Assembly (NCBI GenBank): GCA_050246635.1
Contig: JBFWVR010000002.1
Span: forward strand, 373,938 to 437,937
Direction: 5' to 3'
Origin: Vicinamibacterales bacterium
GTDB taxonomy: Bacteria > Acidobacteriota > Vicinamibacteria > Vicinamibacterales > UBA2999
DNA length: 64,000 nucleotides
Below, piece after piece: positions 1 through 64,000 of this stretch (positions are counted from its first letter, which is position 1; each line of letters starts with the position of its first letter). Below the pieces are notes generated by a model. That model searched no databases, was not told where the DNA came from, and saw nothing but the letters and a program-made list of their open reading frames with translations. A program made the position numbers and the translations under genes.

Positions 1-133
1 CCGGCGCACCGGCGGCCGCGAGGGCGTCGAGCTGCCGGTCGAAGTCGGCCACCGCCAGGGCGTTCACGCCCGGGAACGCCGTCGCGGCGCTGTCGCGCAC
101 GTAGTGGTACATCGCCACGAGGCAGCCACTCAT
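1..133 (-). CDS. partial CDS (first 44 codons, continues off the window): possible polysaccharide deacetylase/deformylase-fold protein
   Basis: Hand translation of the minus strand from ATG 133-131 gives MSGCLVAMYHYVRDSAATAFPGVNALAVADFDRQLDALAAAGAP, open to the window edge. The ATG overlaps the stop of the upstream formyltransferase (tcat at 130-133 = ATGA). The functional guess rests only on my recollection of MYHxV...F..QL-type deacetylase N-termini. Confidence 0.4.
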   Translation of the reverse strand, partial: MSGCLVAMYHYVRDSAATAFPGVNALAVADFDRQLDALAAAGAP

Positions 134-939
134 GCCGCGGGCTCCAGCGAGAGCAGCGACAGCGCCGCATCCCGTGCGTCACGCGCCGACAGGTACTCCT
201 CGATCATGCCGGTCTCGAACTGCTCGTGCAGCCGGCGAACGGCCTGCGCGGAGAAGTCCTTGCGCTGGTACAGGCGTCCGCCCCCCGCCTGGGGGACGGC
301 GCGCACGCCGCCGGCGGCGTGGGCCACGGCGGCGGCGACGAGGACGTCGGCCGCCGCCGTGATGGCCTTGTTCCCGATCTCGTGCGGGCCGTCACCCGTG
401 GCGATCGCCGGGCGCGCGTGCGCGATCATCGGCCCGGTGTCGATGCCGGCGTCGAGGTAGTGAATCGTGGCGCCGACGTACTCGGGCTCGCGGTTCACGA
501 GCGGCCAGAAGTTGGTGCCGGCGCCCCGGTAGTACGGCGAGAGGCCGAGGTGCAGGTTGATGATCCGGCCGGCAAAGCGGTCGATGATGGCCTGGCGGAG
601 CAGCCCCGTCCCGAACACGAGCACGACGTCGGGCGCCAGCGCCGCCATGCGGTCGATCTCGGCAGGATCGTTGATGCAGCCCGGCGCCCCGGTGCGGACC
701 ACGGCCCCGGCGGGCAGGCGCAGGTCTGCATCGGCGCCGAACGCCGCGGCCTCCGCCCGATCGCGCGCGTCGAAGTGCGCGGCGATCACGCGGTGGTCCT
801 CGTCCGATCGCGCGTAACGTGCGGGCACGAACGACTTCTCCTCGCGCCAGACCCCGGCCAGATCGAGCCCCGCCGCCACCCGGTTGGCCACGTGGTGATG
901 CCGGAGGAAGGTGCTCGTGAGGAGGATCACCCGCGTCAT
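130..939 (-). CDS. formyltransferase (Fmt/PurN fold), probable sugar N-formyltransferase
   Basis: Part of ORF 130..1161. I moved the start to ATG 939-937 (MTRVILLTS...), which overlaps the upstream stop by 1 nt; the residues before it are R/G/A-rich. IINLHLGLSPYYRG and YLDAGIDTGPMI match the formyltransferase N-x-H...RG and Asp-loop core. Confidence 0.8.
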   Translation of the reverse strand: MTRVILLTSTFLRHHHVANRVAAGLDLAGVWREEKSFVPARYARSDEDHRVIAAHFDARDRAEAAAFGADADLRLPAGAVVRTGAPGCINDPAEIDRMAALAPDVVLVFGTGLLRQAIIDRFAGRIINLHLGLSPYYRGAGTNFWPLVNREPEYVGATIHYLDAGIDTGPMIAHARPAIATGDGPHEIGNKAITAAADVLVAAAVAHAAGGVRAVPQAGGGRLYQRKDFSAQAVRRLHEQFETGMIEEYLSARDARDAALSLLSLEPAA

Positions 940-2684
940 CACTGCCTCGGGGCCTGCCCGATCATCGTCCGCAGCTTGTTCATGACGGCCGCCGCGAGGC
1001 GCTCGCGCCGCTCGCGGGACTGCCGCACCCGCTTCTCGCGCCAGCGCGCGGCCTTGGCCTTCTCCTTGGCGCGGCGCTCCATCGCCTTCTGGAACCGCTC
1101 GCGCGCGACGCGGCGCGCCCGGTCGGCCTGCGCCGTCCAGTACTGCCGCCGCTTCATCCATCGATGGGCGCGAATCCCGGCGGCGCGCGCCCGCTCCTCC
1201 CGCGCCTCCAGCGGGTCCCAGAGGAGCCGGCGCGTGAGGCGGCCCCGATAGGCGCGCCGCGCAAGCGTGAGGCCGGCGCGGGCCGCGGCTCCGGCCTCGC
1301 GGTCGTCGGCCGGCTGCGCCGGACGTGCCGCGAGGCGCTCGATGGCGGCGACCAGCCGGGGTGTGGCCGCCTCCGCCAGGCCATACGGCCGGAGGAACGC
1401 CTCGACGAACCGGGCACTGCGGCCGGCGTGCCCGGCCGGGTCGGCCAGGACCTCACCGAGCTGGCGTTGGTGCGCGTCCAGCGACCGGGTCGCGTACAAC
1501 AAGCCGCCGCCGACGTTCAGGAGGTAGGGGAAGTGGAGCGTGCCCTCCTGGTTCTCGTGGAACTCGTCCAGCAGCACGGTCAGCACCGGCCGCCCCGCAA
1601 TCGCAGCCTCGAGGAAGGCGGAGGTGTTGAGGCCGACGACCGCGGCGGCGTGGCTGAGCGAATCGAAGTAGTCCGCCTTGGCCTCGGCATCGATGGGGTT
1701 CCGTCCCCAGAGTACGACCGGCCCGAGGCCATCGAGGCTGACCTCGTCCCATTCCTTCAGGCGCGAGGGGTGTGGCCGCACGAGCACCGGGACGTCACGG
1801 AGGGCCGGGTCACCGCTGTTGCGCAGGCCCTCGAGCCACCGCCGGACGAACCGCGCCTCGGACGGGCTGCCGCGGAAGAGCGCGGAGCAGACGTAGAGGA
1901 CGAACCGCGGCGCGGCCGGCAGCCCGACGTGCGCGCAGAACGCCTCGTGCCCGCGCGAGGGCGTGCGATCGAACCACTGGTCGAAGCACTGCGCCCCGGT
2001 GACCTCCACGGCCCCTGGCGGCACCCCGTGCAGCGTCACCGCCTCGTCGCGCTGCGTCTCGTTCCAGACGGCGATGACGTCGGGCACCCATCGGATGAGC
2101 GCCTTGCTCGACAGGTTGTCCCAGCTCCACACGCCGAAGAGCGTGCGGAAGCCGAGCGCCCGCGCGCTGCGCAGGTAGTCGAGCTCGGGCGAGCCGAGGC
2201 CGATGAGGGGCGTGAGCATCACGACGTCCGGCTGCCGTTGCGCCAGGAACGCGTCCACGGCCGGCACCCGCGGGAGGGTGCGCTCGATCTCTCGCAGGCC
2301 GGCCGTGAGGGCGCGCCGGGCGGGCGCCGTTCCCATGCCCGGCAGGGCCGTCAGCCAGAGCATCACGCGCGGCGTGCGCTCCCGGGCGCGGCTGACCAGG
2401 CGCGGGGCGGTCCGGTAGGCCGGCGCCAGGTAGCGGACCCAGTCGAGCGCGAGCCGGATCTTCTCGGTCAGCGTCTCCGACTCGCTGACCGGCCGGCCCG
2501 GCGCCCAGCTGACGCGCAATGCGGGGAACTCGGCCTGCCAGCGGGCCACCATCGCGGCGCCGCCGACCGCGTCTTCCTGGAGCGCCGCCACCTCCACGTC
2601 CTGTCCGTCCTGCAACAGGCGGCGCACGACGCTCTCGTAGTTGCGGAGCGCGGCGAAGTGCCGGGCGACGACCAGCAGGCGCAT
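939..2684 (-). CDS. unassigned GT-B-like paralog family, copy P1 (single domain plus basic helical tail)
   Basis: 581-aa ORF. Motifs present: LDWVRYLAPAY, SWDNLSSKA, VWNETQRDEAVTLHGVP, VLVRPHPS, VVGLNTSAFLEAAIAGRPV, NQEGTLHFPYLL. The C-terminal ~95 aa are R/K/E/A-rich (…ERRAKEKAKAARWREKRVRQSRERRERL…). Confidence 0.85.
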   Translation of the reverse strand: MRLLVVARHFAALRNYESVVRRLLQDGQDVEVAALQEDAVGGAAMVARWQAEFPALRVSWAPGRPVSESETLTEKIRLALDWVRYLAPAYRTAPRLVSRARERTPRVMLWLTALPGMGTAPARRALTAGLREIERTLPRVPAVDAFLAQRQPDVVMLTPLIGLGSPELDYLRSARALGFRTLFGVWSWDNLSSKALIRWVPDVIAVWNETQRDEAVTLHGVPPGAVEVTGAQCFDQWFDRTPSRGHEAFCAHVGLPAAPRFVLYVCSALFRGSPSEARFVRRWLEGLRNSGDPALRDVPVLVRPHPSRLKEWDEVSLDGLGPVVLWGRNPIDAEAKADYFDSLSHAAAVVGLNTSAFLEAAIAGRPVLTVLLDEFHENQEGTLHFPYLLNVGGGLLYATRSLDAHQRQLGEVLADPAGHAGRSARFVEAFLRPYGLAEAATPRLVAAIERLAARPAQPADDREAGAAARAGLTLARRAYRGRLTRRLLWDPLEAREERARAAGIRAHRWMKRRQYWTAQADRARRVARERFQKAMERRAKEKAKAARWREKRVRQSRERRERLAAAVMNKLRTMIGQAPRQ

Positions 2685-2690
2685 CAGGCC

Positions 2691-4925
2691 TCAGTCTCCA
2701 CGCCTGAACTCCGCGTACACCGGCGCATCCGACTTGTCGCGGTCGACGCGGTCGACGAGGGTGAACCCCGCCCGCTGGAGCAGCCCGGTCGCCTCGTTCT
2801 CCAGTTCGCGGTCCAGTTCCACCAGCAGCGCCGTGAGCGAGGGCGCCGCCAGCGTGTGGGCCGCGCCGCGCAGCACCTCGAGCTCGGCGCCGTCCACATC
2901 GAGCTTGATCGCCGTGGGCGGCGGGAGCCTGTAGGCGCCAATCAGGTCGTCGAGCCGCGTCCCGAGCACGGGCTGCTCGTACTTGCCCTGCGACCGCGAC
3001 AACGACTCGCGCGACTCGAGCGCCCGCATCGCATGCCGGCTCTGCCCCGGCGACAGGTTGCGGTACTTGAAGGCCGCGAGCCCGGTGGTCGACCACAGCG
3101 GCAGCTGCACCGGGACGATGCGCTGCTGGCACCCGTTCAGGACGATGTTGTCGCAGAGGTGCGCGAAGGTGGCATACCCCGGCTCGACCGCGACGACCGT
3201 CGCAAGCGGCTCGCGCTTCGCGGCGATCAGCGAGAACGCGCCGACATTGGCGCCGATGTCGTAGAGCACGGTGTCCGGCCGCACGATGCGTTCGATCCAG
3301 TCGACCGTCCAGGGCTCCTTCGCGCAGGGCCGGGCGCGCCAGTTCCGCTCCTCGGGTGACGTCACGCGGATCTGGACCGGCACGGCCTCGTAATCGAGCA
3401 TCACGGTGTCCCCCGCGGTCGTCTCTCCGGCCGGGGGAGCCGCCTCGGCCGCGGGCCGCTCGGCGGCCGCGCGTGCGGCCGCGCGCCTGGCATCACGCGC
3501 GCGCTGGCGTTCGGCCAGCTTGAGGGTCTGCTCGATCTCGTGGACCGCGACCTTGGTCGCGCGCACGTTGAGGCCGTGCGGCCGGATGAAGCTGCGGACG
3601 AAGTCGCGCTGCGCCTCGACGTCGACCTCCCCGCGCACCGCCGCCGCCAGGGCCGCGCAGTGCGTGGCCAGGTCGGGCGACGCCTGCACGAAGCCGCCGT
3701 GCTCCCGCAGCAGGTAGTGGAAGTGCAGCGTGCCACTCTGCCCGTCCGCCAGCTCGTCCGGCGCCGTGATGGTCAGCACCGGCCGCCCCACGATGGCCGC
3801 CTCGAGCTCGGCGCTCGTGTTCAGGCCGACGGCCGCCTCGGCGTGGTGGAGGCACTCGTACAGGAACTGCGCCCCCGAGAACGTCGTGCGCACGACCACG
3901 GCCCGCTCGGCGTCGAACGGACGGGTGACGCGCACCCGCACCTCGCCGTGCCGCGCCTTCCACGCCAGCCGCTCGCCCTCGTCGCCCCACGCGCGGTTCA
4001 GGTCGGGATGGGCCTTCACGAGGATGTTCGCCCGCTCGAGCCCCGGCGTGCGGCGGACCGCGTCGATCCAGCCCGCGATGAAGCGGTCCTCGTGCTCCTC
4101 CGCGATGAACTTCGACGACGCCAGGTAGGTGATCGTCGGCGCGGACGGGTCGAACCCGAAGAGGCGGTCGTACTCCGCCCGCGACAGCGACGGCCGGAGG
4201 CGGAAGAAGTCGTCGAACCGCGGCGCGCCGGTCACCGCAATCCGGTCGCGGGGCACGCCGTGCAGGTCGACGGCCTCACGCGCCTGGAGCTCGTTCCACA
4301 GGAGCAGCCGGTCGGGCACCTCGTGCATGAGGCCCTTGGTCGAGAGGTTGTCCCAGCTGAAGAGGAGCAACGCAATCGGGATGTCCAGCTCGCGGCAGGC
4401 CTTGACGTAGTCGGCCTGGCTCGACCCGATGTCGACGAGGGGTGAGATCAGGACGAGGTCGGGCGCCTCGCTCTGGATCCACTTCTGGATGCCGCGATCC
4501 GCCGGGATGGCGTTCCCCAGCCTGCGGATGGTGTCCTGCAACCGTTCGATCTCGGCCGGCGTGAGGCCGAGGCCGAGCTCCGCGACGCCCGGCACCGGCT
4601 CCCGCGAGCCATGCGAGACGGTCCGGGCCAGCTTGTCGAACGCGCGGGCGCGCAGCTTGCGTGCGCCGGCGAACGGCGGGGTGAGGTACCGCAGGTAGTC
4701 GCCGGACCGTCGCAGCAGGCTCACGTAGTCGCGCCACTCGTCGTGGCGCTTGCTGTCGCAGGTCGTCGCGGAGACGAGCGGCTGGTCCTGCAGGGCCTCG
4801 GGCAGCTCGAGCACGCCGTCCTGCGCCGCAATCCGCACGCCGTGCCCGCGGGCCGCGAGCGTCGCCACCACGCTGGTGAAGTGGCGCATGTAGCCCATCT
4901 GCTTGATGACGAACAGGATCCGCAT
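2691..4925 (-). CDS. paralog family copy P2 fused via a charged linker to a C-terminal FkbM-family methyltransferase domain
   Basis: 744-aa ORF. The N-terminal ~465 aa carry FSWDNLSTKG, LWNELQAREAVDLHGVP, VKAHP, AVGLNTSAELEAAIVGRPV and GQSGTLHFHYLL. The linker is ERQRARDARRAAARAAAERPAAEAA (nt ~3408-3524). The C-terminus carries VLYDIGANVGAFSL…VVAVEP…IKLDVDGAELEVLRG, which is FkbM/Methyltransf_21-like. Confidence 0.85.
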   Translation of the reverse strand: MRILFVIKQMGYMRHFTSVVATLAARGHGVRIAAQDGVLELPEALQDQPLVSATTCDSKRHDEWRDYVSLLRRSGDYLRYLTPPFAGARKLRARAFDKLARTVSHGSREPVPGVAELGLGLTPAEIERLQDTIRRLGNAIPADRGIQKWIQSEAPDLVLISPLVDIGSSQADYVKACRELDIPIALLLFSWDNLSTKGLMHEVPDRLLLWNELQAREAVDLHGVPRDRIAVTGAPRFDDFFRLRPSLSRAEYDRLFGFDPSAPTITYLASSKFIAEEHEDRFIAGWIDAVRRTPGLERANILVKAHPDLNRAWGDEGERLAWKARHGEVRVRVTRPFDAERAVVVRTTFSGAQFLYECLHHAEAAVGLNTSAELEAAIVGRPVLTITAPDELADGQSGTLHFHYLLREHGGFVQASPDLATHCAALAAAVRGEVDVEAQRDFVRSFIRPHGLNVRATKVAVHEIEQTLKLAERQRARDARRAAARAAAERPAAEAAPPAGETTAGDTVMLDYEAVPVQIRVTSPEERNWRARPCAKEPWTVDWIERIVRPDTVLYDIGANVGAFSLIAAKREPLATVVAVEPGYATFAHLCDNIVLNGCQQRIVPVQLPLWSTTGLAAFKYRNLSPGQSRHAMRALESRESLSRSQGKYEQPVLGTRLDDLIGAYRLPPPTAIKLDVDGAELEVLRGAAHTLAAPSLTALLVELDRELENEATGLLQRAGFTLVDRVDRDKSDAPVYAEFRRGD

Positions 4926-4937
4926 GGTGTCGAGGCG

Positions 4938-5954
4938 TCAGCGGGCGAGGCGCGCCAGCATCCGCAGGTTCTTCCCGTAGCCCCCGGCGTTGGCCAGGAA
5001 TTGCAGCGTGTCGGCGATCCGCTCCATCGCGGAGGTGTCCTCGTGATGGAGCTCGCGGCGCTGCCAGAGGTAGTCCACGAAGTCGAGCCCCTCTGTCTGC
5101 ACGAGCTCCACGGAGAGCCCGTGCCGCTCGAGGAACGCGGCGAGGGTGACAGGCGTGTAGTAGTTGAGGTGGTGGGTCGGCCAGATGAAGTGCGCGCCCG
5201 ATCCCATGAGCAGCCGCGAGGCCGAATCGAAGTTCGGCACGTACAGGTAGACGATCCCTCCCGGGCGCAGCAGCCCGAGGCATCGCTCGAGGGTCGCCCC
5301 CGGATGCACGAGGTGCTCCAGCACGTCGAAGAGCGAGATCGCGTCGAAGCTCGCCGGCTCGAAGCCCGCGTCTTCGAGGGCCGCCGTGCGCAGGTCCAGC
5401 CCTCGCTGCCGCCCGAACGCCACCGCCGACGTGTTCAGGTCGATGCCGCAGGCCCGCCACCCGCGCGCCTGGGCCGCCTCGACGACGAAGCCGGTGCTGC
5501 AGCCGACGTCGAGGTAGGACGGCGCCGTGCCCTCGACGAACCGCGCCATTGTCGCGACACGCTCCTCGCCGAAGCGGGTCACGCGGTACTCGTGGCTCGA
5601 CTCCCCGAGGTCCCGCATGATCGTCTGGTAGTCGGTCGAGCCGTACATCTCGCGATAGTGGTCCTCGTCGAAGACCGGGCTGACGTAGACCATGTCGCAG
5701 GCCGTGCACCGCACGATCGTCAGGTGATCCTTCGCCATTTCCTCGCGGCTGGCGTCGCTGCCGCACGAGGGACAGGCACGCGGAACGAGCAGGTCCTCCG
5801 GGATCCGGCCGTAGCGCGCGATGAGCCCGTCGATGGTGTGCGTGCGCCGCGCGAACAGCTGCGCGTAGGAGTCCTTCGGACGCAGCCGTGCCACGTCGAC
5901 GGGCACGTACTCCGACACCGTGCGGTACGGCAGCGACAGCGGCTTCCTGGTCAT
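4938..5954 (-). CDS. class I SAM-dependent methyltransferase with N-terminal Cys4 zinc-ribbon
   Basis: Part of ORF 4938..6344. Start set at ATG 5954 (MTRKPLSL…) with an ATGA overlap on the upstream stop (tcat 5951-5954). Contains CPSCG…CTACD and YLDVGCSTGFVVEAA…ISLFDVLEHLVHP…LRPGGIVYL. Confidence 0.85.
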   Translation of the reverse strand: MTRKPLSLPYRTVSEYVPVDVARLRPKDSYAQLFARRTHTIDGLIARYGRIPEDLLVPRACPSCGSDASREEMAKDHLTIVRCTACDMVYVSPVFDEDHYREMYGSTDYQTIMRDLGESSHEYRVTRFGEERVATMARFVEGTAPSYLDVGCSTGFVVEAAQARGWRACGIDLNTSAVAFGRQRGLDLRTAALEDAGFEPASFDAISLFDVLEHLVHPGATLERCLGLLRPGGIVYLYVPNFDSASRLLMGSGAHFIWPTHHLNYYTPVTLAAFLERHGLSVELVQTEGLDFVDYLWQRRELHHEDTSAMERIADTLQFLANAGGYGKNLRMLARLAR

Positions 5955-8900
5955 CGCGTGTCTCCGGATCCCGAGCGGGCCTGCAGCAGGGCGCCAAGCC
6001 GTCCGCGCGCCTGGCGTGCGCGGCGCGCCGCGCCCCGACCCAGCCGCCTCATGCCGCCGCCGACCCGCGCCGAGCCTTTCGAGGCGGCCTTCTGCAGTCG
6101 GCGCGGGGCCGCGCGTTTTGACAGTTCCTTGAGCCCTTTCGACACCCGCTTGCGCTGGTGGTGGGCCCACAGCCGGCGTTCCTTGCGGGCGGCCGGTCCG
6201 GCCAGCCGGGCGAGCTGGCCGCCCAGCCACACGGGGCCGGCCAGGGCGAGCCGCAGCAGCCGCGCGCCCACGCCCGCTCGGGCAGGTGCGGCTGCCGGAC
6301 GCGCCGCGAGCTCCGCCAGCGTACCCGCCAGGATCGGCACACATGGCCGCTCGAGCCCCCGTGGCCGGATGAACGCCTCGACGAACCGCCGGGTCTCGTC
6401 CCTGGCGGACTCCGGATCGGCCAGCGACGCGGCGAGCTGGGCGAGGTGCTCCTCGAACGTGCGGCCGACGCGGAGGAAACCGCCGTTCTCGGGCAGGAGG
6501 TACCGGAAGTGGACGGTGCCCTCCTGCGTGCCGGCGAAGTCAGGGGTCAGGATCGCGTGGACCGGGCGTCCGACGATCGCCGCCTCGATCATCGCGCTCG
6601 TGTTCACGCCGACGACGGCGCCGCAGTGGTAGAGCGAGTCGAAGAAGTCGGCGCGGTTCTGGTCGTCGGTCGGGTTGTGCTGGCCCTTCGGGAAGATCGC
6701 CGCGGGCCCGAGGTCCGAGAGATCGGCCTCGCGCCACTGCGCCGCGTTGTAGGGGTGCGGGCGGACGAGCACGTTGGCCTCGCGCAGCCGCGCATCGGGC
6801 GACCGGCGCAGCGCCTCGATCCAGCGGCGCACGAACGGCAGCTCGCTCTGCTCGCCCGAGATGAAGAACGAGGACCCGGTGAACAGCACGATCGGCCGTG
6901 CGGGATCGAGGCCGAGCATCGCCGCGAAGGCCTCGCGTGTCCGGCTGGGCTCGCGGTCGAACCAGCGGTCGAAGGGCTGGGCGCCGGTGACCGCGATCCG
7001 CGACGGTTCCACGCCGTGCATGTCGGCGGCCTCGCGGGCCTGGTGGCCGTTCCACACGGTCACCAGATCCGGCTGGACGCGCAGCAGGCCCTTGTTCGTC
7101 AGGTTGTCCCAGCTGGCGATGCACGCGCAGGTGGGCACCCCGAGCGCCGCCGCCGCGCGCACGAGGTCCACCTGCGGCGAGGCCGCCTCGACGAGGGGCG
7201 TGACGCAGAGGGCGTCGGGCTCGTGCTTGTGGACGAACCCGAGCACCGCGTCCGAGACCGGGACGGCACGCTCGAGGCCCGCCAGCCCCCCGAGCAGGGC
7301 ACGGACGAGCGGGCGCGGCAGGCCGGGCACCAGGTCGAGCCACTGCAGCGCCCGCGGCAGGCACTTGCGCTTCATGCGCGCGCGCAGCACCGGCACGTCG
7401 CGCATCTGCGGATCGAGGTACCGCACGAAGTCCATCGTCCCGCGGACCGCGTCGGCGAAACCGGACCAGCGGTCCCCCCGCGGCGGCACGATGCCCGCGA
7501 AGCGGATGCCGTCCCCGCCGCCGGCGAACTGCTCGATGCGGACGGGCTTCCCCTCGCGCTGCGCGTTGACCGCCACCAGCACCTCGGTGCCGCCGGCCGC
7601 GAGGTATCGCAGCGTCTGGTCGTAGAACCGGAGGTACTCCGGTGACGACATGACGAACAGCACACGCCGCGCGCGCGGCTTCTCGCCATCGGCCGTCGGC
7701 CGGCGCGCCGGACGCCGTGCCGCGGCCTGTGCCGCGACGGCGACCGGATACAGGATCCGCCGGACCAGGCCGGCGAGGGCCGGGGCGCGAGGCGCCCGGC
7801 GCGGCGCCGTGGGCAACGACTCCACGACGTCGGCGAAGACCCGGCAGGCCGGCACGTCCAGGCCCTGCGGCCGCACGAACGATCCGATGAACGCCCGCCG
7901 CCCCTGCGTCCCCTGTTCGGGGCTCGCCAGGAACGCGGAGAGCTGCTCGCAGTGCTGCGCCACCGAGTCGGCGACGGTCAGCAGGCCACCGCTGACGCCC
8001 TTCAGATGCTGGAAGTGCAGCGTGCCTTCCTGGGTGGCCGAGAACTCCGCGGCACGGATGCTGTAGACCGGGCGGCCGACGATGCCCGACTCGATGAGCG
8101 CGCTCGTGTTCACGCCGACGACGGCCGCGCTGTAGAACATCGAGTGGTAGTAGTCGTTGCGCGCCTCCTGGTCGACCGGGTTGGCGCCCTCACGCGGCCA
8201 GATCGCCACGTCCGGATAGCCGGAGAGATCGACCGACCGCCACTGCTCCGCGTTCTGGGGGTGCGGACGGATCAGCAGCGCGGCCTCACGCAGTGCCGGG
8301 TCGGCGCTCCCGCGGATGCCCTCGATCCACGACCGCACGAAGCCGACCTCATACGGGGCGATGAACGGCGAGGAGCAGAGGTACAGCAGGATCGGGCGAT
8401 CGGCCGGCAGGCCCACCCGCGCGCAGAACGCCGCACGATCCAGCGACGGCTCGGCGTCAAACCAGTGATCGTAGGCCGTCGCGCCCGTGACGCGCACGAG
8501 GCCCGGCGCCACGCCGTGGAAGCGTCCGGCCTCCACGCGCTGCGCCTCGTTCCAGACAGTGACGGCGTCCGGGATCTCGTGGATGAGCCCCTTCGTCGTC
8601 AGGTGATCCCAGCTCCCGACCGCCAGCATCGTCGGCAGGTGGCGGCGCTTCGCGCCACGGACATAGTCCACCTGTTGCGAGCCGAAGTATAGCAGCGGCG
8701 TCACGACGACGACGTCGGGCGCGACCTCGTCCAGCACCTGGTCCACATGGGGGCTGGGCGGCAGCGAACGCTCGCACATGCGGATGGCCCGGGCCAGGAC
8801 GGCGCGAATGGCCCCGACGCGGGCGAGCGGCAGCTTCGCCAGCGGCGCGGCAAACGCCGGCACCTGTTCCGACGCGCGGCCGCGAAGCGCCGGCGCGGCG

Positions 8901-9175
8901 TCGTACTGCGGATCCAGGTACCGCCAGTAGTCGAGCGACAGGCGGAAGCCGGTTCCCAGCGCGCGCCAGACGTGGGTCTTGGGTGGGGCGACGACGCTCC
9001 ACGTGAAGGCGTCCGGGTAGGCCGCGGCCAGCCGCTCCACGGTGCGCATGCCGCCGAGGCTGTCGCGGCGATCCGCGACCAGGTGGATGCGGTGACCACG
9101 CGCCGCCAGCTCGCGCAGCCCGCTCTCGAAGTTGCGCAGGAAGCCGAAGTGCCCGGCGGCGAACAGGATCTTCAT
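5951..9175 (-). CDS. paralog family, tandem double-domain protein (copies P3a+P3b) with basic C-terminal tail
   Basis: 1074-aa ORF. The full motif set occurs twice: GSWDHLTTKG…LIRPHPQN…VVGVNTSALIESGIVGRPV…TQEGTLHFQHL, then ASWDNLTNKG…VLVRPHPYN…VVGVNTSAMIEAAIVGRPV…TQEGTVHFRYLL. A basic tail follows (…HHQRKRVSKGLKELSKRAAPRRLQKAASKG…). Confidence 0.85.
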   Translation of the reverse strand: MKILFAAGHFGFLRNFESGLRELAARGHRIHLVADRRDSLGGMRTVERLAAAYPDAFTWSVVAPPKTHVWRALGTGFRLSLDYWRYLDPQYDAAPALRGRASEQVPAFAAPLAKLPLARVGAIRAVLARAIRMCERSLPPSPHVDQVLDEVAPDVVVVTPLLYFGSQQVDYVRGAKRRHLPTMLAVGSWDHLTTKGLIHEIPDAVTVWNEAQRVEAGRFHGVAPGLVRVTGATAYDHWFDAEPSLDRAAFCARVGLPADRPILLYLCSSPFIAPYEVGFVRSWIEGIRGSADPALREAALLIRPHPQNAEQWRSVDLSGYPDVAIWPREGANPVDQEARNDYYHSMFYSAAVVGVNTSALIESGIVGRPVYSIRAAEFSATQEGTLHFQHLKGVSGGLLTVADSVAQHCEQLSAFLASPEQGTQGRRAFIGSFVRPQGLDVPACRVFADVVESLPTAPRRAPRAPALAGLVRRILYPVAVAAQAAARRPARRPTADGEKPRARRVLFVMSSPEYLRFYDQTLRYLAAGGTEVLVAVNAQREGKPVRIEQFAGGGDGIRFAGIVPPRGDRWSGFADAVRGTMDFVRYLDPQMRDVPVLRARMKRKCLPRALQWLDLVPGLPRPLVRALLGGLAGLERAVPVSDAVLGFVHKHEPDALCVTPLVEAASPQVDLVRAAAALGVPTCACIASWDNLTNKGLLRVQPDLVTVWNGHQAREAADMHGVEPSRIAVTGAQPFDRWFDREPSRTREAFAAMLGLDPARPIVLFTGSSFFISGEQSELPFVRRWIEALRRSPDARLREANVLVRPHPYNAAQWREADLSDLGPAAIFPKGQHNPTDDQNRADFFDSLYHCGAVVGVNTSAMIEAAIVGRPVHAILTPDFAGTQEGTVHFRYLLPENGGFLRVGRTFEEHLAQLAASLADPESARDETRRFVEAFIRPRGLERPCVPILAGTLAELAARPAAAPARAGVGARLLRLALAGPVWLGGQLARLAGPAARKERRLWAHHQRKRVSKGLKELSKRAAPRRLQKAASKGSARVGGGMRRLGRGAARRARQARGRLGALLQARSGSGDTR

Positions 9176-9199
9176 GGCACGGTCGCGCCGGGGGCGCGG

Positions 9200-10192
9200 T
9201 CAGTCGGCATAACGGTTGTCGCGATACGCGCGATTGAGGAGCTGGGCCCGCGCGGCGTCGGGATCCGGATCCTCCGCCTTGCGCCGCTGCTTCCGGACCA
9301 GGCGCTCCGTCTGCGCCTCGATGGACTGGCGGACCTCCTCAGCCACGTGCGTCCACGGCTCGCCATCCGGCAGGCCCGCGCCCGCGGCGCGCGCCGCGAG
9401 CTCGGCGGCGACATCGAAATGCTTGAAGGCCAGCGCCAGCATGATCTGCTGCGCCAGGCGCCTGGACGCGACGGTCGCGTCCGCGGTCCCTGGATCCGCC
9501 TCCCGCAGGTAGAGGCAGTGCGCCCAGGTCGGCACCCGTCGCGAATAGGCGTCCTTGCGATAGCCGTGGCGCCGCAGCAGCGTGCGGTAGAGGCCGAAGA
9601 GGCCGAAGCCCTCGGCGCGCAGGAAGGCGTCGATGTCGGCGAACAGTGACTGTCCCTTGTAGAAGGGGTGGAAGAGCGCCTCCACGTAGATGCCCATGAC
9701 GCTGCCCAGCAGGCGGGGCCCCGACTGGAGAATCTCGAGCTCCGTGCCCTGGGTGTCGAGCTTCAGGAAACAGGCGTCCTCGAACCCGTATCGCGCGGCG
9801 GCGGTGTCGAGGCGCGTGGTGGGCACCGTGGCCACGCCGGAGTACTCGAAGTCGCGCGCGAGGCAGAAGCGGCCGACGACCTCGGGATCGGGGGGCAGGA
9901 GCGATCCCATGCCCGGGTTGGCGGTGAGGTAGAGCTGCCCGCTTCCCTCCTGCCCGGCAATGGCGTCGGTGATCACCGTGACGGACCGCCACGGGACCTC
10001 CTGCGCCAGCGTCTCGCGGAGCCGCTCGGCCTCACGGGCGTCAGGCTCGCACGTGAAGTAGTCGGCGACGGGCGCGAACGGCAGGAGCTGCGGCACCGCC
10101 GCCCCGCGCCCGCCGACGTCCACGAACTTCAGGCCGGCGCCGGCCAGCAGCCCGGCGAGCACCGGCATGTGATCGAGAGGCTGGTACTTCAC
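9200..10192 (-). CDS. FkbM-family methyltransferase
   Basis: C-terminal 330 aa of ORF 9200..11047. Proposed GTG start at 10192-10190 forms a GTGA overlap with the upstream stop; ATG 10168 is an alternative. Contains FVDVGGRGA…, CFLKLDTQGTELEILQSG and a charged tail. Confidence 0.75.
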   Translation of the reverse strand: MKYQPLDHMPVLAGLLAGAGLKFVDVGGRGAAVPQLLPFAPVADYFTCEPDAREAERLRETLAQEVPWRSVTVITDAIAGQEGSGQLYLTANPGMGSLLPPDPEVVGRFCLARDFEYSGVATVPTTRLDTAAARYGFEDACFLKLDTQGTELEILQSGPRLLGSVMGIYVEALFHPFYKGQSLFADIDAFLRAEGFGLFGLYRTLLRRHGYRKDAYSRRVPTWAHCLYLREADPGTADATVASRRLAQQIMLALAFKHFDVAAELAARAAGAGLPDGEPWTHVAEEVRQSIEAQTERLVRKQRRKAEDPDPDAARAQLLNRAYRDNRYAD

Positions 10193-10947
10193 CGTTTGAC
10201 CAGCATGAGCTGCTCGGTGCGCATGTCCCAGGCCTGGAAGCCGGGCGTGCGCTCGAGGAACTCGACCGTGGCCCTGGGCACGCCCGGGCACTTTCCCGAC
10301 GCGTAGTCGTCCATGACGAAGACGCCACCCGGCACCATGCGGGGCGCGAAGTAGTCGAGGCAGTCCAGCGTCGGCTCGTACAGGTCCGTGTCGATGTGCA
10401 CGAGACGGTAGGCCGACTCGGGCAGGCCGGGCAGCGAGCGCGACACCTCGCCCTTGTGGACCTGCAGCTGCGTGAACGCCGAGAGGTACTCCCGCACGTC
10501 GTCGTAGCTGGTGGCGCCGAACTGCCCGGCGGTGTGGAAGGGATCGTGCTCGGTGATCTTCTCCCCCGGGTGCCCCTCGAACGTGTCGAACACGTGCACG
10601 GGCACCTCCCCGCCGCACATCTCCTGGAAACAGCTCGCGATGAAGAACGCCGAGCCACCGCGGAACGACCCGATCTCGGCGGCAGCGCCCGGCAGGTCGT
10701 GCACGTTGCGAATCGCCTGCCAGAACACATACAGCCGGTCGTAGCCCAGGAGGGTCCGCCCGGACTTGACCACTGGATCGGCCAGCCGGAAGAAATCCTG
10801 GTCGGGCCGGAACGCCAGCGCGTGTTTGCCCTTGCGGTACTTCTCCATCGGCCGGTGGATCCAGAGCGCGGGATCCCGCGGCCGCTTCTCCTTGGCGGGC
10901 GCGGCCGGGGCGGCGTCCACTGCATCCTGCTTGCCGTCTGACGTCAT
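10189..10947 (-). CDS. TylF/MycF-like (macrocin-O-methyltransferase family) sugar O-methyltransferase
   Basis: Part of ORF 10189..11022. Start at ATG 10947 (MTSDGKQ…) with ATGA overlap (tcat 10944-10947). Contains AAEIGSFRGGSA…VHVFDTFEGHP…LVHIDTDLYEPTLDCLDYFAPRMVPGGVFVMDDY, the typical metal-dependent TylF fold signature. Confidence 0.8.
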   Translation of the reverse strand: MTSDGKQDAVDAAPAAPAKEKRPRDPALWIHRPMEKYRKGKHALAFRPDQDFFRLADPVVKSGRTLLGYDRLYVFWQAIRNVHDLPGAAAEIGSFRGGSAFFIASCFQEMCGGEVPVHVFDTFEGHPGEKITEHDPFHTAGQFGATSYDDVREYLSAFTQLQVHKGEVSRSLPGLPESAYRLVHIDTDLYEPTLDCLDYFAPRMVPGGVFVMDDYASGKCPGVPRATVEFLERTPGFQAWDMRTEQLMLVKR

Positions 10948-13268
10948 CGCATCTCCTCGGCGGCCTCCCGGGGCGGGAACGCCGCGGCGTCTTCGACCGG
11001 CACCAGCTGAAGGGGCGCCCACGTGCCCCTCGCGCAGACGGCCGCAATCACGCCGGCCTCCTCGGCCGGCAGGGTCTCGTGGAGGACGGCATAGGCCGGC
11101 GTGCCCTGGGCGGCGGCCAACACGGCCAGATCGCCGTACGGCCCGACGAAGGCGTGCGCCCCTGCGAGTGCACCTGCCTGAGCCTCGAGCGCCTCGGTGC
11201 CATCGAGCCGCACGATCGCACGGCCGCCAGCCACGCGTGTCGCGAGCGCCGCCGGCCCGGCGCCCGATTCGTCCGGCGTGGCCACGACCACGCGGCCGGT
11301 CGCCGCCGGTGCCGCAGGGGCCGGCAGGCGCTCGTGCCGCAGCACCTCCAGCAGGCGGGCCGGCTCGCGGTCACTGTGGATGCGCTGCAGCACGCGGAAG
11401 AACATCAGCGGGTGCAGTGACTGGTAGTCGGTCACGTCCATCATGGCGGCCGCCCGCTGGAGGATGTCCTCATCGAACGGGTACATCACGGCCTGCTTCG
11501 GGTTCTGCTGGCTCTGCGGAACGGTGCGGCTCAGGCCCTCGTCGAACTCGCGGCCACGGAACAGCTCACGGGCATCCAGGTACCGTGGCGCGAGGGCGCC
11601 GTACCAGTCCCGCGCGCCCGCCCGCGAGACCACCGTCAGGCGATCGGGCGCGATGCCGTAGGTCTGCACCGCCCACCGGACGAACGGAATCCAGTACAGC
11701 AACTCCAGCCGGATGTCGTCGAGCCACGGCCCGATGAAGACCGGCCCCGAGGACTCGCGGATTTCCTCCAGTGCGGTGCGGACCGGCCGCAGGGACATGT
11801 TGGTCGCCACCGGACTCGTGTCCGGGGCGGACTGCCCGCCCGCGTGCGCGTATTGGCGGCGCAGCCAGGCACGCAACGCCCAGCGCAACGGCGGATGCCA
11901 GGGCGGCGTGAACCGTCGCGGCGACTTGCGCAGGGCGCCGACCCGCTCGATCTCGTCGGCGAGGATCGGCGAGACCGGCTGCGCGATTCCGCGCGGCCGC
12001 AGGAACTGCTCGGCGAAGGCGCGACTGCGGGCCGACACCTGCGGCTCCCCGGCCAGCAGGGGCGCGAGCTGCCGGTGATGTTCCTCGAAGGACGCGGCCG
12101 GCTGGACGAGGCCGCCGAAGGCCTCGACGAGGTAGCGGAAGTGGATGGTGCCGACCTGCCCCTCGTCGAAGCCCGGAATCAACAGCGTCAGCACGGGCCG
12201 GCCGACGATGGCGGCCTCGAGCATCGCGCTCGTGTTGAGCCCGACGGCGGCGTGCGCGTGATACAGGGAGTCGAAGAGCTCCTGGTCGGCGCCGCGGCTT
12301 GCGTCGAGTGAGAGCGCGACGTTGCCGAGCGACGTGAAGTCGACGGTGGTCCACGACGCTCGGAGGGCGGGATGCGGACGCACCAGCAGGCCACACTCGC
12401 GGACCGCCGCGTCGGGCGACTGGCGCGTGGCTTCGACCCACTGGCGCACGAGCTCCATCTCGTTCGGGCCGGTGAGCTGCGACGATCCCAGGTAGAGGAC
12501 GAACGGCCGCCGCGGATCCAGGCCGTACTGCGCGCAGAACGCGTCGCGGCTCGTCGCCGGCACCCGGGCGAAGAACTCGTCGAAGCGCGCGGCGCCTGCG
12601 ATCGCCACCGCGTCGGGCCGCGCCCCGTGCAGCTCCACGGCCTCGCGGCGCTGCACCTCGTTCCAGACGATGACGCGGTCCGGGTGCACCCGCATCAGGC
12701 CCTTGTTCGTCAGGTTGTCCCAGCTGAAGGGCAGGAACCCGACGGGGATCCCGAGGCGGTGCGCCGCCTTGACGTAGTCCGTCTGGTACGACTCGAAGGT
12801 CACGAGCGGCGTGACGAGCATCAGGTCGGGGTTCTCGTCGCGAACGAACTGCTCGATCGCCGGGTCGCTCGGAATGAGGCGTTCGGCGTAGGCGAGCACA
12901 CCCGCCAGCCGTCGCGCATGTCGCCGGACCCACGCGTGGTTCCGGCAGAACAGCGCGAACCCGGTCGGGGCGATCTCGTAGGCCCGCCGCACCAGGCGGG
13001 TCGCCTGGTCGAACTCCGGCCCGAGGTACCGCAGGTAGTCGCGGGCCCCGCGGAGGCCCTCCACGTACGGACGCCACGCGTCGCTGCGTGTCGTCGGGTT
13101 CTCGCGCGCGGTGACGCCCTTCACCGAGAACTGCCTGGGCAGCGCGAACCGTCCCTTGCGTGGCCGCCCGGTGAGCTGCAGGGTATGGCCCCGGCCGGCC
13201 AGGATCGTGATCGCCTGCTCGAAGTTGCGGATGCGGCTCGTCGCGCCGAGCACGAACAGGATCTTCAT
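10944..13268 (-). CDS. paralog family copy P4 plus an unassigned ~300-aa C-terminal domain
   Basis: Part of ORF 10944..13304. Start at ATG 13268 (MKILFVLGATSRIRNFEQ…) with ATGA overlap (tcat 13265-13268). Motifs: FSWDNLTNKG, VWNEVQRREAVELHG, LLVRPHPA, AVGLNTSAMLEAAIVGRPV, GQVGTIHFRYLV. The C-terminal domain begins …VFIGPWLDDIRLELLYWIPFVRW…. Confidence 0.8.
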   Translation of the reverse strand: MKILFVLGATSRIRNFEQAITILAGRGHTLQLTGRPRKGRFALPRQFSVKGVTARENPTTRSDAWRPYVEGLRGARDYLRYLGPEFDQATRLVRRAYEIAPTGFALFCRNHAWVRRHARRLAGVLAYAERLIPSDPAIEQFVRDENPDLMLVTPLVTFESYQTDYVKAAHRLGIPVGFLPFSWDNLTNKGLMRVHPDRVIVWNEVQRREAVELHGARPDAVAIAGAARFDEFFARVPATSRDAFCAQYGLDPRRPFVLYLGSSQLTGPNEMELVRQWVEATRQSPDAAVRECGLLVRPHPALRASWTTVDFTSLGNVALSLDASRGADQELFDSLYHAHAAVGLNTSAMLEAAIVGRPVLTLLIPGFDEGQVGTIHFRYLVEAFGGLVQPAASFEEHHRQLAPLLAGEPQVSARSRAFAEQFLRPRGIAQPVSPILADEIERVGALRKSPRRFTPPWHPPLRWALRAWLRRQYAHAGGQSAPDTSPVATNMSLRPVRTALEEIRESSGPVFIGPWLDDIRLELLYWIPFVRWAVQTYGIAPDRLTVVSRAGARDWYGALAPRYLDARELFRGREFDEGLSRTVPQSQQNPKQAVMYPFDEDILQRAAAMMDVTDYQSLHPLMFFRVLQRIHSDREPARLLEVLRHERLPAPAAPAATGRVVVATPDESGAGPAALATRVAGGRAIVRLDGTEALEAQAGALAGAHAFVGPYGDLAVLAAAQGTPAYAVLHETLPAEEAGVIAAVCARGTWAPLQLVPVEDAAAFPPREAAEEMR

Positions 13269-14194
13269 GCCCGTCCGCCTTCGGCCGGGCGACGGCGCAC
13301 CCACCCGGGGAACCGCTCGTCCAGCAGCCTGACCGCCGTGCGCAGGTCACGCTCGACCGATGTCCACCACTGCAGCGCTGCCGCCTGGAGTGATCGCGCG
13401 CGGCCGATGGCCGGGCGGCCGCGCCCGCACACCCCGAAATCCCACGCCAGGACGGCGGCGTGCGTCAGGTGCGTCGGCAGGTAGGTCTGGATAGGGGCCG
13501 GCCCGCCGAAGAGCGAGTCCCGCTGCCGCTGTTTGCTGAACCCCTTCCGGATCTCGCGGTACCAGAGCAGCTCCCGCACCTGCCGGAACTCCCCGAGCAG
13601 CGACAGCGCGAGCAGCACCTGGCGGTCGGGCATCAGCACGCGCCGGAACACGCCCGCACGGCCGAGGGCGTTTGCACGGAACAACCCGTAGATCATGTTG
13701 CCGGCCATCATCTGGACGGAGGCCTTGCGGAGGCGCGCGTGCGGATCGTCCAGCCCGCTCGTCTCGAACCCCCTGTTGATCTCCGGCCGGTGGTGCTCGC
13801 GCCGCCGCAGCGCCTGCGGATACGCCAGGACGGCGTCCGGGTGGGCGTCGAGCTCGGCGACGAGCGCCTCCAGCCAGCGGGGATGCCACACGTCGTGATC
13901 GCTGACCCAGGCGAAGTACTCGGCGTCCGGGTGGAGCGCGCGGGCGCGCGCGTAGCACCGCCGCCAGTTGGCAATCATGCCGAGGCGCCGCGGGTTGCGC
14001 TCGTAGGTGAGGCGGGCATCCGACGCAACATACGCCGATGCCACGCGGCCCAGATCGTCGGTCGTCGAGTCGTCCTCGATGACGAGCGCGAAGCGCTCGA
14101 AGGTCTGCGCGAGGAGCGACTCGACCGTCTCCGGCAGCGCGTCCGCCCGGTTGTAGGCGGGCAGGGCGAGCACGACACGAGGCGAGCCGGTCAC
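13265..14194 (-). CDS. GT2-family (GT-A fold) glycosyltransferase
   Basis: 309-aa ORF with a GTG start at 14194 in a GTGA overlap (tcac 14191-14194). VVLALPAYNRADALPETVESLLAQTFERFALVIEDDSTTD is the canonical GT2 N-terminus with an acidic DxD-like motif. Confidence 0.8.
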   Translation of the reverse strand: MTGSPRVVLALPAYNRADALPETVESLLAQTFERFALVIEDDSTTDDLGRVASAYVASDARLTYERNPRRLGMIANWRRCYARARALHPDAEYFAWVSDHDVWHPRWLEALVAELDAHPDAVLAYPQALRRREHHRPEINRGFETSGLDDPHARLRKASVQMMAGNMIYGLFRANALGRAGVFRRVLMPDRQVLLALSLLGEFRQVRELLWYREIRKGFSKQRQRDSLFGGPAPIQTYLPTHLTHAAVLAWDFGVCGRGRPAIGRARSLQAAALQWWTSVERDLRTAVRLLDERFPGWVRRRPAEGGRA

Positions 14195-16815
14195 GCGGCG
14201 CGCCTCCGCCAGCCCAGGCGGTGGACCCGCTCGACCCCGTCACCGGTGCCACGGAAGCCATGCAGGACGGGCATGCCGTCATACCGCGGCACGGGCAGCT
14301 CGTACATCCAGAACCGGCGCGCGAGCACCGCATCGAGCGGCGGCCCGCCGTCCGCAGGCTCGTGGTCGCGCGGCCCCAGCGAATAGAAATAGCGCACGCC
14401 CATCCGGTGCGCGGCCTCGACCGTCGCCTCGCGTGCCGCCGGGGACGTGCGCTCGAGGTACCGCGTGTCGAGCGCCACGTCGAGACCGGCCCCGGCCGGC
14501 GCGTCCGCCAGGGCCGCCTCGGTGGCGAACGCGAAGTCGCAGCCCGACAGGTCACGCCAGAACGCGGCGCCCGGCACCTCGTCATGGAACCGCACGCGCG
14601 CGCCCGGGAAGAGGGTCATGAGGTAGGTCGCCGACGCGATGAGCAGTTCGGGTGCGGCGGTGATCACGTAGGTGGCGTGCGGATACACGGACTTCACGTG
14701 ATAGGCGAGGCCGGCCCAGCGGGCGCCGGGCTGCCAGAACACCGGGGCCGCGCCGGGCTCCGCGAACGGCGTGAGCACGGCCCCACACTCGAGCGCCGAC
14801 AGCACCTCGAAATGCCCGAGCGTCTCGTCGTTGAACAGCCGCTCGCCGTCGTCCGACTCCGCGGCGAACCCGAACCCGCCGAGCAGCGGCGGCTCGGGCA
14901 CGAGGAGCGCCGGAGTGCCGACCTTCAGGAGCCGTCCCTGATCGAGGAAGAAGCGCTTGCGGGCCTCGCCCGCCGCGTCGTACCGGCCCGGGTCTGCGCC
15001 CTCGGCCGCGGCGCCCAGCCGCCGCAGCTCCGACCAGGACGGCGGCGCGGTGTCGCGGAGCGCCGCCAGCACCGCAATCGCCCGCAGCTCGTCCGCGGAC
15101 CGCTCCTGCTCCGGCGCCGACATGCGACACACGTGCTCGCGGGCGATCCGGTAGTTGTCGCACGCGCGCGCGGCCGCCTCGTCCCGCGCGCGGGCTGCCG
15201 CCTCGCTGGCCGCCGCCTTCTGCTCCTGGTCGGCCAGCCGCCGGGCACGGCGTGCCTCACGCGCCTGCCGCGCGCGGTCACGCTCATCCTGGCCGCCGGC
15301 CTTCCGCGCCGCCGGCCTGCCGGCCTTCTTCGCGGGACGGCGTGTGTCACGCGCCAGGCGATCGCGTTCGGCCCGCTCGTACTGCTCGGCAAGCCCGCGC
15401 AGCGCGTTGCGGACGATCGTCGTCCCCCCGCCAGGCCGCGGCGGGGCCGGGCGCGGACCGGCGGCCGTGGCCTCGAGCGCGACGACGAGCCGGGGCGTGG
15501 CGGGCTCGGCCAGCCCAGCCGGCCGCACGAAGGCCTCGACGAAGGCCGATGGGCCGGGGGCCGACGGTGCCAGGACCTCGGCCTCGAGCTGCGCGACGTG
15601 CGTCTCCATGTCGCGCGCCACGGCCAACAGCCCCCCGCTGACACCCGTCAGGTGATGGAAGTGCAGCGTGCCTTCCTGTGTGTCGCGGAACTCCTCGTCC
15701 AGCAGCGTGAACACCCGGCGCCCGACGATGCCACTCTCGATCTGGGCGCTGGTGTTCACGCCCACGACACCGGAGCTGTAGTAGATGGACTCGAAGTAGT
15801 CGGCACGCGACCCGGCGTCGATCGGGTTGCCTCCCACGCGCGGCCAGACACTCACCGCGTCGAGATCACCGAGGTCCACGCCGTCCCAGGCCTCGGTGTT
15901 CTGCGGGTGCGGTCGCACCAGCACGCTCAGCCCGGCCAGCACGGCGGACCGCTCGCGCAGCGCCGTGATCCACCGGCGCACGAACCGCGCCTCGTCCGGT
16001 GCGATGAACCGCGACGAGCACAGATACAGGAGGTACGGCCGGCCGGCGGGCAGGCCCGCGGCGGCGAGGAACGCCTCGCGATCGCGCGCCGGCTGCCACG
16101 TGAACCACTGGTCGTAGGCGGGCGCCCCGGTCACGACAATCCGGTCGGCGGGCACGCCGTGCAGCGTCGTCGCCTCGTGCCGCATCGCCTCGTTCCAGAC
16201 GGCCACGAGATCGAGCGTGTCGTGAATGAGCCCCTTGTTCGTCAGGTTGTCCCAGCTGTACACGCAGAGGGCCGCGGGCACGCCCGCGGCGCGCGCGCTC
16301 CGGACGTAGGTCGACTGCGGACTGCCCGGCTCGACGAGCGGCGTGACCACCAGCAGGTCTGGCGCCTGGTCGCGCACCCAGGCATCCACCTGCGGATCGG
16401 TCGGCAACGCGGCGTCGATCCACCGCAGTCCACCGGCCAGAGCGGCGCGTCCGCGCGGCGACGCCACGCCGGGCACGGCCAGGAGACGCCGGACGAATGG
16501 TGGCGCCGTGCGTTCGGCCCTCGCCCGCAGCTTCGGGGCGGTCGCGTACTCCGGCCCGAGGTACCGCAGGTAGTCGATGCCCCGGCGGACGGCTTCCCCG
16601 AGCAGGCTCCAGCCGTGCGGCCTGCGCGCGGGAACCGGCCCGGTCGTGATCCCCGTGCATGCCTGCGCAAGCCGATCGGCGAGTCCCCCGTCGGCTCCGC
16701 TCTTGTGTGGCGCCGCGGCGACGTGCACCGTGTGGCCACGCGCAGCCAGGAGCCGAAGCGTCGACTCGAAGTTGCGCACGTACACCGTGCTGCGCATGAC
16801 GAAGAGGATCTTCAC
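14191..16815 (-). CDS. paralog family copy P5 plus long charged linker plus unassigned ~320-aa C-terminal domain
   Basis: Part of ORF 14191..17262. Start at GTG 16815 (VKILFVMRSTVYVRNFES…), 16 nt after the upstream stop at 16832. Motifs: YSWDNLTNKG, VWNEAMRHEATTLHGVP, VLVRPHPQN, VVGVNTSAQIESGIVGRRV, TQEGTLHFHHLT. Linker: RAERDRLARDTRRPAKK…RARQAREARRARRLADQEQKAAASEAAARARDEAAAR (nt ~15148-15384). Confidence 0.8.
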   Translation of the reverse strand: MKILFVMRSTVYVRNFESTLRLLAARGHTVHVAAAPHKSGADGGLADRLAQACTGITTGPVPARRPHGWSLLGEAVRRGIDYLRYLGPEYATAPKLRARAERTAPPFVRRLLAVPGVASPRGRAALAGGLRWIDAALPTDPQVDAWVRDQAPDLLVVTPLVEPGSPQSTYVRSARAAGVPAALCVYSWDNLTNKGLIHDTLDLVAVWNEAMRHEATTLHGVPADRIVVTGAPAYDQWFTWQPARDREAFLAAAGLPAGRPYLLYLCSSRFIAPDEARFVRRWITALRERSAVLAGLSVLVRPHPQNTEAWDGVDLGDLDAVSVWPRVGGNPIDAGSRADYFESIYYSSGVVGVNTSAQIESGIVGRRVFTLLDEEFRDTQEGTLHFHHLTGVSGGLLAVARDMETHVAQLEAEVLAPSAPGPSAFVEAFVRPAGLAEPATPRLVVALEATAAGPRPAPPRPGGGTTIVRNALRGLAEQYERAERDRLARDTRRPAKKAGRPAARKAGGQDERDRARQAREARRARRLADQEQKAAASEAAARARDEAAARACDNYRIAREHVCRMSAPEQERSADELRAIAVLAALRDTAPPSWSELRRLGAAAEGADPGRYDAAGEARKRFFLDQGRLLKVGTPALLVPEPPLLGGFGFAAESDDGERLFNDETLGHFEVLSALECGAVLTPFAEPGAAPVFWQPGARWAGLAYHVKSVYPHATYVITAAPELLIASATYLMTLFPGARVRFHDEVPGAAFWRDLSGCDFAFATEAALADAPAGAGLDVALDTRYLERTSPAAREATVEAAHRMGVRYFYSLGPRDHEPADGGPPLDAVLARRFWMYELPVPRYDGMPVLHGFRGTGDGVERVHRLGWRRRAA

Positions 16816-16831
16816 GGGTGCTGGACGCCCT

Positions 16832-19321
16832 TCACCGCGCCACGACCTCGTCGCCCGACGCGAGCTCGAGGTCCATCGGCGCGCCGGGCCGGGTGAAGAG
16901 GCCGTACCACACCCGGTACTCGCCTGCCTTGTTCCGGACCCGAACCCTGGACTGCAGGTGCAGGCCGTGCCCCTCGAGCGCGCCGGTGACGGCATCCGAG
17001 AGCTCGGTGCTGATCTCGATGAGCACCGAGCGAAGGCCGGGCGACGCCAGGACCCGCGCGGCACCGCCCAGCACGGCGAACTCCCCGCCGTCGACGTCGA
17101 GCTTGATGTGGTTCGGCAGCGGCAGCGCGGCCTGCTCGACCAGGTCGTCGAGCCGGAACGTGAGGACCGGTTGCGGGTACACCGTCGGCGCCTCGCCAGG
17201 CGCGCCGGCGCCAAGCGTGTGCCGGGCGCCGCCGGGCGCCAGGCCGATGAGGTTGAGCACACTCGCGGCGTTCGCGTCCGCGAGCGCGACGGGCAGCGGC
17301 GTGATCCGCGACGCCAGGTCGTTGAGCACCACGTTCGCGCAGAGGGCGTTCACGTTGGGATAACTCGGCTCGAACGCGACGACCCGCGCGCCGCCGGCGG
17401 GGTTGGCCGCCGCGACCAGCGAGTAGGCCCCGACGTTCGCCCCGATGTCGTAGAAGACCTCGTCGGGCCGGAACTGCCGGATCCAGGCGACCGTCCAGGG
17501 CTCCTTCGCGCAGGCGCGCAGGCGGACCCGCTCGGCCTTCGACGTGACCCGCATCCGGATCTCCGCATCCGGGAAGTCGAGCCGCTCGGCGTTGGCCCGC
17601 TGCAGCTCGAACCAGAGCTCGGATGGAATGCCGTCGACGATCCGCTCGAAGAACTGGACACGCTCCGCGTGCGACAGGGCCCCGTAGCTGCCCGCGAGCT
17701 CGGTCAGCCGCTCCTCGCGGCTGGCGGCCGCCTTGCGCGCCTCGCGGGCACGCCGCTCGTCCTCCTGCCGGGTCTTCTCGGCGAGCTTCTTCGCGATGCG
17801 CTCCTGCTTGGCCGCCTCCCGCCGCGCCCGGGCGGCATCGCGTTCCGCCTTCGCGCGCTCGGCCGCGTTCGCCTGCGCCTCGAGCTGCGCCGCCCGGCGC
17901 CGCAGCGCCGGCCGCACCGCCGTGGCCCAGGCCGGGGGCCGGGCGCCCGGCGCCCTGGGCCGGGCCGCCAGGCGCTCGAGCGCGTCGACCAGGCGAGGCG
18001 TGGCGGGCTCGCCGCGGCCGAAGGGCCTGACGAACGCATCCACGAACCGGCCACACCGATCGGCGCCAGCACCGGGCGAGGCGAGCTCGGCGTCGAGCTG
18101 CGACAGGTGCTCCTCGAACGACGCGGCCACCTGCACCAGGCCGCCGTTGGCCTGGCGCAGGTGCTCGAAGTGGATCGTGCCCTCCTGCGTGTCGCGGAAC
18201 TCCGGGGCGAGCAGCGTGAACACCGGCCGGCCGACAATGGCGCACTCGATCTCGGCTGTCGTGTTCACGCCCACCGCGGCGGCACAGTGGTAGATCGACT
18301 CGAAGTAGTCGCCGCGCGTCGCGGCGTCGACGGGCGCGGCGCCGGCTGCCGGGAAGATCGTCACGTCGCCGAGGCCCGAGCGGTCGAAGCCCTGCCACTG
18401 CTTCGCGTTCTGCGGGTGCGGCCGCACGAGCACGCCGGCGCGCCGGAGCCGCTCGGACGAGGAGGCCCGCAACTGCTCCACCCACCGGCGGACGAAGGCC
18501 GCCTCGTCGGGGGCGACGAACTTCGACGAACAGAGGTACAGCAGGTAGGGATCCGCCGACGCCAGGCCCGCGCGCGCGCAGAAGGCCTCGCGGGTACCCG
18601 CGGGCTGCCAGTCGAACCAGTGGTCGAAGGGCTGGGCGCCGGTGACGACCACGCGGTCCGCGGGAATGCCGTGGAGCCGGACGGCCTCGTCACGCATCGC
18701 GTCGTTCCAGACGGTCACCAGGTCCACCGGGTCGTGGATGAGTCCCTTGTTGGTCAGGTTGTCCCAGCTGGCGACGCACAGCACGGCCGGCACACCGGCC
18801 GCGCGAGCACTGCGCACGTAGTCGGCCTGCGGCGATCCCGGCTCCATCAGGGGCGTGACGAGCACGAGGTCGGGCCGGAGCTCGCGGACGTGCGCGTCGA
18901 TGGCCGGGTCGGTCGGGATGGCCCGGTCGGCGGCCTCGAGGATCGGCTTCAGCGCCGCACGCGCCAGCGGGCCGCGGCGCGTCCAGGCCAGGTAGCTGGC
19001 CGGGATCTCCCGCTCGACGCGCCGTCGCAGCTTCGGCGCCCGTGCGTACATCGGCGTGAGGTAGCGGAGGTAGTCGAGCACCAGCCGCACCTCCTGCCCG
19101 AGCATGCCCCACCCGTCCTCGCGCAGCGGCACGATGCCCTGCGAGAACGTCGGGTACTGCGCCGACAGCTGTCGCCCGATGTCGGTCGAGTCGAGCAGCC
19201 AGTGCGGCATGCGCGCCTGGAAGCCCACGTGCACGTGGTGCCCGCGGTCGCAGAGCAGGCGGATCGCGGACTCGAAGTTCCGGACGTAGCCGGAATGCCG
19301 CATGACGAAGAGGACTCTCAT
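16832..19321 (-). CDS. paralog family copy P6 fused via a long charged linker to a C-terminal FkbM-family methyltransferase domain
   Basis: 829-aa ORF. Motifs: ASWDNLTNKG, VWNDAMRDEAVRLHGIP, VLVRPHPQN, AVGVNTTAEIECAIVGRPV, TQEGTIHFEHLR. Linker nt ~17687-17914: AERAKAERDAARARREAAKQERIAKKLAEKTRQEDERRAREARKAAASREERL. FkbM part: VFYDIGANVGAYSL…VVAFEP…IKLDVDGGEFAVLGG. Confidence 0.85.
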   Translation of the reverse strand: MRVLFVMRHSGYVRNFESAIRLLCDRGHHVHVGFQARMPHWLLDSTDIGRQLSAQYPTFSQGIVPLREDGWGMLGQEVRLVLDYLRYLTPMYARAPKLRRRVEREIPASYLAWTRRGPLARAALKPILEAADRAIPTDPAIDAHVRELRPDLVLVTPLMEPGSPQADYVRSARAAGVPAVLCVASWDNLTNKGLIHDPVDLVTVWNDAMRDEAVRLHGIPADRVVVTGAQPFDHWFDWQPAGTREAFCARAGLASADPYLLYLCSSKFVAPDEAAFVRRWVEQLRASSSERLRRAGVLVRPHPQNAKQWQGFDRSGLGDVTIFPAAGAAPVDAATRGDYFESIYHCAAAVGVNTTAEIECAIVGRPVFTLLAPEFRDTQEGTIHFEHLRQANGGLVQVAASFEEHLSQLDAELASPGAGADRCGRFVDAFVRPFGRGEPATPRLVDALERLAARPRAPGARPPAWATAVRPALRRRAAQLEAQANAAERAKAERDAARARREAAKQERIAKKLAEKTRQEDERRAREARKAAASREERLTELAGSYGALSHAERVQFFERIVDGIPSELWFELQRANAERLDFPDAEIRMRVTSKAERVRLRACAKEPWTVAWIRQFRPDEVFYDIGANVGAYSLVAAANPAGGARVVAFEPSYPNVNALCANVVLNDLASRITPLPVALADANAASVLNLIGLAPGGARHTLGAGAPGEAPTVYPQPVLTFRLDDLVEQAALPLPNHIKLDVDGGEFAVLGGAARVLASPGLRSVLIEISTELSDAVTGALEGHGLHLQSRVRVRNKAGEYRVWYGLFTRPGAPMDLELASGDEVVAR

Positions 19322-19938
19322 CGCGCGGAGGCGGCGGGCAGCGGCCGTTCGGTGGCCACGTCGGTCCGCAGCAGCAGGAGCTTGCGCCGCGGCACGCCCT
19401 GGCGCACGAGCTCCTGGACGACCTTCTTGGGTTTGTGCAGGGCCGCCACGATGAGCGTGTCGAAGGCGACGCTCGCGTGGTCGGCAATCGGGACAACAGG
19501 CCGCCCGAAGAAGCGCTCACCGGCCTCGGCGTCGAAGACCACGACCGGCTCGAGGCCGAGCTCGTGGAGGGCCAGCATCGCGAGCTCGGCGGCCTCGCCG
19601 GTGCCGTAGATGGCCACGCGCTTCTGGCGGCCGACGCGGCCGTCGAGGTTCTGCCGCACGTGGCGGCGCGCGTCGCGGTAGAGATCCAGCGAGTACTGCA
19701 TGAACTCCATCGTCAGGCGCGCCTTGCGCGTGAGCCCGCGCGGCGTGATCAGGTAGATCAGGCGGTTCGGGCGGACCGAGACGCTCTTGATGTAGCCCTT
19801 GCGGATCAGGCGCTTCAGGTACAGGTTCGTCAGCCCGAGCGCGATGCCCAGGCGCGCCGCGAGCGTCCGCTGCGTCAGCGCGGAGTCCTGCTCGAGCGCG
19901 TCGAGCAGCTGGAGATCGCGTATCGACTCGAGATCCAT
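19318..19938 (-). CDS. winged-helix (MarR/EPS-associated type) transcriptional regulator with C-terminal Rossmann/CoA-binding-like domain
   Basis: C-terminal 206 aa of ORF 19318..20787, starting at ATG 19938 (MDLESIRDLQLLDALEQDSALTQRTLAARLGIALGLTNLYLKRLIRKGYI…). Followed by RVAIYGTGEAAELAMLALHELGLEPVVVFD. Its stop overlaps the downstream start (tcat 19318-19321). Confidence 0.75.
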   Translation of the reverse strand: MDLESIRDLQLLDALEQDSALTQRTLAARLGIALGLTNLYLKRLIRKGYIKSVSVRPNRLIYLITPRGLTRKARLTMEFMQYSLDLYRDARRHVRQNLDGRVGRQKRVAIYGTGEAAELAMLALHELGLEPVVVFDAEAGERFFGRPVVPIADHASVAFDTLIVAALHKPKKVVQELVRQGVPRRKLLLLRTDVATERPLPAASAR

Positions 19939-19952
19939 GCGGGCGCGCTCCC

Positions 19953-20846
19953 TCACAGCTGGTCGACCGACGAGCCTTCCATCCGGTCGAAGTAGATGAG
20001 GCCGCCGGTGAGCACGACGAGCATGACCCCCGTGCTGATGCCGAGGGCCATGGGGTTGAGCTCCGAGCCGGCGCCGATCGTGGCCCACTTGAAGGCCTCG
20101 ATGAAGCCGGCCATCGGGTTGAGGTAGACCAGGTGGCGGTAGTTCTCGGGCACCATCGACACCGGGTAGATCACCGGCGTCAGGTAGAACCAGAAGCGCA
20201 TGACGTAGCGGATGCCCATCTGCACGTCGCGGGCCCGCGTCTGCAGCACGCAGGTCCAGAGGCCGATCGAGATCGCGCAGGTGATCGCCAGCAGCAGGGC
20301 CACCGGGGCCATCAGCAGGCCGAGGTCCATCCGGAGGTACCAGCGGTGGTGGGCGATCAGGTAGAAGGTGATCCCCAGCAGGTACAGGGTGCAGTAGATG
20401 AAGAGGTAGACCATCGCCGGCCCCAGGCCGGACACCGGGATGACGAGGCGCGGGAAGTACACCTTCCGCACCAGGTCCCGGCTGCTGTTCATGCTCTTCG
20501 TGATGAAGATCACGCAGCGCTCGAACACGTTCCAGGTCACCGCGCCGGTGAGGAAGAACAGCAGGTAGGGCACCTCGCCGGAGTCGACCCCGACGACGCT
20601 GCCGAAGATCATGCCGCTCAGGAGGATCGGGAAGAGCGGGCGGGCGAAGAGCCAGAACTTGCCGAGCGCCGTGCCCTGGTACATCCGCTTCACGCTGCGC
20701 GACGCGAGGAACCAGGTGATGCGCCGGTACCGGATGAACTCCTTCAGGCGCGGGATCAACCCGGCGCGCTGCGGCTCGATGGTCCACGTGTCCTTGCGCC
20801 GGTCGCCGGCGCCGGCCAGCGGGAGGGTCACGGCTGTCTCAGGCAT
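19953..20846 (-). CDS. wzm: ABC-2 type polysaccharide exporter permease
   Basis: 297-aa ORF with multiple hydrophobic spans. Typical Wzm/TagG/KpsM features are present (…RRITWFLASRSVKRMYQGTALGKFWLFARPL…VYFPRLVIPVS…YLNPMAGFIEAFKW…). The start overlaps the wzt stop by 8 nt. Confidence 0.9.
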   Translation of the reverse strand: MPETAVTLPLAGAGDRRKDTWTIEPQRAGLIPRLKEFIRYRRITWFLASRSVKRMYQGTALGKFWLFARPLFPILLSGMIFGSVVGVDSGEVPYLLFFLTGAVTWNVFERCVIFITKSMNSSRDLVRKVYFPRLVIPVSGLGPAMVYLFIYCTLYLLGITFYLIAHHRWYLRMDLGLLMAPVALLLAITCAISIGLWTCVLQTRARDVQMGIRYVMRFWFYLTPVIYPVSMVPENYRHLVYLNPMAGFIEAFKWATIGAGSELNPMALGISTGVMLVVLTGGLIYFDRMEGSSVDQL

Positions 20847-22095
20847 TCTGAATCTCCGTCGGCGTCAGGAGCTTCCAGTCCAGGCGCGGGGCGAGCAGGG
20901 CCCCCTTGAGGAGCTTGCGCCGCCCCTCCACCTGTTCGGCGGTCGAGTAGCTCATGAACGACAGCGCCTTGTAGATGATGAGCGAGGACTCCTTGCCCTC
21001 GTGCTCGACGATGAGGAAGGCGTTCACGCTGTAGACGATCTCGGTGAGGAAGTGCGCCGGGATGCGGACCCAGGCCTCGTAGCCCCCGGCCTCGTCGATC
21101 GCGTGGGCCTCGGGCTCCATGCTGCGGAAGATCAGCGTCGACCGGTAGTTGACGTCGACCCCGGCCTTGATCGTGATGTTCGGCTTCCGCACGACGAAGC
21201 GGATGCGCACGAAGACGTCCTCCGATTGCGGCGCCGCGCCAATCTCCTTGCCGGCGGCGGTGACGAGGCGCGCGCCGATGAGCTCCGCGTAGCGGTTCTC
21301 ATGCCGGCCCTTCTCGCCGGCCGTGGCCTCGTTCCGCGCCCACGCCGCGTTCTGGTACTCCAGCACCACGTCGTCCGGCTCGCCGATCTTCACGACCTGC
21401 CCGGCGTTGATCCACATCACCTGGTCGCAGACGCGCGAGATGGCCTCCATGTCGTGCGAGACGAACAGGACCGTCAGGCCGTCGTGCGCGAGCTCCGCGA
21501 CGCGCTCGAGACAGCGCTCCTGGAACGCGAGATCACCCACGGCCAGGATCTCGTCCGCGAGCAGGATGTCGGGCTGCATGTTGATCGCGACCGAGAAGGC
21601 CAGCCGCAGGTACATGCCGCTCGAGAAGAACCGCAGCTCCGTCTCGACGAACTCCCCGATCTCCGCGAACTCGACGATCTTGTCGAAGTTCCGGTCGACG
21701 TCGGCCTTCGGGATCCCGTACAGCGCGGCGTTCAGGTAGACGTTCTCGCGCGCCGACGCGTCGGGGTTGAAGCCCGCGCCGAGCTCCAGCAGCGAGACCA
21801 CGCGGCCGACGCCGTGCACGCGTCCCTCGCTGGGCGGCGTCACGCGGGCGATGACCTTGAGCAGCGTGCTCTTGCCGGCCCCGTTGGCCCCGATGATGCC
21901 CAGCACGCGTCCCGGCTCCGCCCCGAAGGAGACGTTGCGCAGCGCCCAGAACTCCCGCCCCCCCGGCCCCGCCTCGCCCTTCAGGAAGCTGGTGACCGAT
22001 CGCCACGACAGCTTCGGCAGCAACGCGTTCGCGTTCTTGTCCGACTTGCTGATGTGGTAGCACTTGCCGAGATTCTCGACGGTCAGGTTGTTCAT
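20839..22095 (-). CDS. wzt: ABC exporter ATP-binding protein with C-terminal Wzt-type glycan-binding domain
   Basis: 418-aa ORF. Walker A GANGAGKST, signature FSSGMYLRLAF, Walker B ILLADEILAVGD, H-loop VSHD. An extra ~160-aa C-terminal beta-rich domain follows (…VFVRIRFVVRKPNITIKAGVDVNY…WVRIPAHFLTEIVYSVNAFLIV…). Confidence 0.9.
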   Translation of the reverse strand: MNNLTVENLGKCYHISKSDKNANALLPKLSWRSVTSFLKGEAGPGGREFWALRNVSFGAEPGRVLGIIGANGAGKSTLLKVIARVTPPSEGRVHGVGRVVSLLELGAGFNPDASARENVYLNAALYGIPKADVDRNFDKIVEFAEIGEFVETELRFFSSGMYLRLAFSVAINMQPDILLADEILAVGDLAFQERCLERVAELAHDGLTVLFVSHDMEAISRVCDQVMWINAGQVVKIGEPDDVVLEYQNAAWARNEATAGEKGRHENRYAELIGARLVTAAGKEIGAAPQSEDVFVRIRFVVRKPNITIKAGVDVNYRSTLIFRSMEPEAHAIDEAGGYEAWVRIPAHFLTEIVYSVNAFLIVEHEGKESSLIIYKALSFMSYSTAEQVEGRRKLLKGALLAPRLDWKLLTPTEIQNA

Positions 22096-22108
22096 GGTCG
22101 TTCTGTCG

Positions 22109-25100
22109 TCACTTCACCCCGCGGCCGCGCACGAACGTGCCGACGTGGTACCGCGCCTGCCGGGGAATGCGGGTGATCTGCCTGGCGAGCCGGCGCAGGC
22201 GCTCGCCGCCCGTGCGGCCCGCGTGCCCGGCGCCCTTGCGCAGGTGATGGAGCGATTGCCGCGCCGACTTGCGCGCCGCCGCGAGCCGCGCGTCCCCGGC
22301 CATGCGCCCCCGCACCGCGACCCCCCCTGCCAGCAGGAGCACCACCGGCAGGAGCGCGAGGCCCGCGGCACGCGCCGCAAGGGAACGCGCCCGCCCACGG
22401 CCACGCAGGCTGATGAGGCGGGTGGCCAGCGCATCGACGTCGCCGCCCGGCACCGGCGGCCAGAGTGCCTCGCCGGCATACCCGGTGAGCCGCGCGACCT
22501 CGCCGGCCGGGTCGGCCAGGGCCTCGCGGAGTTCGTCCAAGAGCGCGCTCGCGGACGCGCCGTGGCGCAGCCCGCCGCCGTTGGCACGGAGCAGCCACGT
22601 GAGCGGCTTCGCCACCGGGGCGGCAGGACTCGCGGGCGGCAACGCGAGAATCGCGGGCCGGCCGGCGGCCACCGCGCCGAGCAGCGCCGTGACGTGTCCG
22701 CCGACGACGGCCCTCGCGCCAGCCACCGATGCGTAGAGGAGCGCGTCGTCGCCCCGGCCGTCGGCCGGGTAGCTGGTGGGCCACAGCACCACGCCGTCGC
22801 GGTCCGCGATACCCGAGGCGTCCCACTCGGCGGTGCGCCCGGGCGCCGGCCGGATCACCACCGCCAGATCCCGCAGCCGGCTGTCGCCGCTCGTGCGCAG
22901 CGCGTCAACGAAGCTGTCGGCCAGCCGGACCTCCTGTCGAGTCGCGGCAAACGTGCCAGGTGACGCCACGTACAGGACGTAGTCACGTTCCGCATCGAGC
23001 CCGCACTGGGTTCGCAGGTCCGCGACGGCCTCCGGGGACACCCCGCGGAACGATTCCAGCGCGGTGGCGCCACTGACAACAACGGCGGCCTCGTCGACCA
23101 GTCCCGCCGCCGCGAGCGCGTGCCGATCGGCGGGGCTCCAGACCGACACCAGCGTGGGTCGGCCAAGCAGGAGGCCGTGATTGACGCCGTGCTCCCCACC
23201 GGATGCCAGGGCCGCTGCCGGCACGCCAAGCTGTCGGGCAGCCTTGAGGAGATCGATCTGGCCGGCGCTCGCCTCGGCCGCCGTCACCAGGTCCATCGCG
23301 GGCAGGACGAGCAACACGTCCGGCCGCTCGGTGTCCATCAACCCGCGGGCGCCAGCCGGGACGGGGACCGCGTGCTCGAGCAGGCCGAGCCGCCGCACGA
23401 GCCGCAACGCGCCATCGACGCCGGCAGCAGCGGTGTCCTGCAAGCCCACCGGCAGCAGGTGCCGGCGCACGCGGGTGTTCCAGTCGCCGTCCGCCACCGG
23501 CTCCTCCACGGCCGGCACGACCGGCACCAGCGTGGCAAGCCCTCCGAGCGCGGCACCGACCTCACCCCAGACACCGGTCGCGGCCGGGACGGCGCCGCGG
23601 ATCCGCGTGCCGTCCGCGGCGATCTCGAGTTGCTCGGACGGCCGACCGCGCCGCTCGCGCCCCGGCGTGTAGGTCACCGCGAGCCCGCACCCGTGTTCCC
23701 GGAGCGCGGCCAGCAGCGGCGCGTGGTGTGCGAGCGCCGCGGCTGACGGCGTGGCGACGAGCACGCGTGGAGACGCAGCCGCCCCCATCGTACTTGCGGG
23801 CCGCCTCCCCGTTGGCCACACCGCAGAGAGGATGGCCAGCGCCGCCCGTGCCACCCGATCTTCCCTCGGCGCGGGTCGCGCCGCGGGGTATCGGGCGACT
23901 TCCTGAATCAGCCGCTTGGCGGCGGCCAGCTCCGGTGCGGGCACCGGGCCGTGCGGACGGACGTACGCCCTCGCGGACCGAAGCGCCAAGGTCGACACGT
24001 CACCGCGGAACACGGCGGCCAGGTGCCGCATCGACTCGCCAATGGTGGTGGCCATGAGCGGCCAGCCGCGTCCCCGGCCGTGCAGGGCCTCGAACCGGGT
24101 GAGCTCCTCCCCCGTGTCGCTGCCGGGCAGGGCCAGGGCAATCACCGGCACCCGCACGGCCGCGCCGTCCAGCGCCGCGGCCAACCCGGTCGTGACGATG
24201 GCGTCCGCATGCTGGCAGGCTGCGGCCCACCGGGCGTCGCCGTGCCGGGCGCCTCGGGCATCCATCACGGCAACCGGCCCGAGCGCGGGCGGCAAGGCCA
24301 TCGACGCCGCGTCCGGGATCAGCACGGCGGCGCCGGCAACGTGCGCGTCTTCGTGCGTGCGGAGAACCCGCAGCCACTCCGCGACCCACGCCGTATTGGC
24401 GGCCACTGCGTCCTCCACCGACAGGACGATGAGCCTGGAATCGACGGGCAACCCCAGCGCGGCGAGCACCTCCGCGCGCGGGGGCGGATCCGCGAAGAGG
24501 TGGTTGAAGTCGGGCGCGCCGAGCACACTCACGCGTTGCGGAGGCATGCCGTGCAGGTCGATGGCTTCCCGCCGCTGTTCGCGGTTCCACACGCTGATCG
24601 CGTCGGGCCGTTCGTGCAGGTGCGCGCCGCAGGCGAGGTCGTCCCACCGGGCGGTGAGCGCCAGCGTGCTGGCACCGCGACGGTGGGCGGCGCGCGCATA
24701 ATCGACCTGCGCGCTTCCGTGCTCGAAGGGCGAGGCAAGCACCACGACGTCGGGCCGGTGCCGGTCGAGCAGCTCTGTCACGGCCGGGTCGACGGGCAAC
24801 GCGCGTTCCAGGCGGGTCAAGGTGCGGAGAGCCAGGTCGCGCGCCAGTGACAGTCCCCGGGCATCGACCGCCCGATCACGGAGTCGCAGCTGGTCGATCG
24901 CGGACCGCACCGCCGCGGCGGCCCGGGTCCTGCGTGGCGAGGCCGGCGGTGGCGCGTACCCGAGCGAGATGCGAGACGTGGTCCGCGCGAGGGCGCCAAT
25001 CGCGGTGAGCTCCTCATTGGCCGCGACCCGCTCGGCGACGACGTGCACGCGGTCGCCGCGGGCCGCGAGGCCGCGCAGCAGCCCCAGGTGCGGCGCCGCC

Positions 25101-25141
25101 GCCCCCAGGCTCGACACCACGAATACGACGCGCTCCGGCAT
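22109..25141 (-). CDS. motif-degenerate tandem double-domain member of the paralog family (D1) with predicted C-terminal membrane anchor
   Basis: 1010-aa ORF. Homology to the family is visible (RPDVVVLASPFEHGSAQVDYARAAHRRG…ARWDDLACGAHLHERPDAISVWNREQRREAIDLHGMPPQRVSVLGAPDF) but SWDNLT-KG, RPHP and QEGT-HF are not conserved. C-terminal hydrophobic stretch AAGLALLPVVLLLAGGVAV is followed by a basic tail. Confidence 0.7.
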   Translation of the reverse strand: MPERVVFVVSSLGAAAPHLGLLRGLAARGDRVHVVAERVAANEELTAIGALARTTSRISLGYAPPPASPRRTRAAAAVRSAIDQLRLRDRAVDARGLSLARDLALRTLTRLERALPVDPAVTELLDRHRPDVVVLASPFEHGSAQVDYARAAHRRGASTLALTARWDDLACGAHLHERPDAISVWNREQRREAIDLHGMPPQRVSVLGAPDFNHLFADPPPRAEVLAALGLPVDSRLIVLSVEDAVAANTAWVAEWLRVLRTHEDAHVAGAAVLIPDAASMALPPALGPVAVMDARGARHGDARWAAACQHADAIVTTGLAAALDGAAVRVPVIALALPGSDTGEELTRFEALHGRGRGWPLMATTIGESMRHLAAVFRGDVSTLALRSARAYVRPHGPVPAPELAAAKRLIQEVARYPAARPAPREDRVARAALAILSAVWPTGRRPASTMGAAASPRVLVATPSAAALAHHAPLLAALREHGCGLAVTYTPGRERRGRPSEQLEIAADGTRIRGAVPAATGVWGEVGAALGGLATLVPVVPAVEEPVADGDWNTRVRRHLLPVGLQDTAAAGVDGALRLVRRLGLLEHAVPVPAGARGLMDTERPDVLLVLPAMDLVTAAEASAGQIDLLKAARQLGVPAAALASGGEHGVNHGLLLGRPTLVSVWSPADRHALAAAGLVDEAAVVVSGATALESFRGVSPEAVADLRTQCGLDAERDYVLYVASPGTFAATRQEVRLADSFVDALRTSGDSRLRDLAVVIRPAPGRTAEWDASGIADRDGVVLWPTSYPADGRGDDALLYASVAGARAVVGGHVTALLGAVAAGRPAILALPPASPAAPVAKPLTWLLRANGGGLRHGASASALLDELREALADPAGEVARLTGYAGEALWPPVPGGDVDALATRLISLRGRGRARSLAARAAGLALLPVVLLLAGGVAVRGRMAGDARLAAARKSARQSLHHLRKGAGHAGRTGGERLRRLARQITRIPRQARYHVGTFVRGRGVK

Positions 25142-25168
25142 GACTTCTGTGAGTGGCGCGAGCGGCGA

Positions 25169-25645
25169 TCAGGCCAGCGGCTCGTTCGGTGACGCCTGTG
25201 GCCCGTGCTTGATGGCCCGCTTGCGTGCCTTGGCCTCGGCGCGCTCGGCCTCGGCCCGGGCACGCGCCGCGGCGTCGGCCGCCTCGATGCGCGAGCGGAA
25301 ACGGCGGATGACGCGGCCGGCGCACGCCACGCCGGCGCGCGACTCGAGGGGACGCGCCCGGCCGATCACCTGCATCCGCGCCAGGCCTTCGGCCACCGCC
25401 GCGACCTGCTCCGCCGTGAGCGCGGGTGTCGCGAGCGCCGGCACCTCGATCACCCGCACCGACGGCAGACCGGTGGCCGCCAGCGCTGACACCCGCTCGG
25501 TGGCCCCGGGCACCAGCACCCAGTCGGCTCCGCGCGTCGGCGTCGCGGTTACGCGGAGCACGCCGGCCGCGAGGCCGGCCGCGGCGGCCGCGGCCTCGAG
25601 CTGGCCGGCCACCGCCGGCGCTGCGCCGATGACGAGGATGCGCAC
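25169..25645 (-). CDS. small hypothetical protein (short Rossmann-like N-terminus plus A/R/E-rich tail), partner of D1
   Basis: Part of ORF 25169..25693. GTG start at 25645 (VRILVIGAAPAVAGQ…), 4 nt after the upstream stop. Third codon positions are very G+C-rich in this frame. Tail: EAADAAARARAEAERAEAKARKRAIKHG. Confidence 0.55.
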   Translation of the reverse strand: MRILVIGAAPAVAGQLEAAAAAAGLAAGVLRVTATPTRGADWVLVPGATERVSALAATGLPSVRVIEVPALATPALTAEQVAAVAEGLARMQVIGRARPLESRAGVACAGRVIRRFRSRIEAADAAARARAEAERAEAKARKRAIKHGPQASPNEPLA

Positions 25646-25649
25646 CGAC

Positions 25650-26831
25650 TCAGACCGCCTGCACGGCGGCGTCGAAGAACGCCGCCTCGACACCCATCGC
25701 GGCGCATGTGCGCCGGATCTCGTCCAGGTAGTTGGTGTTCATCACCAGCACCGCGAGCCGCCCCTCGGCGGTCCGCAGTGCGTCGGGCGCGTCGATCCGG
25801 CGCCCCGAAAGCGGGACGAAGCACCCCTGCTTGTTCGTGTTGACGTCCACGGCCAGGTCGAGCAGCCCACCGGCGTCGCGATCGACCAGCAGCGAGAAGA
25901 TCACGCCCTTGGTGGCCATGCCCCAGACGACCGTCCGCATCCCGGACGCCTTGAGGGCCTCGAGCCGGGCCCGCGTCTCGGCGATCCGCTGGCGTTCGCC
26001 GGCCGCGTAGGCCTGAAGGGCGCTGACGAACGCCGCGGCCGCCTCGTCGGGCGCAGGCGTCGCGGGCTCGGCAGCGACCGCCTCCATCCACCGGTACTGG
26101 TTGCCGAAGGCCACGCGCGTTGCCGTCGGCGCGAAACCGGCGCGGGCCAGGACCGAGCCGAGGCTGGCCGGGCTGAAGTAGTTGCAGTGCTCGTAGCAGA
26201 AGTCCCAGAACGTCTGCTCGTGGACGATCCACCCCGCATCGGGCACCTCGACGAAGAGGGGCACGCCGGCGCGGTCGCCGAGCGCGTCGCGGAGGTCGCG
26301 GACGAAGGGCACCGGCTGCGGGATGTGCTCCAGCACGTGACGGCAGACGAAGAGGGACGGCACGTCCTCGAGCAGGTCGTCGTGGAAGACGCCCTTCACC
26401 AGCCGGACGCGGCCATCGGCCTCGGTCGAGTCACCCGGCAGCGCCGGGTCGACCCCGAGGCCCCGGCACTCGGGCCAGACCCGCGCCGCGGCCTTGAGGA
26501 ACGTGCCGTTGCCGCAGCCGATGTCCACGAGGTAGCCGCGCGCCAGGTCGTACTTCTCGCCGAGATAGCGGGCAATCTCCTCGTAGTACGCCGCCATCAC
26601 CGCCGAGGGCACCGCGTTGTCGTACCCGGCGTCGTAGTCGAGGCGCGCGGGATCGAACGTGCCGTTCCACGCGAAGCTGCAGTGGGGACAGACCGACAGG
26701 GTGAGCACCCCCCGCTTCGCGCCGAGCGCCGCCTCACGCGTCCGGTACACGTAGTTCTGCATCGTCGGGAGCGGATCCCGGGTGACCGTGACCACCGCAT
26801 CGGTGGCGCCGCAGACCGGACAGGCCGTCAT
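25650..26831 (-). CDS. NDP-hexose C-methyltransferase family protein (TylCIII-like, divergent paralog)
   Basis: C-terminal 393 aa of ORF 25650..27752. ATG 26831 is in an ATGA overlap (tcat 26828-26831). Contains an N-terminal Cys4 (CPVCG…CPHCS), LVDIGCGNGTFL, FVCRHVLEHIPQP and a C-terminal Rossmann-like module (VVWGMATKGVIFSLL…NTNKQGCFVP). Confidence 0.75.
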   Translation of the reverse strand: MTACPVCGATDAVVTVTRDPLPTMQNYVYRTREAALGAKRGVLTLSVCPHCSFAWNGTFDPARLDYDAGYDNAVPSAVMAAYYEEIARYLGEKYDLARGYLVDIGCGNGTFLKAAARVWPECRGLGVDPALPGDSTEADGRVRLVKGVFHDDLLEDVPSLFVCRHVLEHIPQPVPFVRDLRDALGDRAGVPLFVEVPDAGWIVHEQTFWDFCYEHCNYFSPASLGSVLARAGFAPTATRVAFGNQYRWMEAVAAEPATPAPDEAAAAFVSALQAYAAGERQRIAETRARLEALKASGMRTVVWGMATKGVIFSLLVDRDAGGLLDLAVDVNTNKQGCFVPLSGRRIDAPDALRTAEGRLAVLVMNTNYLDEIRRTCAAMGVEAAFFDAAVQAV

Positions 26832-27820
26832 GCCCTCCCCCATCGCTCGAACCATGCCTGGTACCAGGTGACCGTCTCGCGCAGGCCGGCCTCGAAGGAC
26901 GTCCGTGGCGTCCAGTCCAGGAGCGTGCGCGCCTTGTCGGCGGCGAGCCACTGCTCGCGGATCTCGGCGCGCGCCGTGCCCCGGATGTCGGGCACGAGGT
27001 CGGCGCGTCCCATCACGTCCTGGATCGCCGCGATGACCTCGAGCACCGTGCGCCGCGCGTCGCCACTGAAGTTGACGGCATGGCCGGCGCGGCCGCCGGC
27101 GGCGGCCTCGGCGAGCGCGAGGTAGGCGGAGGCCGCGTCCTTCACGAAGAGGTAATCGCGGACGAACGTGCCGTCGCTGCGCACGATCGGCCGTTCGCCG
27201 CGGGCGAGCGAGCGAATGGTGCCCGGCACGATGCGGCTCCAGTTGAGGTCGCCGCCGCCGTAGATGTTGCCGCAGCGCGCGACGTTCACCGGCAAGCCGT
27301 ATGTCTCGTGGTAACTCTGCGCGAGCAGGTCCGTGCACGCCTTCGAGACGTCGTACGGGTGCCGCGCGCGCAGCGGCGTGTCCTCGGTGTACGGCAGGAC
27401 GTCGGCCGCACCGTAGGCCTTGTCGCTCGACGCGACGGCCACCGCCGTCACCACCTCGCGATGGGCCCGGCAGGCCTCGAGCACGTGGTAGGTGCCGCGG
27501 ATGTTCGCCTCGAAGGTCGTGAGCGGCGATCGCACGGCGGGGCCGACGAGCGCCTGCGCGCCCAGGTGGATCACCGTGTCCACCTCCCACATCCCGATCG
27601 CGCGCTCCACCGCACCGTAGTCCTCGAGCGCGCCGTAGACGATCTTGATCCGGGACACGTCGCCGCCCGAGACGAGCTCCGACTGGGGATCCAGGTCCAC
27701 GACCAGCGCGACGACCGTCGCGCCGCGCTCGAGCAGCTGCTTCACCACCCACGAGCCGACCACGCCACTCGCGCCCGTCACGAGCACGCGGCGCGCGCGC
27801 CAGAAACCGTCGGCCGCCAT
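26828..27820 (-). CDS. rfbG: CDP-glucose 4,6-dehydratase
   Basis: Part of ORF 26828..27895. Start at ATG 27820 (MAADGFWRARRVLVTGASGVVGSW…). SDR signature present: TGASG, SSDKAYG…YDVSKAC. FWRxxRVLVTG is the typical RfbG/DdhB opening. Sits next to the cytidylyltransferase pathway genes. Confidence 0.85.
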   Translation of the reverse strand: MAADGFWRARRVLVTGASGVVGSWVVKQLLERGATVVALVVDLDPQSELVSGGDVSRIKIVYGALEDYGAVERAIGMWEVDTVIHLGAQALVGPAVRSPLTTFEANIRGTYHVLEACRAHREVVTAVAVASSDKAYGAADVLPYTEDTPLRARHPYDVSKACTDLLAQSYHETYGLPVNVARCGNIYGGGDLNWSRIVPGTIRSLARGERPIVRSDGTFVRDYLFVKDAASAYLALAEAAAGGRAGHAVNFSGDARRTVLEVIAAIQDVMGRADLVPDIRGTARAEIREQWLAADKARTLLDWTPRTSFEAGLRETVTWYQAWFERWGRA

Positions 27821-28587
27821 CACTTCACCCGCCGCAGCCAGGCCTGCGGCCAGTGCGTCACGTTCTCGCGGAGCTCGCTCTCGTTGAAGGGCCACGCGGG
27901 CTGCTCGAGCACGAACTCCGGGCGCGTGGCCAGGAAGTCGTGCACTGCCGAGATCGGGTTGTCCTCACGCCATTCCGGCGTGCCGCGCGGCGCGTCGGCC
28001 ACCTCCTGCATCACGCCGTCGGTCGCGACGATGTAGGAGCCCGGCGTCACCATGTCCCAGTACGCCTCGAGCTCCGCCCGCACGTGCGCCCGGGAGTGGT
28101 TCGAGTCGAGCAGCACGAGCACGGTCTCCCCGGGCGCGACGAGTCCCTTCACCCGGGACACGAGCGCCGGATCGACCGAGCTGCCCTCCACCAGCGTGAT
28201 GTACTCGAAGAGCGGGTGCGCCTCGAGGGCCTGGCGGTTGTGGGGCCGGATCTCGATGTCGATGCCGACGACGCGGCCGCGGCCCATCGCCTTGCAGAGG
28301 CTGGCGTAGTAGATCAGCGACCCGCCGTGCGCGACGCCGGTCTCGACGATCACGTCGGGGGCCACCGCGTGGATGACCTCCTGCAGCCGGACCATGTCGT
28401 CCGGCAGCTGGATGACGGGACGGCCCATCCAGCTGAACGTGTAGGTGTACTTCTGGTTCCAGCCCACCTTCAGCCAGAGCCGGGAGAGGATCTCGAAGCC
28501 CTCGCGCGAGTAGAGCGGGATCTCGGTCGTGCCGTCGCCGCCCGGCACCGCGATCGTCTGTGCCGCCGTGTCGATTGTGTAGGTCAT
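27820..28587 (-). CDS. CmcI ('cephalosporin hydroxylase') family methyltransferase, rhamnosyl-O-methyltransferase-like
   Basis: Part of ORF 27820..28620. ATG 28587 is in an ATGA overlap (tcat 28584-28587). Contains WMGRPVIQLPDDMVRLQEVIHAVAPDVIVETGVAHGGSLIYYA…VLVLLDSNHSRAHV, characteristic of the CmcI family. Confidence 0.8.
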   Translation of the reverse strand: MTYTIDTAAQTIAVPGGDGTTEIPLYSREGFEILSRLWLKVGWNQKYTYTFSWMGRPVIQLPDDMVRLQEVIHAVAPDVIVETGVAHGGSLIYYASLCKAMGRGRVVGIDIEIRPHNRQALEAHPLFEYITLVEGSSVDPALVSRVKGLVAPGETVLVLLDSNHSRAHVRAELEAYWDMVTPGSYIVATDGVMQEVADAPRGTPEWREDNPISAVHDFLATRPEFVLEQPAWPFNESELRENVTHWPQAWLRRVK

Positions 28588-29504
28588 GCCCCTGCCGTTC
28601 CCAGTCGTCGTTCCCACCACGCCGCGGTGTCCTGCAGCCCCGCGCGCAGGCCGAACCGCGGCGTGAAGCCCACGTCCCCGTGGAGGCGCGCGACGTCGCC
28701 GACCACCAACGGGTATCGATCCTCGCCGGCGTCCGGCACCGGCTCGAGCCGCAGCGGGCGGCCGAGCGCCTCGGCGACGTGCGCCGCCAGCGTGGCCAGG
28801 CTCACCGCCTCGCCGGACGCGATGTTCACCGGGCCGTCGACGGGCGCGTCGACGAGCGCCGCGAACGCCCCCGCCACGTCGTCGACGTGCAGGTAGTCAC
28901 GCACCTGCGCCGGGTGGCGCAGGCGCATCGGCGCCCCCGTCGCGACCGCCCGCACGATGGCCGGGACGAGCCGCTCCGGCGCCTCCTCGGGCCCGTGCAG
29001 GAAGAACACGCGGCCCCAGGCGAACCCGACCCCCTCCTGCGCCGCCAGCCGCCCGACGATGCCGGCGAGCCCGTGTTTGCTCGCCGCGTACAGCGTGGCG
29101 GGCTCGAGGGGCGTGACCGCCTCCGAACAGTAGCCGTAGCGCCAGTCGTACTCGGCACAGGTCCCCGCGCCGACCACCCGCCGCCCCCCTTCGCGCACGA
29201 AGCGGTCGACGAGCGCCAGGCTGGACTGCACCCAGGGCAGGTTCTCGCGGGACGTGACGTAGGCCCCTGGCGTGACGTCCCACGCGAGATGCAGCAGCAC
29301 CTCGGGGCGCACGCGCTCGACGAGCGCGGCCGCCGCGCGGTGGTCGTGCAGGTCGACGGCGTGGACGTGGAGGTGTGGCGACGCCACCGGTAACGGCCGG
29401 CGCGTGACGGCGTGCACCTCATGGCCACGCGCGATCAGCGGCTCCAGCGTGCGGCGGCCGATGAACCCGCCGGCGCCCGTCACGAGGACCCGCGACGGCG
29501 TCAC
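28584..29504 (-). CDS. NAD(P)-dependent epimerase/dehydratase-family SDR, probable NDP-4-keto-sugar reductase
   Basis: C-terminal 306 aa of ORF 28584..30173. GTG 29504 is in a GTGA overlap (tcac 29501-29504). Contains VLVTGAGGFIGRR and YAASKHG (YxxxK). Confidence 0.8.
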   Translation of the reverse strand: MTPSRVLVTGAGGFIGRRTLEPLIARGHEVHAVTRRPLPVASPHLHVHAVDLHDHRAAAALVERVRPEVLLHLAWDVTPGAYVTSRENLPWVQSSLALVDRFVREGGRRVVGAGTCAEYDWRYGYCSEAVTPLEPATLYAASKHGLAGIVGRLAAQEGVGFAWGRVFFLHGPEEAPERLVPAIVRAVATGAPMRLRHPAQVRDYLHVDDVAGAFAALVDAPVDGPVNIASGEAVSLATLAAHVAEALGRPLRLEPVPDAGEDRYPLVVGDVARLHGDVGFTPRFGLRAGLQDTAAWWERRLGTAGA

Positions 29505-30031
29505 GGGCGGAGCGGGCCCCAGCCGCGGTCCTGATCCGAGAGGCCGGTGGGTGCGAGCGGCCACGCGATGGCCAGCGTGGGATCGTCCCAGCGGATGCCG
29601 TCGCCGGCCTCGCGGGCATAGTACGCGCCGATGTGATAGAGCACGGTCGTCTCGTCGGCAAGCGTCTGGAACCCGTGCGCCACTCCTTCCGGCATGAAGA
29701 CCAGGCGGCGGTTGGCGGCGGTCAGCTCGAAGCCTTCCCAGCGGCCGAAGGTCGGCGACCCGGGACGGATGTCGGCGACGACGTCGAAGAAGGCGCCGCT
29801 GACGCAGGTGACCAGCTTGGCATCGGCATGCGGGGCACGCTGGAAGTGGAGGCCGCGCAGGGTGCCGCGGCGCGCGTTGTGCGACAGGGCCGTGCGCACG
29901 AACCCGCCGGTCCAGCCGGCGGCGGCGAGCGCACGCGCCTGGAACAGCTCCGCGAACCAGCCCCGATCGTCGGCGGCCACCGGCGGATCGACGAGGAACA
30001 CGCCGGCCAGGCGCGTCTCGTGCAGCGTCAC
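29501..30031 (-). CDS. NDP-4-keto-6-deoxyhexose 3,5-epimerase (RmlC/RfbC cupin family)
   Basis: C-terminal 176 aa of ORF 29501..31099. GTG 30031 is in a GTGA overlap (tcac 30028-30031). Contains DDRGWFAELF…RGLHFQ…KLVTCVSGAFFDVVADIR…, the RmlC signature. Confidence 0.85.
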   Translation of the reverse strand: MTLHETRLAGVFLVDPPVAADDRGWFAELFQARALAAAGWTGGFVRTALSHNARRGTLRGLHFQRAPHADAKLVTCVSGAFFDVVADIRPGSPTFGRWEGFELTAANRRLVFMPEGVAHGFQTLADETTVLYHIGAYYAREAGDGIRWDDPTLAIAWPLAPTGLSDQDRGWGPLRP

Positions 30032-31260
30032 AGCACGCGGACCTTCGGGATCGCCACGAGGAACCGCCCGCCGGCCTCGCGATACGCGGCCTCCTGCCGG
30101 AGCACCTCGTCGGCGAGGTTCCAGACGAAGAGCAGCACGTAATCCGGCCGCCGCTCCGCGATGGCCGAAGCATCGACGATGGGGATGCCGCATCCCGGCA
30201 TCCGACGGCCCTGCTTGTGCGGGTTGCGATCGGCGACGAAGTCGACGAGCTGGTCGTCCACGCCGCAGTAGTTCAGGAGGATCGTGGCCTTGGCCGCCGC
30301 GCCGTACCCGGCAATGGTCGCGCCCCCCGCCTTCAACTCGGCCAGCGTGCGCGTCAGGTCCGCCCGCACGCCTTCGACCGCGCGGCGGAACGGCTCGTAG
30401 TAGGCGGCCTCCTGCATGCCGAGCGCACGCTCCTCGTCCAGCAGGGCCTGCGCGGAGGCGCCATGGGCCGTGCCGAACCCGATCGTCAGCCGCAGCGAGC
30501 CGCCGTGGATGGGCACCCGGACGACGTCCTCCAGGACGAGGCCGTGCCGCTCCACGAGCGCCGCCACCGCCGTCACGGAGAAGTACGACAGGTGCTCGTG
30601 GTAGATCGTGTCGAACTCGACCTTCTCCACCATGTCGCGCACGTAGGGCGCCTCGATGACGATCACGCCGCCCGGCTCGAGCATCGCCCGGGCGCCCGCG
30701 ATGAACCCGTTCGGGTCCGGCACGTGCGCGAAGACGTTCAGCCCGAGGATCACGTCGGCTCGACGGCCCTCGCCGGCGAGTCGCGTCCCGAGCTCGCGGC
30801 CGAAGAACGCATTGAGGGTGGGGATGCCGCGTTCGCGTTCCGCGACCGCCGCGATGTTGCCGGCCGGCTCGATGCCGAGCACCGGCACGCCCTGCTGCTT
30901 GAAGTACTGGAGCAGGTAGCCGTCGTTGCTCGCGATCTCGACGACCAGGCTGTCGGCGCCCAGGCCGCGGCCCTGCACGAGGCTGGTGGCCAGTGCCTCG
31001 GCGTGGCGCAGCATCGACCCGGAGTACGACGAGAAGTACAGGTACTCCGAGAACATGTCCTCCGGCGGGACCACGTGGCGGAGCTGCACGAGCGAACACG
31101 CCGGGCAGAGCGCGACGTCGAGCGGGAACCGCGGCTCTTCGCGGGACGCGTCGGCCGCGGGGTACGCGTTGGCCAGCGGCAGCGTCCCGAGCGAGACGAT
31201 CCCGGTGAGCGGGCCCGCGTCGCAGGCGAGGCAGCGCTCGCGCGCCAGCGGCGCGCTCAC
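30028..31260 (-). CDS. NDP-hexose C-methyltransferase (TylCIII-like)
   Basis: Part of ORF 30028..31275. Preferred start is GTG 31260 (GTGA overlap, tcac 31257-31260); GTG 31275 is an alternative. Contains CLACD…CPACSLVQL zinc motif, VVEIASNDGYLLQYF, LNVFAHVPDP and a C-terminal module IAGYGAAAKATILLNY…DRNPHKQGRRMPG. Confidence 0.85.
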   Translation of the reverse strand: MSAPLARERCLACDAGPLTGIVSLGTLPLANAYPAADASREEPRFPLDVALCPACSLVQLRHVVPPEDMFSEYLYFSSYSGSMLRHAEALATSLVQGRGLGADSLVVEIASNDGYLLQYFKQQGVPVLGIEPAGNIAAVAERERGIPTLNAFFGRELGTRLAGEGRRADVILGLNVFAHVPDPNGFIAGARAMLEPGGVIVIEAPYVRDMVEKVEFDTIYHEHLSYFSVTAVAALVERHGLVLEDVVRVPIHGGSLRLTIGFGTAHGASAQALLDEERALGMQEAAYYEPFRRAVEGVRADLTRTLAELKAGGATIAGYGAAAKATILLNYCGVDDQLVDFVADRNPHKQGRRMPGCGIPIVDASAIAERRPDYVLLFVWNLADEVLRQEAAYREAGGRFLVAIPKVRVL

Positions 31261-32030
31261 GCCCACACCTTCCACGGCGCGTCGCCGCGTTGCCAGAGCT
31301 CCTCGAGCATCATGCGCTCACGCAGCGTGTCCATGCACTGCCAGAACCCCTCGTGGCAATAGACCGACAGCTGCCGGTCCCCGGCGAGCCGCTCGAGCAC
31401 GTCCTTCTCCAGGCTGTTGGTCGTGTCGTCCATGTAGTCGAAGACCTGCGGCTCGAACACCATGAAGCCGCCGTTGATCCACCCCTCGCCAATCTGCGGC
31501 TTCTCGACGAACTCGGTGACGATGTGGCCGTCGAAGGCCAGGCCGCCGAAGCGTGACGGCGGGCGCACGGCGGTGATGGTGCCAATCGTGCCGTTCCGCC
31601 GGTGGGCGGCGAGCAGCGCGTCGAGGTCCACGTTGGCGACGCCGTCGCCATAGGTCAGGAAGAACGGCCCATCACCCAGCCACGGGCGCAACCGGTGGAC
31701 ACGCCCGCCCGTCCCGGTCTCGAGTCCGGTCTCGACGAGGTGCACCCGCCAGTCCTCGATGCCGTCGCCGTCGTGCAGCTGGCTGTCCCCCGACGCGAAG
31801 TCGACGGTGAGCGACGCGCTCAGCAGCTTGTAGTTGAGGAAGAACTGCTTGATGACGTGGCCCTTGTAGCCGAGCGCCAGCACGAACTCGTCGTGCCCGG
31901 CACTCGAGAAGTGCTTCATGATGTGCCACATGATCGGCCGGTCGCCGATCTGCACCATCGGCTTCGGCAGCACTTCGGTCAGTTCGGCCAGGCGGCTGCC
32001 CCGGCCTCCCGCGAGGATGACGGTTTTCAC
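31257..32030 (-). CDS. rfbF: glucose-1-phosphate cytidylyltransferase
   Basis: Part of ORF 31257..32150. GTG 32030 is in a GTGA overlap (tcac 32027-32030). VKTVILAGGRGSRLAELTEVLPKPMVQIGDRPIMWHIMKHFS…GFWQCMDTLRE… matches RfbF/DdhA closely. Confidence 0.9.
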   Translation of the reverse strand: MKTVILAGGRGSRLAELTEVLPKPMVQIGDRPIMWHIMKHFSSAGHDEFVLALGYKGHVIKQFFLNYKLLSASLTVDFASGDSQLHDGDGIEDWRVHLVETGLETGTGGRVHRLRPWLGDGPFFLTYGDGVANVDLDALLAAHRRNGTIGTITAVRPPSRFGGLAFDGHIVTEFVEKPQIGEGWINGGFMVFEPQVFDYMDDTTNSLEKDVLERLAGDRQLSVYCHEGFWQCMDTLRERMMLEELWQRGDAPWKVWA

Positions 32031-33289
32031 GACAGGCTCTCCGTGACCGCGGCGCCCAGGCGGCGGGCGTTCCACGGCTTGAGTGACTCGAGGCTTGGCA
32101 TCTCGACCGGGCTCCCGCCCGACGGCACGCGCGGGTGGGACTCGGCCCACGCCAGCGCGTCGAACACGCTGTCGAACCCGCTGCCCGCCGCGGCCAGTGC
32201 CCCCGGCTCCGCCGCGCCGTCGGGCCCCGGCTCCGGATCCCCCGCGCCGCCGGGCAAAACCGTGGTCGCGTCCAGGTAGACCTGCCGCGTCCGCACGAAC
32301 GCCTGCACGTCGTCGTCCTCGAGCGCGAGGCCGGCAAGCAGCAGGTCGTAGTCATCGCTGAGCTCCGCCCCGCCCCGCGCCGCGCGGACGTAGTCCGTCA
32401 GGCAGCCGGCGTAGTACTGGCGCCGGTCCGGCTCATACGGCGCGAAGACCTCCGGGAGGGCCTGCTTCAAGCGCAGGAAGTCGTTGAGCGTCAGGGCGTG
32501 GGTGAAACAGGCTTCGGTCGGCGCCAGGCCGACGACGTCGCGCCAGGTCATCCCCAGATCCGCGAGGAACCGCTGCGCCAGCTCCCCGCGGTGCCGGAAG
32601 GCCGAGCCGTTGCCGCGCCCGCAGCTCACGAAGAGCCCGTCGTCCAGCAACACCATGCGGGGTGTATGGGCCAGCATCAGGAACCCCGACGTGAAGTCGG
32701 GCGCCACCGGCAGGCACACGCGACCCAGGGCCGACGCGCGGATGGCGTCGAGCACCGAGTGGTGGCACACCGCGCTCATCAGCTTGGGCACCATCTTCGT
32801 CGCCGACTTCGGGTGGCCGCTCAGGAAGTAGTGCAGGACCTCGGCGGTGTCGAGCGTGTACTCCCGGAGCGTGGACTTGCGCCGCCGGAACTCGCGGCCC
32901 GCGGCGTCGCCGCCGAAGCGGTCGGGAAACCAGCACACGAGGTGCGAGCCGGTGCGCGCGGCCACGTCGTGGGCCGTCTGGAGCGCGTCGCGGCGCAGCA
33001 CGGACCGGTCGGTCAGGATGCCCACGAACTCGCCGCGCGTGTCACGGACGGCGTGCTCCCAGTTGTCGGGCATCGACAACCGCCCGTTCGTCCGGACGTA
33101 GCGCACCCGCGGGTCGTCGAAGGCCGCGGCCGCGGCTGCGGTCTCGGCCACGGCCGCCTCGTCGCTGTTGTCGCAGACGATTACTTCCAGGTCGCCGAAG
33201 GTCTGCTCCAGCACGCTGCGGATCGCGTTCCGCATCCGGTCCGGCCGGTTCTTGCAGGGAATGGCAATGCTGAAGAACGGGCGGCTCAC
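32027..33289 (-). CDS. GT2-family glycosyltransferase with long C-terminal extension (paralog of 42482..43729)
   Basis: Part of ORF 32027..33427. GTG 33289 is in a GTGA overlap (tcac 33286-33289). Contains FFSIAIPCKNRPDRMRNAIRSVLEQTFGDLEVIVCDNSD. Confidence 0.8.
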   Translation of the reverse strand: MSRPFFSIAIPCKNRPDRMRNAIRSVLEQTFGDLEVIVCDNSDEAAVAETAAAAAAFDDPRVRYVRTNGRLSMPDNWEHAVRDTRGEFVGILTDRSVLRRDALQTAHDVAARTGSHLVCWFPDRFGGDAAGREFRRRKSTLREYTLDTAEVLHYFLSGHPKSATKMVPKLMSAVCHHSVLDAIRASALGRVCLPVAPDFTSGFLMLAHTPRMVLLDDGLFVSCGRGNGSAFRHRGELAQRFLADLGMTWRDVVGLAPTEACFTHALTLNDFLRLKQALPEVFAPYEPDRRQYYAGCLTDYVRAARGGAELSDDYDLLLAGLALEDDDVQAFVRTRQVYLDATTVLPGGAGDPEPGPDGAAEPGALAAAGSGFDSVFDALAWAESHPRVPSGGSPVEMPSLESLKPWNARRLGAAVTESLS

Positions 33290-34758
33290 CGCGCGACCCC
33301 TTCCCCATCGAGCGTCAGGCCCGGCACGAGCGCCGTCACGGCGGGCGTCGCGGCGCCGGCGTGTGGCAGCGCGGCCCGTTCGATCACGTCGGCGACGATC
33401 CCGGCCGCCGGTGTCGTGTCGCCGCACGGGCGGATGAACCAGCGCACGAAGTCACGCCGGCCCTCGCGACGCTCGTCTGCACCGTCGAGGATGCGCGCCA
33501 CCCGGCGGGCGACCTCCCCCGCATCGGCCGACACCTCGAGGAACCCGCCCTGCAGCAGGTGCCGGAAGTGCCCGGTCCGTCCCTGCGCTCCGTGGAACTC
33601 ATCGGCCACGATCGTCAGGCATGGCCGGTCCGCCACGACCGCCTCGAGGAACGCCGTCGTGTTGAGGCCGAAGACGGCGGCCGACTGGGCGAGCTGGTCG
33701 AAGTACTCCTGCCAGGCGGCCGGGGTGTCGGCCTGGTCGCCCTGCCGTGGGTGCACGACGACCCCGGGTCGCGTGTACTCGGCGAAGGGGAACGGATTGG
33801 TCGGGTGTGGCCGCACGACGAGGGTCGGCGCCGCCCCGGCGGGGAACTGCCGCTCGAGGGCGTCGACGAGCCGGTTCACCAGGGGCACCTCGTCGGCGAA
33901 GATCGTGCGCGAGCTGCAGAGGAACACGAGGAACGGGCGGTCGTCGGGACAGCCCATGCGCGCGCACAGCTCCGCGCGCGAGGCGACCGGCCGCATCCCG
34001 AAGAAGTGATCGAGATGGGGGGCGCCGGTGATGCGAATCGTCCCGGGTGGCACGTCGTGCAGGTCGACGGCCTCGCGGGCCAGCGCCTCGTTCCACACGA
34101 TGTAGGTCTCCGGCAGGACGTGGATCGTGCCCTTGCTGGTCAGGTTGTCCCAGCTGTTCAAGTAGCCGATGGTCGGCAGGCCGAGCGCCCGCGCCGCGCG
34201 GATATAGTCCGCCTCGACCGGGGACTTCGGCCAGATTGTCGGCGAGGCCACGACGACGTCGGGGGCCACCTCGCGGAGTAACGCCGTCACCGAGGGGCTG
34301 GGGGCGCTGGCCGCCTCGATCCAGCGCCACGCCCGCAGGCCGGCGGGCCGGCGCAGGACGGCCTTCCAGGCGGGGGCGTGGACACGCGCCCGCCAGGCCT
34401 CCGGCAGCTCCTTTTCGATGCCATCGACGGTGCGCTCCGGAGCCGGATGGTCCGCGCGGAAGTAGGTGGCCCGGTTCATCACGAGGCGGCCGGTCAGCAG
34501 CGCGCGCTGCCACGGCTCGTCCGGCTCGGGGCGGTAGCCGGTGGTGACGCCGGGGATCTCGGACTGGGCGACCTGGAGGCCCCGCGTCATCATCGCGATC
34601 TTCTGGGCCTTGCGCTCGTTCAGGTCCTTGAGCCGGGGGTCGTCGAGACGGGTGCCATGAAGGAAGACGACGTCATGGCCCCGCGCGGCCAGCTCGCGCA
34701 TGACCGTGTCGAGATTGCGGAAGAAGTTGACGTGCTGGACGATGAAGAGCGTCTTCAT
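33286..34758 (-). CDS. paralog family copy P7 (subfamily 2, single domain)
   Basis: Part of ORF 33286..34794. Start placed at ATG 34758 (MKTLFIVQHVNFFRNLDTV…) by homology with P8/P9; ATG 34794 is an alternative. Motifs: NSWDNLTSKG, VWNEALAREAVDLHDVP, LVVRPHPTN, VFGLNTTAFLEAVVADRPC, GAQGRTGHFRHLL. Confidence 0.85.
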   Translation of the reverse strand: MKTLFIVQHVNFFRNLDTVMRELAARGHDVVFLHGTRLDDPRLKDLNERKAQKIAMMTRGLQVAQSEIPGVTTGYRPEPDEPWQRALLTGRLVMNRATYFRADHPAPERTVDGIEKELPEAWRARVHAPAWKAVLRRPAGLRAWRWIEAASAPSPSVTALLREVAPDVVVASPTIWPKSPVEADYIRAARALGLPTIGYLNSWDNLTSKGTIHVLPETYIVWNEALAREAVDLHDVPPGTIRITGAPHLDHFFGMRPVASRAELCARMGCPDDRPFLVFLCSSRTIFADEVPLVNRLVDALERQFPAGAAPTLVVRPHPTNPFPFAEYTRPGVVVHPRQGDQADTPAAWQEYFDQLAQSAAVFGLNTTAFLEAVVADRPCLTIVADEFHGAQGRTGHFRHLLQGGFLEVSADAGEVARRVARILDGADERREGRRDFVRWFIRPCGDTTPAAGIVADVIERAALPHAGAATPAVTALVPGLTLDGEGVAR

Positions 34759-34862
34759 CTGGTCGCGTACAGGCGTCCGCCCTCTCAGTCCCATCGGGGC
34801 TGCGGCGGGTCATGGCGGGCTGGGTGTGGCCAGGCGGCAGGCCGCCGCGGGGCGGCGACCCT

Positions 34863-34877
34863 GTTCAAAATTTGAAC
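34863..34877. promoter_or_regulatory. AT-rich perfect inverted repeat GTTCAAA-a-TTTGAAC (candidate operator)
   Basis: Read directly at 34863-34877 in the divergent intergenic region, which is the most AT-rich spot I noticed. It lies immediately downstream of the candidate minus-strand promoter. Confidence 0.4.
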
Positions 34878-34882
34878 GACGT

Positions 34883-34911
34883 ATTGTCGTCCGCTCCCCG
34901 CCAATTGTCAA
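34883..34911 (-). promoter_or_regulatory. candidate sigma70-like promoter for the 34758-to-1 operon (TTGACA-17 nt-GACAAT)
   Basis: The minus strand reads GCATTGACAATTGGCGGGGAGCGGACGACAATACGTCGTTCAAATTTTGAAC. -35 TTGACA maps to plus 34906-34911, the spacer is 17 nt, and -10 GACAAT maps to plus 34883-34888. Confidence 0.35.
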
Positions 34912-34954
34912 TGCGGGCAATTCCGGGCCGCCCCCCTTGAATCCCCCCGTCCGC

Positions 34955-35707
34955 GTGCACGATCATGCCTCCGTGATCCCGACGATCGATCGGCTGGCCC
35001 CAGCCGCCAGCCGTGCCGCCGCCGCGAGCGCCCTGGCCGCCGCGGGGCGGGCCCCCGCCTACCCCCTCGAGTTCCGTTCGCAGTTCGGCGAGGACGCCCT
35101 CATCTGGACGCTGACCGGCGGCCAGCTCGAGGGCTTCTTCATCGAGGCCGGCGCCTTCGACGGGTATCGGTATGCCGCCACCTACGCCCTCGAGTGCCTC
35201 GGCTGGACCGGCCTGCTCGTCGAGGCCATCCCCGAGCGCGCCGAGGAGTGCCGGGTGCGCCGCCCACGATCCCGCGTCGTCCATGCCGCGCTCGGCGAGA
35301 TCGCCGGTGGCGAGACCACCTTCACGGTCACCGAGGACCCCTACGGCGGCCTGCTCTCCTACGTCGACCCGAAGGCGGTCGGCAAGAAGAGCGTCACCGC
35401 GATGAAGAGCCGCGCGGTGACCGTCCCCACGACGACGCTCGACGCGCTCCTCGAAGGACACCAGGGCGAGATCGACGCGGCCGTGCTCGACGTCGAAGGC
35501 GTCGAGATCCCCCTGCTTCGCGGATTCGACCTCACGCGGTTCCGGCCGAAGCTGCTCGTCATCGAGGACAACAGCCGCGGCGCCGACCCCGCGTTGGCCG
35601 ACTACATGGCCGGCCATCCCTACGTGCAGATCGCCTGGCTCAAGGTCAACCGCGTGTACGTGCGTGAGGACCTGGCGGAGGCCTATGCGGCCAGGCTGCC
35701 CCGATGA
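34955..35707 (+). CDS. FkbM-family methyltransferase
   Basis: C-terminal part of ORF 34700..35707. The in-frame GTG at 34955 (or 34973) is the probable start. Contains FGEDALIWTLTG…GFFIEAGAFDGYRYAATYALE…GWTGLLVEAIPER and AAVLDVEGVEIPLLRGFD. Confidence 0.7.
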   Translation: MHDHASVIPTIDRLAPAASRAAAASALAAAGRAPAYPLEFRSQFGEDALIWTLTGGQLEGFFIEAGAFDGYRYAATYALECLGWTGLLVEAIPERAEECRVRRPRSRVVHAALGEIAGGETTFTVTEDPYGGLLSYVDPKAVGKKSVTAMKSRAVTVPTTTLDALLEGHQGEIDAAVLDVEGVEIPLLRGFDLTRFRPKLLVIEDNSRGADPALADYMAGHPYVQIAWLKVNRVYVREDLAEAYAARLPR

Positions 35708-37029
35708 GCGGCGGCGATCCGGTCGAGCGGCTCCTCGCGTCGGCCGGTGCACTGCGTCGCGAAATTGCTGAGGCCCGCGCGCAGGTGTCGCGTCTCGGCG
35801 AGTCACTCGACGCCGCCCGGGCCGCCAACCGGCAGCAGGTCAAGACGTGGCGCCGCGACACCACGAGACGCGTCCGCGAGCTCGCGGGCACCACGCCGAC
35901 CATCGCCGCCGGCGTCGTCGAGATCACCGGGAGCCCGCCCCGGCGCGCCGCCGTCCGCACCCTGACAGCGGGGACGCCCGTCGCGATTCCCCTGGCGCAG
36001 TGGACGGGCATCACGCGGGTGGCCGATGCCGCACTGGATGTGCGCGCCGACTGGAACCAGTTGCTGGCCTCGGAAGCCGCGGCTTCGCAGGGACTCCTGC
36101 ACTCCGCCCCCGCGCGGGTTCTCGATCTCGGGCCGGCCGCCCTCTGGCGGGACGGCACGGGCATGCGGGCGGCGCTGCTCGAATCCACCCCGGCGGCCCC
36201 GGACATCGCGGTGCTGGCGGTGCCGCGGTTCACCTGCAACGTCTTCCCGCGCAAGCTCCGCAACTTCGGCCACTGGCTGCTCGACTACCTGCCGCAGGTC
36301 GTCGCCCTCCGCCACCTCGCCCCCGGCGCCATCGTCCTGCTGCCGCCCGGTCTCGGTGGTTTTCACGCCGCAACGCTGGCGCTGACCGGCGTGGGCGACG
36401 GAGAGGGCCGGCCCTGGGAGGGTGAACGCCTCACGGCGGGGCGGCTGCTGCTGCTGGATCACGATGGACGCCTCGGCGGTGGCCGTCCCCTCTCGCTGCT
36501 CCGCGAGATGCAGACCGCACTGGGCGCTCCCCCGCAGCCGCCGGCTCCCGGGGAGCGGCTGTACGTCTCCCGCCGCGACGCCCGCAAGTCGCGACGGTGG
36601 ATCACCAACGAGAAAGCCGTCGAGGGCGTGTTCGCGCGCCACGGGTTCCGCATCCTGCGTTTGTCCCTCTGCCCGCTGCCCGAGCAGGTCCGGTTGTTCC
36701 GGGACGCGCGGGTCGTGGCGGGCGTGAGCGGGGCCGGCCTCTCGGACATGGTCTTCGCGCCGGCCGGCGCCCACCTGATCGTCCTGCACAGCGATGGCCT
36801 CATGCGCTGGTACACGGAAGCGGATCGGTCGCGCTCGCACTGGACCGACGCCGCGGCCGCCCGGGACGGGGAACTCGCCACGCTCGGCGACTCGCCGCGC
36901 TTCTACGCCCACATGGCGGCCGCGCTCTCCCAGTCCTGCCACTCGTTCCTTGGCGCGGACGAGGTGCCCCTGCACGAGCTCGAGGCATTCCTCACGGAGG
37001 TCCTCCCGGCGACCGCCGCACGCCCCTGA
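35704..37029 (+). CDS. GT61/DUF563-family glycosyltransferase
   Basis: 441-aa ORF. ATG 35704 is in an ATGA overlap with the previous stop. Contains the hallmark NFGHWLLDYLPQV and LYVSRRDARKSRRWITNEKAVEGVFARHGFRILRLSLCPLPEQVRLFRDARVVAGVSGAGLSDMVF. Confidence 0.8.
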   Translation: MSGGDPVERLLASAGALRREIAEARAQVSRLGESLDAARAANRQQVKTWRRDTTRRVRELAGTTPTIAAGVVEITGSPPRRAAVRTLTAGTPVAIPLAQWTGITRVADAALDVRADWNQLLASEAAASQGLLHSAPARVLDLGPAALWRDGTGMRAALLESTPAAPDIAVLAVPRFTCNVFPRKLRNFGHWLLDYLPQVVALRHLAPGAIVLLPPGLGGFHAATLALTGVGDGEGRPWEGERLTAGRLLLLDHDGRLGGGRPLSLLREMQTALGAPPQPPAPGERLYVSRRDARKSRRWITNEKAVEGVFARHGFRILRLSLCPLPEQVRLFRDARVVAGVSGAGLSDMVFAPAGAHLIVLHSDGLMRWYTEADRSRSHWTDAAAARDGELATLGDSPRFYAHMAAALSQSCHSFLGADEVPLHELEAFLTEVLPATAARP

Positions 37030-37066
37030 CACGCCAGTCGAGTCCTGCGCTGGCGGCCCCGGGCGC

Positions 37067-37072
37067 TACAAT
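37067..37072 (+). promoter_or_regulatory. candidate -10 element TACAAT upstream of 37099
   Basis: gggcgcTACAATggcg lies in the 69-nt gap between CDSs. It is followed by a GAGGA Shine-Dalgarno at 37087-37091 and GTG 37099. Confidence 0.3.
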
Positions 37073-37098
37073 GGCGCCTGCTCGAACGAGGACACCCC

Positions 37099-37929
37099 GT
37101 GGACGACCCCTCGCGGACGGACGACTCAGGCAAGGACGCACGCCGGGCGCAGAAGATGGCGGACAGGGCGGCGGCCCGCGCGCAGGCCGCCTCGGAGCGC
37201 ACGCGCCAGCGGCTGGAAGCCAAACTCGCCCTGCGGGCGGAGGAAGAAGCGCGGCGCGCCGCAGGCTACGGGTACTACCTGAGCGGGGCCGAGAAGAAGA
37301 TCGACGTGCGGACGCTGCGTCCCTTCGGCGAACTGGCGGCGCGCGTCATCGCCGAGGAGCAATCGACCATGGACGTCGACCGCTTCTACACGCTCTGGCA
37401 GGCCGTGGGCCTGGCGCCGCGGGGCTTCCCATTCGTCGAGGTCGGCGCCCACAAGGGCGCCTCGGCGCGCTTCATCGCACTGGCGATGGAGGAACACCAT
37501 CACGCGCAGCCGTTCTACGTCTGCGACACCTTCGCGGGCCATCCGCGCGCCGATCCGATCCTCGACCCGGTCCACTACGGATCGGAGAAGTTCACCGACA
37601 CCTCGCCCGCCGCGGTCTCGGCCTATCTCAGCCCGCATGCCAACGTCCGGCTGGTCGTGGGGGACTTCATCGAGACGAGCGCGTCTTTGCCGGCTGAGGC
37701 GCGCTTCGGCCTGGTGCACGTCGATGTCGACGTGCACCCGGCTACCGCGTTCTGCCTCGACTTCTTCTCGTCGCGACTGGCGCCCGGCGGCTGGATCGTC
37801 GTGGACGACTACGGCTTCCTGACGTGCCCCGGCGCGAGGCGCGCCGTGGACGACTTCGTCGCCACCCACCCGGCCTTCCGCATGCTTCACCTGCTGACGG
37901 GACAATGCCTGCTGGTGCGTCCGTCGTGA
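37099..37929 (+). CDS. TylF/MycF-like O-methyltransferase with charged N-terminal extension (paralog of 10189..10947)
   Basis: 276-aa ORF with a GTG start preceded by GAGGA. Contains FVEVGAHKGASARF…FYVCDTFAGHP…LVHVDVDVHPATAFCLDFFSSRLAPGGWIVVDDY. N-terminal ~60 aa are R/A/E-rich. Confidence 0.8.
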   Translation: MDDPSRTDDSGKDARRAQKMADRAAARAQAASERTRQRLEAKLALRAEEEARRAAGYGYYLSGAEKKIDVRTLRPFGELAARVIAEEQSTMDVDRFYTLWQAVGLAPRGFPFVEVGAHKGASARFIALAMEEHHHAQPFYVCDTFAGHPRADPILDPVHYGSEKFTDTSPAAVSAYLSPHANVRLVVGDFIETSASLPAEARFGLVHVDVDVHPATAFCLDFFSSRLAPGGWIVVDDYGFLTCPGARRAVDDFVATHPAFRMLHLLTGQCLLVRPS

Positions 37930-37942
37930 TCAGGGAGGCGGC

Positions 37943-38656
37943 ATGAGCCCCGCGTGGCCCTGGCGACGCGCAGGGCGGGATGATCGCGGCGTCGAGGCGC
38001 TGGCCGCCGAGCAGGCGGCGCTCGGCCGTGAGCTTCGCGAGCTCACCGCCGGCATCGACCGGCTGGCGCGCGTGGCTGACGGCGTGCGACTGCAGACCGA
38101 GCGCCTCGCCGCCGTACAGGCGGAGGAGCTATCGGCCGCTGCGGCGCTCGAACCGCTCGCACCGCTCTTCGCGCTGGACCGCATCGCGGTCCACGTGCGG
38201 GAGGCGGTCGCCAGCAGCGCGGACCACGCGGGCTCCCTGGAGGTGCCGGCGCTGTTTCCGCCGGAGACCGCCATCGCCCTGGCCGCGGCGGTGCCGCCGG
38301 CCCTGTTCTTCGACGAGGGGCCGGCCGGCGGTCGTCGAATCGACCTCCCGCTCCGCCTGGCGCCCCTTGCCTCGATGGTGGCGTGGGAGTTCGTGCTCGA
38401 GCAGGTCGTCACGCCGATTCTCGTGCCGGTGCTCCTGCAGCGCCTCGCCGTGCCAGCGGAGGTGGATCTCATGGACGCGCACCTCCTGCTCGCGGATCCG
38501 GACACGCCGACGGCGCGCGCGGACCACGACGGGGCCGGCTGGACCGTCGACATCGAACTCGTCGCGGACGGCTGCAGGCTCACCGCCCGCCAAGGTGGTC
38601 GCGCAGCGGCGCCGGTCTCTGGCCCGGTCCTCACCTTCCGGCTGGCGCCGCGCTGA
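37943..38656 (+). CDS. hypothetical protein (coiled-coil-like N-terminus)
   Basis: 237-aa ORF preceded by GGGAGG (37933-37938). Its composition is protein-like, unlike the S/R/A-rich antisense ORF 37930..38634. I recognise no motif. Confidence 0.55.
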   Translation: MSPAWPWRRAGRDDRGVEALAAEQAALGRELRELTAGIDRLARVADGVRLQTERLAAVQAEELSAAAALEPLAPLFALDRIAVHVREAVASSADHAGSLEVPALFPPETAIALAAAVPPALFFDEGPAGGRRIDLPLRLAPLASMVAWEFVLEQVVTPILVPVLLQRLAVPAEVDLMDAHLLLADPDTPTARADHDGAGWTVDIELVADGCRLTARQGGRAAAPVSGPVLTFRLAPR

Positions 38657-38663
38657 ACGCGGA

Positions 38664-41600
38664 TCAGCGGGCGCGAAGGCCGCGCCGCAGCACGCCGAGG
38701 TTGTAGCGCACACGGCGTCCCGCGCGGCGCACCATTGCCGGCGCGCGCCCGATGGCGTGCCCGATCGCGCGCCCCTGGTTACCCAGCCGCCGCGACAGTC
38801 GGCGGGCCACGCGCTGGGCCCCCTTCCCCGCGCCCCTGAAGATCTGGTGCCGCGCGAGCGCCACGGCACCAAGGCCGAGCACCGTCGCGCCGAGCATGGG
38901 CAGCCGCAGCAGGGCCACCGCGGCACGCGGTGGGGGCAGGGTCTCGGCGCGTGCCGCCGCCTCGATGCAGCGGGCGCTCGCAAGCGTCGGCCCCTCCCCC
39001 GCGACCAGGAAACGCGCCGCGGCCCACTTGTGTATCCGGCGATCCTCGGGCGAGCGCCGCCGCCCCAGCGCCTCACGCGTCTGCCGCACGAGTTCCGCCA
39101 CGTCCTGGGCGCTGGCAGCCGGGCCGCCGCCCAGACTCGAAAACGCGTCGATGGGCCGCGTGCCGGGATGGTCACGCGACGAGTCCGACGCGACGAACAC
39201 GATGCAGTGCGTGCCCGTCAACTGGGCCAGCGCCAGCGCGAGCGGATTCGCCCCGATCACGACAGCCGCGGCGGCGATCGTCTCGCGCAGCAGGACCAGG
39301 TCGAGCGCGCCGGACCGGTCGTAGTCGCGCGGCATCAGCACGACGTCGCCGAGGTTCGAGAAATCGGCCGCCTGCCACGGCTTCGTCTTGCCGGGCGCCG
39401 GGCGCACGACCACGGTCAGATCCCGCAACGCGGGCAGCTTCGAGCCACGCAGCGCCGCAAGGTACTCGCGCAGCAGCAACGGTTCGAGCGCGGGTTCGGC
39501 CGAGAGGCCAGGAGACCCGGCGAAGAACGCGAACGGGCGCCCGGCTTCGAGTCCGAGGAACTCCCGGAACTCCTCGGTGGACAGCAGGTCCGCCCCGGCC
39601 CCGGACGCATAGTCCGCGAGGATGGCGCCGGTCCGGTGAACGCGCGAGCGTGACGAGACACGGAGGCTCTCCGCCTCGCTGGCGGTGGCGGGGTTCCACA
39701 CCAGCCAGTCCTCGGGCTGCGCGAGCACCACCGCTGGGTTGACGCCGGCGTCCAGCAGATCGGCGCTGGCCACCGTGGGGATGCCGGCTGCGCGGGCCGC
39801 CTGCATGAGCGCGACCTGCTCCAGCCCGGAGTCGACGGCGGTAGGCAGGTCCAGGGCCGGGAGGACCACGACGACGTCCGGCCGCTCCCGGCGGATCAGC
39901 GCCCGTGCCGGGGCCGAGACGGGGACCGCCGAGGCCATTGCGGCAACCAGTCGGGCCAGGCGTCGCCGGACCCAGGCGGGGCTCCCGTAGAAGCGGTCGA
40001 TCCAGCGCAGGCCCGGTGGCAGCAGCGTGCGCTGCACGCGGGTGCGCCAACGGGCCTCCCGCGGCCCGAGCCGCGGATCCAGGAATCGCATGGCGGCCGC
40101 CGCACCGAGCAGGGCGCCGGCGGCCTCCGCCCACATGCCGGTGCGCCGCGGGACGACACCCGCCGTGCCGGCATCGACGAAGTCGCCGGCACGGTCGAAG
40201 GCCTCGAGGGGCTGCTCGCGCCCGGCCGTGAAGACCACGACGACGTTGTGCCGTTCCTTCTGCAGCACACGCACGAGCGGGGCGTAGGCTTCCAGCTGGC
40301 CACCGGACGGCGCCGCCACGAGCACGTTCAGTGACTGCGCGCGGCCGCGGCGCGCACCCGCGGCGGCGCCCGACAGCCTCGCTGCGGCGGCCAGCACCTG
40401 GAGGAGCAGGCGCCGGGCCGGGCCCGGGACCGGCCGGGGCTCGGGAGCGTGCGCGGCCTCGACGAGATCGCCAAGCACCGTGCGCACGATCACGCGAGCG
40501 GGCACAAGACGGGGACCGTGCGGCCTGGCCCAGGCCGATGCCGCGGCGCGCGTCCGGTCCAGCTCCCCGTCGCGGTTCTCGGCGATGGCGGCCAGGCGTT
40601 CGACATGCGCCTCCCACGACCTGGTCATGGCGGGCCATGCGGCCGTCGCGGCGCACCGCACGAACGTCTCGAGGCGCTCACCGGCCTCCGGGAGATCCGG
40701 CAGCACCAGCGCGACGACCGGCATGCCACGCCACGCCGCCTCGGTCATCAGGCGCGGGTCGAGCGCCACGAGGATGGTGGCCCCGTCGAGCACGGTGGCC
40801 ACGTGCCGTGCCGTGTCGTCGCCCACACGGCGGGCGACCACCTCGACGCCGGCATGCCGGTCGGGCACACCGCGCCAGGCCTCGACGTCACCTGGCGACG
40901 CCGACACGACGACCCGCGCGCCGGCGAGCGCCGGGCTGCCGTGCGATCGCACGCGCCTGACCCAGTGCTCGAAAGCAGCCACCTCCCGATCCGGGTCGCC
41001 ATCCTCGGTGCCGGCGAACACGACCGTGGGCGCCTGTCCGGGCTCGGTCTTGACCGGTGCCGGCACCTCGTGCCCGCCGCCGATGCTGCCGACGACGAGC
41101 GTATGCCGCAGGCGGGAGCCCCAGGCCCGCATGAGGGCGCGTCGCTGGGCCGTGTTCCACAGGCAGATGCAGTCCGGCGCGTCGTGGAGGACGCCGCTTG
41201 CCGCGCCGTCGGCCCAGCTCGTGGCGACACCGAGCGTGGGGATCCCGAGGACACGCGCGGCCCGCACGAAGTCGGTCAGCCCTCCCCCAGGGGGCGAGAC
41301 GGGCGCCAGCAGGATCGCCTCGGGCCGGAGGTCCTCGAGCAGGCGCAACAGCACGGGCGGCACGGGAAGCTGGCGTTCGAGCGCCTCGGCGGCGGCGAGG
41401 GCGGCGAGGCGCGTCCGGTCGTGCCGGACGATGAAGGAGGCCGCCACCCACCGGGCCAGCCGCGGCGCCGTCTCGATCCGACCGGGGCGGCGGGCCGCGG
41501 GCGAGAGCAGGACGTCCACACACCCGCGCAGCGCGATGGAGAGGGCGCGGAAGGGGCCGGCCAGTCGCGGGACCCGGCCCAGGGTGAGGCTCTCGCACTC

Positions 41601-41756
41601 GTGCGCGAGCGTACGCAACTCGGGACTGGACCGCGGGTCCTGCGCCTCGACCAGGACGTGGACATCGTCGCCCTTTGCGGACGCGAGCCGGATGATGTTG
41701 GAGAGCGCCACGGCGGACTCACAGTCCGCCGCGAAGGCAAGGAGACGGCGCGCCAC
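38664..41756 (-). CDS. motif-degenerate tandem double-domain member of the paralog family (D2) with hydrophobic/basic C-terminus
   Basis: 1030-aa ORF with a GTG start 3 nt after the upstream stop. Family-like blocks are present (…FVRAARVLGIPTLGVATSWADGAASGVLHDAPDCICLWNTAQRRAL… and …RPDVVVVLPALDLPTAVDSGLEQVALMQAARAAGIPTVASADLLDAGV…) but RPHP is replaced by SASPGD/RPAPGK. C-terminus: LPMLGATVLGLGAVALA plus a basic tail. Confidence 0.7.
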   Translation of the reverse strand: MARRLLAFAADCESAVALSNIIRLASAKGDDVHVLVEAQDPRSSPELRTLAHECESLTLGRVPRLAGPFRALSIALRGCVDVLLSPAARRPGRIETAPRLARWVAASFIVRHDRTRLAALAAAEALERQLPVPPVLLRLLEDLRPEAILLAPVSPPGGGLTDFVRAARVLGIPTLGVATSWADGAASGVLHDAPDCICLWNTAQRRALMRAWGSRLRHTLVVGSIGGGHEVPAPVKTEPGQAPTVVFAGTEDGDPDREVAAFEHWVRRVRSHGSPALAGARVVVSASPGDVEAWRGVPDRHAGVEVVARRVGDDTARHVATVLDGATILVALDPRLMTEAAWRGMPVVALVLPDLPEAGERLETFVRCAATAAWPAMTRSWEAHVERLAAIAENRDGELDRTRAAASAWARPHGPRLVPARVIVRTVLGDLVEAAHAPEPRPVPGPARRLLLQVLAAAARLSGAAAGARRGRAQSLNVLVAAPSGGQLEAYAPLVRVLQKERHNVVVVFTAGREQPLEAFDRAGDFVDAGTAGVVPRRTGMWAEAAGALLGAAAAMRFLDPRLGPREARWRTRVQRTLLPPGLRWIDRFYGSPAWVRRRLARLVAAMASAVPVSAPARALIRRERPDVVVVLPALDLPTAVDSGLEQVALMQAARAAGIPTVASADLLDAGVNPAVVLAQPEDWLVWNPATASEAESLRVSSRSRVHRTGAILADYASGAGADLLSTEEFREFLGLEAGRPFAFFAGSPGLSAEPALEPLLLREYLAALRGSKLPALRDLTVVVRPAPGKTKPWQAADFSNLGDVVLMPRDYDRSGALDLVLLRETIAAAAVVIGANPLALALAQLTGTHCIVFVASDSSRDHPGTRPIDAFSSLGGGPAASAQDVAELVRQTREALGRRRSPEDRRIHKWAAARFLVAGEGPTLASARCIEAAARAETLPPPRAAVALLRLPMLGATVLGLGAVALARHQIFRGAGKGAQRVARRLSRRLGNQGRAIGHAIGRAPAMVRRAGRRVRYNLGVLRRGLRAR

Positions 41757-41759
41757 GGG

Positions 41760-42485
41760 CTACGGTTCCTCGACGCTCAGGCTGGCAGGCCCACCCCACC
41801 GCACCGATTTCCGCACGAGACGGTAGGCGGGCCTGAGGCGGGGACTCTTCGGCGGACGGCGATCGAACAAGGGCTGCGGCCCGGACGGACGCTCCGCGAC
41901 CAACTGGGGCGTTGACGGGCCCGGGGCGGCGGCGCGCGCCGCGGCCGCTTCCGCCCGTGCCGCCCGCGCGGCGGTCGCTGCGATCTTCGCGGCCTGGCGC
42001 TCCTCCAGCTTCTTGCCGCGCGCCGCCTCGCGCGCCGCCAGGATCGTCTCCCTCCGCGCCTCGTCGCGGGCCGCGCGCGAGATGTCAGAGGTGCCCGCGG
42101 CGGCGGAGCGTTCCCGACGATGGTCCACCGAGGTTTTCCAGCGCCTCGCCACGACACGAGCGGCACCGAGGAGCAGCGGGGAAAACGGACGCCGGTGTGG
42201 CCCAATCTCGGTCATCCGGCGCATCAGTTGCTCGAGCGCATCCGGAGGCGCCGAACCGTCCGGCCCCAGCAGTCCGGCGTCGACCACCCGGTAGGGAGGC
42301 AGCGCGCCACTGGCGAGGGCACGTGCACGGTCGCCCGGCGAGCCGGCGATGCACCAGTCGCACGTGGCCGGGCCACCAGGCTCCCACGGCTCCACGAGCT
42401 CCGCTCCTGGTGTCCTGCCCGCGGCCTCGCGCAAGGACTCCCGCAGTCGCGGCGTCGGGCCCACGCAGCCGATGCGCACGCTCAT
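41760..42485 (-). CDS. small hypothetical protein (N-terminal RI-VG module plus A/R/E/K-rich tail), partner of D2
   Basis: Part of ORF 41760..42593. ATG 42485 (MSVRIGCVGPTPRL…) is in an ATGA overlap (tcat 42482-42485). Tail: RAARDEARRETILAAREAARGKKLEERQAAKIAATAARAARAEAAAARA. Confidence 0.55.
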   Translation of the reverse strand: MSVRIGCVGPTPRLRESLREAAGRTPGAELVEPWEPGGPATCDWCIAGSPGDRARALASGALPPYRVVDAGLLGPDGSAPPDALEQLMRRMTEIGPHRRPFSPLLLGAARVVARRWKTSVDHRRERSAAAGTSDISRAARDEARRETILAAREAARGKKLEERQAAKIAATAARAARAEAAAARAAAPGPSTPQLVAERPSGPQPLFDRRPPKSPRLRPAYRLVRKSVRWGGPASLSVEEP

Positions 42486-43729
42486 GCGACTGCACCGCCG
42501 CGGGACGGCGCGTCCCACTGCTTGAGCGCATCGAGTGGCGGCATCGTCAGCGTGTGCCGGGGAGACGGCTGCCGGGGATGCGTCTCGGACCACGCCAGCG
42601 CGTCGAACACCGTCGCGAACTCACGCGCCGGACCGCTGTCGCCACCTTCGACCTCGGCGAGCTCGCCGCGCGCTCGCGACACGGGCAGCGCAGAGATGCC
42701 CTGCAGGTACAGCTGCGTCGACTGGACGAACACCCGCACGTCGTCCCGCTCGAGCGCGAGGCCGTCGGTGAGCGCGTCGAGATCCTCCCAGCGATCGGAG
42801 CCGAGCCTGGCGGCCCGCTGGTAGTCACCGAGGCAGCCCACGTAGTACTGGGCGCGGTTCAACGCCAGGCCGGCGAAACGGTCCGGCAAGGCGCGGGCAA
42901 CCCGCTCGTAGTCGTTCAGCACGAGCGCGTGCGTGAAGCAGGCCTCGGTCGGCATGAACTCGACGAGCTGCTTCCATGAGAGCCCGAGGTCCCGCATGAA
43001 GCGATCGGCCAGGACCCCGCGGCGCCGGAACGACGCGCCGTTGCCCACGCCACAGCTCACGAACAGGCCATCGTCGATCAACAGGAACTCGTCGGTGTGC
43101 GCCAGCATCAGGAACCCGGACGTGTAGTCCGGGCAGACCGGCGGGCAGATGCGGCCGATCGCCGACGCGCGAACCGTGTCGATGACCGATCGGTGGCACG
43201 CCGACGTCATGAGCTTCGGCAGGACCTTCGACCCGAACTTGGGCTGGCCGTTCAGGTAGTAGGCGAGCACGCGCCGGCTCTCGAAGCGGTACTCCTGGAG
43301 CGAGCAGAGACGCCGGGTGAAGACCGACTGCGGATCGCCGGCGCGCTTCGGGGCGAAGCGATCGGGGAACCAGCCGAACAGGCGCAGCCCCGTCGAGGCC
43401 GCCCGCTCGTGCACCAGGGCGAGCGCGTCCCGGCGCAGCACCGACCGATCCGTGAGGATGCTCACGAACTCGCCGCGCGCGGCCGAGACCGCGTGCTCCC
43501 AGTTGTCGGGCATCGACAGGGTGCCGCCCGTGCGCACGTAGCGCACCCGCGCGTCCTCGAAGCCCGCCGCGACGGCGGCCGTCTCGTCGGCCTCGCCGGC
43601 GTCGCTGTTGTCGCACACGACGACCTCGAAATCGCGGAAGGTCTGGGCGAGCACCGACTGGACCGCGTCCCGGAGGTGGAGGGGGCGGTTCTTCGTCGGG
43701 ATGGCAATCGTGAAGAACGGCGCGCTCAT
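42482..43729 (-). CDS. GT2-family glycosyltransferase with long C-terminal extension (paralog of 32027..33289)
   Basis: Part of ORF 42482..44071. ATG 43729 (MSAPFFTIAIPTKNRP…) is in an ATGA overlap (tcat 43726-43729). FEVVVCDNSD is present and the protein is colinear with 32027..33289 over its whole length. Confidence 0.8.
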   Translation of the reverse strand: MSAPFFTIAIPTKNRPLHLRDAVQSVLAQTFRDFEVVVCDNSDAGEADETAAVAAGFEDARVRYVRTGGTLSMPDNWEHAVSAARGEFVSILTDRSVLRRDALALVHERAASTGLRLFGWFPDRFAPKRAGDPQSVFTRRLCSLQEYRFESRRVLAYYLNGQPKFGSKVLPKLMTSACHRSVIDTVRASAIGRICPPVCPDYTSGFLMLAHTDEFLLIDDGLFVSCGVGNGASFRRRGVLADRFMRDLGLSWKQLVEFMPTEACFTHALVLNDYERVARALPDRFAGLALNRAQYYVGCLGDYQRAARLGSDRWEDLDALTDGLALERDDVRVFVQSTQLYLQGISALPVSRARGELAEVEGGDSGPAREFATVFDALAWSETHPRQPSPRHTLTMPPLDALKQWDAPSRGGAVA

Positions 43730-45213
43730 CGGGCCGCCTCCGGCGAGGCCAGCGCGAGCCCGGGCACGAGGGCCTCGGGACGGCGGGGGCCGGCGGTCAT
43801 CGCCGCGGGCGCGCCGACCATGCTCTCGAGCAGATCGGCGACGACGTCGGAGGCGGGCGTGTCCACGCCGCAGGGGCGCAGGAACCACCGGACGAAGCCG
43901 CGCCGGCCCTCCCGCTGGACGTCGGCGCCCTCCCGCACGATCCGCCAGACCCGCTCGGCGATCTCGTCGTGTGTCGCGCTCACCTCGAGGAACTGCCCCT
44001 TGAGGAGGTGCCGGAAGTGGCCGGTGCGTCCCTGCGACGGATAGTACTCGTCGGCGACGATCGTGAGGCACGGTCGATCAGCCACGGCGGCTTCGAGGAA
44101 GGCGGTCGTGTTGAGGCCGATGGTGCCGGCCGCCAGCGCGAGCTGATCGAAGTAGGCCTGCCACGCCTCCGGCGTGTCTGCCTGGTCGCCCTCGCGCGGA
44201 TACACGACCACGCCACGGCGGGCGTAGCCGTTCCACGTGTCCGCGTTCGTGGGATGCGGCCGCACGACGATCGTTGGCGCCGCGTCCCCGAAGCGACGGT
44301 CGAACGCGTCGGCGATCCGCGTCACGAGCGGCGTCTCGTCCGGGGCCAGGGTGCGCGATGAGCAGAGGAACACCACGTATGGCCGGTCGTCCGGGCAGCC
44401 CATGAGCGCGCAGAGCGCCTCACGCGTCGCGGAGGTCGAGAAGGTGAAGAACCGATCGAGGTGCGGCGCGCCCGTGATACGCACGAGCTCCGGCGGGATG
44501 TCGTGCAGGGTGACCGCCTCCTCGGCAAGCGGCTCGTTCCACACCACGAAGACGTCCGGCAGCACGTGCACGGTGCCCTTGCTGGTGAGGTTGTCCCAGC
44601 TGTTGACGTACCCCACAGTGGGGATCCCGAGGCAGCGCGCGGCGTGGAGGTAGTCGGCCTCGACCGGGTTCTTGGGCCAGATGGTCGGCGAGACGAGCAC
44701 CACGTCGGGTGCCGCCTCCCGCAGGAGGTCGACGACGGTGGGGCTTGGCGGGCTGACGCTCTCGAGCGCGCGCCAGGCCTGCAACGTGCCGCGCCGCCAG
44801 ATCGTCGCGCGGGCGGCGCGCGACCGCACGAAGCGCTGCATGCGCGGCGGCATCTCGTGCTCGAGGGCCTCGGTCACCCGCTCTGGCGACGGATGCCAGG
44901 GACGCATGTAGGTGCCTCGGCTGAGCACCTGCCGGCCCATCATGAGCGCCTCGTACCACGGCTCGGGCGGATCCGGCCGGTAGCCCACCTCGACGTCGGC
45001 AATCGCCTCCTGCGCCGCGCTCAGCCCGCGCCCCAGGTAGGTCATCTTCTTCCGGCCGACCTTCTTCTGCTCGACACGCGCCATGAGCCCGGGATCGGTC
45101 ATCTTCGTCCCGTGCAGCACCGCGACGCGGTGGCCGCGACGGTGGAGTTCCCGCAGCACCGTATCCAGGTTGCGGAAGAAGTTCACGTGCTGCATCACGA
45201 AGAGGGCCTTCAT
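43726..45213 (-). CDS. paralog family copy P8 (subfamily 2, single domain)
   Basis: 495-aa ORF: MKALFVMQHVNFFRNLDTVLRELHRRGH…, NSWDNLTSKG, VWNEPLAEEAVTLHDIP, IVVRPHPTN, TIGLNTTAFLEAAVADRPC, SQGRTGHFRHLL. Confidence 0.85.
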   Translation of the reverse strand: MKALFVMQHVNFFRNLDTVLRELHRRGHRVAVLHGTKMTDPGLMARVEQKKVGRKKMTYLGRGLSAAQEAIADVEVGYRPDPPEPWYEALMMGRQVLSRGTYMRPWHPSPERVTEALEHEMPPRMQRFVRSRAARATIWRRGTLQAWRALESVSPPSPTVVDLLREAAPDVVLVSPTIWPKNPVEADYLHAARCLGIPTVGYVNSWDNLTSKGTVHVLPDVFVVWNEPLAEEAVTLHDIPPELVRITGAPHLDRFFTFSTSATREALCALMGCPDDRPYVVFLCSSRTLAPDETPLVTRIADAFDRRFGDAAPTIVVRPHPTNADTWNGYARRGVVVYPREGDQADTPEAWQAYFDQLALAAGTIGLNTTAFLEAAVADRPCLTIVADEYYPSQGRTGHFRHLLKGQFLEVSATHDEIAERVWRIVREGADVQREGRRGFVRWFLRPCGVDTPASDVVADLLESMVGAPAAMTAGPRRPEALVPGLALASPEAAR

Positions 45214-45222
45214 GTGCAGGCG

Positions 45223-45231
45223 ATTCTAGCA
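45223..45231 (-). promoter_or_regulatory. candidate extended -10 promoter (TGC-TAGAAT) 9 nt upstream of ATG 45213
   Basis: The minus strand reads CCCCCTTGCTAGAATCGCCTGCACATG in the 67-nt gap. That spacing implies a very short or absent 5' leader. Confidence 0.35.
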
Positions 45232-45280
45232 AGGGGGCTCGACCGGCTCCCGACAAAATCGTGCACGCCGGCGTCGGCAC

Positions 45281-46354
45281 TCAGGCGGGGACGAGAACGA
45301 GGTCCGTCTTGTGCCCCCGGCCGTCGGCCAGGTACCCAAGCGCCTCCGGGAGGTCCGCCACGGGACGCAACCGCGAACCGTCCGCGGCGGGGTGGAGGTC
45401 GATGAAGCGGGTGAAGTGCGCGGCCAGGCGGGCCAGCAGGTCCTCCGGTGAGCCACCCGCGGCGCGCAACAGGGGCGGGTCGATCTCCAGCTGCCAGGCG
45501 ATGTGCCGGCACGCGAGCACCCCCGGGGCGCCCTCCAGCACGTGCGGCTCCCATCCCTGCACGTCCACCTTCACGAAGTGCACGGCGTCCAGATCGATCC
45601 GGCGGTCGGCAACCCACGAGTCGAGGCGACGGCAGGGCACCGCCACGGCATCACGCACCTTGCGGCCACCGGCGCCTATGGTGTGGCCGCCGATGTACTT
45701 CCCGCGGCGGAGGGTCACCTCGCCGTCGGCCGATCCGATCGCGCACTGCTCCGGCAGGACGAGCCCGGACAGGCCGTTGATGATCAACGTTCGCACCAGG
45801 CTCTCGAAGTTGCCGGGGTCGGGCTCGGCCGCGTAGGCGACGCCGCAGTCGCCGAGCACCGTCCGGAGCAGCGACGTCCGGCCGATGTTGGCACCGACGT
45901 CCAGCATGATCGGGCCCACCGACACCTCGCGCGTCTGCAGCAGGGCGCGCAAGGGTAGTCCCTGGGCCCGCAGGCGCTCGGCGCGGTCCGGCTGGCGTGC
46001 GCTGGCCGGTGCGCACCAGGTGATGCCGCCCAGCTCCACCGCGATCCCCGCGTCCGCGCCCTGCCGGGCCACCTCGACGGCGTGGCGGTACGCATCGACG
46101 TGCTGCATCCACGCGGCATGCCGCGCACGCGCGGCCGGACTGCTCGCCCGCCGGCGCGCGGAGGCCACGCGCGCCGGCAACAACACCTGCAGCGACTCGG
46201 TCGCGGGAATGCGACGATGTGCGTCGCGTGCCGAGACCCGTGCCCCGGCAGCGGCAGACTTCCAGTGCTGCAGGGCCTCGCGGGTGGCCAGGAGATCAGC
46301 CTCGAGGTGGCGGGCCGCCGGCATGAGCCAGCGCCGCACGGGGGAGTCCGGCAT
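45281..46354 (-). CDS. FkbM-family methyltransferase with ~150-aa N-terminal extension
   Basis: 357-aa ORF containing IMLDVGANIGRTSL…YAAEPDPGNFESL…FVKVDVQGWEPHVLEGA. Confidence 0.8.
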   Translation of the reverse strand: MPDSPVRRWLMPAARHLEADLLATREALQHWKSAAAGARVSARDAHRRIPATESLQVLLPARVASARRRASSPAARARHAAWMQHVDAYRHAVEVARQGADAGIAVELGGITWCAPASARQPDRAERLRAQGLPLRALLQTREVSVGPIMLDVGANIGRTSLLRTVLGDCGVAYAAEPDPGNFESLVRTLIINGLSGLVLPEQCAIGSADGEVTLRRGKYIGGHTIGAGGRKVRDAVAVPCRRLDSWVADRRIDLDAVHFVKVDVQGWEPHVLEGAPGVLACRHIAWQLEIDPPLLRAAGGSPEDLLARLAAHFTRFIDLHPAADGSRLRPVADLPEALGYLADGRGHKTDLVLVPA

Positions 46355-46362
46355 GGCAACCT

Positions 46363-46384
46363 CGGAAACCGGGGACGGTTTCCG
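46363..46384. other. intergenic stem-loop (8-bp stem cggaaacc/ggtttccg, 6-nt loop)
   Basis: Read directly: cggaaacc-ggggac-ggtttccg, between stop 46391 and ATG 46354. There is no U-tract, so it is not a canonical terminator. Confidence 0.4.
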
Positions 46385-46390
46385 GGGATC

Positions 46391-48898
46391 CTACACCGCC
46401 TCAGCCCCCCCGGTCCGTTCGGCGCGAGGCCTGCCTGCCACCGCCGGTGCCCGACGCCGCAGGAGCCCCGGCAGCGAGGTCCGGCCCCGCACCAGCCGCG
46501 ACGAAGCCGCCGTCGGGGAGGCCCGGTGTCTCCCCGTACGCGCGCAGATGCGCGTCAGCGCCCGCGCGGCCAACGCGACCACGGGGCGTGGCAGCCGCGT
46601 GGCCGCGTCACGCGCCGCCGCCGGCCGGGACGCGGCGTCACGCACGGCCGCCAGCACGAGGTCGGCGGATGGGTAGTCAGGGCCCAGGAAGTGCGCGGCC
46701 GCCCACCCTGCGTCTGCCCTCGCCGGCACGTGCCCGCCGTCGAGGGCGTCCGCGACGTGGCGGACCAGCTCGGCGGCGCTCGAGGCCGCGCGCGCCGGAC
46801 CACCACCCGCGTGGGTGAAGTCATCGACTGGCGCGATGCCTGCCGGCCCCGTCTCCGTCGCCACGAGGCCGACGGCCGGACGGCCGCTGAGGTGCGCCAG
46901 GGTCAACGCCAGTGGATCGGCGCTCACGACAACGGCCGCGCCGCGGATCATCTCCCTGAGCAGCACGCTGTCCAGGCTGCCGGATCGGTCGTAGCGGGTC
47001 GGGCAGAGGATCACATCCCCCAGCCCCGTGAAGTCGGCGCCGCGCCACGCCCGCGCCGCCGATGGCGCGGGGCGGATCAGCACGAGCAGGTCGCGCAGGC
47101 CACGACGGCGACTGCCGCGCAACGCCGTCAGCCACTCGCGCACGAACGGCGCCTCCGGCGGCCGGCCGCCAAGCCCGCCTGCGCCCGCAAACAGCACGAA
47201 TGGACGACCGGGCGCGATGCCGAGCAGGCGCCGGAACTCGGCATCGGTGATCGTCTCCGCGGAATCATCCTCGGCGTACTCGTGGAGCGGCGCACCGGTG
47301 ACGGCGAACACCGTGCCGCGGCCGGTCCACAGCCGGGCCGGCTTCTGCTGCGAGCGCGTCCACAAGAGCGCGACGTCCGGGCGCAGGTGCAGCGCGACCG
47401 GGTTCACGCCCGAATCGAGACAGCCGGCCGCGGCGACGACCGGCACACGCGCGGCGGCCGCGGCGGCCGCCAGCGACGCTTGTTCGGGCGCCGTGTCGAC
47501 GGCCATCGGGAGGTCGAGCGCCGGCAGCAGCAACAGGACGTCCGGCCGCACCTCCTGGACCAGGGACGAGGCGCCGGCGTCGGGCGGCACCGCCCGCGCC
47601 AGGCGCGCCGTCCAGCGGGCCAGGCGGGCGCACGCCGCGTGCCGGCCATGCCAACGGTCCACCGCCTGGAGCTCGGGTGGCAGGATCCACCGCAGCATGC
47701 GGCGCCGCCACCGGGACGCCTGCGGGGCGAGTTCGCCATCGAGCAGCGCGGTCGCTGCCGCCAGGCGAAGCAGCCGGTCGCTCACCGGTCCCCAGCCATC
47801 GTCGCGCCGCGGCACCACGCCGACAGGAATGACACCGCGCAGGTCATCGAGGCGGTCGAACAGCTCGAGGGGCTGGCCGGAGCGGGCGGTGAACGCCACG
47901 AACACCGTGTGGCCGTCGGACCGCAGCCGCCGGAGCCAGGCGCCATACTGTTCGAGGTACGCGACCGATGGCGTGGCGACGAGCACGGCCAGTCGCGCCC
48001 CTCGAGGCGCCGGCAGGTGCCGGACGCCACGGTCCACCCGGCGCGCCAGACCTGACATCAGCGCGATGGCGCGGGCAGCGGATCGGGTCGGCTCACGGTG
48101 CGCCCGCGGCGGCTGCCGCGCGGCCAGCACCGCGGGCAGCACGGTCTGCACCAGCGCGCGCCCGGGGGCCGGCGCCGCCGGTCCGTGCGTGACCCCGCCG
48201 CCGTCGAGCACGATCACGGATCGGGAGTCGATGCCGAGGGCGGCCACCAACAGGTCGCGATGCGCGTCGCTCCACGCGCAATGCCAGTCAGGCGCCTCGT
48301 GCGGCGTCCCGCCGGCGGCAGGTTCGTCTCCGCACGCGGGCACGGAGAGGGTCGGGATGCCGAGCACCCGCGCCGCGCGCACGTAGTCCGCCTGGGACGA
48401 GCCCGCTTCGAGGAGCGAGGTCAGGATGATCGCGGCCGGCGCCTCGGTGCGCAGGAAGTCCACGACGCCTGGGTCGAGGGGCAGCACCCGCTCGAGCGCC
48501 CGCGCGCCGCGGAGCAGACCGCGACGGACGGCGCCCCTCCGCGCACCGGGTACGTGGGCGAGGACACGGACGAGCGGCGGCACGGCCCGGAGAACGTCCT
48601 GGTGGGCGGGGGGCGGCGGCTGCGCGAGGTCGTCCAACCGCAGGACCTCTATCAGGCCGCGCAGCGTCGCGGCCAGCGCCCGGTGTGGAGACAACCCTCG
48701 CGGTTGGGACGCATGACTGAGCGACGGATACTCGCGTTCGAGGGCACGAAGTGGCTCGGAAGCCGCGACGTCATTCCGGGCCAGGGCGAGACGTACGTGG
48801 GCCCCCGATGCCAGCAGCGCGGGCAACATGTCGCCAGGCCCCAGCACGGCCGCCGAGTCGGGAGCCAGAACCAGGATGCGCTCACCCATGCCGCTCAC
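46391..48898 (-). CDS. motif-degenerate member of the paralog family (D3): N-terminal half-domain plus one degenerate full domain, basic tail
   Basis: 835-aa ORF. GTG 48898 is in a GTGA overlap (tcac 48895-48898); ATG 48889 is an alternative. Family-like blocks are …SSQADYVRAARVLGIPTLSVPACGDEP… and …RPDVLLLLPALDLPMAVDTAPEQASL…LIRPAPSAARAW…. The canonical motifs are lost. Confidence 0.65.
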   Translation of the reverse strand: MSGMGERILVLAPDSAAVLGPGDMLPALLASGAHVRLALARNDVAASEPLRALEREYPSLSHASQPRGLSPHRALAATLRGLIEVLRLDDLAQPPPPAHQDVLRAVPPLVRVLAHVPGARRGAVRRGLLRGARALERVLPLDPGVVDFLRTEAPAAIILTSLLEAGSSQADYVRAARVLGIPTLSVPACGDEPAAGGTPHEAPDWHCAWSDAHRDLLVAALGIDSRSVIVLDGGGVTHGPAAPAPGRALVQTVLPAVLAARQPPRAHREPTRSAARAIALMSGLARRVDRGVRHLPAPRGARLAVLVATPSVAYLEQYGAWLRRLRSDGHTVFVAFTARSGQPLELFDRLDDLRGVIPVGVVPRRDDGWGPVSDRLLRLAAATALLDGELAPQASRWRRRMLRWILPPELQAVDRWHGRHAACARLARWTARLARAVPPDAGASSLVQEVRPDVLLLLPALDLPMAVDTAPEQASLAAAAAAARVPVVAAAGCLDSGVNPVALHLRPDVALLWTRSQQKPARLWTGRGTVFAVTGAPLHEYAEDDSAETITDAEFRRLLGIAPGRPFVLFAGAGGLGGRPPEAPFVREWLTALRGSRRRGLRDLLVLIRPAPSAARAWRGADFTGLGDVILCPTRYDRSGSLDSVLLREMIRGAAVVVSADPLALTLAHLSGRPAVGLVATETGPAGIAPVDDFTHAGGGPARAASSAAELVRHVADALDGGHVPARADAGWAAAHFLGPDYPSADLVLAAVRDAASRPAAARDAATRLPRPVVALAARALTRICARTGRHRASPTAASSRLVRGRTSLPGLLRRRAPAVAGRPRAERTGGAEAV

Positions 48899-50772
48899 AC
48901 CTCACCGGCATCCGGCGGAGCAAGGCCCTCCCAGCGCACCGCACGTCCGGCGAGCCGGACAGCCCGGGCCGGCCGCGGGGCCTCGGACGTGCGCTCCGGA
49001 CGCCGCTGCGCATGCGGGACCTCCGCCACGCGCGAGGCCGCGGCCGCCAGGCGCGCGGCCTGCACCTGCCGCCGGGCGGCGCGCACCTGCTCGGCCGCCC
49101 GTTCACGCGCCGCTCGTTCCCGGGCGGCGGCCGCGCGCTGGGCGTCACGCAGGGCCCTGACCGGCGCCAGGCGGGCGTTACGCGCCTCGAGCTTCCGCGC
49201 ACGCGCCGCCGCCCGCGCGGCCATCGTCAGCGCCTGCCGGGCGTCGTCGCGAGCGGCCCGCGAGAACTCGTCCGGCGTCGCGGCGCCGGCCCGCCGCTCC
49301 ACGCGCCAGCGCCACGCCCCGACGAGCGCCCGCAGCCCCCTTCCGCGTCGCGGCGCCGCCGCGGCTGCGGGACGCCTGGCCAGGTTCTCGACGAGGTCGG
49401 CCACCACCGCGGCCGCGGGACGATCGATGCCGCAGGGCCGCAGGAATTGCCGGACGAAACGGCGACGTCCCTCGCGCCGCTCGTCCGCGCCGTCGCCGAC
49501 GATGTGTCCGACACGCGCGGCGACCTCATCCCAGGTGGTGCAGGTCTCGAGGAACCCGCCCGCCAGCAGGTGACGGAAGTGCCCGGTGAATCCCTGTGAC
49601 CCCGTGTACTTCTCCGCCACGATCGTGAGGCACGGACGATCGGCCACCGCCGCCTCGAGGAAGGCGGTCGTGTTGAGCCCGACCGCGCAGGCCGCCAGGG
49701 ACAGCTGATCGAAGTAGGCCTGCCAGGCGTCCGGCGTGTCGGCTTGATCGCCCTGGCCCGGGTAGACGACGACCCCGCGGCGCGAGTAGCGTGCCCAGAT
49801 CTCGGCATTCGTCGGATGGGGCCGCACGACGATTGCCGGCGCCGCCTCGCCAAACCGGCGGGCGAACGCCTCCGCCAACGCGGTCACCAGCGGCGTCTCG
49901 TCGGGGGCGAGCGTACGCGACGAACAGAGGAAGACGACGTAGGGCCGGCCGTCCGGGCACCCCATGGCCGCGCAGAGCGCCTCGCGCGTCGTCGAGGTCG
50001 AGAGGGCAAAGAAGCAATCGAGGTGTGGCGCGCCGGTGACGCGAATGGCGTCGCGCGGCACGTCGTGCAGGCCGGCGGCCTCCTCGGCCATGGGTTCGTT
50101 CCACACGACGAAGGCGTCCGGCAGGACGTGCACCGTGCCCTTGCTCGTCAGGTTGTCCCAGCTGTTGACGTAGCCGATCGTCGGGACGCCGAGCGCGTGC
50201 GCCGCGTGCAGGTAGTCGGCCTCGACGGGATCCCTCGGCCAGATCACGGGCGAGACGAGCACGACGTCGGGTGCGTGGCGCCGCAGCGTGTCGACGACCG
50301 TCGGGCAGGCGGGCCCCGCCGCCTCGATGCTGCGCCACGCGCGGAGGGCCCAGGGCCGCCAGAGCACCCGCCGCCAAAGCGGCGAGCGCACGAAGCGTCG
50401 CATGGCGGGAGACATCTGCTCCTCGAGGCCCTCGGTGACACGCGCGGGGGACGGATGCCACGGCCGCATGTAGATGCCGCGGCTGAGCACCTGGCGCCAC
50501 ATCATCAACCGTTCGTGCCAGGCGCCGGGCGGGTCGGGACGGTAGGCCACATCGACGTCGGGCAACGCCTGCCGGGCCGCCTGCAGCCCGCGCCCGAGGT
50601 TGGTCACCTTCTTCGTGCGCCGCGGCAGGTCACGCCGATCCCGCAGGTTCGGCTCCTTGATCGCGGTGCCGTGCAACACCACGATCTGGTGCCCGCGCGC
50701 ATGCAGCTCGCGCAGCACGGTGTCGAGGTTGCGGAAGAAGTTCACGTGCTGCAGGACGAAGAGCACCTTCAT
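48895..50772 (-). CDS. paralog family copy P9 (subfamily 2) with ~125-aa A/R/E-rich C-terminal tail
   Basis: Part of ORF 48895..50997. ATG 50772 (MKVLFVLQHVNFFRNLDTVLRELHARGH…) is in an ATGA overlap (tcat 50769-50772). Motifs: NSWDNLTSKG, IVVRPHPTN, AVGLNTTAFLEAAVADRPC, SQGFTGHFRHLL. Tail: …ARKLEARNARLAPVRALRDAQRAAAARERAARERAAEQVRAARRQVQAARL…. Confidence 0.85.
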   Translation of the reverse strand: MKVLFVLQHVNFFRNLDTVLRELHARGHQIVVLHGTAIKEPNLRDRRDLPRRTKKVTNLGRGLQAARQALPDVDVAYRPDPPGAWHERLMMWRQVLSRGIYMRPWHPSPARVTEGLEEQMSPAMRRFVRSPLWRRVLWRPWALRAWRSIEAAGPACPTVVDTLRRHAPDVVLVSPVIWPRDPVEADYLHAAHALGVPTIGYVNSWDNLTSKGTVHVLPDAFVVWNEPMAEEAAGLHDVPRDAIRVTGAPHLDCFFALSTSTTREALCAAMGCPDGRPYVVFLCSSRTLAPDETPLVTALAEAFARRFGEAAPAIVVRPHPTNAEIWARYSRRGVVVYPGQGDQADTPDAWQAYFDQLSLAACAVGLNTTAFLEAAVADRPCLTIVAEKYTGSQGFTGHFRHLLAGGFLETCTTWDEVAARVGHIVGDGADERREGRRRFVRQFLRPCGIDRPAAAVVADLVENLARRPAAAAAPRRGRGLRALVGAWRWRVERRAGAATPDEFSRAARDDARQALTMAARAAARARKLEARNARLAPVRALRDAQRAAAARERAARERAAEQVRAARRQVQAARLAAAASRVAEVPHAQRRPERTSEAPRPARAVRLAGRAVRWEGLAPPDAGEV

Positions 50773-52847
50773 CGTGGGGCTGCATCTTCCTCCCGGCGTC
50801 GCGGACGGATCCAGCTGCCGGCCAACACGAAAAGCGTCATCGCCAGGACGGCCCCGGCCACGGCGGTTGCCACACGACGGCCCGCCGGCGCATAGTCCAG
50901 CTGCAGGTGCGCAATGCCCGGCGGAACCTCGACGCCGATGAGGCCGCCCGCGACCCCGCGAACCGGCAGCTCCGTCCCGCTCGCGGCCGCGCGCCACCCG
51001 TCACGGTACATCTCGCCGATCACGACGACCGTCGCCGAGTCCTGCGGCTCGAGCCGCACGGTGATGGTGCCGTGAGCACGTTCGGTGCGGGCGTGCGCAC
51101 CTGGCAGCCGCGCGGCGTCGAGGGCCGTGAAGTCACGGCAGAGCAGGCCGCGCGTGGGACAGTCCGCAAGCAGCGGCGGTTCGCCCACCGGCACGGAGGC
51201 GGGAACCACCAAGGCCGCTGCCGCCTCCGGCACCCGGTACAGGACCAGGTCCCCGCGCGGAGTCGTCAACGACGACACGGGCTCGAGGACCTGCGCGACC
51301 GGCTCGTCCCGGAACGCGACGACGTACCGCAGCCCGAGGACACGCAGGCTCGGCGCCGACTGCTGCAGCGGCGCGACCGACTCGATGCGCCCGTAGGGCA
51401 GCGAGGCGTCCGGGGACACGGGCGCGGTCGAGACGCCCTTGAAGACCCCGCTGACCACCCGCAGGCCGTGGTACGCCGGGGTGTTGCGCCAGAGGCCCTG
51501 GTCGATGAAGTCGCCGGAATCGACGAGGCGATCCACCTGCACGGAGTAGTAGATGCGTCCCACGCCGGCGTCGGTGTTGGCCACGAGCCAGCGCACCGCC
51601 GGGCCGGGCTCCACGAAGAGACGCCACGGCTGGCGGCGCTGCGGATCCAATGTCACGGCGAGGAACGGCCACGCGGCCGCGGCAAGGGCCGCCAGCTGCA
51701 GGACGACAAGCGCACTTGCGAGGCCCCGACGGCCACGCCGCAGCAGGTGATCCACGACAAGCGCCGCCAGCAGCAGCCCGAACAGGATCATCGGGTCACG
51801 GAAGAGCGAGGTCGCGGGAAAGATCTTGAGCGCCGAGAGCCCGGGCGTGCAGAGCAGGACGAAGCTGACGACGAAGGCCGCCCCGATGTCGAGGCGCCGC
51901 CGGCGCACGGCCAGGCCCGACACGACCGCGCCGACCGCGAGCAGGGCGAACGGCGGACCGAAGAAGGCCACCCGCGCGCCGCGCCGCAGGATGGCGTCGC
52001 GCCAGCCGCCGTCGATGCCAAGCGGAAGGGGCCGGACGAACAGGTCCCAGAGGCCCGCCCACCGCAGCGGGTCGTCGTAGTTGGCACGCGGGAGTCCGGG
52101 TGCGAACCGGCCGACCTCGGTCCCGACCTGCAGGATCGTCGGGCCTGCGACGGCCAGCATGATGATCGTGGCCAGCGCCCACCAGCGCCAGTCCCGGAGC
52201 AGGCGCCGCCAGTGGACCGCGACACATGCCACCACGGGCGCGCCGTACACGGTCATGTAGCCGGGATGACCGTTGTCGATCGCCAGGCCCGCGACCAGGC
52301 CCAGGCCGCACGCGAGCAGCCGCCGCGCCCGGTCATCGGGCGCGCCGACGAGGCGCAGGATCAACCCGACGATCCACGGCATCAGGGTCCAGCCCACCAG
52401 GCCCGATGGCCAGAAGTCCGTCAGGACGAAGTTCTGCGTCGTCGAGGCGAGCAGGAAGGTGGCGGTGGCCACGGCCGAGGGGGCCGGGCCGAGACCGATG
52501 ACCCGGCCAAGCCACATCACGCCGGCGGCCCCGACGATGGTGTGGGTCACCAGCAGCAGCACCACCCAGCGATCGGGGCGTAACACGGTGAGCAGCGGCA
52601 TCAACGGATGCCACACGAAGTTCTGGCCCAGCGGATGCGGCATGCCGAGGCCGAGCTCGGACGTCCAGTACGGCCAGGCCGCATCCGCCATGGCCCGTGC
52701 ATGGAGCAGCGTCGTCAGGATGCTGAAGCGATACTCTTCCTCGTCCGGCGTGCTGCCCCACACGAACCCGGCCGCCAGGAACACGGCAGCGGCCACGACG
52801 ATGAGACCGGCCACGAGACGCTGCCTGGTCCGCACGGGTGGCGTCAT
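50769..52847 (-). CDS. polytopic membrane protein, YfhO-like GT-C-type putative glycosyltransferase
   Basis: Part of ORF 50769..53021. ATG 52847 is in an ATGA overlap (tcat 52844-52847). It has about 10 or more hydrophobic spans, then a ~240-aa soluble domain, then a final TM (VATAVAGAVLAMTLFVLAGSWI). This is the YfhO-type architecture. Confidence 0.65.
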   Translation of the reverse strand: MTPPVRTRQRLVAGLIVVAAAVFLAAGFVWGSTPDEEEYRFSILTTLLHARAMADAAWPYWTSELGLGMPHPLGQNFVWHPLMPLLTVLRPDRWVVLLLVTHTIVGAAGVMWLGRVIGLGPAPSAVATATFLLASTTQNFVLTDFWPSGLVGWTLMPWIVGLILRLVGAPDDRARRLLACGLGLVAGLAIDNGHPGYMTVYGAPVVACVAVHWRRLLRDWRWWALATIIMLAVAGPTILQVGTEVGRFAPGLPRANYDDPLRWAGLWDLFVRPLPLGIDGGWRDAILRRGARVAFFGPPFALLAVGAVVSGLAVRRRRLDIGAAFVVSFVLLCTPGLSALKIFPATSLFRDPMILFGLLLAALVVDHLLRRGRRGLASALVVLQLAALAAAAWPFLAVTLDPQRRQPWRLFVEPGPAVRWLVANTDAGVGRIYYSVQVDRLVDSGDFIDQGLWRNTPAYHGLRVVSGVFKGVSTAPVSPDASLPYGRIESVAPLQQSAPSLRVLGLRYVVAFRDEPVAQVLEPVSSLTTPRGDLVLYRVPEAAAALVVPASVPVGEPPLLADCPTRGLLCRDFTALDAARLPGAHARTERAHGTITVRLEPQDSATVVVIGEMYRDGWRAAASGTELPVRGVAGGLIGVEVPPGIAHLQLDYAPAGRRVATAVAGAVLAMTLFVLAGSWIRPRRREEDAAPR

Positions 52848-53818
52848 GCTCCGGAGCCCGGCTTGATCGCGATGATCCGCATGTTGGACGAGCGCCCGAG
52901 GGCGCTCGGCAGCAGCTCCAGCGCCAGGCAGGCGCCCAGCGCCAGCGGGTTGTCCATGCTGAAGAACCGCTGCACGGCCGGCGGCCAGCCCCGCCGCTGC
53001 GCGACGTGGTTGAGCGACCACGCCCAGACGACGGCCGCCGCCGGCGTGGAGACGTGCACGACCTCGAAGCCGATGTCGTGGAGCAGGCGCGACAGGGAGT
53101 GCGGGTCGAACAGCGTCCAGTGCCGCGGGAAGTGATAGCCTCCCCAGTCACCACCCGCGAAGAACCGCCGATCCCAGCCGTCCATGTTCGGGGTCTCGAG
53201 CAGGCACGCACCGCCCGGCGCCAGCGCGCCGAACATGCGCCGGAGCACGTCCCGAGGCGCGGCGACATGCTCGATCACCTGGATGAGCGTGCACACGTCG
53301 ACGCTGCCGGCGTCGAACGTGGCGTCCTCGGCACGGCCCAGGACACCCCGCATGCCACGGCGCTCGAGGGCCTCCACCGCCTGCGGATCCAGCTCCAGTC
53401 CCGTCAGGTGCGCGGCCGGCACGCCGGCGGCGCCGAACGCCCGCAGCAGCGAGCCATCGCCCGCGCCGACGTCGAGGACCCGCAGGTCCCGGACCGCCCG
53501 ACGCTGGGTCGCCAGCACCTGCCGCACCTTGCCGCGATCGCGGCGGGCGCGCGCGCGCAGCACGACGGGATTTCCCTCCTCCTCGAAGCTGTAGGAGTAG
53601 TAGTCCTCCCGGGCGTAGATGACGGGCAGCATCTCCACGGTGGGGCGCGGGTTGAGGTAGTACGTCCCGCAGGCGCGACATTGCACCAGGCGGAAGACCT
53701 GATCGCCGCAACAGTGGCAGTCGTAGTCCGGGCCGCTGGCGATCGCGACAGCCTGAGTTCCATCGCAGGCCGGGCACGGGACTTCTTCGACGGCGATCTG
53801 TCGTGCGGCGCTGGTCAT
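52844..53818 (-). CDS. class I SAM-dependent methyltransferase with N-terminal Cys-rich zinc-ribbon
   Basis: Part of ORF 52844..54355. ATG 53818 overlaps the upstream stop by 1 nt. Contains CPACDG…CRACG, VLDVGAGDGSLL and TLIQVIEHVAAP…LAPGGACLL. Confidence 0.85.
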   Translation of the reverse strand: MTSAARQIAVEEVPCPACDGTQAVAIASGPDYDCHCCGDQVFRLVQCRACGTYYLNPRPTVEMLPVIYAREDYYSYSFEEEGNPVVLRARARRDRGKVRQVLATQRRAVRDLRVLDVGAGDGSLLRAFGAAGVPAAHLTGLELDPQAVEALERRGMRGVLGRAEDATFDAGSVDVCTLIQVIEHVAAPRDVLRRMFGALAPGGACLLETPNMDGWDRRFFAGGDWGGYHFPRHWTLFDPHSLSRLLHDIGFEVVHVSTPAAAVVWAWSLNHVAQRRGWPPAVQRFFSMDNPLALGACLALELLPSALGRSSNMRIIAIKPGSGA

Positions 53819-55140
53819 CAGATGAACCGCGTGCGAGGCGCCGCGAACAGCACCATCCGCAGCAGCAGCCAGCCGTGCGCCCACCGGCGGATGTTGGTCG
53901 TGCCGTAGGTCCGTTCGCGGTAGCGGATGGGGAGCTCCACCATCTTCAAACCCAGCCGCGCCGCCCCGAACAACAGGTCGAAGTCGCCGAAGGGGTCGAA
54001 GTCGCCGAAGTAGGCGCGGCTTGCCGCCAGGCGACCGTAGCTCGCCCGCGACAGCACCTTGGTGCCACAGAGCGTGTCCTTGAATCGCTGGCCCAGGAGG
54101 AACGAGAACGCCAGCGCGAACGCCTTGTTGCCCAGGATGTTGAAGAACTGCATCGAGCCCTCCTCCATCGGGTAGACCAGGCGGCTGCCGTTGATGAAGT
54201 CCCCGGTCCCCGAGGCGATGGCCCGGTAGAACTTCGGCAGCTCCTCCGGCGGCACGGTCATGTCCGCATCGAGGATCATCAGGATGTCCTTCGTCGCGAC
54301 CGCGAAGCCCGCCCGCACCGCGTCGCCCTTGCCCCGCCCCGGCTGCTGCAGGCAACGGATCCGCCGCGCCGGGTACCGCGCGGCCACGTCCTGGATCGTC
54401 GTCCAGGTCGCGTCGCTCGAATGCCCCTCGACGAAGATCAGCTCGTCGTCCGGGCCCATCGCGGGAAGCCGCTGGACGAGCGCCTCGATGTTGCCGGCCT
54501 CGTTACGCGCCGCGACCACCACCGAGACCGACGGCGGCCGCTCCCACGCCGGGCCCGTGGGCCGCGCGACGGCGATGTTCGCCAGCGCCAGCGCCCGGAA
54601 ACCGGGCAGCGGGGCCAGCCAGCGATTGCAGAACGCCGAGACCAGCGGGATCCAGCACGGCACCAGCACCCGCGGCTGGTTGGTGACGAGCTCGAAGCCC
54701 GAGAGCCGGAGCAGGTTCACGAGGTCGGACGGCGCAATCCAGTTCTGGTCCGGCCCCTTCGTGCGCACGCCGAAGCGGCGCACGAGGCTGAACAGCGGCT
54801 TCCAGAGCGAACTGTAGTAGCAGATCAGCAGCCGCGTGGAGGGCCGCGTGCCGGCGCGCAGGCGCTCGAGGAACGCCTGGATGTCGGGCTCGAAGTGCAG
54901 GCAGCCGTTCAGGATCAGGCAATCGGCCTCCGCCAGCCCGGCGTCGCCGACGATCTCACCGGCGTCGAAGACATCGGTGGCCGCTGGCGCGAACACCCGA
55001 ACCTGGTGTCCGGCGAGCGCGTCGGCGAGTGCCCGGTGCCGGGGCGCGACCTCCACGACGCGGGCGCCGTGGGGAATGAAGAACGCGAGGTAACGCGCGA
55101 CGAGCCCGTACAGGTAGCGGCGGAGCGCCTCGAACATCAC
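53818..55140 (-). CDS. bifunctional methyltransferase-like / GT2 polyprenyl-phosphate glycosyltransferase (DPM1/ArnC/GtrB-like)
   Basis: 440-aa ORF. The N-terminal ~190 aa are MT-like (…LILNGCLHFEPDIQAFLERL…). The C-terminal part carries VSVVVAARNEAGNIEALV…ELIFVEGHSSD…GKGDAVRAGF…ILMILDADMTVPPEEL…, typical of GT2 Und-P-sugar synthases. Confidence 0.8.
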   Translation of the reverse strand: MMFEALRRYLYGLVARYLAFFIPHGARVVEVAPRHRALADALAGHQVRVFAPAATDVFDAGEIVGDAGLAEADCLILNGCLHFEPDIQAFLERLRAGTRPSTRLLICYYSSLWKPLFSLVRRFGVRTKGPDQNWIAPSDLVNLLRLSGFELVTNQPRVLVPCWIPLVSAFCNRWLAPLPGFRALALANIAVARPTGPAWERPPSVSVVVAARNEAGNIEALVQRLPAMGPDDELIFVEGHSSDATWTTIQDVAARYPARRIRCLQQPGRGKGDAVRAGFAVATKDILMILDADMTVPPEELPKFYRAIASGTGDFINGSRLVYPMEEGSMQFFNILGNKAFALAFSFLLGQRFKDTLCGTKVLSRASYGRLAASRAYFGDFDPFGDFDLLFGAARLGLKMVELPIRYRERTYGTTNIRRWAHGWLLLRMVLFAAPRTRFI

Positions 55141-55151
55141 GGCACGACCGC

Positions 55152-56045
55152 CTACCGCAGCTCCGCGAACTGGCGCGCGAACGTCCGCAGGTACCCGGCC
55201 GGCGCCTGCTGCTCCGGGCCGAAGGCGAATCCCCGGCGGCCCAGTTCGTCATGCGCCCAGGCCAGCTGGTAATACGGCACGTCCGGCATCACGTGGTGCT
55301 CGAAATGGTGGGCATACCCATAGGGGGCGATCGTCAGGTACTCGAACCAGGTCGGTCGCGTGGTGCGCATGGCCTCGGCCCCGCCACGCGTCGCGTGGTG
55401 CTCCACGAACGTCCGGATGCGGTTCACCGCGAAAGGCACCGTCGCCAGTGGCGCGAGCCACACCACACCGTACGCCCACCAGTAGCCGGTCACGGCATAG
55501 GCGCCGGCGGCAATCAGCAGTTGCACCACGGCAAACGCGGCCAGACGGCCAGGGCCGGCGCCCGCCCGGGGCTGGCCGTAGCGCCGCAGGAACGCCGTCA
55601 GCGCGGTCACCCCCGTGAGATCCCGGATGAAGCCCGCCACGAGCTGCCTCCGGCGATCGTAGGGACCGTACAGGTCGTAGTACGGGTCGGTCGGTCCGCA
55701 ACAGTCGCGGTGGTGCATCAGGTGCTCGCGGCGGTAGCCCTCGACCGTGTTGAGCACGGGCAGGCAGACCAGCGCGTTCGCGAGCCGGTCGTTCCAGATG
55801 CGGTCCCGGTGCATGAAGTAGTGCGACGCCTCGTGCGTCAGGATGCCCAGGCCGTTCTGGACGAACCCGGCGACCAGACCGAGCGCGATCAGCCCCCAGA
55901 GCGGGTCCAGCGTGACGGCCACCACCGCCGCGAGCAGCAGCGGGGCCACCGTGAGGCCGTAGGCGAGCGCGAACCGGCGGGTGGGATCGTTCGGCAGCTC
56001 CCGGCGCGCGACCCGGATTCCGGTCCGGACTCGGTCGAGATCCAT
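55152..56045 (-). CDS. membrane fatty-acid desaturase family protein
   Basis: Part of ORF 55152..56072. ATG 56045 is preferred because GGAAGGAGGG lies 9 nt upstream. Three His boxes are present: HEASH, HLMHH, HHFEHH. Confidence 0.8.
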   Translation of the reverse strand: MDLDRVRTGIRVARRELPNDPTRRFALAYGLTVAPLLLAAVVAVTLDPLWGLIALGLVAGFVQNGLGILTHEASHYFMHRDRIWNDRLANALVCLPVLNTVEGYRREHLMHHRDCCGPTDPYYDLYGPYDRRRQLVAGFIRDLTGVTALTAFLRRYGQPRAGAGPGRLAAFAVVQLLIAAGAYAVTGYWWAYGVVWLAPLATVPFAVNRIRTFVEHHATRGGAEAMRTTRPTWFEYLTIAPYGYAHHFEHHVMPDVPYYQLAWAHDELGRRGFAFGPEQQAPAGYLRTFARQFAELR

Positions 56046-56070
56046 CGAAAGGCGCCCTCCTTCCGGCGTC

Positions 56071-56076
56071 ATTCTA
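56071..56076 (-). promoter_or_regulatory. candidate -10 element TAGAAT upstream of the desaturase gene
   Basis: The minus strand reads GCCCTGTAGAATGACGCCGGAAGGAGGGCGCCTTTCGATG, giving -10-like, then SD, then ATG 56045 in sensible order within a 53-nt gap. Confidence 0.35.
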
Positions 56077-56098
56077 CAGGGCGGGGGCCGCCAGGACG

Positions 56099-56623
56099 TC
56101 AGCGGGCGGCGATGGCGGCATCGGCCGCGGTCGAGGCCGCCCCGGGGGGCGCCCCGGCATCGGCGAACGCGCGCGCGAGCTCCGCGCCCAGCGACGCCTT
56201 CGTGTCGGCCGGACGATCGGGCCGCGACAGCAGCGCGTAGAACACGGTGGCGACGCGCGTCGCGGCCGCGTCACCCGGCTGGGTGCCAGCCAGGGCCTGG
56301 CGCGCCGCCTCGGCCAGCGCCCGCGCCGTGCCCGGATCGGGCGCCGGATCCGTCAGGCCCTGGAGGTCCGACACGAGATCGTCGAAGGCGCCGGCCTGTC
56401 CGGCCGCGAGCGCCTGCAGGTCGCGGCCGAGGTCGAACAGCTTGTTGCGCTGCTCGGCGCTCGGCTCGGGGGCGCCGAACAGCTCCGACGAAGCCGGCGC
56501 CGCGACCGCGCCCGCGGCGGCATCCGGCGTGCCCGCCGGGGCGGCGGGGTCGGACGAGGAGCCCCCACAGGCGACGGCCCCCAGCAGGACGGCCAGCATC
56601 GACGTGCGAATCAGGGAGGTCAC
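56099..56623 (-). CDS. putative lipoprotein (Ala/Pro-rich)
   Basis: Part of ORF 56099..56947. GTG 56623 is preceded by GAGGA; ATG 56599 is an alternative. Signal peptide plus lipobox: TSLIRTSMLAVLLGAVA-C-GGSSS. Confidence 0.65.
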   Translation of the reverse strand: MTSLIRTSMLAVLLGAVACGGSSSDPAAPAGTPDAAAGAVAAPASSELFGAPEPSAEQRNKLFDLGRDLQALAAGQAGAFDDLVSDLQGLTDPAPDPGTARALAEAARQALAGTQPGDAAATRVATVFYALLSRPDRPADTKASLGAELARAFADAGAPPGAASTAADAAIAAR

Positions 56624-56634
56624 GATCGTGATCC

Positions 56635-57630
56635 TCAGTGTCCCTCGATGGCCGCGACGTCGAGCGGGTTCGCCTTGAGCCGCTCGATATCGGCGTCGAC
56701 CATCATGCCCACCAGCTGCTCGAACCCCACCGCGGGTTCCCACGCCAGCTGCCGGCGCGCCTTGGCGGCATCGCCGACGAGGAGGTCGACCTCGGCGGGC
56801 CGCAGGAACCGCGGATCGACCTTGACGTGCTTCTGCCAGTCGAGCCCCGCGTGCGCGAACGCCACCTCGACCAGCCGGCGCACCGACTGCGTCTGTCCGG
56901 TCGCGATCACGTAGTCGTCCGCCGTGTCCTGCTGCAGCATGAGCCACATCGCCCGGACGTAGTCGCCGGCAAACCCCCAGTCGCGCTGCGCGTCGAGGTT
57001 ACCCAGGCGAAGGTCGTCGGCCAGCCCCAGCTTGATGCGGGCGACGCCGTCGCTGACCTTGCGGGTCACGAACTCCAGCCCGCGACGGGGTGACTCATGG
57101 TTGAACAGGATGCCCGACACCGCGAACATCCCGAAGCTCTCCCGGTAGTTCACCGTGATGTAGTGCCCGAAGACCTTCGACACGCCGTACGGGCTCCGCG
57201 GGTAGAAGGGCGTGTCCTCGGACTGCGGCACCTCCCGCACCTTCCCGTACATCTCGCTGGAGGACGCCTGGTAGATCCGGATGCTCGTGTCGACGTGCCG
57301 GATCGCCTCGAGCACGCGGGTGATGCCCAGCGAGTTGAAGTCGCCGGTCAGCAACGGCTGATCCCAGGAGGCGGGCACGTACGACATCGCCGCCAGGTTG
57401 TAGAACTCGTGGGGGCGGAAGTCCTCGACAATCCGCAGGATCGAGAACTGGTCGAGCAGGTCGGCGGGCCGCAGCGTCACGCGGTCGAGAATGTGCTGGA
57501 TGCGCCAGAGATTGGGCGCGCTCGAGCGCCGCACCACGCCGAGCACCTCGTACCCCTTCTCGAGCAGCAATTCCGCCAGATACGAGCCGTCCTGACCCGT
57601 GATGCCGGTGATGAGGGCGCGCTTTGACAT
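56635..57630 (-). CDS. gmd: GDP-mannose 4,6-dehydratase
   Basis: 331-aa ORF: [25 protein letters not shown]…NLAAMSYV…YGVSKV…[12 protein letters not shown]…[16 protein letters not shown]. This is an unambiguous Gmd signature. A GAGGGA SD lies 5 nt upstream of the ATG. Confidence 0.95.
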
Positions 57631-57642
57631 AACGATCCCTCA

Positions 57643-57671
57643 ATGATGGCGGCGGCGCCCCGCCTTGTCAA
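57643..57671 (-). promoter_or_regulatory. candidate sigma70-like promoter upstream of gmd (TTGACA-17 nt-CATCAT)
   Basis: The minus strand reads GAATTGACAAGGCGGGGCGCCGCCGCCATCATTGAGGGATCGTTATG. It shares the 8-mer ATTGACAA with the 34906 element. The -10 sits very close to the SD/ATG, so the call is weak. Confidence 0.25.
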
Positions 57672-57712
57672 TTCTCACCGTGCGCCGGCTGCGCGCCCGC
57701 CGCCGCGCTGCG

Positions 57713-57718
57713 TAGAAT
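57713..57718 (+). promoter_or_regulatory. candidate -10 element TAGAAT overlapping the annotated ATG 57717
   Basis: gctgcgTAGAATGaacggcGTGaga. If this element is functional, transcription would start near the in-frame GTG 57726 and the mRNA would be leaderless. Confidence 0.3.
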
Positions 57719-58523
57719 GAACGGCGTGAGAGCCATCCAGCGTCTGCTGCTCGCCGCCTACGCCCTGGCCTGCCGCCTGGGACTCCTGCGGCTGCCAGGC
57801 GCCTCCCGCATCGTCCTGACCGCGTACGAGGCCTACAAACGGCGGATCGAGGCGCCCTTCCTGCCGGGCATGGCTCCCCTCGTCACCCCCGGCTCGCTCG
57901 CCCTCGACATCGGCGCCAACGTCGGCTTCTTCACCGAGCCGTTCGCGCGCTGGGCCGGACCGGAGGGACGCGTCATCGCGGTGGAACCAGACCCCGCCAA
58001 CTTCGCCGCGCTCGCGCACCGGGTCTCGTCGCGAGGCCTGGCGACCACGGTGACCCTCGTGGAAGCCGCCGCCGCCGCGACGGCCGGCCCGGGGCTGACC
58101 CTCGCGCAGGACCCCGACCATCCAGGCAACCATCGCCTCGCCCCGGACGGCCTCCCCGTGCGCGGGGTCACGGTCGACGAGCTCGTGGCCCGCGTCCCGG
58201 ACCACCGCGTTTCGCTGATCAAGATCGACGTGCAAGGGGCAGAGCTGCTCGTCCTGCGTGGCGCGGCGCAGACCCTGGCCCGCCACCGTCCCGCCCTGCT
58301 CGTCGAAATCGACGATGACGCGCTACGGGCGCTCGGAGCGTCGGCCGGCGAAGTGTGCGACTACCTTGCCGGCGCCGGGTATGCCCCGCATGCCGTGTCG
58401 GCCCGCGGCGTGGGGGAACCCCTCGCGCGCGGCGAGGTGGTCGAACGTTCCGCGCGCGGCGAGTACCTCGACGTGCTGTTCGTCAGCGGCGCCGCTACCG
58501 GCGGGGACGGGCCACGAGGTTGA
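57717..58523 (+). CDS. FkbM-family methyltransferase
   Basis: 268-aa ORF containing ALDIGANVGFFTEPFA…VIAVEPDPANFAAL…LIKIDVQGAELLVLRGA. The start may instead be GTG 57726. Confidence 0.8.
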   Translation: MNGVRAIQRLLLAAYALACRLGLLRLPGASRIVLTAYEAYKRRIEAPFLPGMAPLVTPGSLALDIGANVGFFTEPFARWAGPEGRVIAVEPDPANFAALAHRVSSRGLATTVTLVEAAAAATAGPGLTLAQDPDHPGNHRLAPDGLPVRGVTVDELVARVPDHRVSLIKIDVQGAELLVLRGAAQTLARHRPALLVEIDDDALRALGASAGEVCDYLAGAGYAPHAVSARGVGEPLARGEVVERSARGEYLDVLFVSGAATGGDGPRG

Positions 58524-59334
58524 TACCGGCGCCGTGCGGCACCGATGCGACGAGGCGCCGCAGATCTCCCACCGGCCGCAGATGGTCGTCGAGAAGATCA
58601 TACCCGCGGCTGGTGAAGAAGCCGGGCAGCGACTCCGGCGCCTCGCCCCGTTCCTCGATCAGATAGGGACAGAACTCGAAGACCACCGTCGGGCGCAGGC
58701 GCTCGACGACGGCAGTCGCCCCGGCAACGATGGGGAGTTCGTGACCGTCGACGTCCAGCTTGACGAGATCGATGGCGTCGAGCCCGAGGGAAGCCGCCAG
58801 TCCGTCGAGCGTCATGAACGCCGCGCCACCGGCAGGTGCGCCCACCCCGCCGTGCACGGGGTGCCGCTCACCACCCGGCGTCAGGGGCCAGCCGGAGAAG
58901 TAGCGTTCCTCGACGATGCCGCCAGGCGCGCCCAGCGCGGCGTGCACGGCCGTCACCCGATCCGCCAGCCCCGGGTTCAGCGCGACGTTGCCCCGCAGCC
59001 GATCGAAGGCGGCCCGCGACGGTTCGACCGCCACGACCCGCCCGGACGGTCCGACCGCGGCGGCCAGCGGCAAGGCATGGGCCCCGACGTTCGCGCCAAT
59101 GTCGACGACGACCGATCCCGGTGACACCAGGTGCCGCAGCAAACGGCCCGCGCCGGCCTCGTAGGTGCCGAGGTAAATCCCGAGCTGGACGCCTTCGCTG
59201 ATGTCGAGCGCCCAGCGGACCCCGCGCCGCCGGCAGATGACCTCGGAGCCCGGGCGGCCGACCAGTCTCCGCGCCGTGCGCACGACCTGGTACAAGCGGC
59301 CGGCAATGGTCAGCTTCGCGCGTGTCGTCAGCAT
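58495..59334 (-). CDS. FkbM-family methyltransferase
   Basis: 279-aa ORF containing VVDIGANVGAHALPLA…VVAVEPSRAAFDRL…LVKLDVDGHELPIVAGA. Its 3' end overlaps the convergent 57717..58523 gene by 29 nt. Confidence 0.8.
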   Translation of the reverse strand: MLTTRAKLTIAGRLYQVVRTARRLVGRPGSEVICRRRGVRWALDISEGVQLGIYLGTYEAGAGRLLRHLVSPGSVVVDIGANVGAHALPLAAAVGPSGRVVAVEPSRAAFDRLRGNVALNPGLADRVTAVHAALGAPGGIVEERYFSGWPLTPGGERHPVHGGVGAPAGGAAFMTLDGLAASLGLDAIDLVKLDVDGHELPIVAGATAVVERLRPTVVFEFCPYLIEERGEAPESLPGFFTSRGYDLLDDHLRPVGDLRRLVASVPHGAGINLVARPRR

Positions 59335-59335
59335 C

Positions 59336-60103
59336 TCAAATGTCGCGGCGCCGGAGACGGATCACGGCGAACATCGCCAGGTGGGGCATGAGCGGGCCGA
59401 GGGCCTCCTCGATCCGGCGGCAGAGACCGAAAGACCAGCCGGGTACGAACCGCGCGCGGGTGACCCCACCCGACAGCAGGTAGGCGAAGGGCATGCACGG
59501 GTCGACAGCCTCGATGCGCCAGGCGGGGAACTCGCGTTCGAATTGCGCCCGGTCCCGCCCGAACACCAGCCAGGGCAGGGCGCCGTTGGCCGCGGAGAGC
59601 CGGCCGGTACCCGGCAGTTCCCAGGCCGTGGCATCGGGTTCGAAGGGCTCGTGGTGCAGCCAGCGGTAGACCACCCGCGACCAGGCCGAGACCCAGGGCT
59701 CCACCATGATGATCACCCCGCCGGGCCTGACCACCCGCGCGGCGTCGGCGAAAAACGCCCGCGGCCGCCCGACGTGGTGCAGCACGTTGGTCATCACGAT
59801 GGCCTTCAGGCTGCCCCCGGCCAGCGGCAGCGCCGTCGCGTCGAGCGCCAGGCGGGCCGGCCGGACCGGGACGATTTCGGACGCGATGAGACCGGGAACC
59901 CGCTCGTCGAGAAACCCGCCGCCCGCCCCCACCTCGAGCACCCGCCCGGGCCCCGACGGCAGGGCCGCCTGGATCCGGTCGTACCACTCGTCATAGACGC
60001 GGCGCAGGAACGGCTTGGACCGGACGATGGCGCCATGCACCGGCACGAGGCCGGGATCGTCGGGGGCGAACCCGCGCGCCAGCGGATGGGTCAACAGGCT
60101 CAT
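59336..60103 (-). CDS. class I SAM-dependent methyltransferase
   Basis: Part of ORF 59336..60442. ATG 60103 is in an ATGA overlap (tcat 60100-60103). Contains VLEVGAGGGFL…AIVMTNVLHHVGRP…VRPGGVIIMVEP. Confidence 0.8.
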   Translation of the reverse strand: MSLLTHPLARGFAPDDPGLVPVHGAIVRSKPFLRRVYDEWYDRIQAALPSGPGRVLEVGAGGGFLDERVPGLIASEIVPVRPARLALDATALPLAGGSLKAIVMTNVLHHVGRPRAFFADAARVVRPGGVIIMVEPWVSAWSRVVYRWLHHEPFEPDATAWELPGTGRLSAANGALPWLVFGRDRAQFEREFPAWRIEAVDPCMPFAYLLSGGVTRARFVPGWSFGLCRRIEEALGPLMPHLAMFAVIRLRRRDI

Positions 60104-61257
60104 GCCCGCCCCTGGGGGCTCGCGGGCGCGGCGCCCGTCACCGCCGTGATGACGCGTGCCTGCTCCTCGTCGGTGAGCTGGTAGAAGAGCGGCAGGCGGA
60201 CCAGGCGATCGGCCACGTCCTCGGTCACCGGGCACTGGCCGTCCTGCCCGCCGAACCGCCGGCCCATCTCGGAGAGGTGCAGCGGCTGGTAATGGAAGAC
60301 GAGCAGGATGCCGTCGGCCCGGAGCCGCGCAATCAGGGCGTCCCGGTCCGCGAGCGAGGGCAGCAGCATGTAGAAAAGGTGTGCGGGGTGCCGGCAGCCG
60401 TCGGGCACGGCCGGCAGGCCCACACCCGACGCCGCCGCCCACGGCGCGAGCGCGTCGGCATAACGCGCCCAGATCACCTGCCGCCGCGCCTGGATGGCGT
60501 CCCGCGCCTCGAGCTGGGCCCAGAGATAGGCGGCCAGCAGGTCGGACGGCAGGTAACTCGACCCGAGGTCCGCCCAGGTATACCGGTCGACTTCGCCGCG
60601 GAAGAACCGGCTCCGGTTCGTGCCCTTCTCGCGGATGATCTCGGCGCGCTCCACGTATCGCGGGTCATTGATCAGCAACGCGCCGCCCTCGCCGCACGTC
60701 AGGTTCTTGGTCTCGTGGAAGCTGAGCGTCGAGAGCGCACCGAGGCTGCCGAGCGGGCGGTCCCGGTAGCTGCCGAACAGGCCGTGGGCCGCGTCCTCCA
60801 CAATCGGCAGGCCGTGGCGGGCCGCGATCGCCCCGAGGGTGTCCATCGCACAGGCCACCCCCGCGTAGTGAACGACCAGGATGGCCCGGGTGCGCGGGGT
60901 GATGGCGGCTTCGACCAGGCGCTCGTCCAGGTTGAGGGTGTCGGGCCGGACGTCGACGAACACCGGGCGGGCGCCGCGCAGCACGAACGCGTTGATCGTC
61001 GACACGAAGGTGAAGGCCGGGCAGATCACCTCGTCGCCGGGCGCGATGTCGAGGAGCAGGGCCGCCATCTCGAGCGCGTGCGTGCACGACGTGGTCAGCA
61101 GCGCCTTGCGGCTGCCCGTGACGGCCTCGAGCGCCGCGTGGCACCGTTTCGTGAACGGGCCGTCGCCGGAGATGTGCCCCCCGGCCAGCGCCTCGCGCAT
61201 GTAGTCCAGCTCGCGGCCGGTCACCGCCGGCCGGTTGAACCAGATCGGATGCTGCAA
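60100..61257 (-). CDS. wecE: DegT/WecE-family NDP-4-keto-6-deoxyhexose 4-aminotransferase
   Basis: Part of ORF 60100..61452. TTG 61257 is preceded by GGAGG. IWFNRPAVTGRELDYMREALAGGHISGDGPFTKRC…SCTHALEMAALLLDI…FTFVSTINAFVLRGARPVFVDVRPDTLNLDE…SFHETKN…REKGTNRSRFFRGEVDKYTW-like blocks are colinear with E. coli WecE as I remember it. Confidence 0.85.
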   Translation of the reverse strand: MQHPIWFNRPAVTGRELDYMREALAGGHISGDGPFTKRCHAALEAVTGSRKALLTTSCTHALEMAALLLDIAPGDEVICPAFTFVSTINAFVLRGARPVFVDVRPDTLNLDERLVEAAITPRTRAILVVHYAGVACAMDTLGAIAARHGLPIVEDAAHGLFGSYRDRPLGSLGALSTLSFHETKNLTCGEGGALLINDPRYVERAEIIREKGTNRSRFFRGEVDRYTWADLGSSYLPSDLLAAYLWAQLEARDAIQARRQVIWARYADALAPWAAASGVGLPAVPDGCRHPAHLFYMLLPSLADRDALIARLRADGILLVFHYQPLHLSEMGRRFGGQDGQCPVTEDVADRLVRLPLFYQLTDEEQARVITAVTGAAPASPQGRA

Positions 61258-61467
61258 CGAACCTCCGTGCCCACGCCGGGCCCCGCCGTCCCGGGCCGCG
61301 CGAGGCTGGCCTGCCGGGCAGGGGTGGCCTATACTTGGGGCCGTCCCTGGGCCCCGTGGGGCCCGTTCAACCGAGTCAACGCGACGTACGACGGTGTCAC
61401 CCCGCGGCTCCGCCACCGCCGCCACCCGGCGGCCGGTCGGCACCGCGCACACGCCACTAGGTTACCA

Positions 61468-62982
61468 GTGAACGCCTCCGTCATCGTGCCGCCGGTGGTC
61501 TGCCACAACCTGGACGTGCACACGGGGATCCCGTTCATGCCGCACATGGCGGGACACCTGGCCGGCATGCTCCGTCACGCCGGCCACGCCGTGCACGTGG
61601 TCGACTGCTTCGGCCTGCAACCCAACCACCGCCGGGTGTCGGAGCCGTTCATGCTCATGGGTGCCGACGTCGATGGCGTGCCGGCCCGCCTGCCCGCCGG
61701 CACCCGGGTTGCGTTCATCTACTGCCGGACGATCGCGGAGTTCATCGCGGTCGAGCTGATCATCGCGGCCCTCCGCCGTGAGCGGCCCGAGATCGGCATC
61801 GTCCTGTTCGAGAACGTCCAGGCCGTGACGTCCTACTCGCTCCGGCACGTGGCGGACGAGTTCGTCGCCCACGGCGCGGACGTCGTGATGCTCGGGGAAC
61901 CGGAGTCGCGCGCCGACGCGGTGGCCACCGCGCTGGCGGCGGGCGCGCCCCTCGACCACGTGCCGGGCCTCGTCTTCCGCGCGCCGGACGGCACCCGCCG
62001 CACGGGCGACGATGTGCTCGAGCGCGACCTGAACGCGCTGCCGTTCCCGGCCTGGGACCTGTTCCCGCTCGAGGGCTACTGGTCGGCGGGCTTCGCCCAC
62101 GCCCCGGTCCGCCGCGGCGAGAAGTTCGTGCCCCTGCTCACGTCGCGCGGGTGCCCGTACCGGTGCACCTTCTGCATCGCGCCGGAGGTCAACCCCACCT
62201 GGCGGTCCCGCACGGCGGCCAATGTCGTCGACGAGATGGAGCATGTCCACCGGACGCTCGGCGTCACCGACTTCCACGTCTCCGACCTCGACCCGACCGT
62301 GAGCGATCGCCGCACGCAGGAGATCTGCCGCGAGATCATCCGCCGGCGGCTGCCCGTCACGTGGAAGCTGGCGCAGGGGACGAAGATCGAGACGATCAAG
62401 AGCGAGGCCACCCTCGACCTGATGGCCGAGGCCGGCTGCCGGTTCGTCTCGTTCTCGCCCGAGAGCGGCTCGTCGCGGCTGCTGAAGATCATGAACAAGC
62501 CGTTCGACCACGAGCACGCGCTGCGCATGGCCCGGCACATGCACCGCCTCGGCATCCGGATGCAGGCCGTGTTCATCGGCGGCGTGCCGGGCGAGACCGA
62601 GGCCGACCGCGCCGAGAGCGTGGCCTACGCGCGGCGGCTGATCCAGGCCGGCGTCGACGAGATCTCCCTCGTGATCTTCACCCCGCTGCCGGGCGCCGCC
62701 CTCTCGGGCGCCATCTCCGGCTATCGCCACTACTCGGAGTGCACGCCGTCACCGGCCTGGCGCGAGGATTACGGCGAGCTGATGGCGTACCGGCGGCGGA
62801 TGTACGTGAACTTCTTCCTCTCGAAGCTGCGGTGGCAGCCGCGCAAGGTGCTGCGCGAGGCCGTCGGCCTGGTGACCACGCGCTTCGAGACCAAGATGGA
62901 GATGTCGCTCTTCAAGCAGGTCAAGCTGTATGGCCTGCGCTACTTCCCCGCCCTCTTCCCGTCGCTCCGCGAGGCCCGGTGA
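61468..62982 (+). CDS. B12-binding-domain radical SAM protein (class B rSAM, possible methyltransferase)
   Basis: C-terminal 504 aa of ORF 60277..62982, with a GTG start at 61468 (VNASVIVPPVV…). Has an N-terminal flavodoxin-like B12 module and a CPYRCTFC radical-SAM cluster motif. The upstream part of the ORF is antisense to wecE. Confidence 0.75.
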   Translation: MNASVIVPPVVCHNLDVHTGIPFMPHMAGHLAGMLRHAGHAVHVVDCFGLQPNHRRVSEPFMLMGADVDGVPARLPAGTRVAFIYCRTIAEFIAVELIIAALRRERPEIGIVLFENVQAVTSYSLRHVADEFVAHGADVVMLGEPESRADAVATALAAGAPLDHVPGLVFRAPDGTRRTGDDVLERDLNALPFPAWDLFPLEGYWSAGFAHAPVRRGEKFVPLLTSRGCPYRCTFCIAPEVNPTWRSRTAANVVDEMEHVHRTLGVTDFHVSDLDPTVSDRRTQEICREIIRRRLPVTWKLAQGTKIETIKSEATLDLMAEAGCRFVSFSPESGSSRLLKIMNKPFDHEHALRMARHMHRLGIRMQAVFIGGVPGETEADRAESVAYARRLIQAGVDEISLVIFTPLPGAALSGAISGYRHYSECTPSPAWREDYGELMAYRRRMYVNFFLSKLRWQPRKVLREAVGLVTTRFETKMEMSLFKQVKLYGLRYFPALFPSLREAR

Positions 62983-63965
62983 GCGCGACCGACGCCAGCG
63001 CGCGCGTGGCCCCCGGCCGGCCGGCCCTCGCCGACCTCGTCGCCATCGCCCGCCCCGAGCAGTGGACGAAGCACATCTTCATCCTGCCCGGGCTGCTCAT
63101 CGCCTACACGCTGACCGACGGCCGGCTTGCGGCGCTGCCGGTCGTCGCGGGCCTCGCCGCGGCCTGCCTCATCGCCTCGGCCAACTACGTGCTCAACGAG
63201 TGGCTGGACGCGGAGTTCGACCGGCACCACCCGTCGAAAGGCGCCCGGCCCGCCGCCGTCGGGCGGTTGACGCCCCTGGTCGTGTACGTCGAGTACGGCC
63301 TGCTCGCGCTGGCGGGCCTGGCGCTGTCGGCCACCCTCTCGCGGGCCTTCCTCGTGACGGCCGTCCTGTTCCTCTTCGGCGCGGTGGCCTACAACGTCCG
63401 CCCGCTGCGCACCAAGGAGCGGGTGCACCTCGACATCGTCTCGGAGGCCTGGAACAACCCGCTCCGGCTCCTCTTCGGCTGGTTCATGGTCGACCCGACC
63501 GGCGTGCCGCCGTTCAGCCTCGTGCTCCTGTACTGGACGGCCGGCGCGTTCCTCATGGCGACGAAACGCCTGGCCGAGTACCGCTACCTCGTCGACGCCG
63601 GCGGGCACGAGCGGGCCGTGAGCTACCGGCGCTCGTTCGGCGGCTACGACACGAACCGGCTGGTCGCCGCCTGCCTGCTCTACGGCATGCTGTCGTTCTT
63701 CTTCCTGGCGGTCTTCCTCACGAAGTACCGCGCCGAGCTCGTCCTGTCGGTGCCCCTCTTCGCCTGGCTCTTCGTCCACTACTTCAGCACGGCGATGCGG
63801 CGGACCAGCCTCGCCGAGGCGCCGGAGCACTTCTACAGCCAGCCCGGCGTGCTGCCGCGGCTGCTGGCGCTCGTCGCCGCGGTCGTCGTCCTGTCGCTGG
63901 TGGACATCCCCGTGATCGAACAGCTGGTGAACAGCCGCTTCACCGTGATCAGCCTCGCCCCATGA
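62979..63965 (+). CDS. UbiA-family prenyltransferase, decaprenyl-phosphate phosphoribosyltransferase (DPPR synthase)-like
   Basis: C-terminal 328 aa of ORF 62151..63965. GTG 62979 is in a GTGA overlap with the rSAM stop. Contains RPEQWTKH, YVLNEWLDAEFDRHHPSKGARPAAVG (NxxxDxxxD…HPxKxxRP) and ATKRLAEY, with multiple TM spans. Confidence 0.75.
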   Translation: MSATDASARVAPGRPALADLVAIARPEQWTKHIFILPGLLIAYTLTDGRLAALPVVAGLAAACLIASANYVLNEWLDAEFDRHHPSKGARPAAVGRLTPLVVYVEYGLLALAGLALSATLSRAFLVTAVLFLFGAVAYNVRPLRTKERVHLDIVSEAWNNPLRLLFGWFMVDPTGVPPFSLVLLYWTAGAFLMATKRLAEYRYLVDAGGHERAVSYRRSFGGYDTNRLVAACLLYGMLSFFFLAVFLTKYRAELVLSVPLFAWLFVHYFSTAMRRTSLAEAPEHFYSQPGVLPRLLALVAAVVVLSLVDIPVIEQLVNSRFTVISLAP

Positions 63966-64000
63966 AGGTTCCCGAGCTGTCGCGCACCCGCCGGTTCTAC
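63962..64000 (+). CDS. partial CDS (first 13 codons MKVPELSRTRRFY, continues off the window)
   Basis: ATG 63962 is in an ATGA overlap with the UbiA-family stop and the frame stays open to the window edge. It is too short to assign a function. Confidence 0.35.
   Translation, partial: MKVPELSRTRRFY

Follow-up and report, generated by a model that had tools for sequence, protein, structure and literature searches.

Predicted GT-B/FkbM methyltransferase fusions with physically different tethers in a Wzm/Wzt glycan locus of a Vicinamibacterales bacterium

To our knowledge, chain-length control in ABC-transporter-dependent glycans is known from a few enterobacterial systems, all with canonical coiled-coil rulers. 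The locus considered here, a 64-kb stretch of DNA from a Vicinamibacterales soil bacterium (Acidobacteriota) that we refer to as the window, raises the question of whether two of its proteins, fusions A and B, work by the same principle. The original prediction was that each joins a domain shared by many proteins of the window to a C-terminal FkbM-type methyltransferase through an A/R/E/K-rich, heptad-like linker, that the linker serves as a ruler for a chain-terminating methyltransferase, and that the two linker lengths could mean either two modal chain lengths or a separate polymer for each fusion. Both predicted fusion polypeptides are encoded by open reading frames that are intact at exactly the expected positions, and their parts are as follows.

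16832-19321, minus strand: fusion A, 829 aa, consisting of a predicted GT-B domain, a long helix, a helical hairpin and an FkbM methyltransferase (open reading frame and translation, AlphaFold2).
17963-19321, minus strand: predicted GT-B-fold domain of fusion A, aa 1-453 (AlphaFold2 and Foldseek, invariant columns).
17678-17926, minus strand: linker helix of fusion A, aa 466-548, A/R/E/K-rich (one DSSP helix, H466-548).
17594-17671, minus strand: conserved two-helix hairpin of fusion A, aa 551-576, N-terminal to the methyltransferase part (helices H551-564 and H567-576).
16892-17590, minus strand: FkbM methyltransferase of fusion A, aa 578-810, whose SAM motif DIGANVG is intact (PF05050, 7.5e-12; TIGR01444, 4.3e-22).
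2691-4925, minus strand: fusion B, 744 aa, consisting of a predicted GT-B domain, a short helix plus disordered tether and an FkbM methyltransferase (AlphaFold2, 91 homologues).
3411-3560, minus strand: linker of fusion B, a helix at aa 456-488, which provides a helical extension of ~22 residues, and then a disordered Pro/Ala/Gly segment at aa 489-505 (AlphaFold2).
2700-3410, minus strand: FkbM methyltransferase of fusion B, aa 506-742 (PF05050, 8.7e-13; TIGR01444, 7.6e-26).

Each fusion begins with a domain of ~450 aa predicted to have the GT-B fold, followed by the linker and the C-terminal FkbM methyltransferase, and the two proteins are paralogous in both domains, with 35% identity between the N-terminal domains (477 aa, E 6e-73) and 47% between the methyltransferase domains (219 aa, E 3e-48). 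The AlphaFold2 models have a mean pLDDT of 86.9 for fusion A and 92.1 for fusion B. The two-helix hairpin of fusion A, in which R554 and P566 are nearly invariant in the homologue alignment, is absent from fusion B. Third-position GC content of 0.92-0.98 runs without a break across the linkers of both, and because the same architecture is found in 119 full-length homologues of fusion A and 91 of fusion B, neither is an assembly artefact.

The C-termini of both fusions belong to the FkbM family, with scores well above the curated cut-offs: for PF05050 (cut-off 22.7 bits) fusion A scores 46.1 and fusion B 49.2, and for TIGR01444 (cut-off 37.7 bits) they score 79.1 and 91.3. In the glycine-rich SAM-binding motif, residues D625, G627, N629 and G631 are invariant in 69 fusion A sequences, and D556, G558 and G562 are invariant in 50 fusion B sequences. 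The predicted activity is methyl transfer from S-adenosylmethionine to a sugar hydroxyl. The Pfam RfbT model also matches both fusions weakly, below its cut-off (E 0.011 and 8.4e-4). The window encodes about 16 methyltransferase domains, of which eight are FkbM-type (two fused, six stand-alone), two are TylF and four are other class I enzymes, together with one CmcI-type rhamnosyl O-methyltransferase and one sugar C-methyltransferase. With so many methyltransferases present, methylation by the fusions need not be terminal, and neither fusion is singled out as a terminal capper.

The GT-B domain is a more unusual feature of the locus than the linkers are. The shared paralog domain of the original prediction proved real, with 15 copies from 12 window proteins aligned, and it forms at least 9,050 clusters at 50% identity in public data. 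Members were found in Acidobacteriota, Actinomycetota, Chloroflexota, Planctomycetota, Verrucomicrobiota and other phyla, all of them in uncultured organisms, and the existing annotation of these proteins reads only "FkbM family methyltransferase" or "hypothetical." In the models the N-terminal domains of both fusions adopt a GT-B fold of two Rossmann-like α/β domains with an interdomain cleft, with a pLDDT mostly above 85 in aa 1-453 of fusion A and aa 1-446 of fusion B. Foldseek returned a probability of 1.00 for both models, with E-values down to 1e-11 and 1e-12 against 2-epimerases, MshA, WaaG and GT1 enzymes; in the PDB, the fusion A domain matched UDP-GlcNAc 2-epimerases at a TM score of about 0.7 and GT1/GT4 enzymes at 0.5-0.6 (E down to 2.6e-12). 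The motifs SWDN, SS, HP and NT[ST]AExE, which look catalytic, are invariant in 69 fusion A and 50 fusion B homologues, and in fusion A itself they appear as SWDNLxxKG (185-193), SS (265-266), HP (302-303) and NTTAExE (353-359).

Searches of Pfam, NCBIfam and the PDB found no sequence-detectable relative of known function for this domain: there was no Pfam match above threshold for the N-terminal domain of either fusion, no N-terminal domain scored above the cut-off of a curated glycosyltransferase family in Pfam or NCBIfam, and PDB sequence and profile searches with the domain gave no match. Below the cut-offs, the GT4 N-terminal domain model Glyco_transf_4 is matched by five of the 15 paralogs (best E 5e-6; for fusion A the score is 13.7 bits, where the cut-off is 28.5), Glyphos_transf (TagF) is weakly matched by two of the 15 (E about 0.01), and NF046086 (the BFO_1060 family) scores 16-30 bits, 26 in one scan, over only about 70-130 residues against a cut-off of 200.

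The predicted linkers lay at aa 470-545 of fusion A and aa 468-506 of fusion B, and the claimed difference in length is real, in that AlphaFold2 gives a single helix at aa 466-548 in fusion A and a helix at aa 456-488 followed by coil at aa 489-505 in fusion B. The linker of fusion A is predicted as one 83-residue helix that separates the two catalytic domains, with a pLDDT of 85-96 up to about aa 510 and of 53-54 at aa 521-540; the model is that of a monomer. The helix starts with a conserved W-x-x-L-V-R-x-x-L-x-R-R segment, and residues A/R/E/K/Q/D make up 86% of a 72-aa stretch free of proline and glycine, so that the predicted richness in A/R/E/K holds for fusion A. Its heptad-like character is weakly borne out: in the best register only 14% of the a/d positions carry large hydrophobics, compared with 80% in GCN4, and alanine plus hydrophobics recur with a periodicity of 3.3-3.5 residues (p about 0.02, for the window protein). 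The linker is about 53% charged and 29% alanine. Its helix lacks the heptads of a canonical coiled coil and more closely resembles a stable single alpha-helix or an EAAAK-type spacer.

Across the fusion A homologues as a whole, the anchor-to-anchor distance over the linker is 131 ± 12 aa, and when the homologues are divided into subgroups by the sequence type of the hairpin, a mixed picture is obtained. In the subgroup of fusion A itself, four of six members (four of the five homologues) have at least three prolines in the central linker, and linker lengths range over 55-108 aa. In another subgroup, of 46 homologues, the central linker measures 56.6 ± 6.7 aa and is proline-free in 34, and none has three or more prolines, suggesting that linker length and helicity are maintained at least there. 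The central linker lengths of proline-free fusion A homologues cluster at 51, 55, 58, 62 and 65 aa, which are spaced by one or two helical turns, though the clusters may reflect a few clades and not independent events. The linker of fusion B has a pLDDT below 50 at aa 490-504, and in its 91 homologues the linkers are 26-106 aa long (49 ± 10 aa), rich in P/S/T/A/G and unconserved; neither the model nor these linker sequences contain a long helix. Disorder and lack of length conservation, the refuting outcome named with the original prediction, contradict a helical ruler in fusion B. B-type fusions adjoin wzt-wzm in other genomes (loci L029, L030 and L045), an association that does without a rigid spacer.

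The genomic setting is as originally predicted, since profile searches identify a Wzm/Wzt ABC-transporter-dependent glycan cluster with Wzt at the expected place. The genes closest to fusion A are these.

20839-22095, minus strand: Wzt ABC-transporter ATPase, nucleotide-binding domain at aa 44-250 (Aquifex Wzt, 6AMX/8DKU, at 1e-59).
20842-21345, minus strand: predicted Wzt_C-like C-terminal carbohydrate-binding domain of Wzt, aa 251-418 (Wzt_C profile, PDB 8DKY).
19953-20846, minus strand: Wzm ABC-2 permease, overlapping wzt by 8 nt (PF01061, 8.7e-17).
19318-19956, minus strand: winged-helix protein of 212 aa (HTH_24, MarR-EPS-like), between wzm and fusion A and translationally coupled (PF13412, 2.7e-11).
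14191-16815, minus strand: downstream neighbour of fusion A, 874 aa, with a GT-B paralog domain, a 59-aa charged, Pro/Gly-free helix-like stretch and a C-terminal domain of ~300 aa.

The nucleotide-binding domain of Wzt scores best against TagH models. The 168-aa C-terminal extension has Wzt_C (PF14524) as its sole family match, at 13 bits and E 0.1 (cut-off 30.4) spanning model positions 4-127 of 143, and Wzt_C is the top family in all 13 aligned Wzt orthologues, with a best E of 2.8e-6. A PDB profile search gave a single match, the Aquifex Wzt binding domain 8DKY, at an E of 0.49 that is not significant alone. By sequence the extension is thus best described as a putative divergent Wzt_C-type domain, weak in the window protein and consistent across orthologues.

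From wzt through wzm and the winged-helix gene to fusion A the genes form a translationally coupled chain with overlaps of 4-8 nt. The winged-helix protein scores 62.7 bits against TIGR04176, below the cut-off of 88, and its homologue lies directly upstream of the fusion A homologue in one other locus and near wzt/wzm in others. The GT-B domain of the 874-aa neighbour is 57% identical to that of fusion A, its C-terminal domain had no family match in profile searches, and its homologue lies directly downstream of fusion A homologues in other loci. The order wzt-wzm-HTH-fusion A recurs in related metagenome-assembled genomes, and other genomes also have a block made up of Wzt, Wzm, fusion A, the GT-B-plus-unknown-domain protein, GT2 and TylF. 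One locus (L038) places a GT-B/FkbM fusion between wzt and wzm, such fusions also occur inside wzt-wzm operons of other phyla, and one related genome (L001) carries two A-type fusions 4 kb apart. Elsewhere in the window, glucose-1-phosphate cytidylyltransferase, GDP-mannose 4,6-dehydratase and a WecE-type aminotransferase score above cut-off, and a 3,5-epimerase, a C-methyltransferase, four GT2 and one GT61 are also encoded. No CDP-glycerol or CDP-ribitol synthesis gene was present among the window genes scanned, nor did we see genes for nonulosonic-acid synthesis there.

Taken together, fusions A and B are probably bifunctional enzymes of a Wzm/Wzt surface-glycan assembly line. The GT-B module would probably add one sugar to a lipid-linked chain, and the tethered FkbM module, as its family membership suggests, would probably O-methylate a sugar of the same chain using S-adenosylmethionine. 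The linker would act as a tether that is physically different in the two proteins, in fusion A a long helix, rich in alanine and charged residues, that would span about 12 nm if it is helical throughout (83 residues at 1.5 Å each), and in fusion B a short, flexible connection. The putative Wzt_C-like binding domain of Wzt makes it probable that the pathway uses a terminal signal, and of the proteins in the window the strongest candidate for making that signal is fusion A, whose gene is operon-coupled to those of the transporter. That fusion A makes a terminal methyl cap is possible, though we would not call it probable, and that its linker sets chain length is unlikely.

The full scheme of the original prediction, with the GT-B domain as (part of) the polymerase, a coiled-coil ruler, FkbM as terminator, a methyl cap read by the Wzt C-terminus and two modal lengths or polymers, seems to us quite improbable. 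The Wzm/Wzt context speaks for it, as do the Wzt_C-like domain, the translational coupling of fusion A to wzt-wzm with its conserved synteny, the 83-residue helix, the helical-turn steps in proline-free linker lengths and the periodicity of alanine and hydrophobics; a coiled coil, a conserved linker in the subgroup of fusion A and a helical ruler in fusion B are not supported. Large hydrophobics are scarce at the core positions, proline-rich linkers of widely different length prevail in the subgroup of fusion A, the length clusters may stem from few clades, and B-type fusions have disordered linkers and yet adjoin wzt-wzm. Similar charged helices end g939 and g48895, paralogs that carry no terminator, PDB searches brought up no WbdD or WbbB chain similar in sequence, and nothing marks the N-terminal domain as a polymerase rather than one of 15 single-addition modules. 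As a molecular ruler the linker is only weakly supported for fusion A and contradicted for fusion B. A version in which fusion A-type proteins control chain length by a monomeric alanine- and charge-rich single alpha-helix in place of an oligomeric coiled coil, with the methyl cap read by the divergent Wzt_C and with modules of the GT-B family at the core of glycan assembly for ABC-transporter export in soil bacteria, is very improbable. A serious contender, though we stop short of thinking it likely, is internal modification, in which each fusion adds one sugar of a complex, heavily O-methylated repeat (or of a non-repeating glycan) and methylates it or its neighbour, the linker keeping both activities on the same chain and termination or length control, if any, residing elsewhere. 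This would suit the abundance of methyltransferase domains, the 15 GT-B modules and five other glycosyltransferases, which suggest many distinct linkages, the poor conservation of linker sequence and structure in fusion B and in the subgroup of fusion A, and the pair of A-type fusions in one genome; however, the Wzt_C-like domain implies some terminal signal, methylation of a residue just added by the enzyme's own GT module has no obvious need for an 83-residue helix, and the long proline-free linker is kept in the subgroup of 46 homologues.

The charged helices might instead be docking or scaffolding elements that bind each other or the membrane and unite GT-B paralogs in a multi-enzyme complex, a reading that is rather unlikely and is compatible with the others, not exclusive of them. 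Long Pro/Gly-free stretches rich in A/R/E/K/Q/D follow the GT-B domain in four window paralogs, two of which have nothing downstream (g939, with 72 aa at the C-terminus, and g48895, with 48 aa), most of the GT-B paralogs end in basic, amphipathic-looking tails, and the conserved segment at the start of the fusion A helix could serve the same end, but the paucity of large hydrophobics argues against stable helix-helix packing. Polymerase and terminator proteins do form complexes in known systems (PMC11231755). A different matter is whether the N-terminal domain is a glycosyltransferase at all, as the folds nearest to both models are UDP-GlcNAc 2-epimerases and not transferases. An alternative GT-B-fold enzyme, such as a TagF-like phosphotransferase handling alditol- or sugar-phosphate units or a 2-epimerase-like protein, would also accord with the weak Glyphos_transf matches of two paralogs, the TagH-like scores of the Wzt nucleotide-binding domain, and an HP motif and motif order like those of TagB/TagF-like and sialyltransferase-like enzymes. 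HP and D/E-D/E-G motifs have been described for the sialyltransferase-like enzymes (PMC5420450). We regard this alternative as highly improbable, given that five of the 15 paralogs match the GT4 N-terminal domain, that fifteen tandem or modular copies suit transferases and not epimerases, that CDP-glycerol/CDP-ribitol synthesis genes are missing among the window genes scanned, and that the Foldseek similarities all lie at only 10-16% identity.

If fusion A terminates chains, the logic of the enterobacterial systems would reach Acidobacteria and would come to include another methyltransferase family and a helical spacer that is not a coiled coil. A single-helix ruler, if real, would differ in its physics from the coiled-coil kind. 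Irrespective of the role of the linker, the locus exposes a large transferase-like GT-B family that has no Pfam or NCBIfam model, reaches up to 15 copies per locus and spans many phyla. Its members probably assemble a surface polymer with heavy methylation, in soil bacteria that are abundant and uncultured.

Among characterized enzymes, RfbT/WbeT of Vibrio cholerae O1 (Ogawa) is FkbM-related and methylates the non-reducing terminal sugar of an O antigen exported by an ABC transporter; compared with the fusions, it stands alone, has neither GT module nor spacer and is not a length determinant, and the similarity to it is sub-threshold. WbbB of Klebsiella pneumoniae O12, the single-protein polymerase-ruler-terminator invoked by the original prediction, combines a GT99 β-Kdo terminator, a coiled coil and a GT1+GT25 polymerase. 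The GT-B domain of its terminator also bears an HP motif, though it is a Kdo transferase, unlike the methyltransferase of the fusions. The linker of fusion A is like a single alpha-helix (SAH) domain in being a long, charge-rich helix that has very few hydrophobics and is predicted to be uninterrupted, but canonical SAHs are more charged, and its density of i/i+4 opposite-charge pairs is about one third that of an approximate myosin-10-like reference. SAH or "ER/K" domains link other parts of a protein rigidly or semi-rigidly, and it is common for them to be misidentified as coiled coils (PMC5812594, PMC5347031, PMC4571873). The coiled coil of WbbB is canonical and its ruler action is reported to be experimentally shown (PMC11231755). 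PDB searches by sequence and by profile brought up no WbbB chain, and the top 50 Foldseek matches did not include one either.

The only named family that the N-terminal domain touches by sequence is that of the nonulosonic-acid transferases of Tannerella forsythia (BFO_1060 family, NF046086; PMC5420450), with which it shares a GT-B/TagB-like character and, within the N-terminal half, an HP motif together with an acidic one, but its scores are far below the cut-off, and the window lacks visible nonulosonic-acid synthesis genes. In WbdD of E. coli O9a and K. pneumoniae O3, a methyl-based terminator is held off the membrane by a helical spacer and its cap is read by the Wzt C-terminus (PMC3482155). 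Fusion A resembles it in the candidate methyl-based module, the helical spacer and the Wzt with a Wzt_C-like C-terminus; WbdD, unlike the fusions, is a stand-alone terminator with a kinase, its spacer is a canonical oligomeric coiled coil, and a C-terminal membrane helix recruits a separate polymerase (PMC3482155). PDB searches found no similarity to WbdD by sequence. Klebsiella pneumoniae O7 ORF6 combines a methyltransferase-kinase, a coiled coil and two GT2 modules in a single polypeptide (PMC11231755), and like fusion A it places GT and methyltransferase modules in one chain with a long helical region between them, in a wzm/wzt locus whose export logic depends, in the window probably so, on a terminal signal. 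No sequence homology to O7 ORF6 was detected, and the order in the fusions is reversed, with the GT N-terminal and the methyltransferase C-terminal; their GT belongs to an unclassified GT-B family instead of GT2, their methyltransferase is FkbM-type with no kinase, and the fusion A helix lacks canonical heptads. Measured against the ruler-terminator type as a whole (WbdD, WbbB, O7 ORF6 and O4 ORF7), neither fusion has the canonical heptad coiled coil; each carries a methyltransferase module as a candidate terminator, and the locus shares with that type the presence of wzm/wzt, just upstream of fusion A, and a predicted Wzt binding domain.

Fusion A and fusion B, the two proteins of the window in which a GT-B-like domain is joined to an FkbM methyltransferase, are open reading frames of the kind described in the original prediction, and the FkbM C-terminus of each scores above the curated Pfam and NCBIfam cut-offs. 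Their fusion architecture and the difference in linker length were upheld by profiles, alignment, and AlphaFold2. The two proteins share 35% identity over 477 aa in the N-domain (E 6e-73) and 47% identity over 219 aa in the methyltransferase (E 3e-48), with the linker left unaligned in the pairwise comparison; in protein numbering, the linker ranges first proposed span residues 470-545 of A and 468-506 of B. The AlphaFold2 models, with 69 homologues as input for A and 50 for B, have a mean pLDDT of 86.9 and 92.1, respectively, and divide into the following segments.

Fusion A, aa 1-453: GT-B-like alpha/beta domain, followed by a Pro-rich loop
Fusion A, aa 466-548: helix
Fusion A, aa 551-576: two-helix hairpin
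Fusion A, aa 578-810: methyltransferase
Fusion B, aa 1-446: N-terminal domain
Fusion B, aa 456-488: helix
Fusion B, aa 490-504: pLDDT below 50
Fusion B, aa 506-742: methyltransferase

A frameshift or assembly artefact as the origin of the fusions was ruled out by the unbroken coding signal and by hundreds of homologues with the same architecture. Within the window, each of the two fused FkbM domains is most closely related to the other (47% identity, vs 31-37% to the stand-alone FkbM genes), and the GT-B domain of A is nearer to unfused paralogs, named here by start coordinate (57% to g14191, 48% to g5951), than to that of B (35%). This discordant kinship points to a reshuffling of modules, or to a duplication followed by loss of the methyltransferase.

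More striking than the fusions themselves is the family to which their N-terminal domain belongs, an uncurated and massively amplified GT-B family. Foldseek places the N-domains of both A and B in the GT-B superfamily, with UDP-GlcNAc 2-epimerases, MshA, WaaG, and GT1 enzymes matched at a probability of 1.00, though at just 10-16% identity. No curated sequence family, including any in Pfam, was matched by the N-domain; its match to NF046086, a Tannerella nonulosonic-acid transferase family that is TagB-like with HP and acidic motifs (PMC5420450), is sub-threshold (26 bits vs a cut-off of 200). PDB sequence and profile searches with fusion A, its 69-sequence profile, and a 15-paralog profile gave nothing credible for the N-domain, and class I methyltransferases only for the fusion C-terminus. 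Invariant positions in the homologues (A numbering) are S185-W-D-N-L, K192-G193, S265-S266, H302-P303, N353-T354, and E359. The HP motif and a weak BFO_1060 match had prompted a reading as a Kdo or nonulosonic-acid transferase, which was not adopted: the scores are far below cut-off, genes for making such sugars were not seen, and the Foldseek top 50 contain no WbbB, KpsC, or sialyltransferase. The top fold matches would make it a 2-epimerase, which was judged unlikely given that the domain occurs as 15 modules, several of which stand in tandem in a single protein.

In an all-against-all BLAST the ~450-aa domain turned up in 12 window proteins, from which 15 copies, all within 64 kb, were aligned.

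939-2684: paralog g939
2691-4925, minus strand: fusion B, 744 aa
5951-9175: paralog g5951
10944-13253: 769-aa paralog
14191-16815, minus strand: 874-aa paralog g14191
16832-19321, minus strand: fusion A, 829 aa
22109-25141, minus strand: two-domain paralog
33286-34758: paralog
38664-41756, minus strand: two-domain paralog
43726-45213: paralog
46391-48694, minus strand: two-domain paralog
48895-50766: paralog g48895

Weak matches to Glyco_transf_4 and Glyphos_transf occur in 5/15 and 2/15 copies, respectively. Five copies have AP, AS, or SP in place of the HP histidine motif and also lack the SWDN motif; all five are in the two-domain proteins at 22109-25141, 38664-41756, and 46391-48694, and they may serve as non-catalytic scaffolding. 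Searched against 1.84 billion proteins, the 15-copy profile matches 9,050 cluster representatives at E <= 1e-3, of which 2,218 reach E <= 1e-30, with up to four matched stretches per protein. A genome scan for the domain yielded 75 loci, all from uncultured organisms (Acidobacteriota, Actinomycetota of the Solirubrobacterales, Thermoleophilaceae, and Gaiellaceae, Chloroflexota, Planctomycetota, Verrucomicrobiota, Fibrobacteria, Desulfobacterales, and others). Together with two loci fetched earlier these make 77, in which there are up to 7 copies per 22 kb, and 36 of which have a Wzm within 10 kb. Two ~300-aa domains, one at the C-terminus of the 874-aa paralog (14191-15135, minus strand) and one at that of the 769-aa paralog (10944-11810, minus strand), match no family yet recur in 31/77 and 41/77 related loci, respectively, often in several copies; they add two uncharacterised modules to this toolkit.

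The window has a G+C content of 72%, and a 506-kb contig of a Vicinamibacterales (Acidobacteriota) metagenome-assembled genome encodes a protein with 100% identity to fusion A. By third-position GC profiling, nearly all genes between 130 and 34758 are closely packed on the minus strand, and those around the transporter are listed here in the order of transcription.

22109-25141, minus strand: two-domain paralog
20839-22095, minus strand: wzt
19953-20846, minus strand: wzm
19318-19956, minus strand: winged-helix protein
16832-19321, minus strand: fusion A
14191-16815, minus strand: 874-aa paralog

The order continues with a GT2 gene, the 769-aa paralog, a TylF methyltransferase, an FkbM methyltransferase, a two-domain paralog, a class I methyltransferase, fusion B, a 581-aa paralog, and a formyltransferase. 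Overlaps are 8 nt for wzt/wzm and 4 nt each for wzm/HTH and HTH/fusion A. The winged-helix protein (212 aa; HTH_24; MarR-EPS-like, below cut-off) sits in translational coupling between its neighbours wzm and fusion A, and in related loci it is again found close to wzt/wzm or to the fusion; no family matches its C-terminal ~150 aa. Flanking the glycan cluster are a fatty-acid desaturase (55152-56045, minus strand), a radical SAM enzyme (61468-62982, plus strand), and a UbiA prenyltransferase (63006-63965, plus strand), which may point to a linked lipid or carrier modification, and the closest homologous locus likewise adjoins a radical SAM and UbiA pair. Also inside the cluster is a 681-aa protein (50769-52814, minus strand) whose sole match, to YfhO, is weak and below cut-off (E 6.6e-6); it may be a membrane component resembling a glycosyltransferase.

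The nucleotide-binding domain of Wzt resembles that of Aquifex Wzt (1e-59), and its additional 168-residue C-terminus has a full-length but sub-threshold match to Wzt_C (E 0.1). A homologue search with this C-terminus by itself returned a single fragment. Among Wzt orthologues taken from the fetched related loci, Wzt_C is the top family for 13/13 C-termini (best E 2.8e-6), and the sole PDB match of their profile is the Aquifex Wzt carbohydrate-binding domain 8DKY (E 0.49); the claim that this locus encodes a Wzt with a chain-reading C-terminal domain is therefore reasonable. Elsewhere the block around homologues of fusion A comprises Wzt (422-429 aa), Wzm, often a stand-alone FkbM gene, the fusion, a GT-B-plus-unknown-domain protein, GT2, and TylF, and at the locus of the closest homologue no transporter was seen within 10 kb upstream. 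B-type fusions lie inside wzt-wzm operons in three related loci (L029, L030, and L045), a fusion with a 73-aa linker lies between wzt and wzm in a fourth (L038), and in one related genome two A-type fusions are separated by 4 kb, their anchor-to-anchor linkers measuring 137 and 114 aa.

The longest Pro/Gly-free stretch of fusion A (aa 472-543) is 86% A/R/E/K/Q/D and 8% large hydrophobic. With the best-fitting heptad register, L/I/V/M/F/Y/W occupy just 14% of the a/d positions, compared with 80% in GCN4, so that this linker is no canonical coiled coil. Alanine and hydrophobic residues recur with a 3.3-3.5-residue periodicity in both a 15-sequence column profile and the window sequence (p ~0.02 vs shuffles); the linker carries an alanine stripe. 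Stable single alpha-helices are charge-rich, monomeric connectors that are often mis-called coiled coils (PMC5812594, PMC5347031, PMC4571873); the A linker is similar to them in composition, though with more alanine and less charge, and the canonical single alpha-helix label was not adopted, since charge and i/i+4 pair density are below those of a reference sequence. A tandem-repeat check of the linker DNA found no 21-nt repeat unit, only trivial GC-rich micro-repeats.

Across 119 homologues of fusion A the anchor-to-anchor distance is 131 +/- 12 aa, and of the central variable segments 50 are free of proline and 33 contain three prolines or more. Proline-free lengths cluster at 58 (22 sequences), 55 (14), 51 (4), 65 (3), and 62 (2), and this clustering in steps of one or two helical turns, as if helical phase were preserved, is suggestive only, because the sequences are phylogenetically non-independent. 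Grouping by hairpin sequence gives three main subgroups, with 30 further sequences in none. The central segment measures 56.6 +/- 6.7 aa in the 'FIEL' subgroup (n=46; proline-free in 34, at least three prolines in 0) and 42.7 +/- 7.8 aa, with proline in most, in the 'GEL' subgroup (n=37). In the window's own 'WFEL' subgroup (n=6) it ranges over 55-108 aa with at least three prolines in 4/6, and the proline-free members are just the window protein and its nearest relative (77% core identity). The linker of B is a flexible tether: among 91 homologues it spans 26-106 aa (mean 49, sd 10), with a short basic stretch followed by a Pro/Ser/Thr/Ala/Gly-rich one. In three other paralogs, too, the GT-B domain is followed by a long charged stretch free of Pro and Gly: g14191 (59 aa, preceding the ~300-aa domain), g939 (72 aa, C-terminal), and g48895 (48 aa, within a C-terminal tail). 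The charged helix thus belongs to the paralog family rather than specifically to the methyltransferase fusions.

About 16 methyltransferase domains were found in the window, with eight counted as FkbM-type (two fused, six stand-alone) and seven of these confirmed by Pfam.

FkbM-type, Pfam-confirmed (7): the two fused domains and stand-alone genes at 9200, 34973, 45281, 57726, and 58495
TylF-type (2): 10189 and 37099
CmcI-type rhamnosyl O-methyltransferase (1): 27820
Sugar C-methyltransferase (1): 30028
Other class I methyltransferases (4): 4938, 25650, 52844, and 59336
Weak class I match: N-terminus of the GT2 protein at 53818

This inventory suggests an unusually heavily methylated glycan. 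Sugar-nucleotide genes on the minus strand (25650-32030, 56635-57630, 60100-61257, and 130-930) include a glucose-1-phosphate cytidylyltransferase above cut-off (330 bits vs 300), from which the locus is predicted to make CDP-glucose, and, also above cut-off, a GDP-mannose 4,6-dehydratase and a WecE-type aminotransferase; a 3,5-epimerase, a formyltransferase, and dehydratases/reductases were found as well. The gene content points to methylated and formylated 6-deoxyhexoses: a CDP-glucose-derived C-methylated 6-deoxyhexose (cytidylyltransferase, 4,6-dehydratase, C-methyltransferase, 3,5-epimerase, and reductase), a GDP-6-deoxyhexose (Gmd), and a 4-amino-4,6-dideoxyhexose (aminotransferase), which may be N-formylated by the formyltransferase.

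Established at this locus are two conserved GT-B/FkbM fusions with physically unlike linkers, in a Wzm/Wzt setting whose Wzt has a Wzt_C-like domain. In the mechanism that we envisage, the GT-B module would add a sugar to a lipid-linked chain, the FkbM module would methylate the same chain, and the fusion would hold both activities together; that the fusions are bifunctional transferase/methyltransferases is likely. The original prediction went further, proposing that the methyltransferase caps the chain and that linker length acts as a ruler. The helix of A could keep methyltransferase and transferase ~12 nm apart (83 residues at 1.5 A), a spacing with the geometry of known rulers (PMC11231755), and on this modeled geometry A is the strongest candidate terminator that the window offers. 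Against a unique capping role for the fusions stand the roughly 16 methyltransferase domains, and a terminal cap made by A is a tentative reading, somewhat short of even odds. For the ruler, what stands is a long helix between the domains of A; that helix is non-canonical, unconserved in its own subgroup, and present in paralogs with no second domain. Control of chain length by the A linker is unlikely. In B the disordered, variable linker excludes a ruler, and the proposal that two fusions give two modal lengths is highly improbable.

FkbM-related terminal methylation has a precedent in V. cholerae RfbT. A glycosyltransferase and a terminating methyltransferase joined via a helical region are already known from K. 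pneumoniae O7 ORF6, as is the logic of WbbB and WbdD (PMC11231755, PMC3482155). The fusions described here differ from O7 ORF6, WbbB, and WbdD in domain order, in both catalytic families, in the nature of the helix, and in phylum, and they are set apart from the WbdD/WbbB group because no canonical coiled coil was found.

Follow-up and report, generated by a model that had tools for sequence, protein, structure and literature searches.

Degenerate tandem GT-B paralogs as probable pseudo-glycosyltransferases of an ABC-transporter-dependent glycan pathway in Vicinamibacterales

Judging from their sequences, three degenerate GT-B proteins (D1, D2 and D3), encoded in a window of 64,000 nucleotides (the whole stretch of DNA analysed) from a Vicinamibacterales MAG (Acidobacteriota), are probably pseudo-glycosyltransferases whose role in an ABC-transporter-dependent glycan pathway is non-catalytic. 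The full account that we favour, with a probability of about one half, is that they belong to a conserved subfamily of tandem pseudo-GT-B proteins (hereafter D-like) that would serve as a membrane-held, non-catalytic binding or organising subunit of the Wzm/Wzt assembly. What is new in this analysis is the age of the D-like lineage, the confident folds of D1, the lack of a replacement site, the partner gene upstream, and the recurring synteny. The proteins, their domains and the two canonical copies most relevant to them are as follows.

22109..25141, minus strand: D1 (AB7O67_04320, 'hypothetical protein' in the NCBI annotation), 1010 aa, tandem degenerate GT-B
23777-25141, minus strand: a-domain of D1 (aa 1-455)
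22397-23776, minus strand: b-domain of D1 (aa 456 to about 915)
38664..41756, minus strand: D2 (AB7O67_04395), 1030 aa, tandem degenerate GT-B
40347-41756, minus strand: a-domain of D2 (aa 1-470)
38937-40346, minus strand: b-domain of D2 (aa 471 to about 940)
46391..48898, minus strand: D3, 835 aa, D2-like
48164-48898, minus strand: partial a-domain of D3, N-terminal Rossmann half only (aa 1 to about 245)
46529-48007, minus strand: full b-domain of D3, after a linker (aa 298 to about 790)
5951..9175, minus strand: C3, canonical tandem with two intact domains, the closest canonical counterpart of D1
48895..50997, minus strand: C9, canonical single-domain copy with a long Ala/Arg/Glu tail

The first-pass annotation had described these three ORFs as relatives of the canonical family, which comprises nine proteins and ten domains in the window, and the comparison bears this out. 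All three lie on the minus strand and match canonical copies far beyond chance (BLASTP E 1e-20 to 1e-65), the alignment of D1 with C3 is colinear across 946 aa at 30% identity, and the D domains score 143-153 bits with an HMM of the 10 canonical domains, which makes them homologous to that family. Their GC3 of 0.87-0.89 is of the coding type and, in DNA of 72% GC, fits genuine genes. The description of the three as mostly double-domain proteins applies to D1 and D2, with two full domains each; D3 combines half an a-domain with a full b-domain, the donor-side (C-terminal) half of the former being missing through what sequence comparison identifies as an in-frame deletion. The start of D3 overlaps the stop of C9 by 4 nt, an arrangement through which the two genes are probably translationally coupled.

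Canonical and D members alike gave only sub-threshold scores with Pfam and NCBIfam profiles and are thus left without a family assignment. D1 scored 23.6 bits with Glyco_transf_4 (PF13439), below the gathering cut-off of 28.5, and this profile found no match in D2 and D3. Glyphos_transf (PF04464) matched only the canonical C5 and C9, at 13 bits (cut-off 22.1), and none of D1-D3. With the UDP-GlcNAc 2-epimerase profiles (TIGR03568 / Epimerase_2) D1 reached 10.5 bits against a cut-off of 235.9, and its likeness to these enzymes is confined to fold level in Foldseek. PDB sequence searches produced no relevant family match, and the Pfam search of D1-D3 detected neither a methyltransferase nor a kinase domain.

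Four signatures characterize the canonical domains (SWDNLTxKG, RPHP, GxNT(S/T)A and QxGTxHF), and all four are absent from the D-like domains. The strings previously reported to replace lost motifs (ARWDDLACG, TSWADGAASG, SADLLDAGV, AAGCLDSGV, SASPGD, RPAPGK and RPAPSA) are present, as are the blocks reported as retained (RPDVVVL...GSAQVDYARAA and VWNREQRREA); the loss of VG(L/V)NT(S/T)AxxEAAxxGRPV had been overlooked. To call the replaced positions invariant in the nine canonical copies was slightly too strong, since variants occur in C3a (SWDHLT), C1 (SWDNLSSKA), C2 (KAHP and QSGT), C4 (QVGT) and C7-C9 (QG(R/F)TGHF). In C1 numbering, the D-like domains have lost K194, H305, N353/T354, Q379, T382 and H384, and the b-domains have additionally lost E359, which the a-domains keep. 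The lost residues are more than 90% conserved over 166 canonical domains, and the same losses appear in every D-like domain of the window and of at least 11 other representative clusters, a lower bound given that the D-like set was drawn from the best 150 matches of an exhaustive representative search.

In the C-domain of GT-B enzymes that use NDP-sugars, a phosphate-binding loop at the start of a helix is followed by a Glu that binds ribose and by a G-x-P-x-hydrophobic strand. By analogy with GT1/GT28/GT4 and HP-motif enzymes, we take the canonical GxNT(S/T)A signature and the RPHP His to be the donor site. From the full signature of an active donor site (GxNT(S/T)AxxEAAxxGRPV plus the RPHP His) the a-domains retain only the Glu and the b-domains nothing. 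Structural residues are kept in D-like proteins (G230, D235, R288, R303, P304, P306 and W312); the b-domains still have the Asp of SWDN and R303/P304/P306/W312, and with them the R-P-x-P skeleton, and the a-domains preserve the acceptor-side motifs of the N-domain (WD(D)L and VWNxxQRR) and show conserved acidic residues that are a gain. Positions conserved specifically in D-like proteins are mostly hydrophobic or structural, and the polar ones (in C1 numbering, D190, D347 and H434 in the a-domain; D189, the R250-equivalent and E341 in the b-domain) do not make up a replacement set. Since the RPHP His, the N-T loop, the Lys of SWDNLTxKG, the QxGTxHF block and the b-domain Glu are all lost, D1-D3 are most likely non-catalytic, and the pseudo-enzyme reading of the first-pass annotation gains support from these losses, from their recurrence in relatives, from the lack of new polar residues and from the confident folds described below. 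Because of the SWDN Asp and R-P-x-P skeleton of the b-domains and the helix Glu of the a-domains, some residual or altered ligand binding or catalysis is nevertheless conceivable.

In the tree of domains, the a-domains and b-domains of D-like proteins form one clade each, with long branches, and identity between the closest D-like pairs does not exceed 46%. The lineage has conserved blocks of its own (LPALDLxTA, IRPAPG, DFxGLGxVVLCPxxYExSG, RWDDL and VRPHGPxLxPGF) and further motifs (xxDxGVNP, AD-VVxxD, WP and RPHGP), and the residues at the former motif positions differ between its members. Since homologues in other metagenomes show the same losses and each of the two domain types has its own clade, the degenerate a+b tandem is, as far as these alignments and trees indicate, an old and maintained lineage and not a case of local decay. 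Among the matches listed, D2 is the sole close homologue of D3. Note that the D-like relatives surfaced through the exhaustive representative search; word-indexed searches with D2 and with a 14-sequence D-like alignment retrieved the query proteins only, which we take to reflect an Ala/Arg-rich composition that swamps the word index.

The AF2 model of D1 has a mean pLDDT of 82.3 (91.9 for the canonical C1), with both domains folded and an alternation of beta and alpha elements in each half. The models of D1 and C1 match generic GT-B structures, including UDP-GlcNAc 2-epimerases, MshA, WaaG and OleD, with Foldseek E-values of 1e-9 to 1e-12 and target-normalised TM values of 0.6-0.7; the best match of D1 was PDB 8qoy, with a TM-score of only 0.25. 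According to these models, D1 and the canonical C1 have the GT-B fold.

It is unlikely, in our judgement, that D-like proteins are active enzymes with a re-composed site or a different chemistry and that their motif changes mark a new specificity, be it for a sugar phosphate or another activated donor or for a hydrolase, phosphorylase or epimerase-like GT-B activity. Such a role would agree with a lineage conserved with its own motifs (IRPAPG and RWDDL together with the further motifs above), with a confidently predicted fold and with the Asp, R303/P304/P306/W312 and E359 that the respective domains keep, and the GT-B superfamily does include non-transferases, the UDP-GlcNAc 2-epimerases among the top structural matches being an example; however, the positions conserved specifically in D-like proteins do not assemble into a coherent polar cluster of a new kind, members differ at the former motif positions, the His, the N-T loop and the Lys are gone from both domains in all of them, and D3 tolerates the deletion of a whole C-terminal half-domain.

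A second feature noted in D1 and D2 is a hydrophobic segment followed by a basic tail at the C-terminus.

22313..22369, minus strand: hydrophobic segment of D1, AAGLALLPVVLLLAGGVAV (aa 925-943), with Arg on both sides
22112..22312, minus strand: basic tail of D1 (aa 944-1010), ending in ...RQARYHVGTFVRGRGVK
38862..38912, minus strand: hydrophobic segment of D2 (aa 949-965)
38667..38861, minus strand: basic tail of D2 (aa 966-1030), net charge +19

The two Arg-flanked strings quoted in the first-pass annotation, AAGLALLPVVLLLAGGVAV and LPMLGATVLGLGAVALA, are indeed there. The D1 segment is clearly transmembrane-like (KD 2.41; 0.5 when summed on the Hessa scale) and appears in the AF2 model as a low-confidence helix, the D2 segment is borderline (KD 1.83 over aa 947-965), and a hydropathy scan reveals no hydrophobic anchor segment in D3. 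The D1 tail holds 19 R/K against 2 D/E (net +17), and the N-terminal flank of the segment has a charge of +6. Strongly basic flanks on both sides count against a simple bitopic transmembrane helix, and a monotopic or interfacial anchor would fit better than a transmembrane one.

The tail motif of D1 is common to D2, P0124 and the canonical P0170, P0155, P0126 and L003 ORF, and the hydrophobic segment together with an Arg-rich tail (terminal RYxxGxLxRR) occurs in the fully canonical P0170, P0155, P0126, P0215, P0206 and L003 ORF. The canonical C3 of the window has a weaker hydrophobic and basic C-terminal tail, and the canonical tandem P0134 has the hydrophobic segment and lacks the Arg-rich tail. 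Because the same segment and tail are found in fully canonical members, the anchor is unlinked to motif loss and tells nothing particular about the D copies. Consequently, the pairing of motif loss with a membrane anchor, proposed earlier as the mark of pseudo-enzymes, is not supported; D3, moreover, has no anchor. On present alignments the membrane tail is a general trait of the family.

The genes that surround D1 and D2 provide the remaining line of evidence.

25169..25693, minus strand: small partner gene directly upstream of D1, no Pfam match
41760..42593, minus strand: small partner gene directly upstream of D2 with a 3-nt gap, paralogue of 25169-25693
20839..22095, minus strand: Wzt-type ABC ATPase, 418 aa with a C-terminal extension (Pfam ABC_tran)
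19953..20846, minus strand: Wzm-type ABC-2 permease (Pfam ABC2_membrane)

The product of 25169-25693, the true start of which is probably internal and near VRILVIGA, combines an alpha/beta domain (about 110 aa) with an Ala/Arg/Glu-rich tail. A homologous small partner lies directly upstream in all six D-like cases with upstream DNA (D1, D2, P0124, P0128, P0242 and P0143); D3 is without one. None was seen beside canonical tandems, and the two copies in the window are those that flank D1 and D2. Charged helical tails are found in the small partners and in the canonical C1 and C9, but not in D1-D3.

The Wzt-type gene starts 13 nt downstream of the D1 stop, and the order D-like, Wzt, Wzm and canonical copy was found again in another genome (L007). 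The block formed by a methyltransferase, the small partner, the D-like gene and TylF was found again in L005 and L008, in L004, L005, L006, L008 and the P0133 contig the gene directly after the D-like one encodes a TylF or FkbM/TylF methyltransferase, and L008 has an ABC ATPase 3 kb downstream of its D-like gene. D2 and D3 do not adjoin transporter genes, and in the contexts of C6 orthologues (P0003 and P0007) no identified D1 orthologue lies directly upstream. The short contigs L004-L006 show no canonical copy beside the D-like gene, and the earlier suggestion of a dedicated tether for canonical paralogs is therefore not favoured; the context points less to such tethering than to a putative module of partner, O-methyltransferase and Wzm/Wzt.

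These patterns suggest how the non-catalytic role that we favour may have arisen and may operate. The D-like subfamily was probably derived from a C3-like canonical tandem that already bore a membrane-associating tail. Given the acceptor-side motifs that the a-domains keep and the conserved acidic residues that they have acquired, we infer that these domains may have retained binding of the nascent glycan or of its lipid-linked end. The monotopic hydrophobic segment and polybasic tail would hold the proteins at the cytoplasmic face of the membrane where, paired with the small partner, they would be a subunit of the Wzm/Wzt assembly line that binds or organises without catalysis. The step most plausibly served would be the linking of chain modification or termination by the O-methyltransferase to export.

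In a more specific version, which we also regard as improbable, the small partner, the tandem pseudo-glycosyltransferase, the TylF/FkbM O-methyltransferases and Wzt would together constitute a device that, by analogy with WbdD, recognises the chain end and couples termination to export; recognition of the polymer's non-reducing end would fall to the dead GT domains. In E. coli O9a, WbdD is a membrane-located component, distinct from the polymerase, that couples termination by methylation to Wzm/Wzt export, and its C-terminal non-catalytic region recruits the polymerase WbdA to the membrane (PMC3482155). This precedent, the position of D1 directly upstream of wzt-wzm with its repetition in L007, the ABC ATPase of L008, the methyltransferase genes that follow D-like genes on five contigs and the charged helical tails of the small partners are all contextual arguments for it, against which D2 and D3 are not beside a transporter and a sequence relationship to WbdD is absent. 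An active kinase/methyltransferase, WbdD carries a coiled-coil ruler, whereas the D-like proteins have neither a kinase nor a methyltransferase domain and adopt a completely different fold. The likeness, drawn from the neighbouring methyltransferases and wzt-wzm, would be a functional analogy. Even more doubtful is the narrower idea that, in Vicinamibacterales, a hitherto unrecognised two-gene module of small alpha/beta partner with charged helical tail and membrane-associated tandem dead GT-B would be a chain-end reader that connects O-methyl capping to Wzm/Wzt export; if true, chain length and termination in ABC-transporter-dependent polysaccharide synthesis would here be controlled in a new way, by pseudo-glycosyltransferases from an uncharacterised GT-B family.

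The non-catalytic reading has a parallel in GtfB, Asp1 and the N-terminal GT-A/GT-B domains of Gly, which are catalytically inactive GT-fold carbohydrate binders with acidic rather than basic clefts, Asp1 also binding anionic phospholipids (bioRxiv 10.1101/219105). Both groups keep the GT-B fold, have lost donor-binding residues and occur alongside active paralogous glycosyltransferases, and the loss of Lys and His with gain of conserved Asp residues in the D-like a-domains recalls the acidic clefts of the inactive GtfB/Asp1-type members. However, a sequence relationship is absent and the likeness is one of analogy only: a phmmer search with D1 returned no GtfA/GtfB/Asp1 chain from the PDB at E up to 10, and none is in the top 50 Foldseek matches. 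The D-like proteins show no sign of the extended beta-sheet domain of GtfA/B/Asp1 and differ in their tandem of two dead domains and their hydrophobic/polybasic tail. Their putative target is a lipid-linked polysaccharide of the Wzm/Wzt pathway, whereas that of GtfB/Asp1 is a protein, the streptococcal serine-rich-repeat adhesin.

Within the family, the canonical tandems C3 and P0126 have the same two-domain architecture and hydrophobic, Arg-rich tail as D-like proteins; C3, P0126 and P0134 keep all four motifs in both domains, and D-like proteins keep none. The top Foldseek match of D1, the multi-enzyme capsule polymerase Cps3D of Actinobacillus pleuropneumoniae (8qoy), belongs with TagF-like polymerases to the multi-domain GT-B-type proteins of polymer synthesis, and the faint Glyphos_transf matches of the canonical copies, below cut-off as given above, span the RPHP region. 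Typically, proteins of this group touch the donor phosphate with an 'HP' His, whereas the D-like proteins are without this His altogether.

That D1-D3 are merely functionless, decaying duplicates of canonical tandem genes is very improbable: massive motif loss, long branches and the state of D3 (internal deletion, no anchor, no small partner, D2 as only close homologue) would suit such decay, but the ORFs run intact for 835-1030 aa and have a GC3 of the coding type, AF2 predicts the fold with confidence, G230, D235, R288, R303, P304, P306 and W312 are retained, and the losses, synteny and partner gene are conserved in many other metagenomes, which largely refutes decay for D1 and D2 and leads us to reject recent pseudogenes.

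To our knowledge, non-catalytic GT-fold proteins have been described in a handful of systems, for example in the glycosylation of Gram-positive adhesins (GtfB, Asp1 and Gly), and the membrane organisation of transferases in ABC-transporter-dependent pathways is understood for a few enterobacterial O-antigens only; our search of the literature on Vicinamibacter polysaccharide genetics found nothing relevant. The present subfamily of GT-B tandems without a donor site and with a dedicated small partner comes from abundant, poorly studied soil Acidobacteria, where the host clusters are very large and built mainly of a GT-B family without Pfam model, solved structure or known activity. If its members organise or bind glycan without catalysis, they would be a new case of pseudo-enzymes in polysaccharide assembly and offer a way to approach the function of this orphan family; if active, they would define a new GT-B chemistry. 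Either way the annotation is corrected: the loss of motifs is genuine and old, and the membrane tail characterises the family as a whole. Finally, the single loci that scans of genomes (L002) and of metagenomes (L003) with the b-domain alignment returned turned out to hold canonical members, L002 carrying an array of 7 canonical copies.

The three reading frames that the first-pass annotation had singled out as degenerate, mostly double-domain paralogs of a canonical family are real, and BLASTP relates them to that family with E values of 1e-20 to 1e-65. They are designated here D1 to D3, and their first and second GT-B domains as a- and b-domains:

22109-25141, minus strand: D1, 'hypothetical protein' in the NCBI annotation (AB7O67_04320)
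38664-41756, minus strand: D2, likewise 'hypothetical protein' (AB7O67_04395)
46391-48898, minus strand: D3

D1 and D2 are made up of two full domains, D1 being colinear with a canonical tandem protein (C3) across 946 aa, but the a-domain of D3 is partial. D3 is D2-like, with 46% identity in the b-domain, and its a-domain has suffered an in-frame deletion of about 200 aa, which takes out precisely the C-terminal Rossmann half but spares the ...HGP... linker. At the sequence level, D3 looks like a duplicate of D2 that carries this deletion.

The reference against which degeneracy is judged is a domain of about 480 aa, present in ten copies in nine canonical proteins of the window:

939-2684: C1
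2691-4925: C2, with a fused FkbM methyltransferase domain
5951-9175: C3, a tandem
10944-13304: C4
14191-17262: C5
16832-19321: C6, with a fused FkbM methyltransferase domain
33286-34794: C7
43726-45213: C8
48895-50997: C9

This domain carries the motifs SWDNLTxKG, VWNxxQRxEA, RPHP, VG(L/V)NT(S/T)AxxEAAxxGRPV, Q(E)GTxHF and FVRPxG. Among 57 single-domain members, residues W188, D189, K194, W207, N208, E214, H219, G230, D235, R303, P304, G351, N353, H384, F430, R432, P433 and G435 (C1 numbering) are invariant. We take the GxNT(S/T)AxxEAAxxGRPV block to resemble the donor-site element of GT1/GT28-type enzymes that comprises a phosphate loop, a ribose Glu and a strand, and the His of RPHP presumably resembles the His at the donor phosphate in 'HP-motif' GT-B enzymes. 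None of the canonical copies reached the Pfam threshold, the only matches being faint ones to Glyphos_transf and GT4, and C1, the copy searched against the PDB, had no sequence relative there. The AlphaFold2 model of C1, built from 57 sequences, is very confident (pLDDT 91.9), and Foldseek placed it in the GT-B superfamily with UDP-GlcNAc 2-epimerases, MshA and WaaG at target-normalised TM-scores of about 0.6-0.65; the matches were to generic GT-B structures, with no close structural family among them. The canonical domain is an orphan that lacks a Pfam model, with a predicted generic GT-B fold. The family is large: a profile search recovered 1,751 representatives at 50% identity (E<1e-3), C6 has more than 3,000 relatives, most of them labelled merely by the fused FkbM domain, and another Acidobacteria MAG holds an array of seven copies in 18 kb (locus L002, 1820-18412). 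Long, highly charged Arg/Lys/Glu/Ala helices end C1 (aa 466-576), C5 (aa ~640-720) and C9 (aa ~560-700), the model of C1 showing one continuous C-terminal helix of about 85 residues (pLDDT 86-94); these predicted helices resemble the coiled-coil spacers of chain-length-regulating enzymes.

All motif strings quoted in the first-pass annotation were found in D1 to D3. Its description of the replaced positions as invariant in the nine canonical copies was slightly too strong, given that C3a reads SWDH, C2 reads KAHP and QSGT, and C7 to C9 read QG(R/F)TGHF, and it did not mention a fourth motif lost in D1 to D3, GxNT(S/T)A...E. The loss is shared by a lineage. An exhaustive profile search with the three b-domains matched mostly canonical single-, double- and triple-domain proteins, and among the best 150 of its matches at least 11 further representatives show the same loss of motifs (P0124, P0128, P0151, P0135, P0242, P0133, P0143, P0144, P0150, P0156 and P0237), which together with D1 to D3 we call D-like. 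In a distance tree, the a-domains of the D-like proteins group together, as do their b-domains, in two clades that are each separate from 166 canonical domains; the a+b tandem is therefore ancestral to D1 to D3 and their relatives. Every D-like domain has lost K194, H305, N353/T354, Q379, T382 and H384, whose conservation among canonical domains is at least 90%. The a-domains mostly retain W188-D189 (as RWDDL), VWNxxQRR and E359; the b-domains retain just D189, part of VWN and the R-P-x-P skeleton (IRPAPG). Residues of structural type (G230, D235, R288, R303, P304, P306, W312 and RPxG) are kept.

The best-supported reading, in line with the pseudo-enzymes expected in the first-pass annotation, is that D1 to D3 are pseudo-glycosyltransferases, folded GT-B tandems that would have lost the family's way of binding or using a nucleotide sugar. 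Putative donor-site motifs are lost across the lineage, and in the AlphaFold2 model of D1 both domains are well folded (mean pLDDT 82.3, most 10-residue blocks at 85-97, pTM 0.62); Foldseek again returned generic GT-B matches, headed by the multi-enzyme capsule polymerase 8qoy at a low TM-score. That the D-like proteins are active enzymes of altered chemistry is still conceivable, as extensive blocks are conserved within this lineage alone. However, the residues conserved in D-like and not in canonical domains are mostly hydrophobic, and the few polar ones (D190, R213, D347, W395-P396 and H434 in a-domains; the Arg of EFR, a Tyr and D341E in b-domains) include no obvious replacement catalytic set, so that sequence comparison gives no sign of a re-composed active site. 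Taken together, the shared losses, the conserved blocks and the predicted fold fit a maintained, folded protein that would lack a donor site, and they do not fit a pseudogene. Decay can in effect be dismissed for D1 and D2; for D3 it is a weak possibility.

A membrane anchor combined with motif loss had been taken as the mark of a scaffold. The hydrophobic stretch reported for two of the copies is clear in D1 (aa 925-943, KD 2.41) and marginal in D2 (aa 947-965, 1.83), and D3 has none; no canonical copy in the window reaches such values at its C-terminus. However, the fully canonical relatives P0170, P0155, P0126, P0215, P0206 and an ORF of locus L003 carry a hydrophobic segment right after the domain, followed by a long Arg/Lys-rich tail, and C3 has a weaker version of this module. 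The sequence R(Y/F)xxG(M/T/V)(L/F)xRR closes the tail of P0170, P0155, P0126 and the L003 ORF, and this motif is also found in D1 (RYHVGTFVRGR), D2 (RYNLGVLRRG) and the D-like P0124 (RYYLGTLRR). Consequently, the anchor is an inherited feature of the family, which explains away the argument from it. The basic tails are 65-67 aa long with net charges of +17 (D1) and +19 (D2), and the N-terminal flank of the D1 segment is also basic (+6). Since translocation of either side would break the positive-inside rule, we infer that the segment is probably monotopic or re-entrant, with additional electrostatic binding at the cytoplasmic face; AlphaFold2 offers only helices of low confidence in this region of D1.

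A small gene lies directly upstream of the D-like gene in all six cases with upstream DNA available (for loci outside the window, the D-like protein is named in brackets):

25169-25693, minus strand: small partner of D1, no Pfam match
41760-42593, minus strand: small partner of D2, no Pfam match, paralogue of the preceding
L004 770-1396: homologue (P0124)
L005 5050-5565: homologue (P0128)
L006 1038-1694: homologue (P0242)
L008 1552-2073: homologue (P0143)

The two copies beside D1 and D2 are the only ones in the window. Conservation in the small protein covers an alpha/beta region of about 110 aa, in which G, P, W, R, RV, IG, R and S positions are invariant; an Ala/Arg/Glu-rich tail comes after it. 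This protein is a likely physical partner of the D-like protein. D3, whose start overlaps the stop of C9 by 4 nt, has neither small partner, anchor nor RYxxG tail.

These genes belong to a single very large glycan cluster, as shown by Pfam scans of all GC3-supported genes in the window, which has 72% GC, is coded almost entirely on the minus strand and, by exact protein matches, comes from a 506-kb contig of a Vicinamibacterales MAG (Acidobacteriota). Besides the orphan family, the cluster contains:

19953-22095, minus strand: Wzm/Wzt ABC-2 exporter genes
Glycosyltransferases: four GT2 and one GT61
Sugar-nucleotide genes: GDP-mannose 4,6-dehydratase, several NDP-sugar epimerases/reductases, a nucleotidyltransferase
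Methyltransferases: NDP-hexose C-methyltransferase, CmcI-type rhamnosyl O-methyltransferase, many FkbM/TylF/class-I
A DegT aminotransferase

From this family content we infer a pathway that depends on an ABC transporter and makes a deoxy-sugar polymer with heavy methylation. The linkage recurs elsewhere. Loci L005 and L008 repeat the window order of sugar-nucleotide genes, MT23/MT14 methyltransferase, small partner and D-like gene; in L005 the synteny takes in the genes for epimerase/dehydratase, CmcI-type O-methyltransferase and MT23/MT14 methyltransferase immediately before the small partner. In five contigs, the gene next after the D-like one encodes a TylF or FkbM/TylF methyltransferase, and the L007 order of D-like gene, ABC ATPase, ABC-2 permease and canonical member is that of D1, wzt, wzm, (HTH) and C6.

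The motif loss is a solid observation and the lineage is real; what the D-like proteins bind and do in the pathway, like all else past that loss, can be proposed conditionally. Retention of acceptor-side (N-domain) motifs by the a-domains, their gain of acidic residues and the loss of the donor-side half in D3 suggest that D-like proteins would still bind the glycan or its lipid-linked end. The conserved partner gene, adjacent O-methyltransferases and exporter suggest that they would act late in the pathway, in termination and export. Non-catalytic GT-B proteins are already known; GtfB, Asp1 and the N-terminal domains of Gly come closest as precedents, being inactive carbohydrate binders of GT fold whose clefts are acidic, and Asp1 also binds anionic lipids (bioRxiv 10.1101/219105). 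The proposed role would be functionally comparable to that of WbdD, which brings the polymerase to the membrane and renders chains exportable (PMC3482155). We found no published description of the D-like variant in the literature; the apparent novelty is a tandem of two putatively dead domains of an orphan GT-B family in Acidobacteria, with a dedicated small partner and recurrent Wzm/Wzt and methyltransferase linkage.

Other genes of the cluster deserve mention. The segments 26828-32150 and 56635-57630 encode the nucleotidyltransferase, the NDP-hexose C-methyltransferase (Methyltransf_13/23/14), two epimerase/dehydratases, the CmcI-type rhamnosyl O-methyltransferase and GDP-mannose 4,6-dehydratase, which imply a polymer with C- and O-methylated 6-deoxyhexoses. 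At the right edge (60100-63965) are genes for the DegT aminotransferase, a radical-SAM protein and a UbiA prenyltransferase. In the closest relative (P0003 contig), too, the orthologous cluster is flanked by radical-SAM and UbiA genes, a hint that a pathway for a lipid carrier or lipid anchor is linked to it. A winged-helix regulator gene (HTH_24/MarR-like) lies between wzm and C6 (19318-20787, minus strand); this ORF is mostly shadow, the real gene encoding about 190-200 aa. In the P0003 contig, too, an HTH_24 gene is found immediately upstream of the C6 orthologue; in the P0007 contig another one is about 8.6 kb upstream of that orthologue. Finally, 50769-53021 (minus strand), upstream of C9 and D3, encodes a protein of 750 aa that has about nine hydrophobic segments and matches the C-terminal end of YfhO faintly, below threshold (25 bits); it may be a GT-C-like or polymer-modifying membrane protein.
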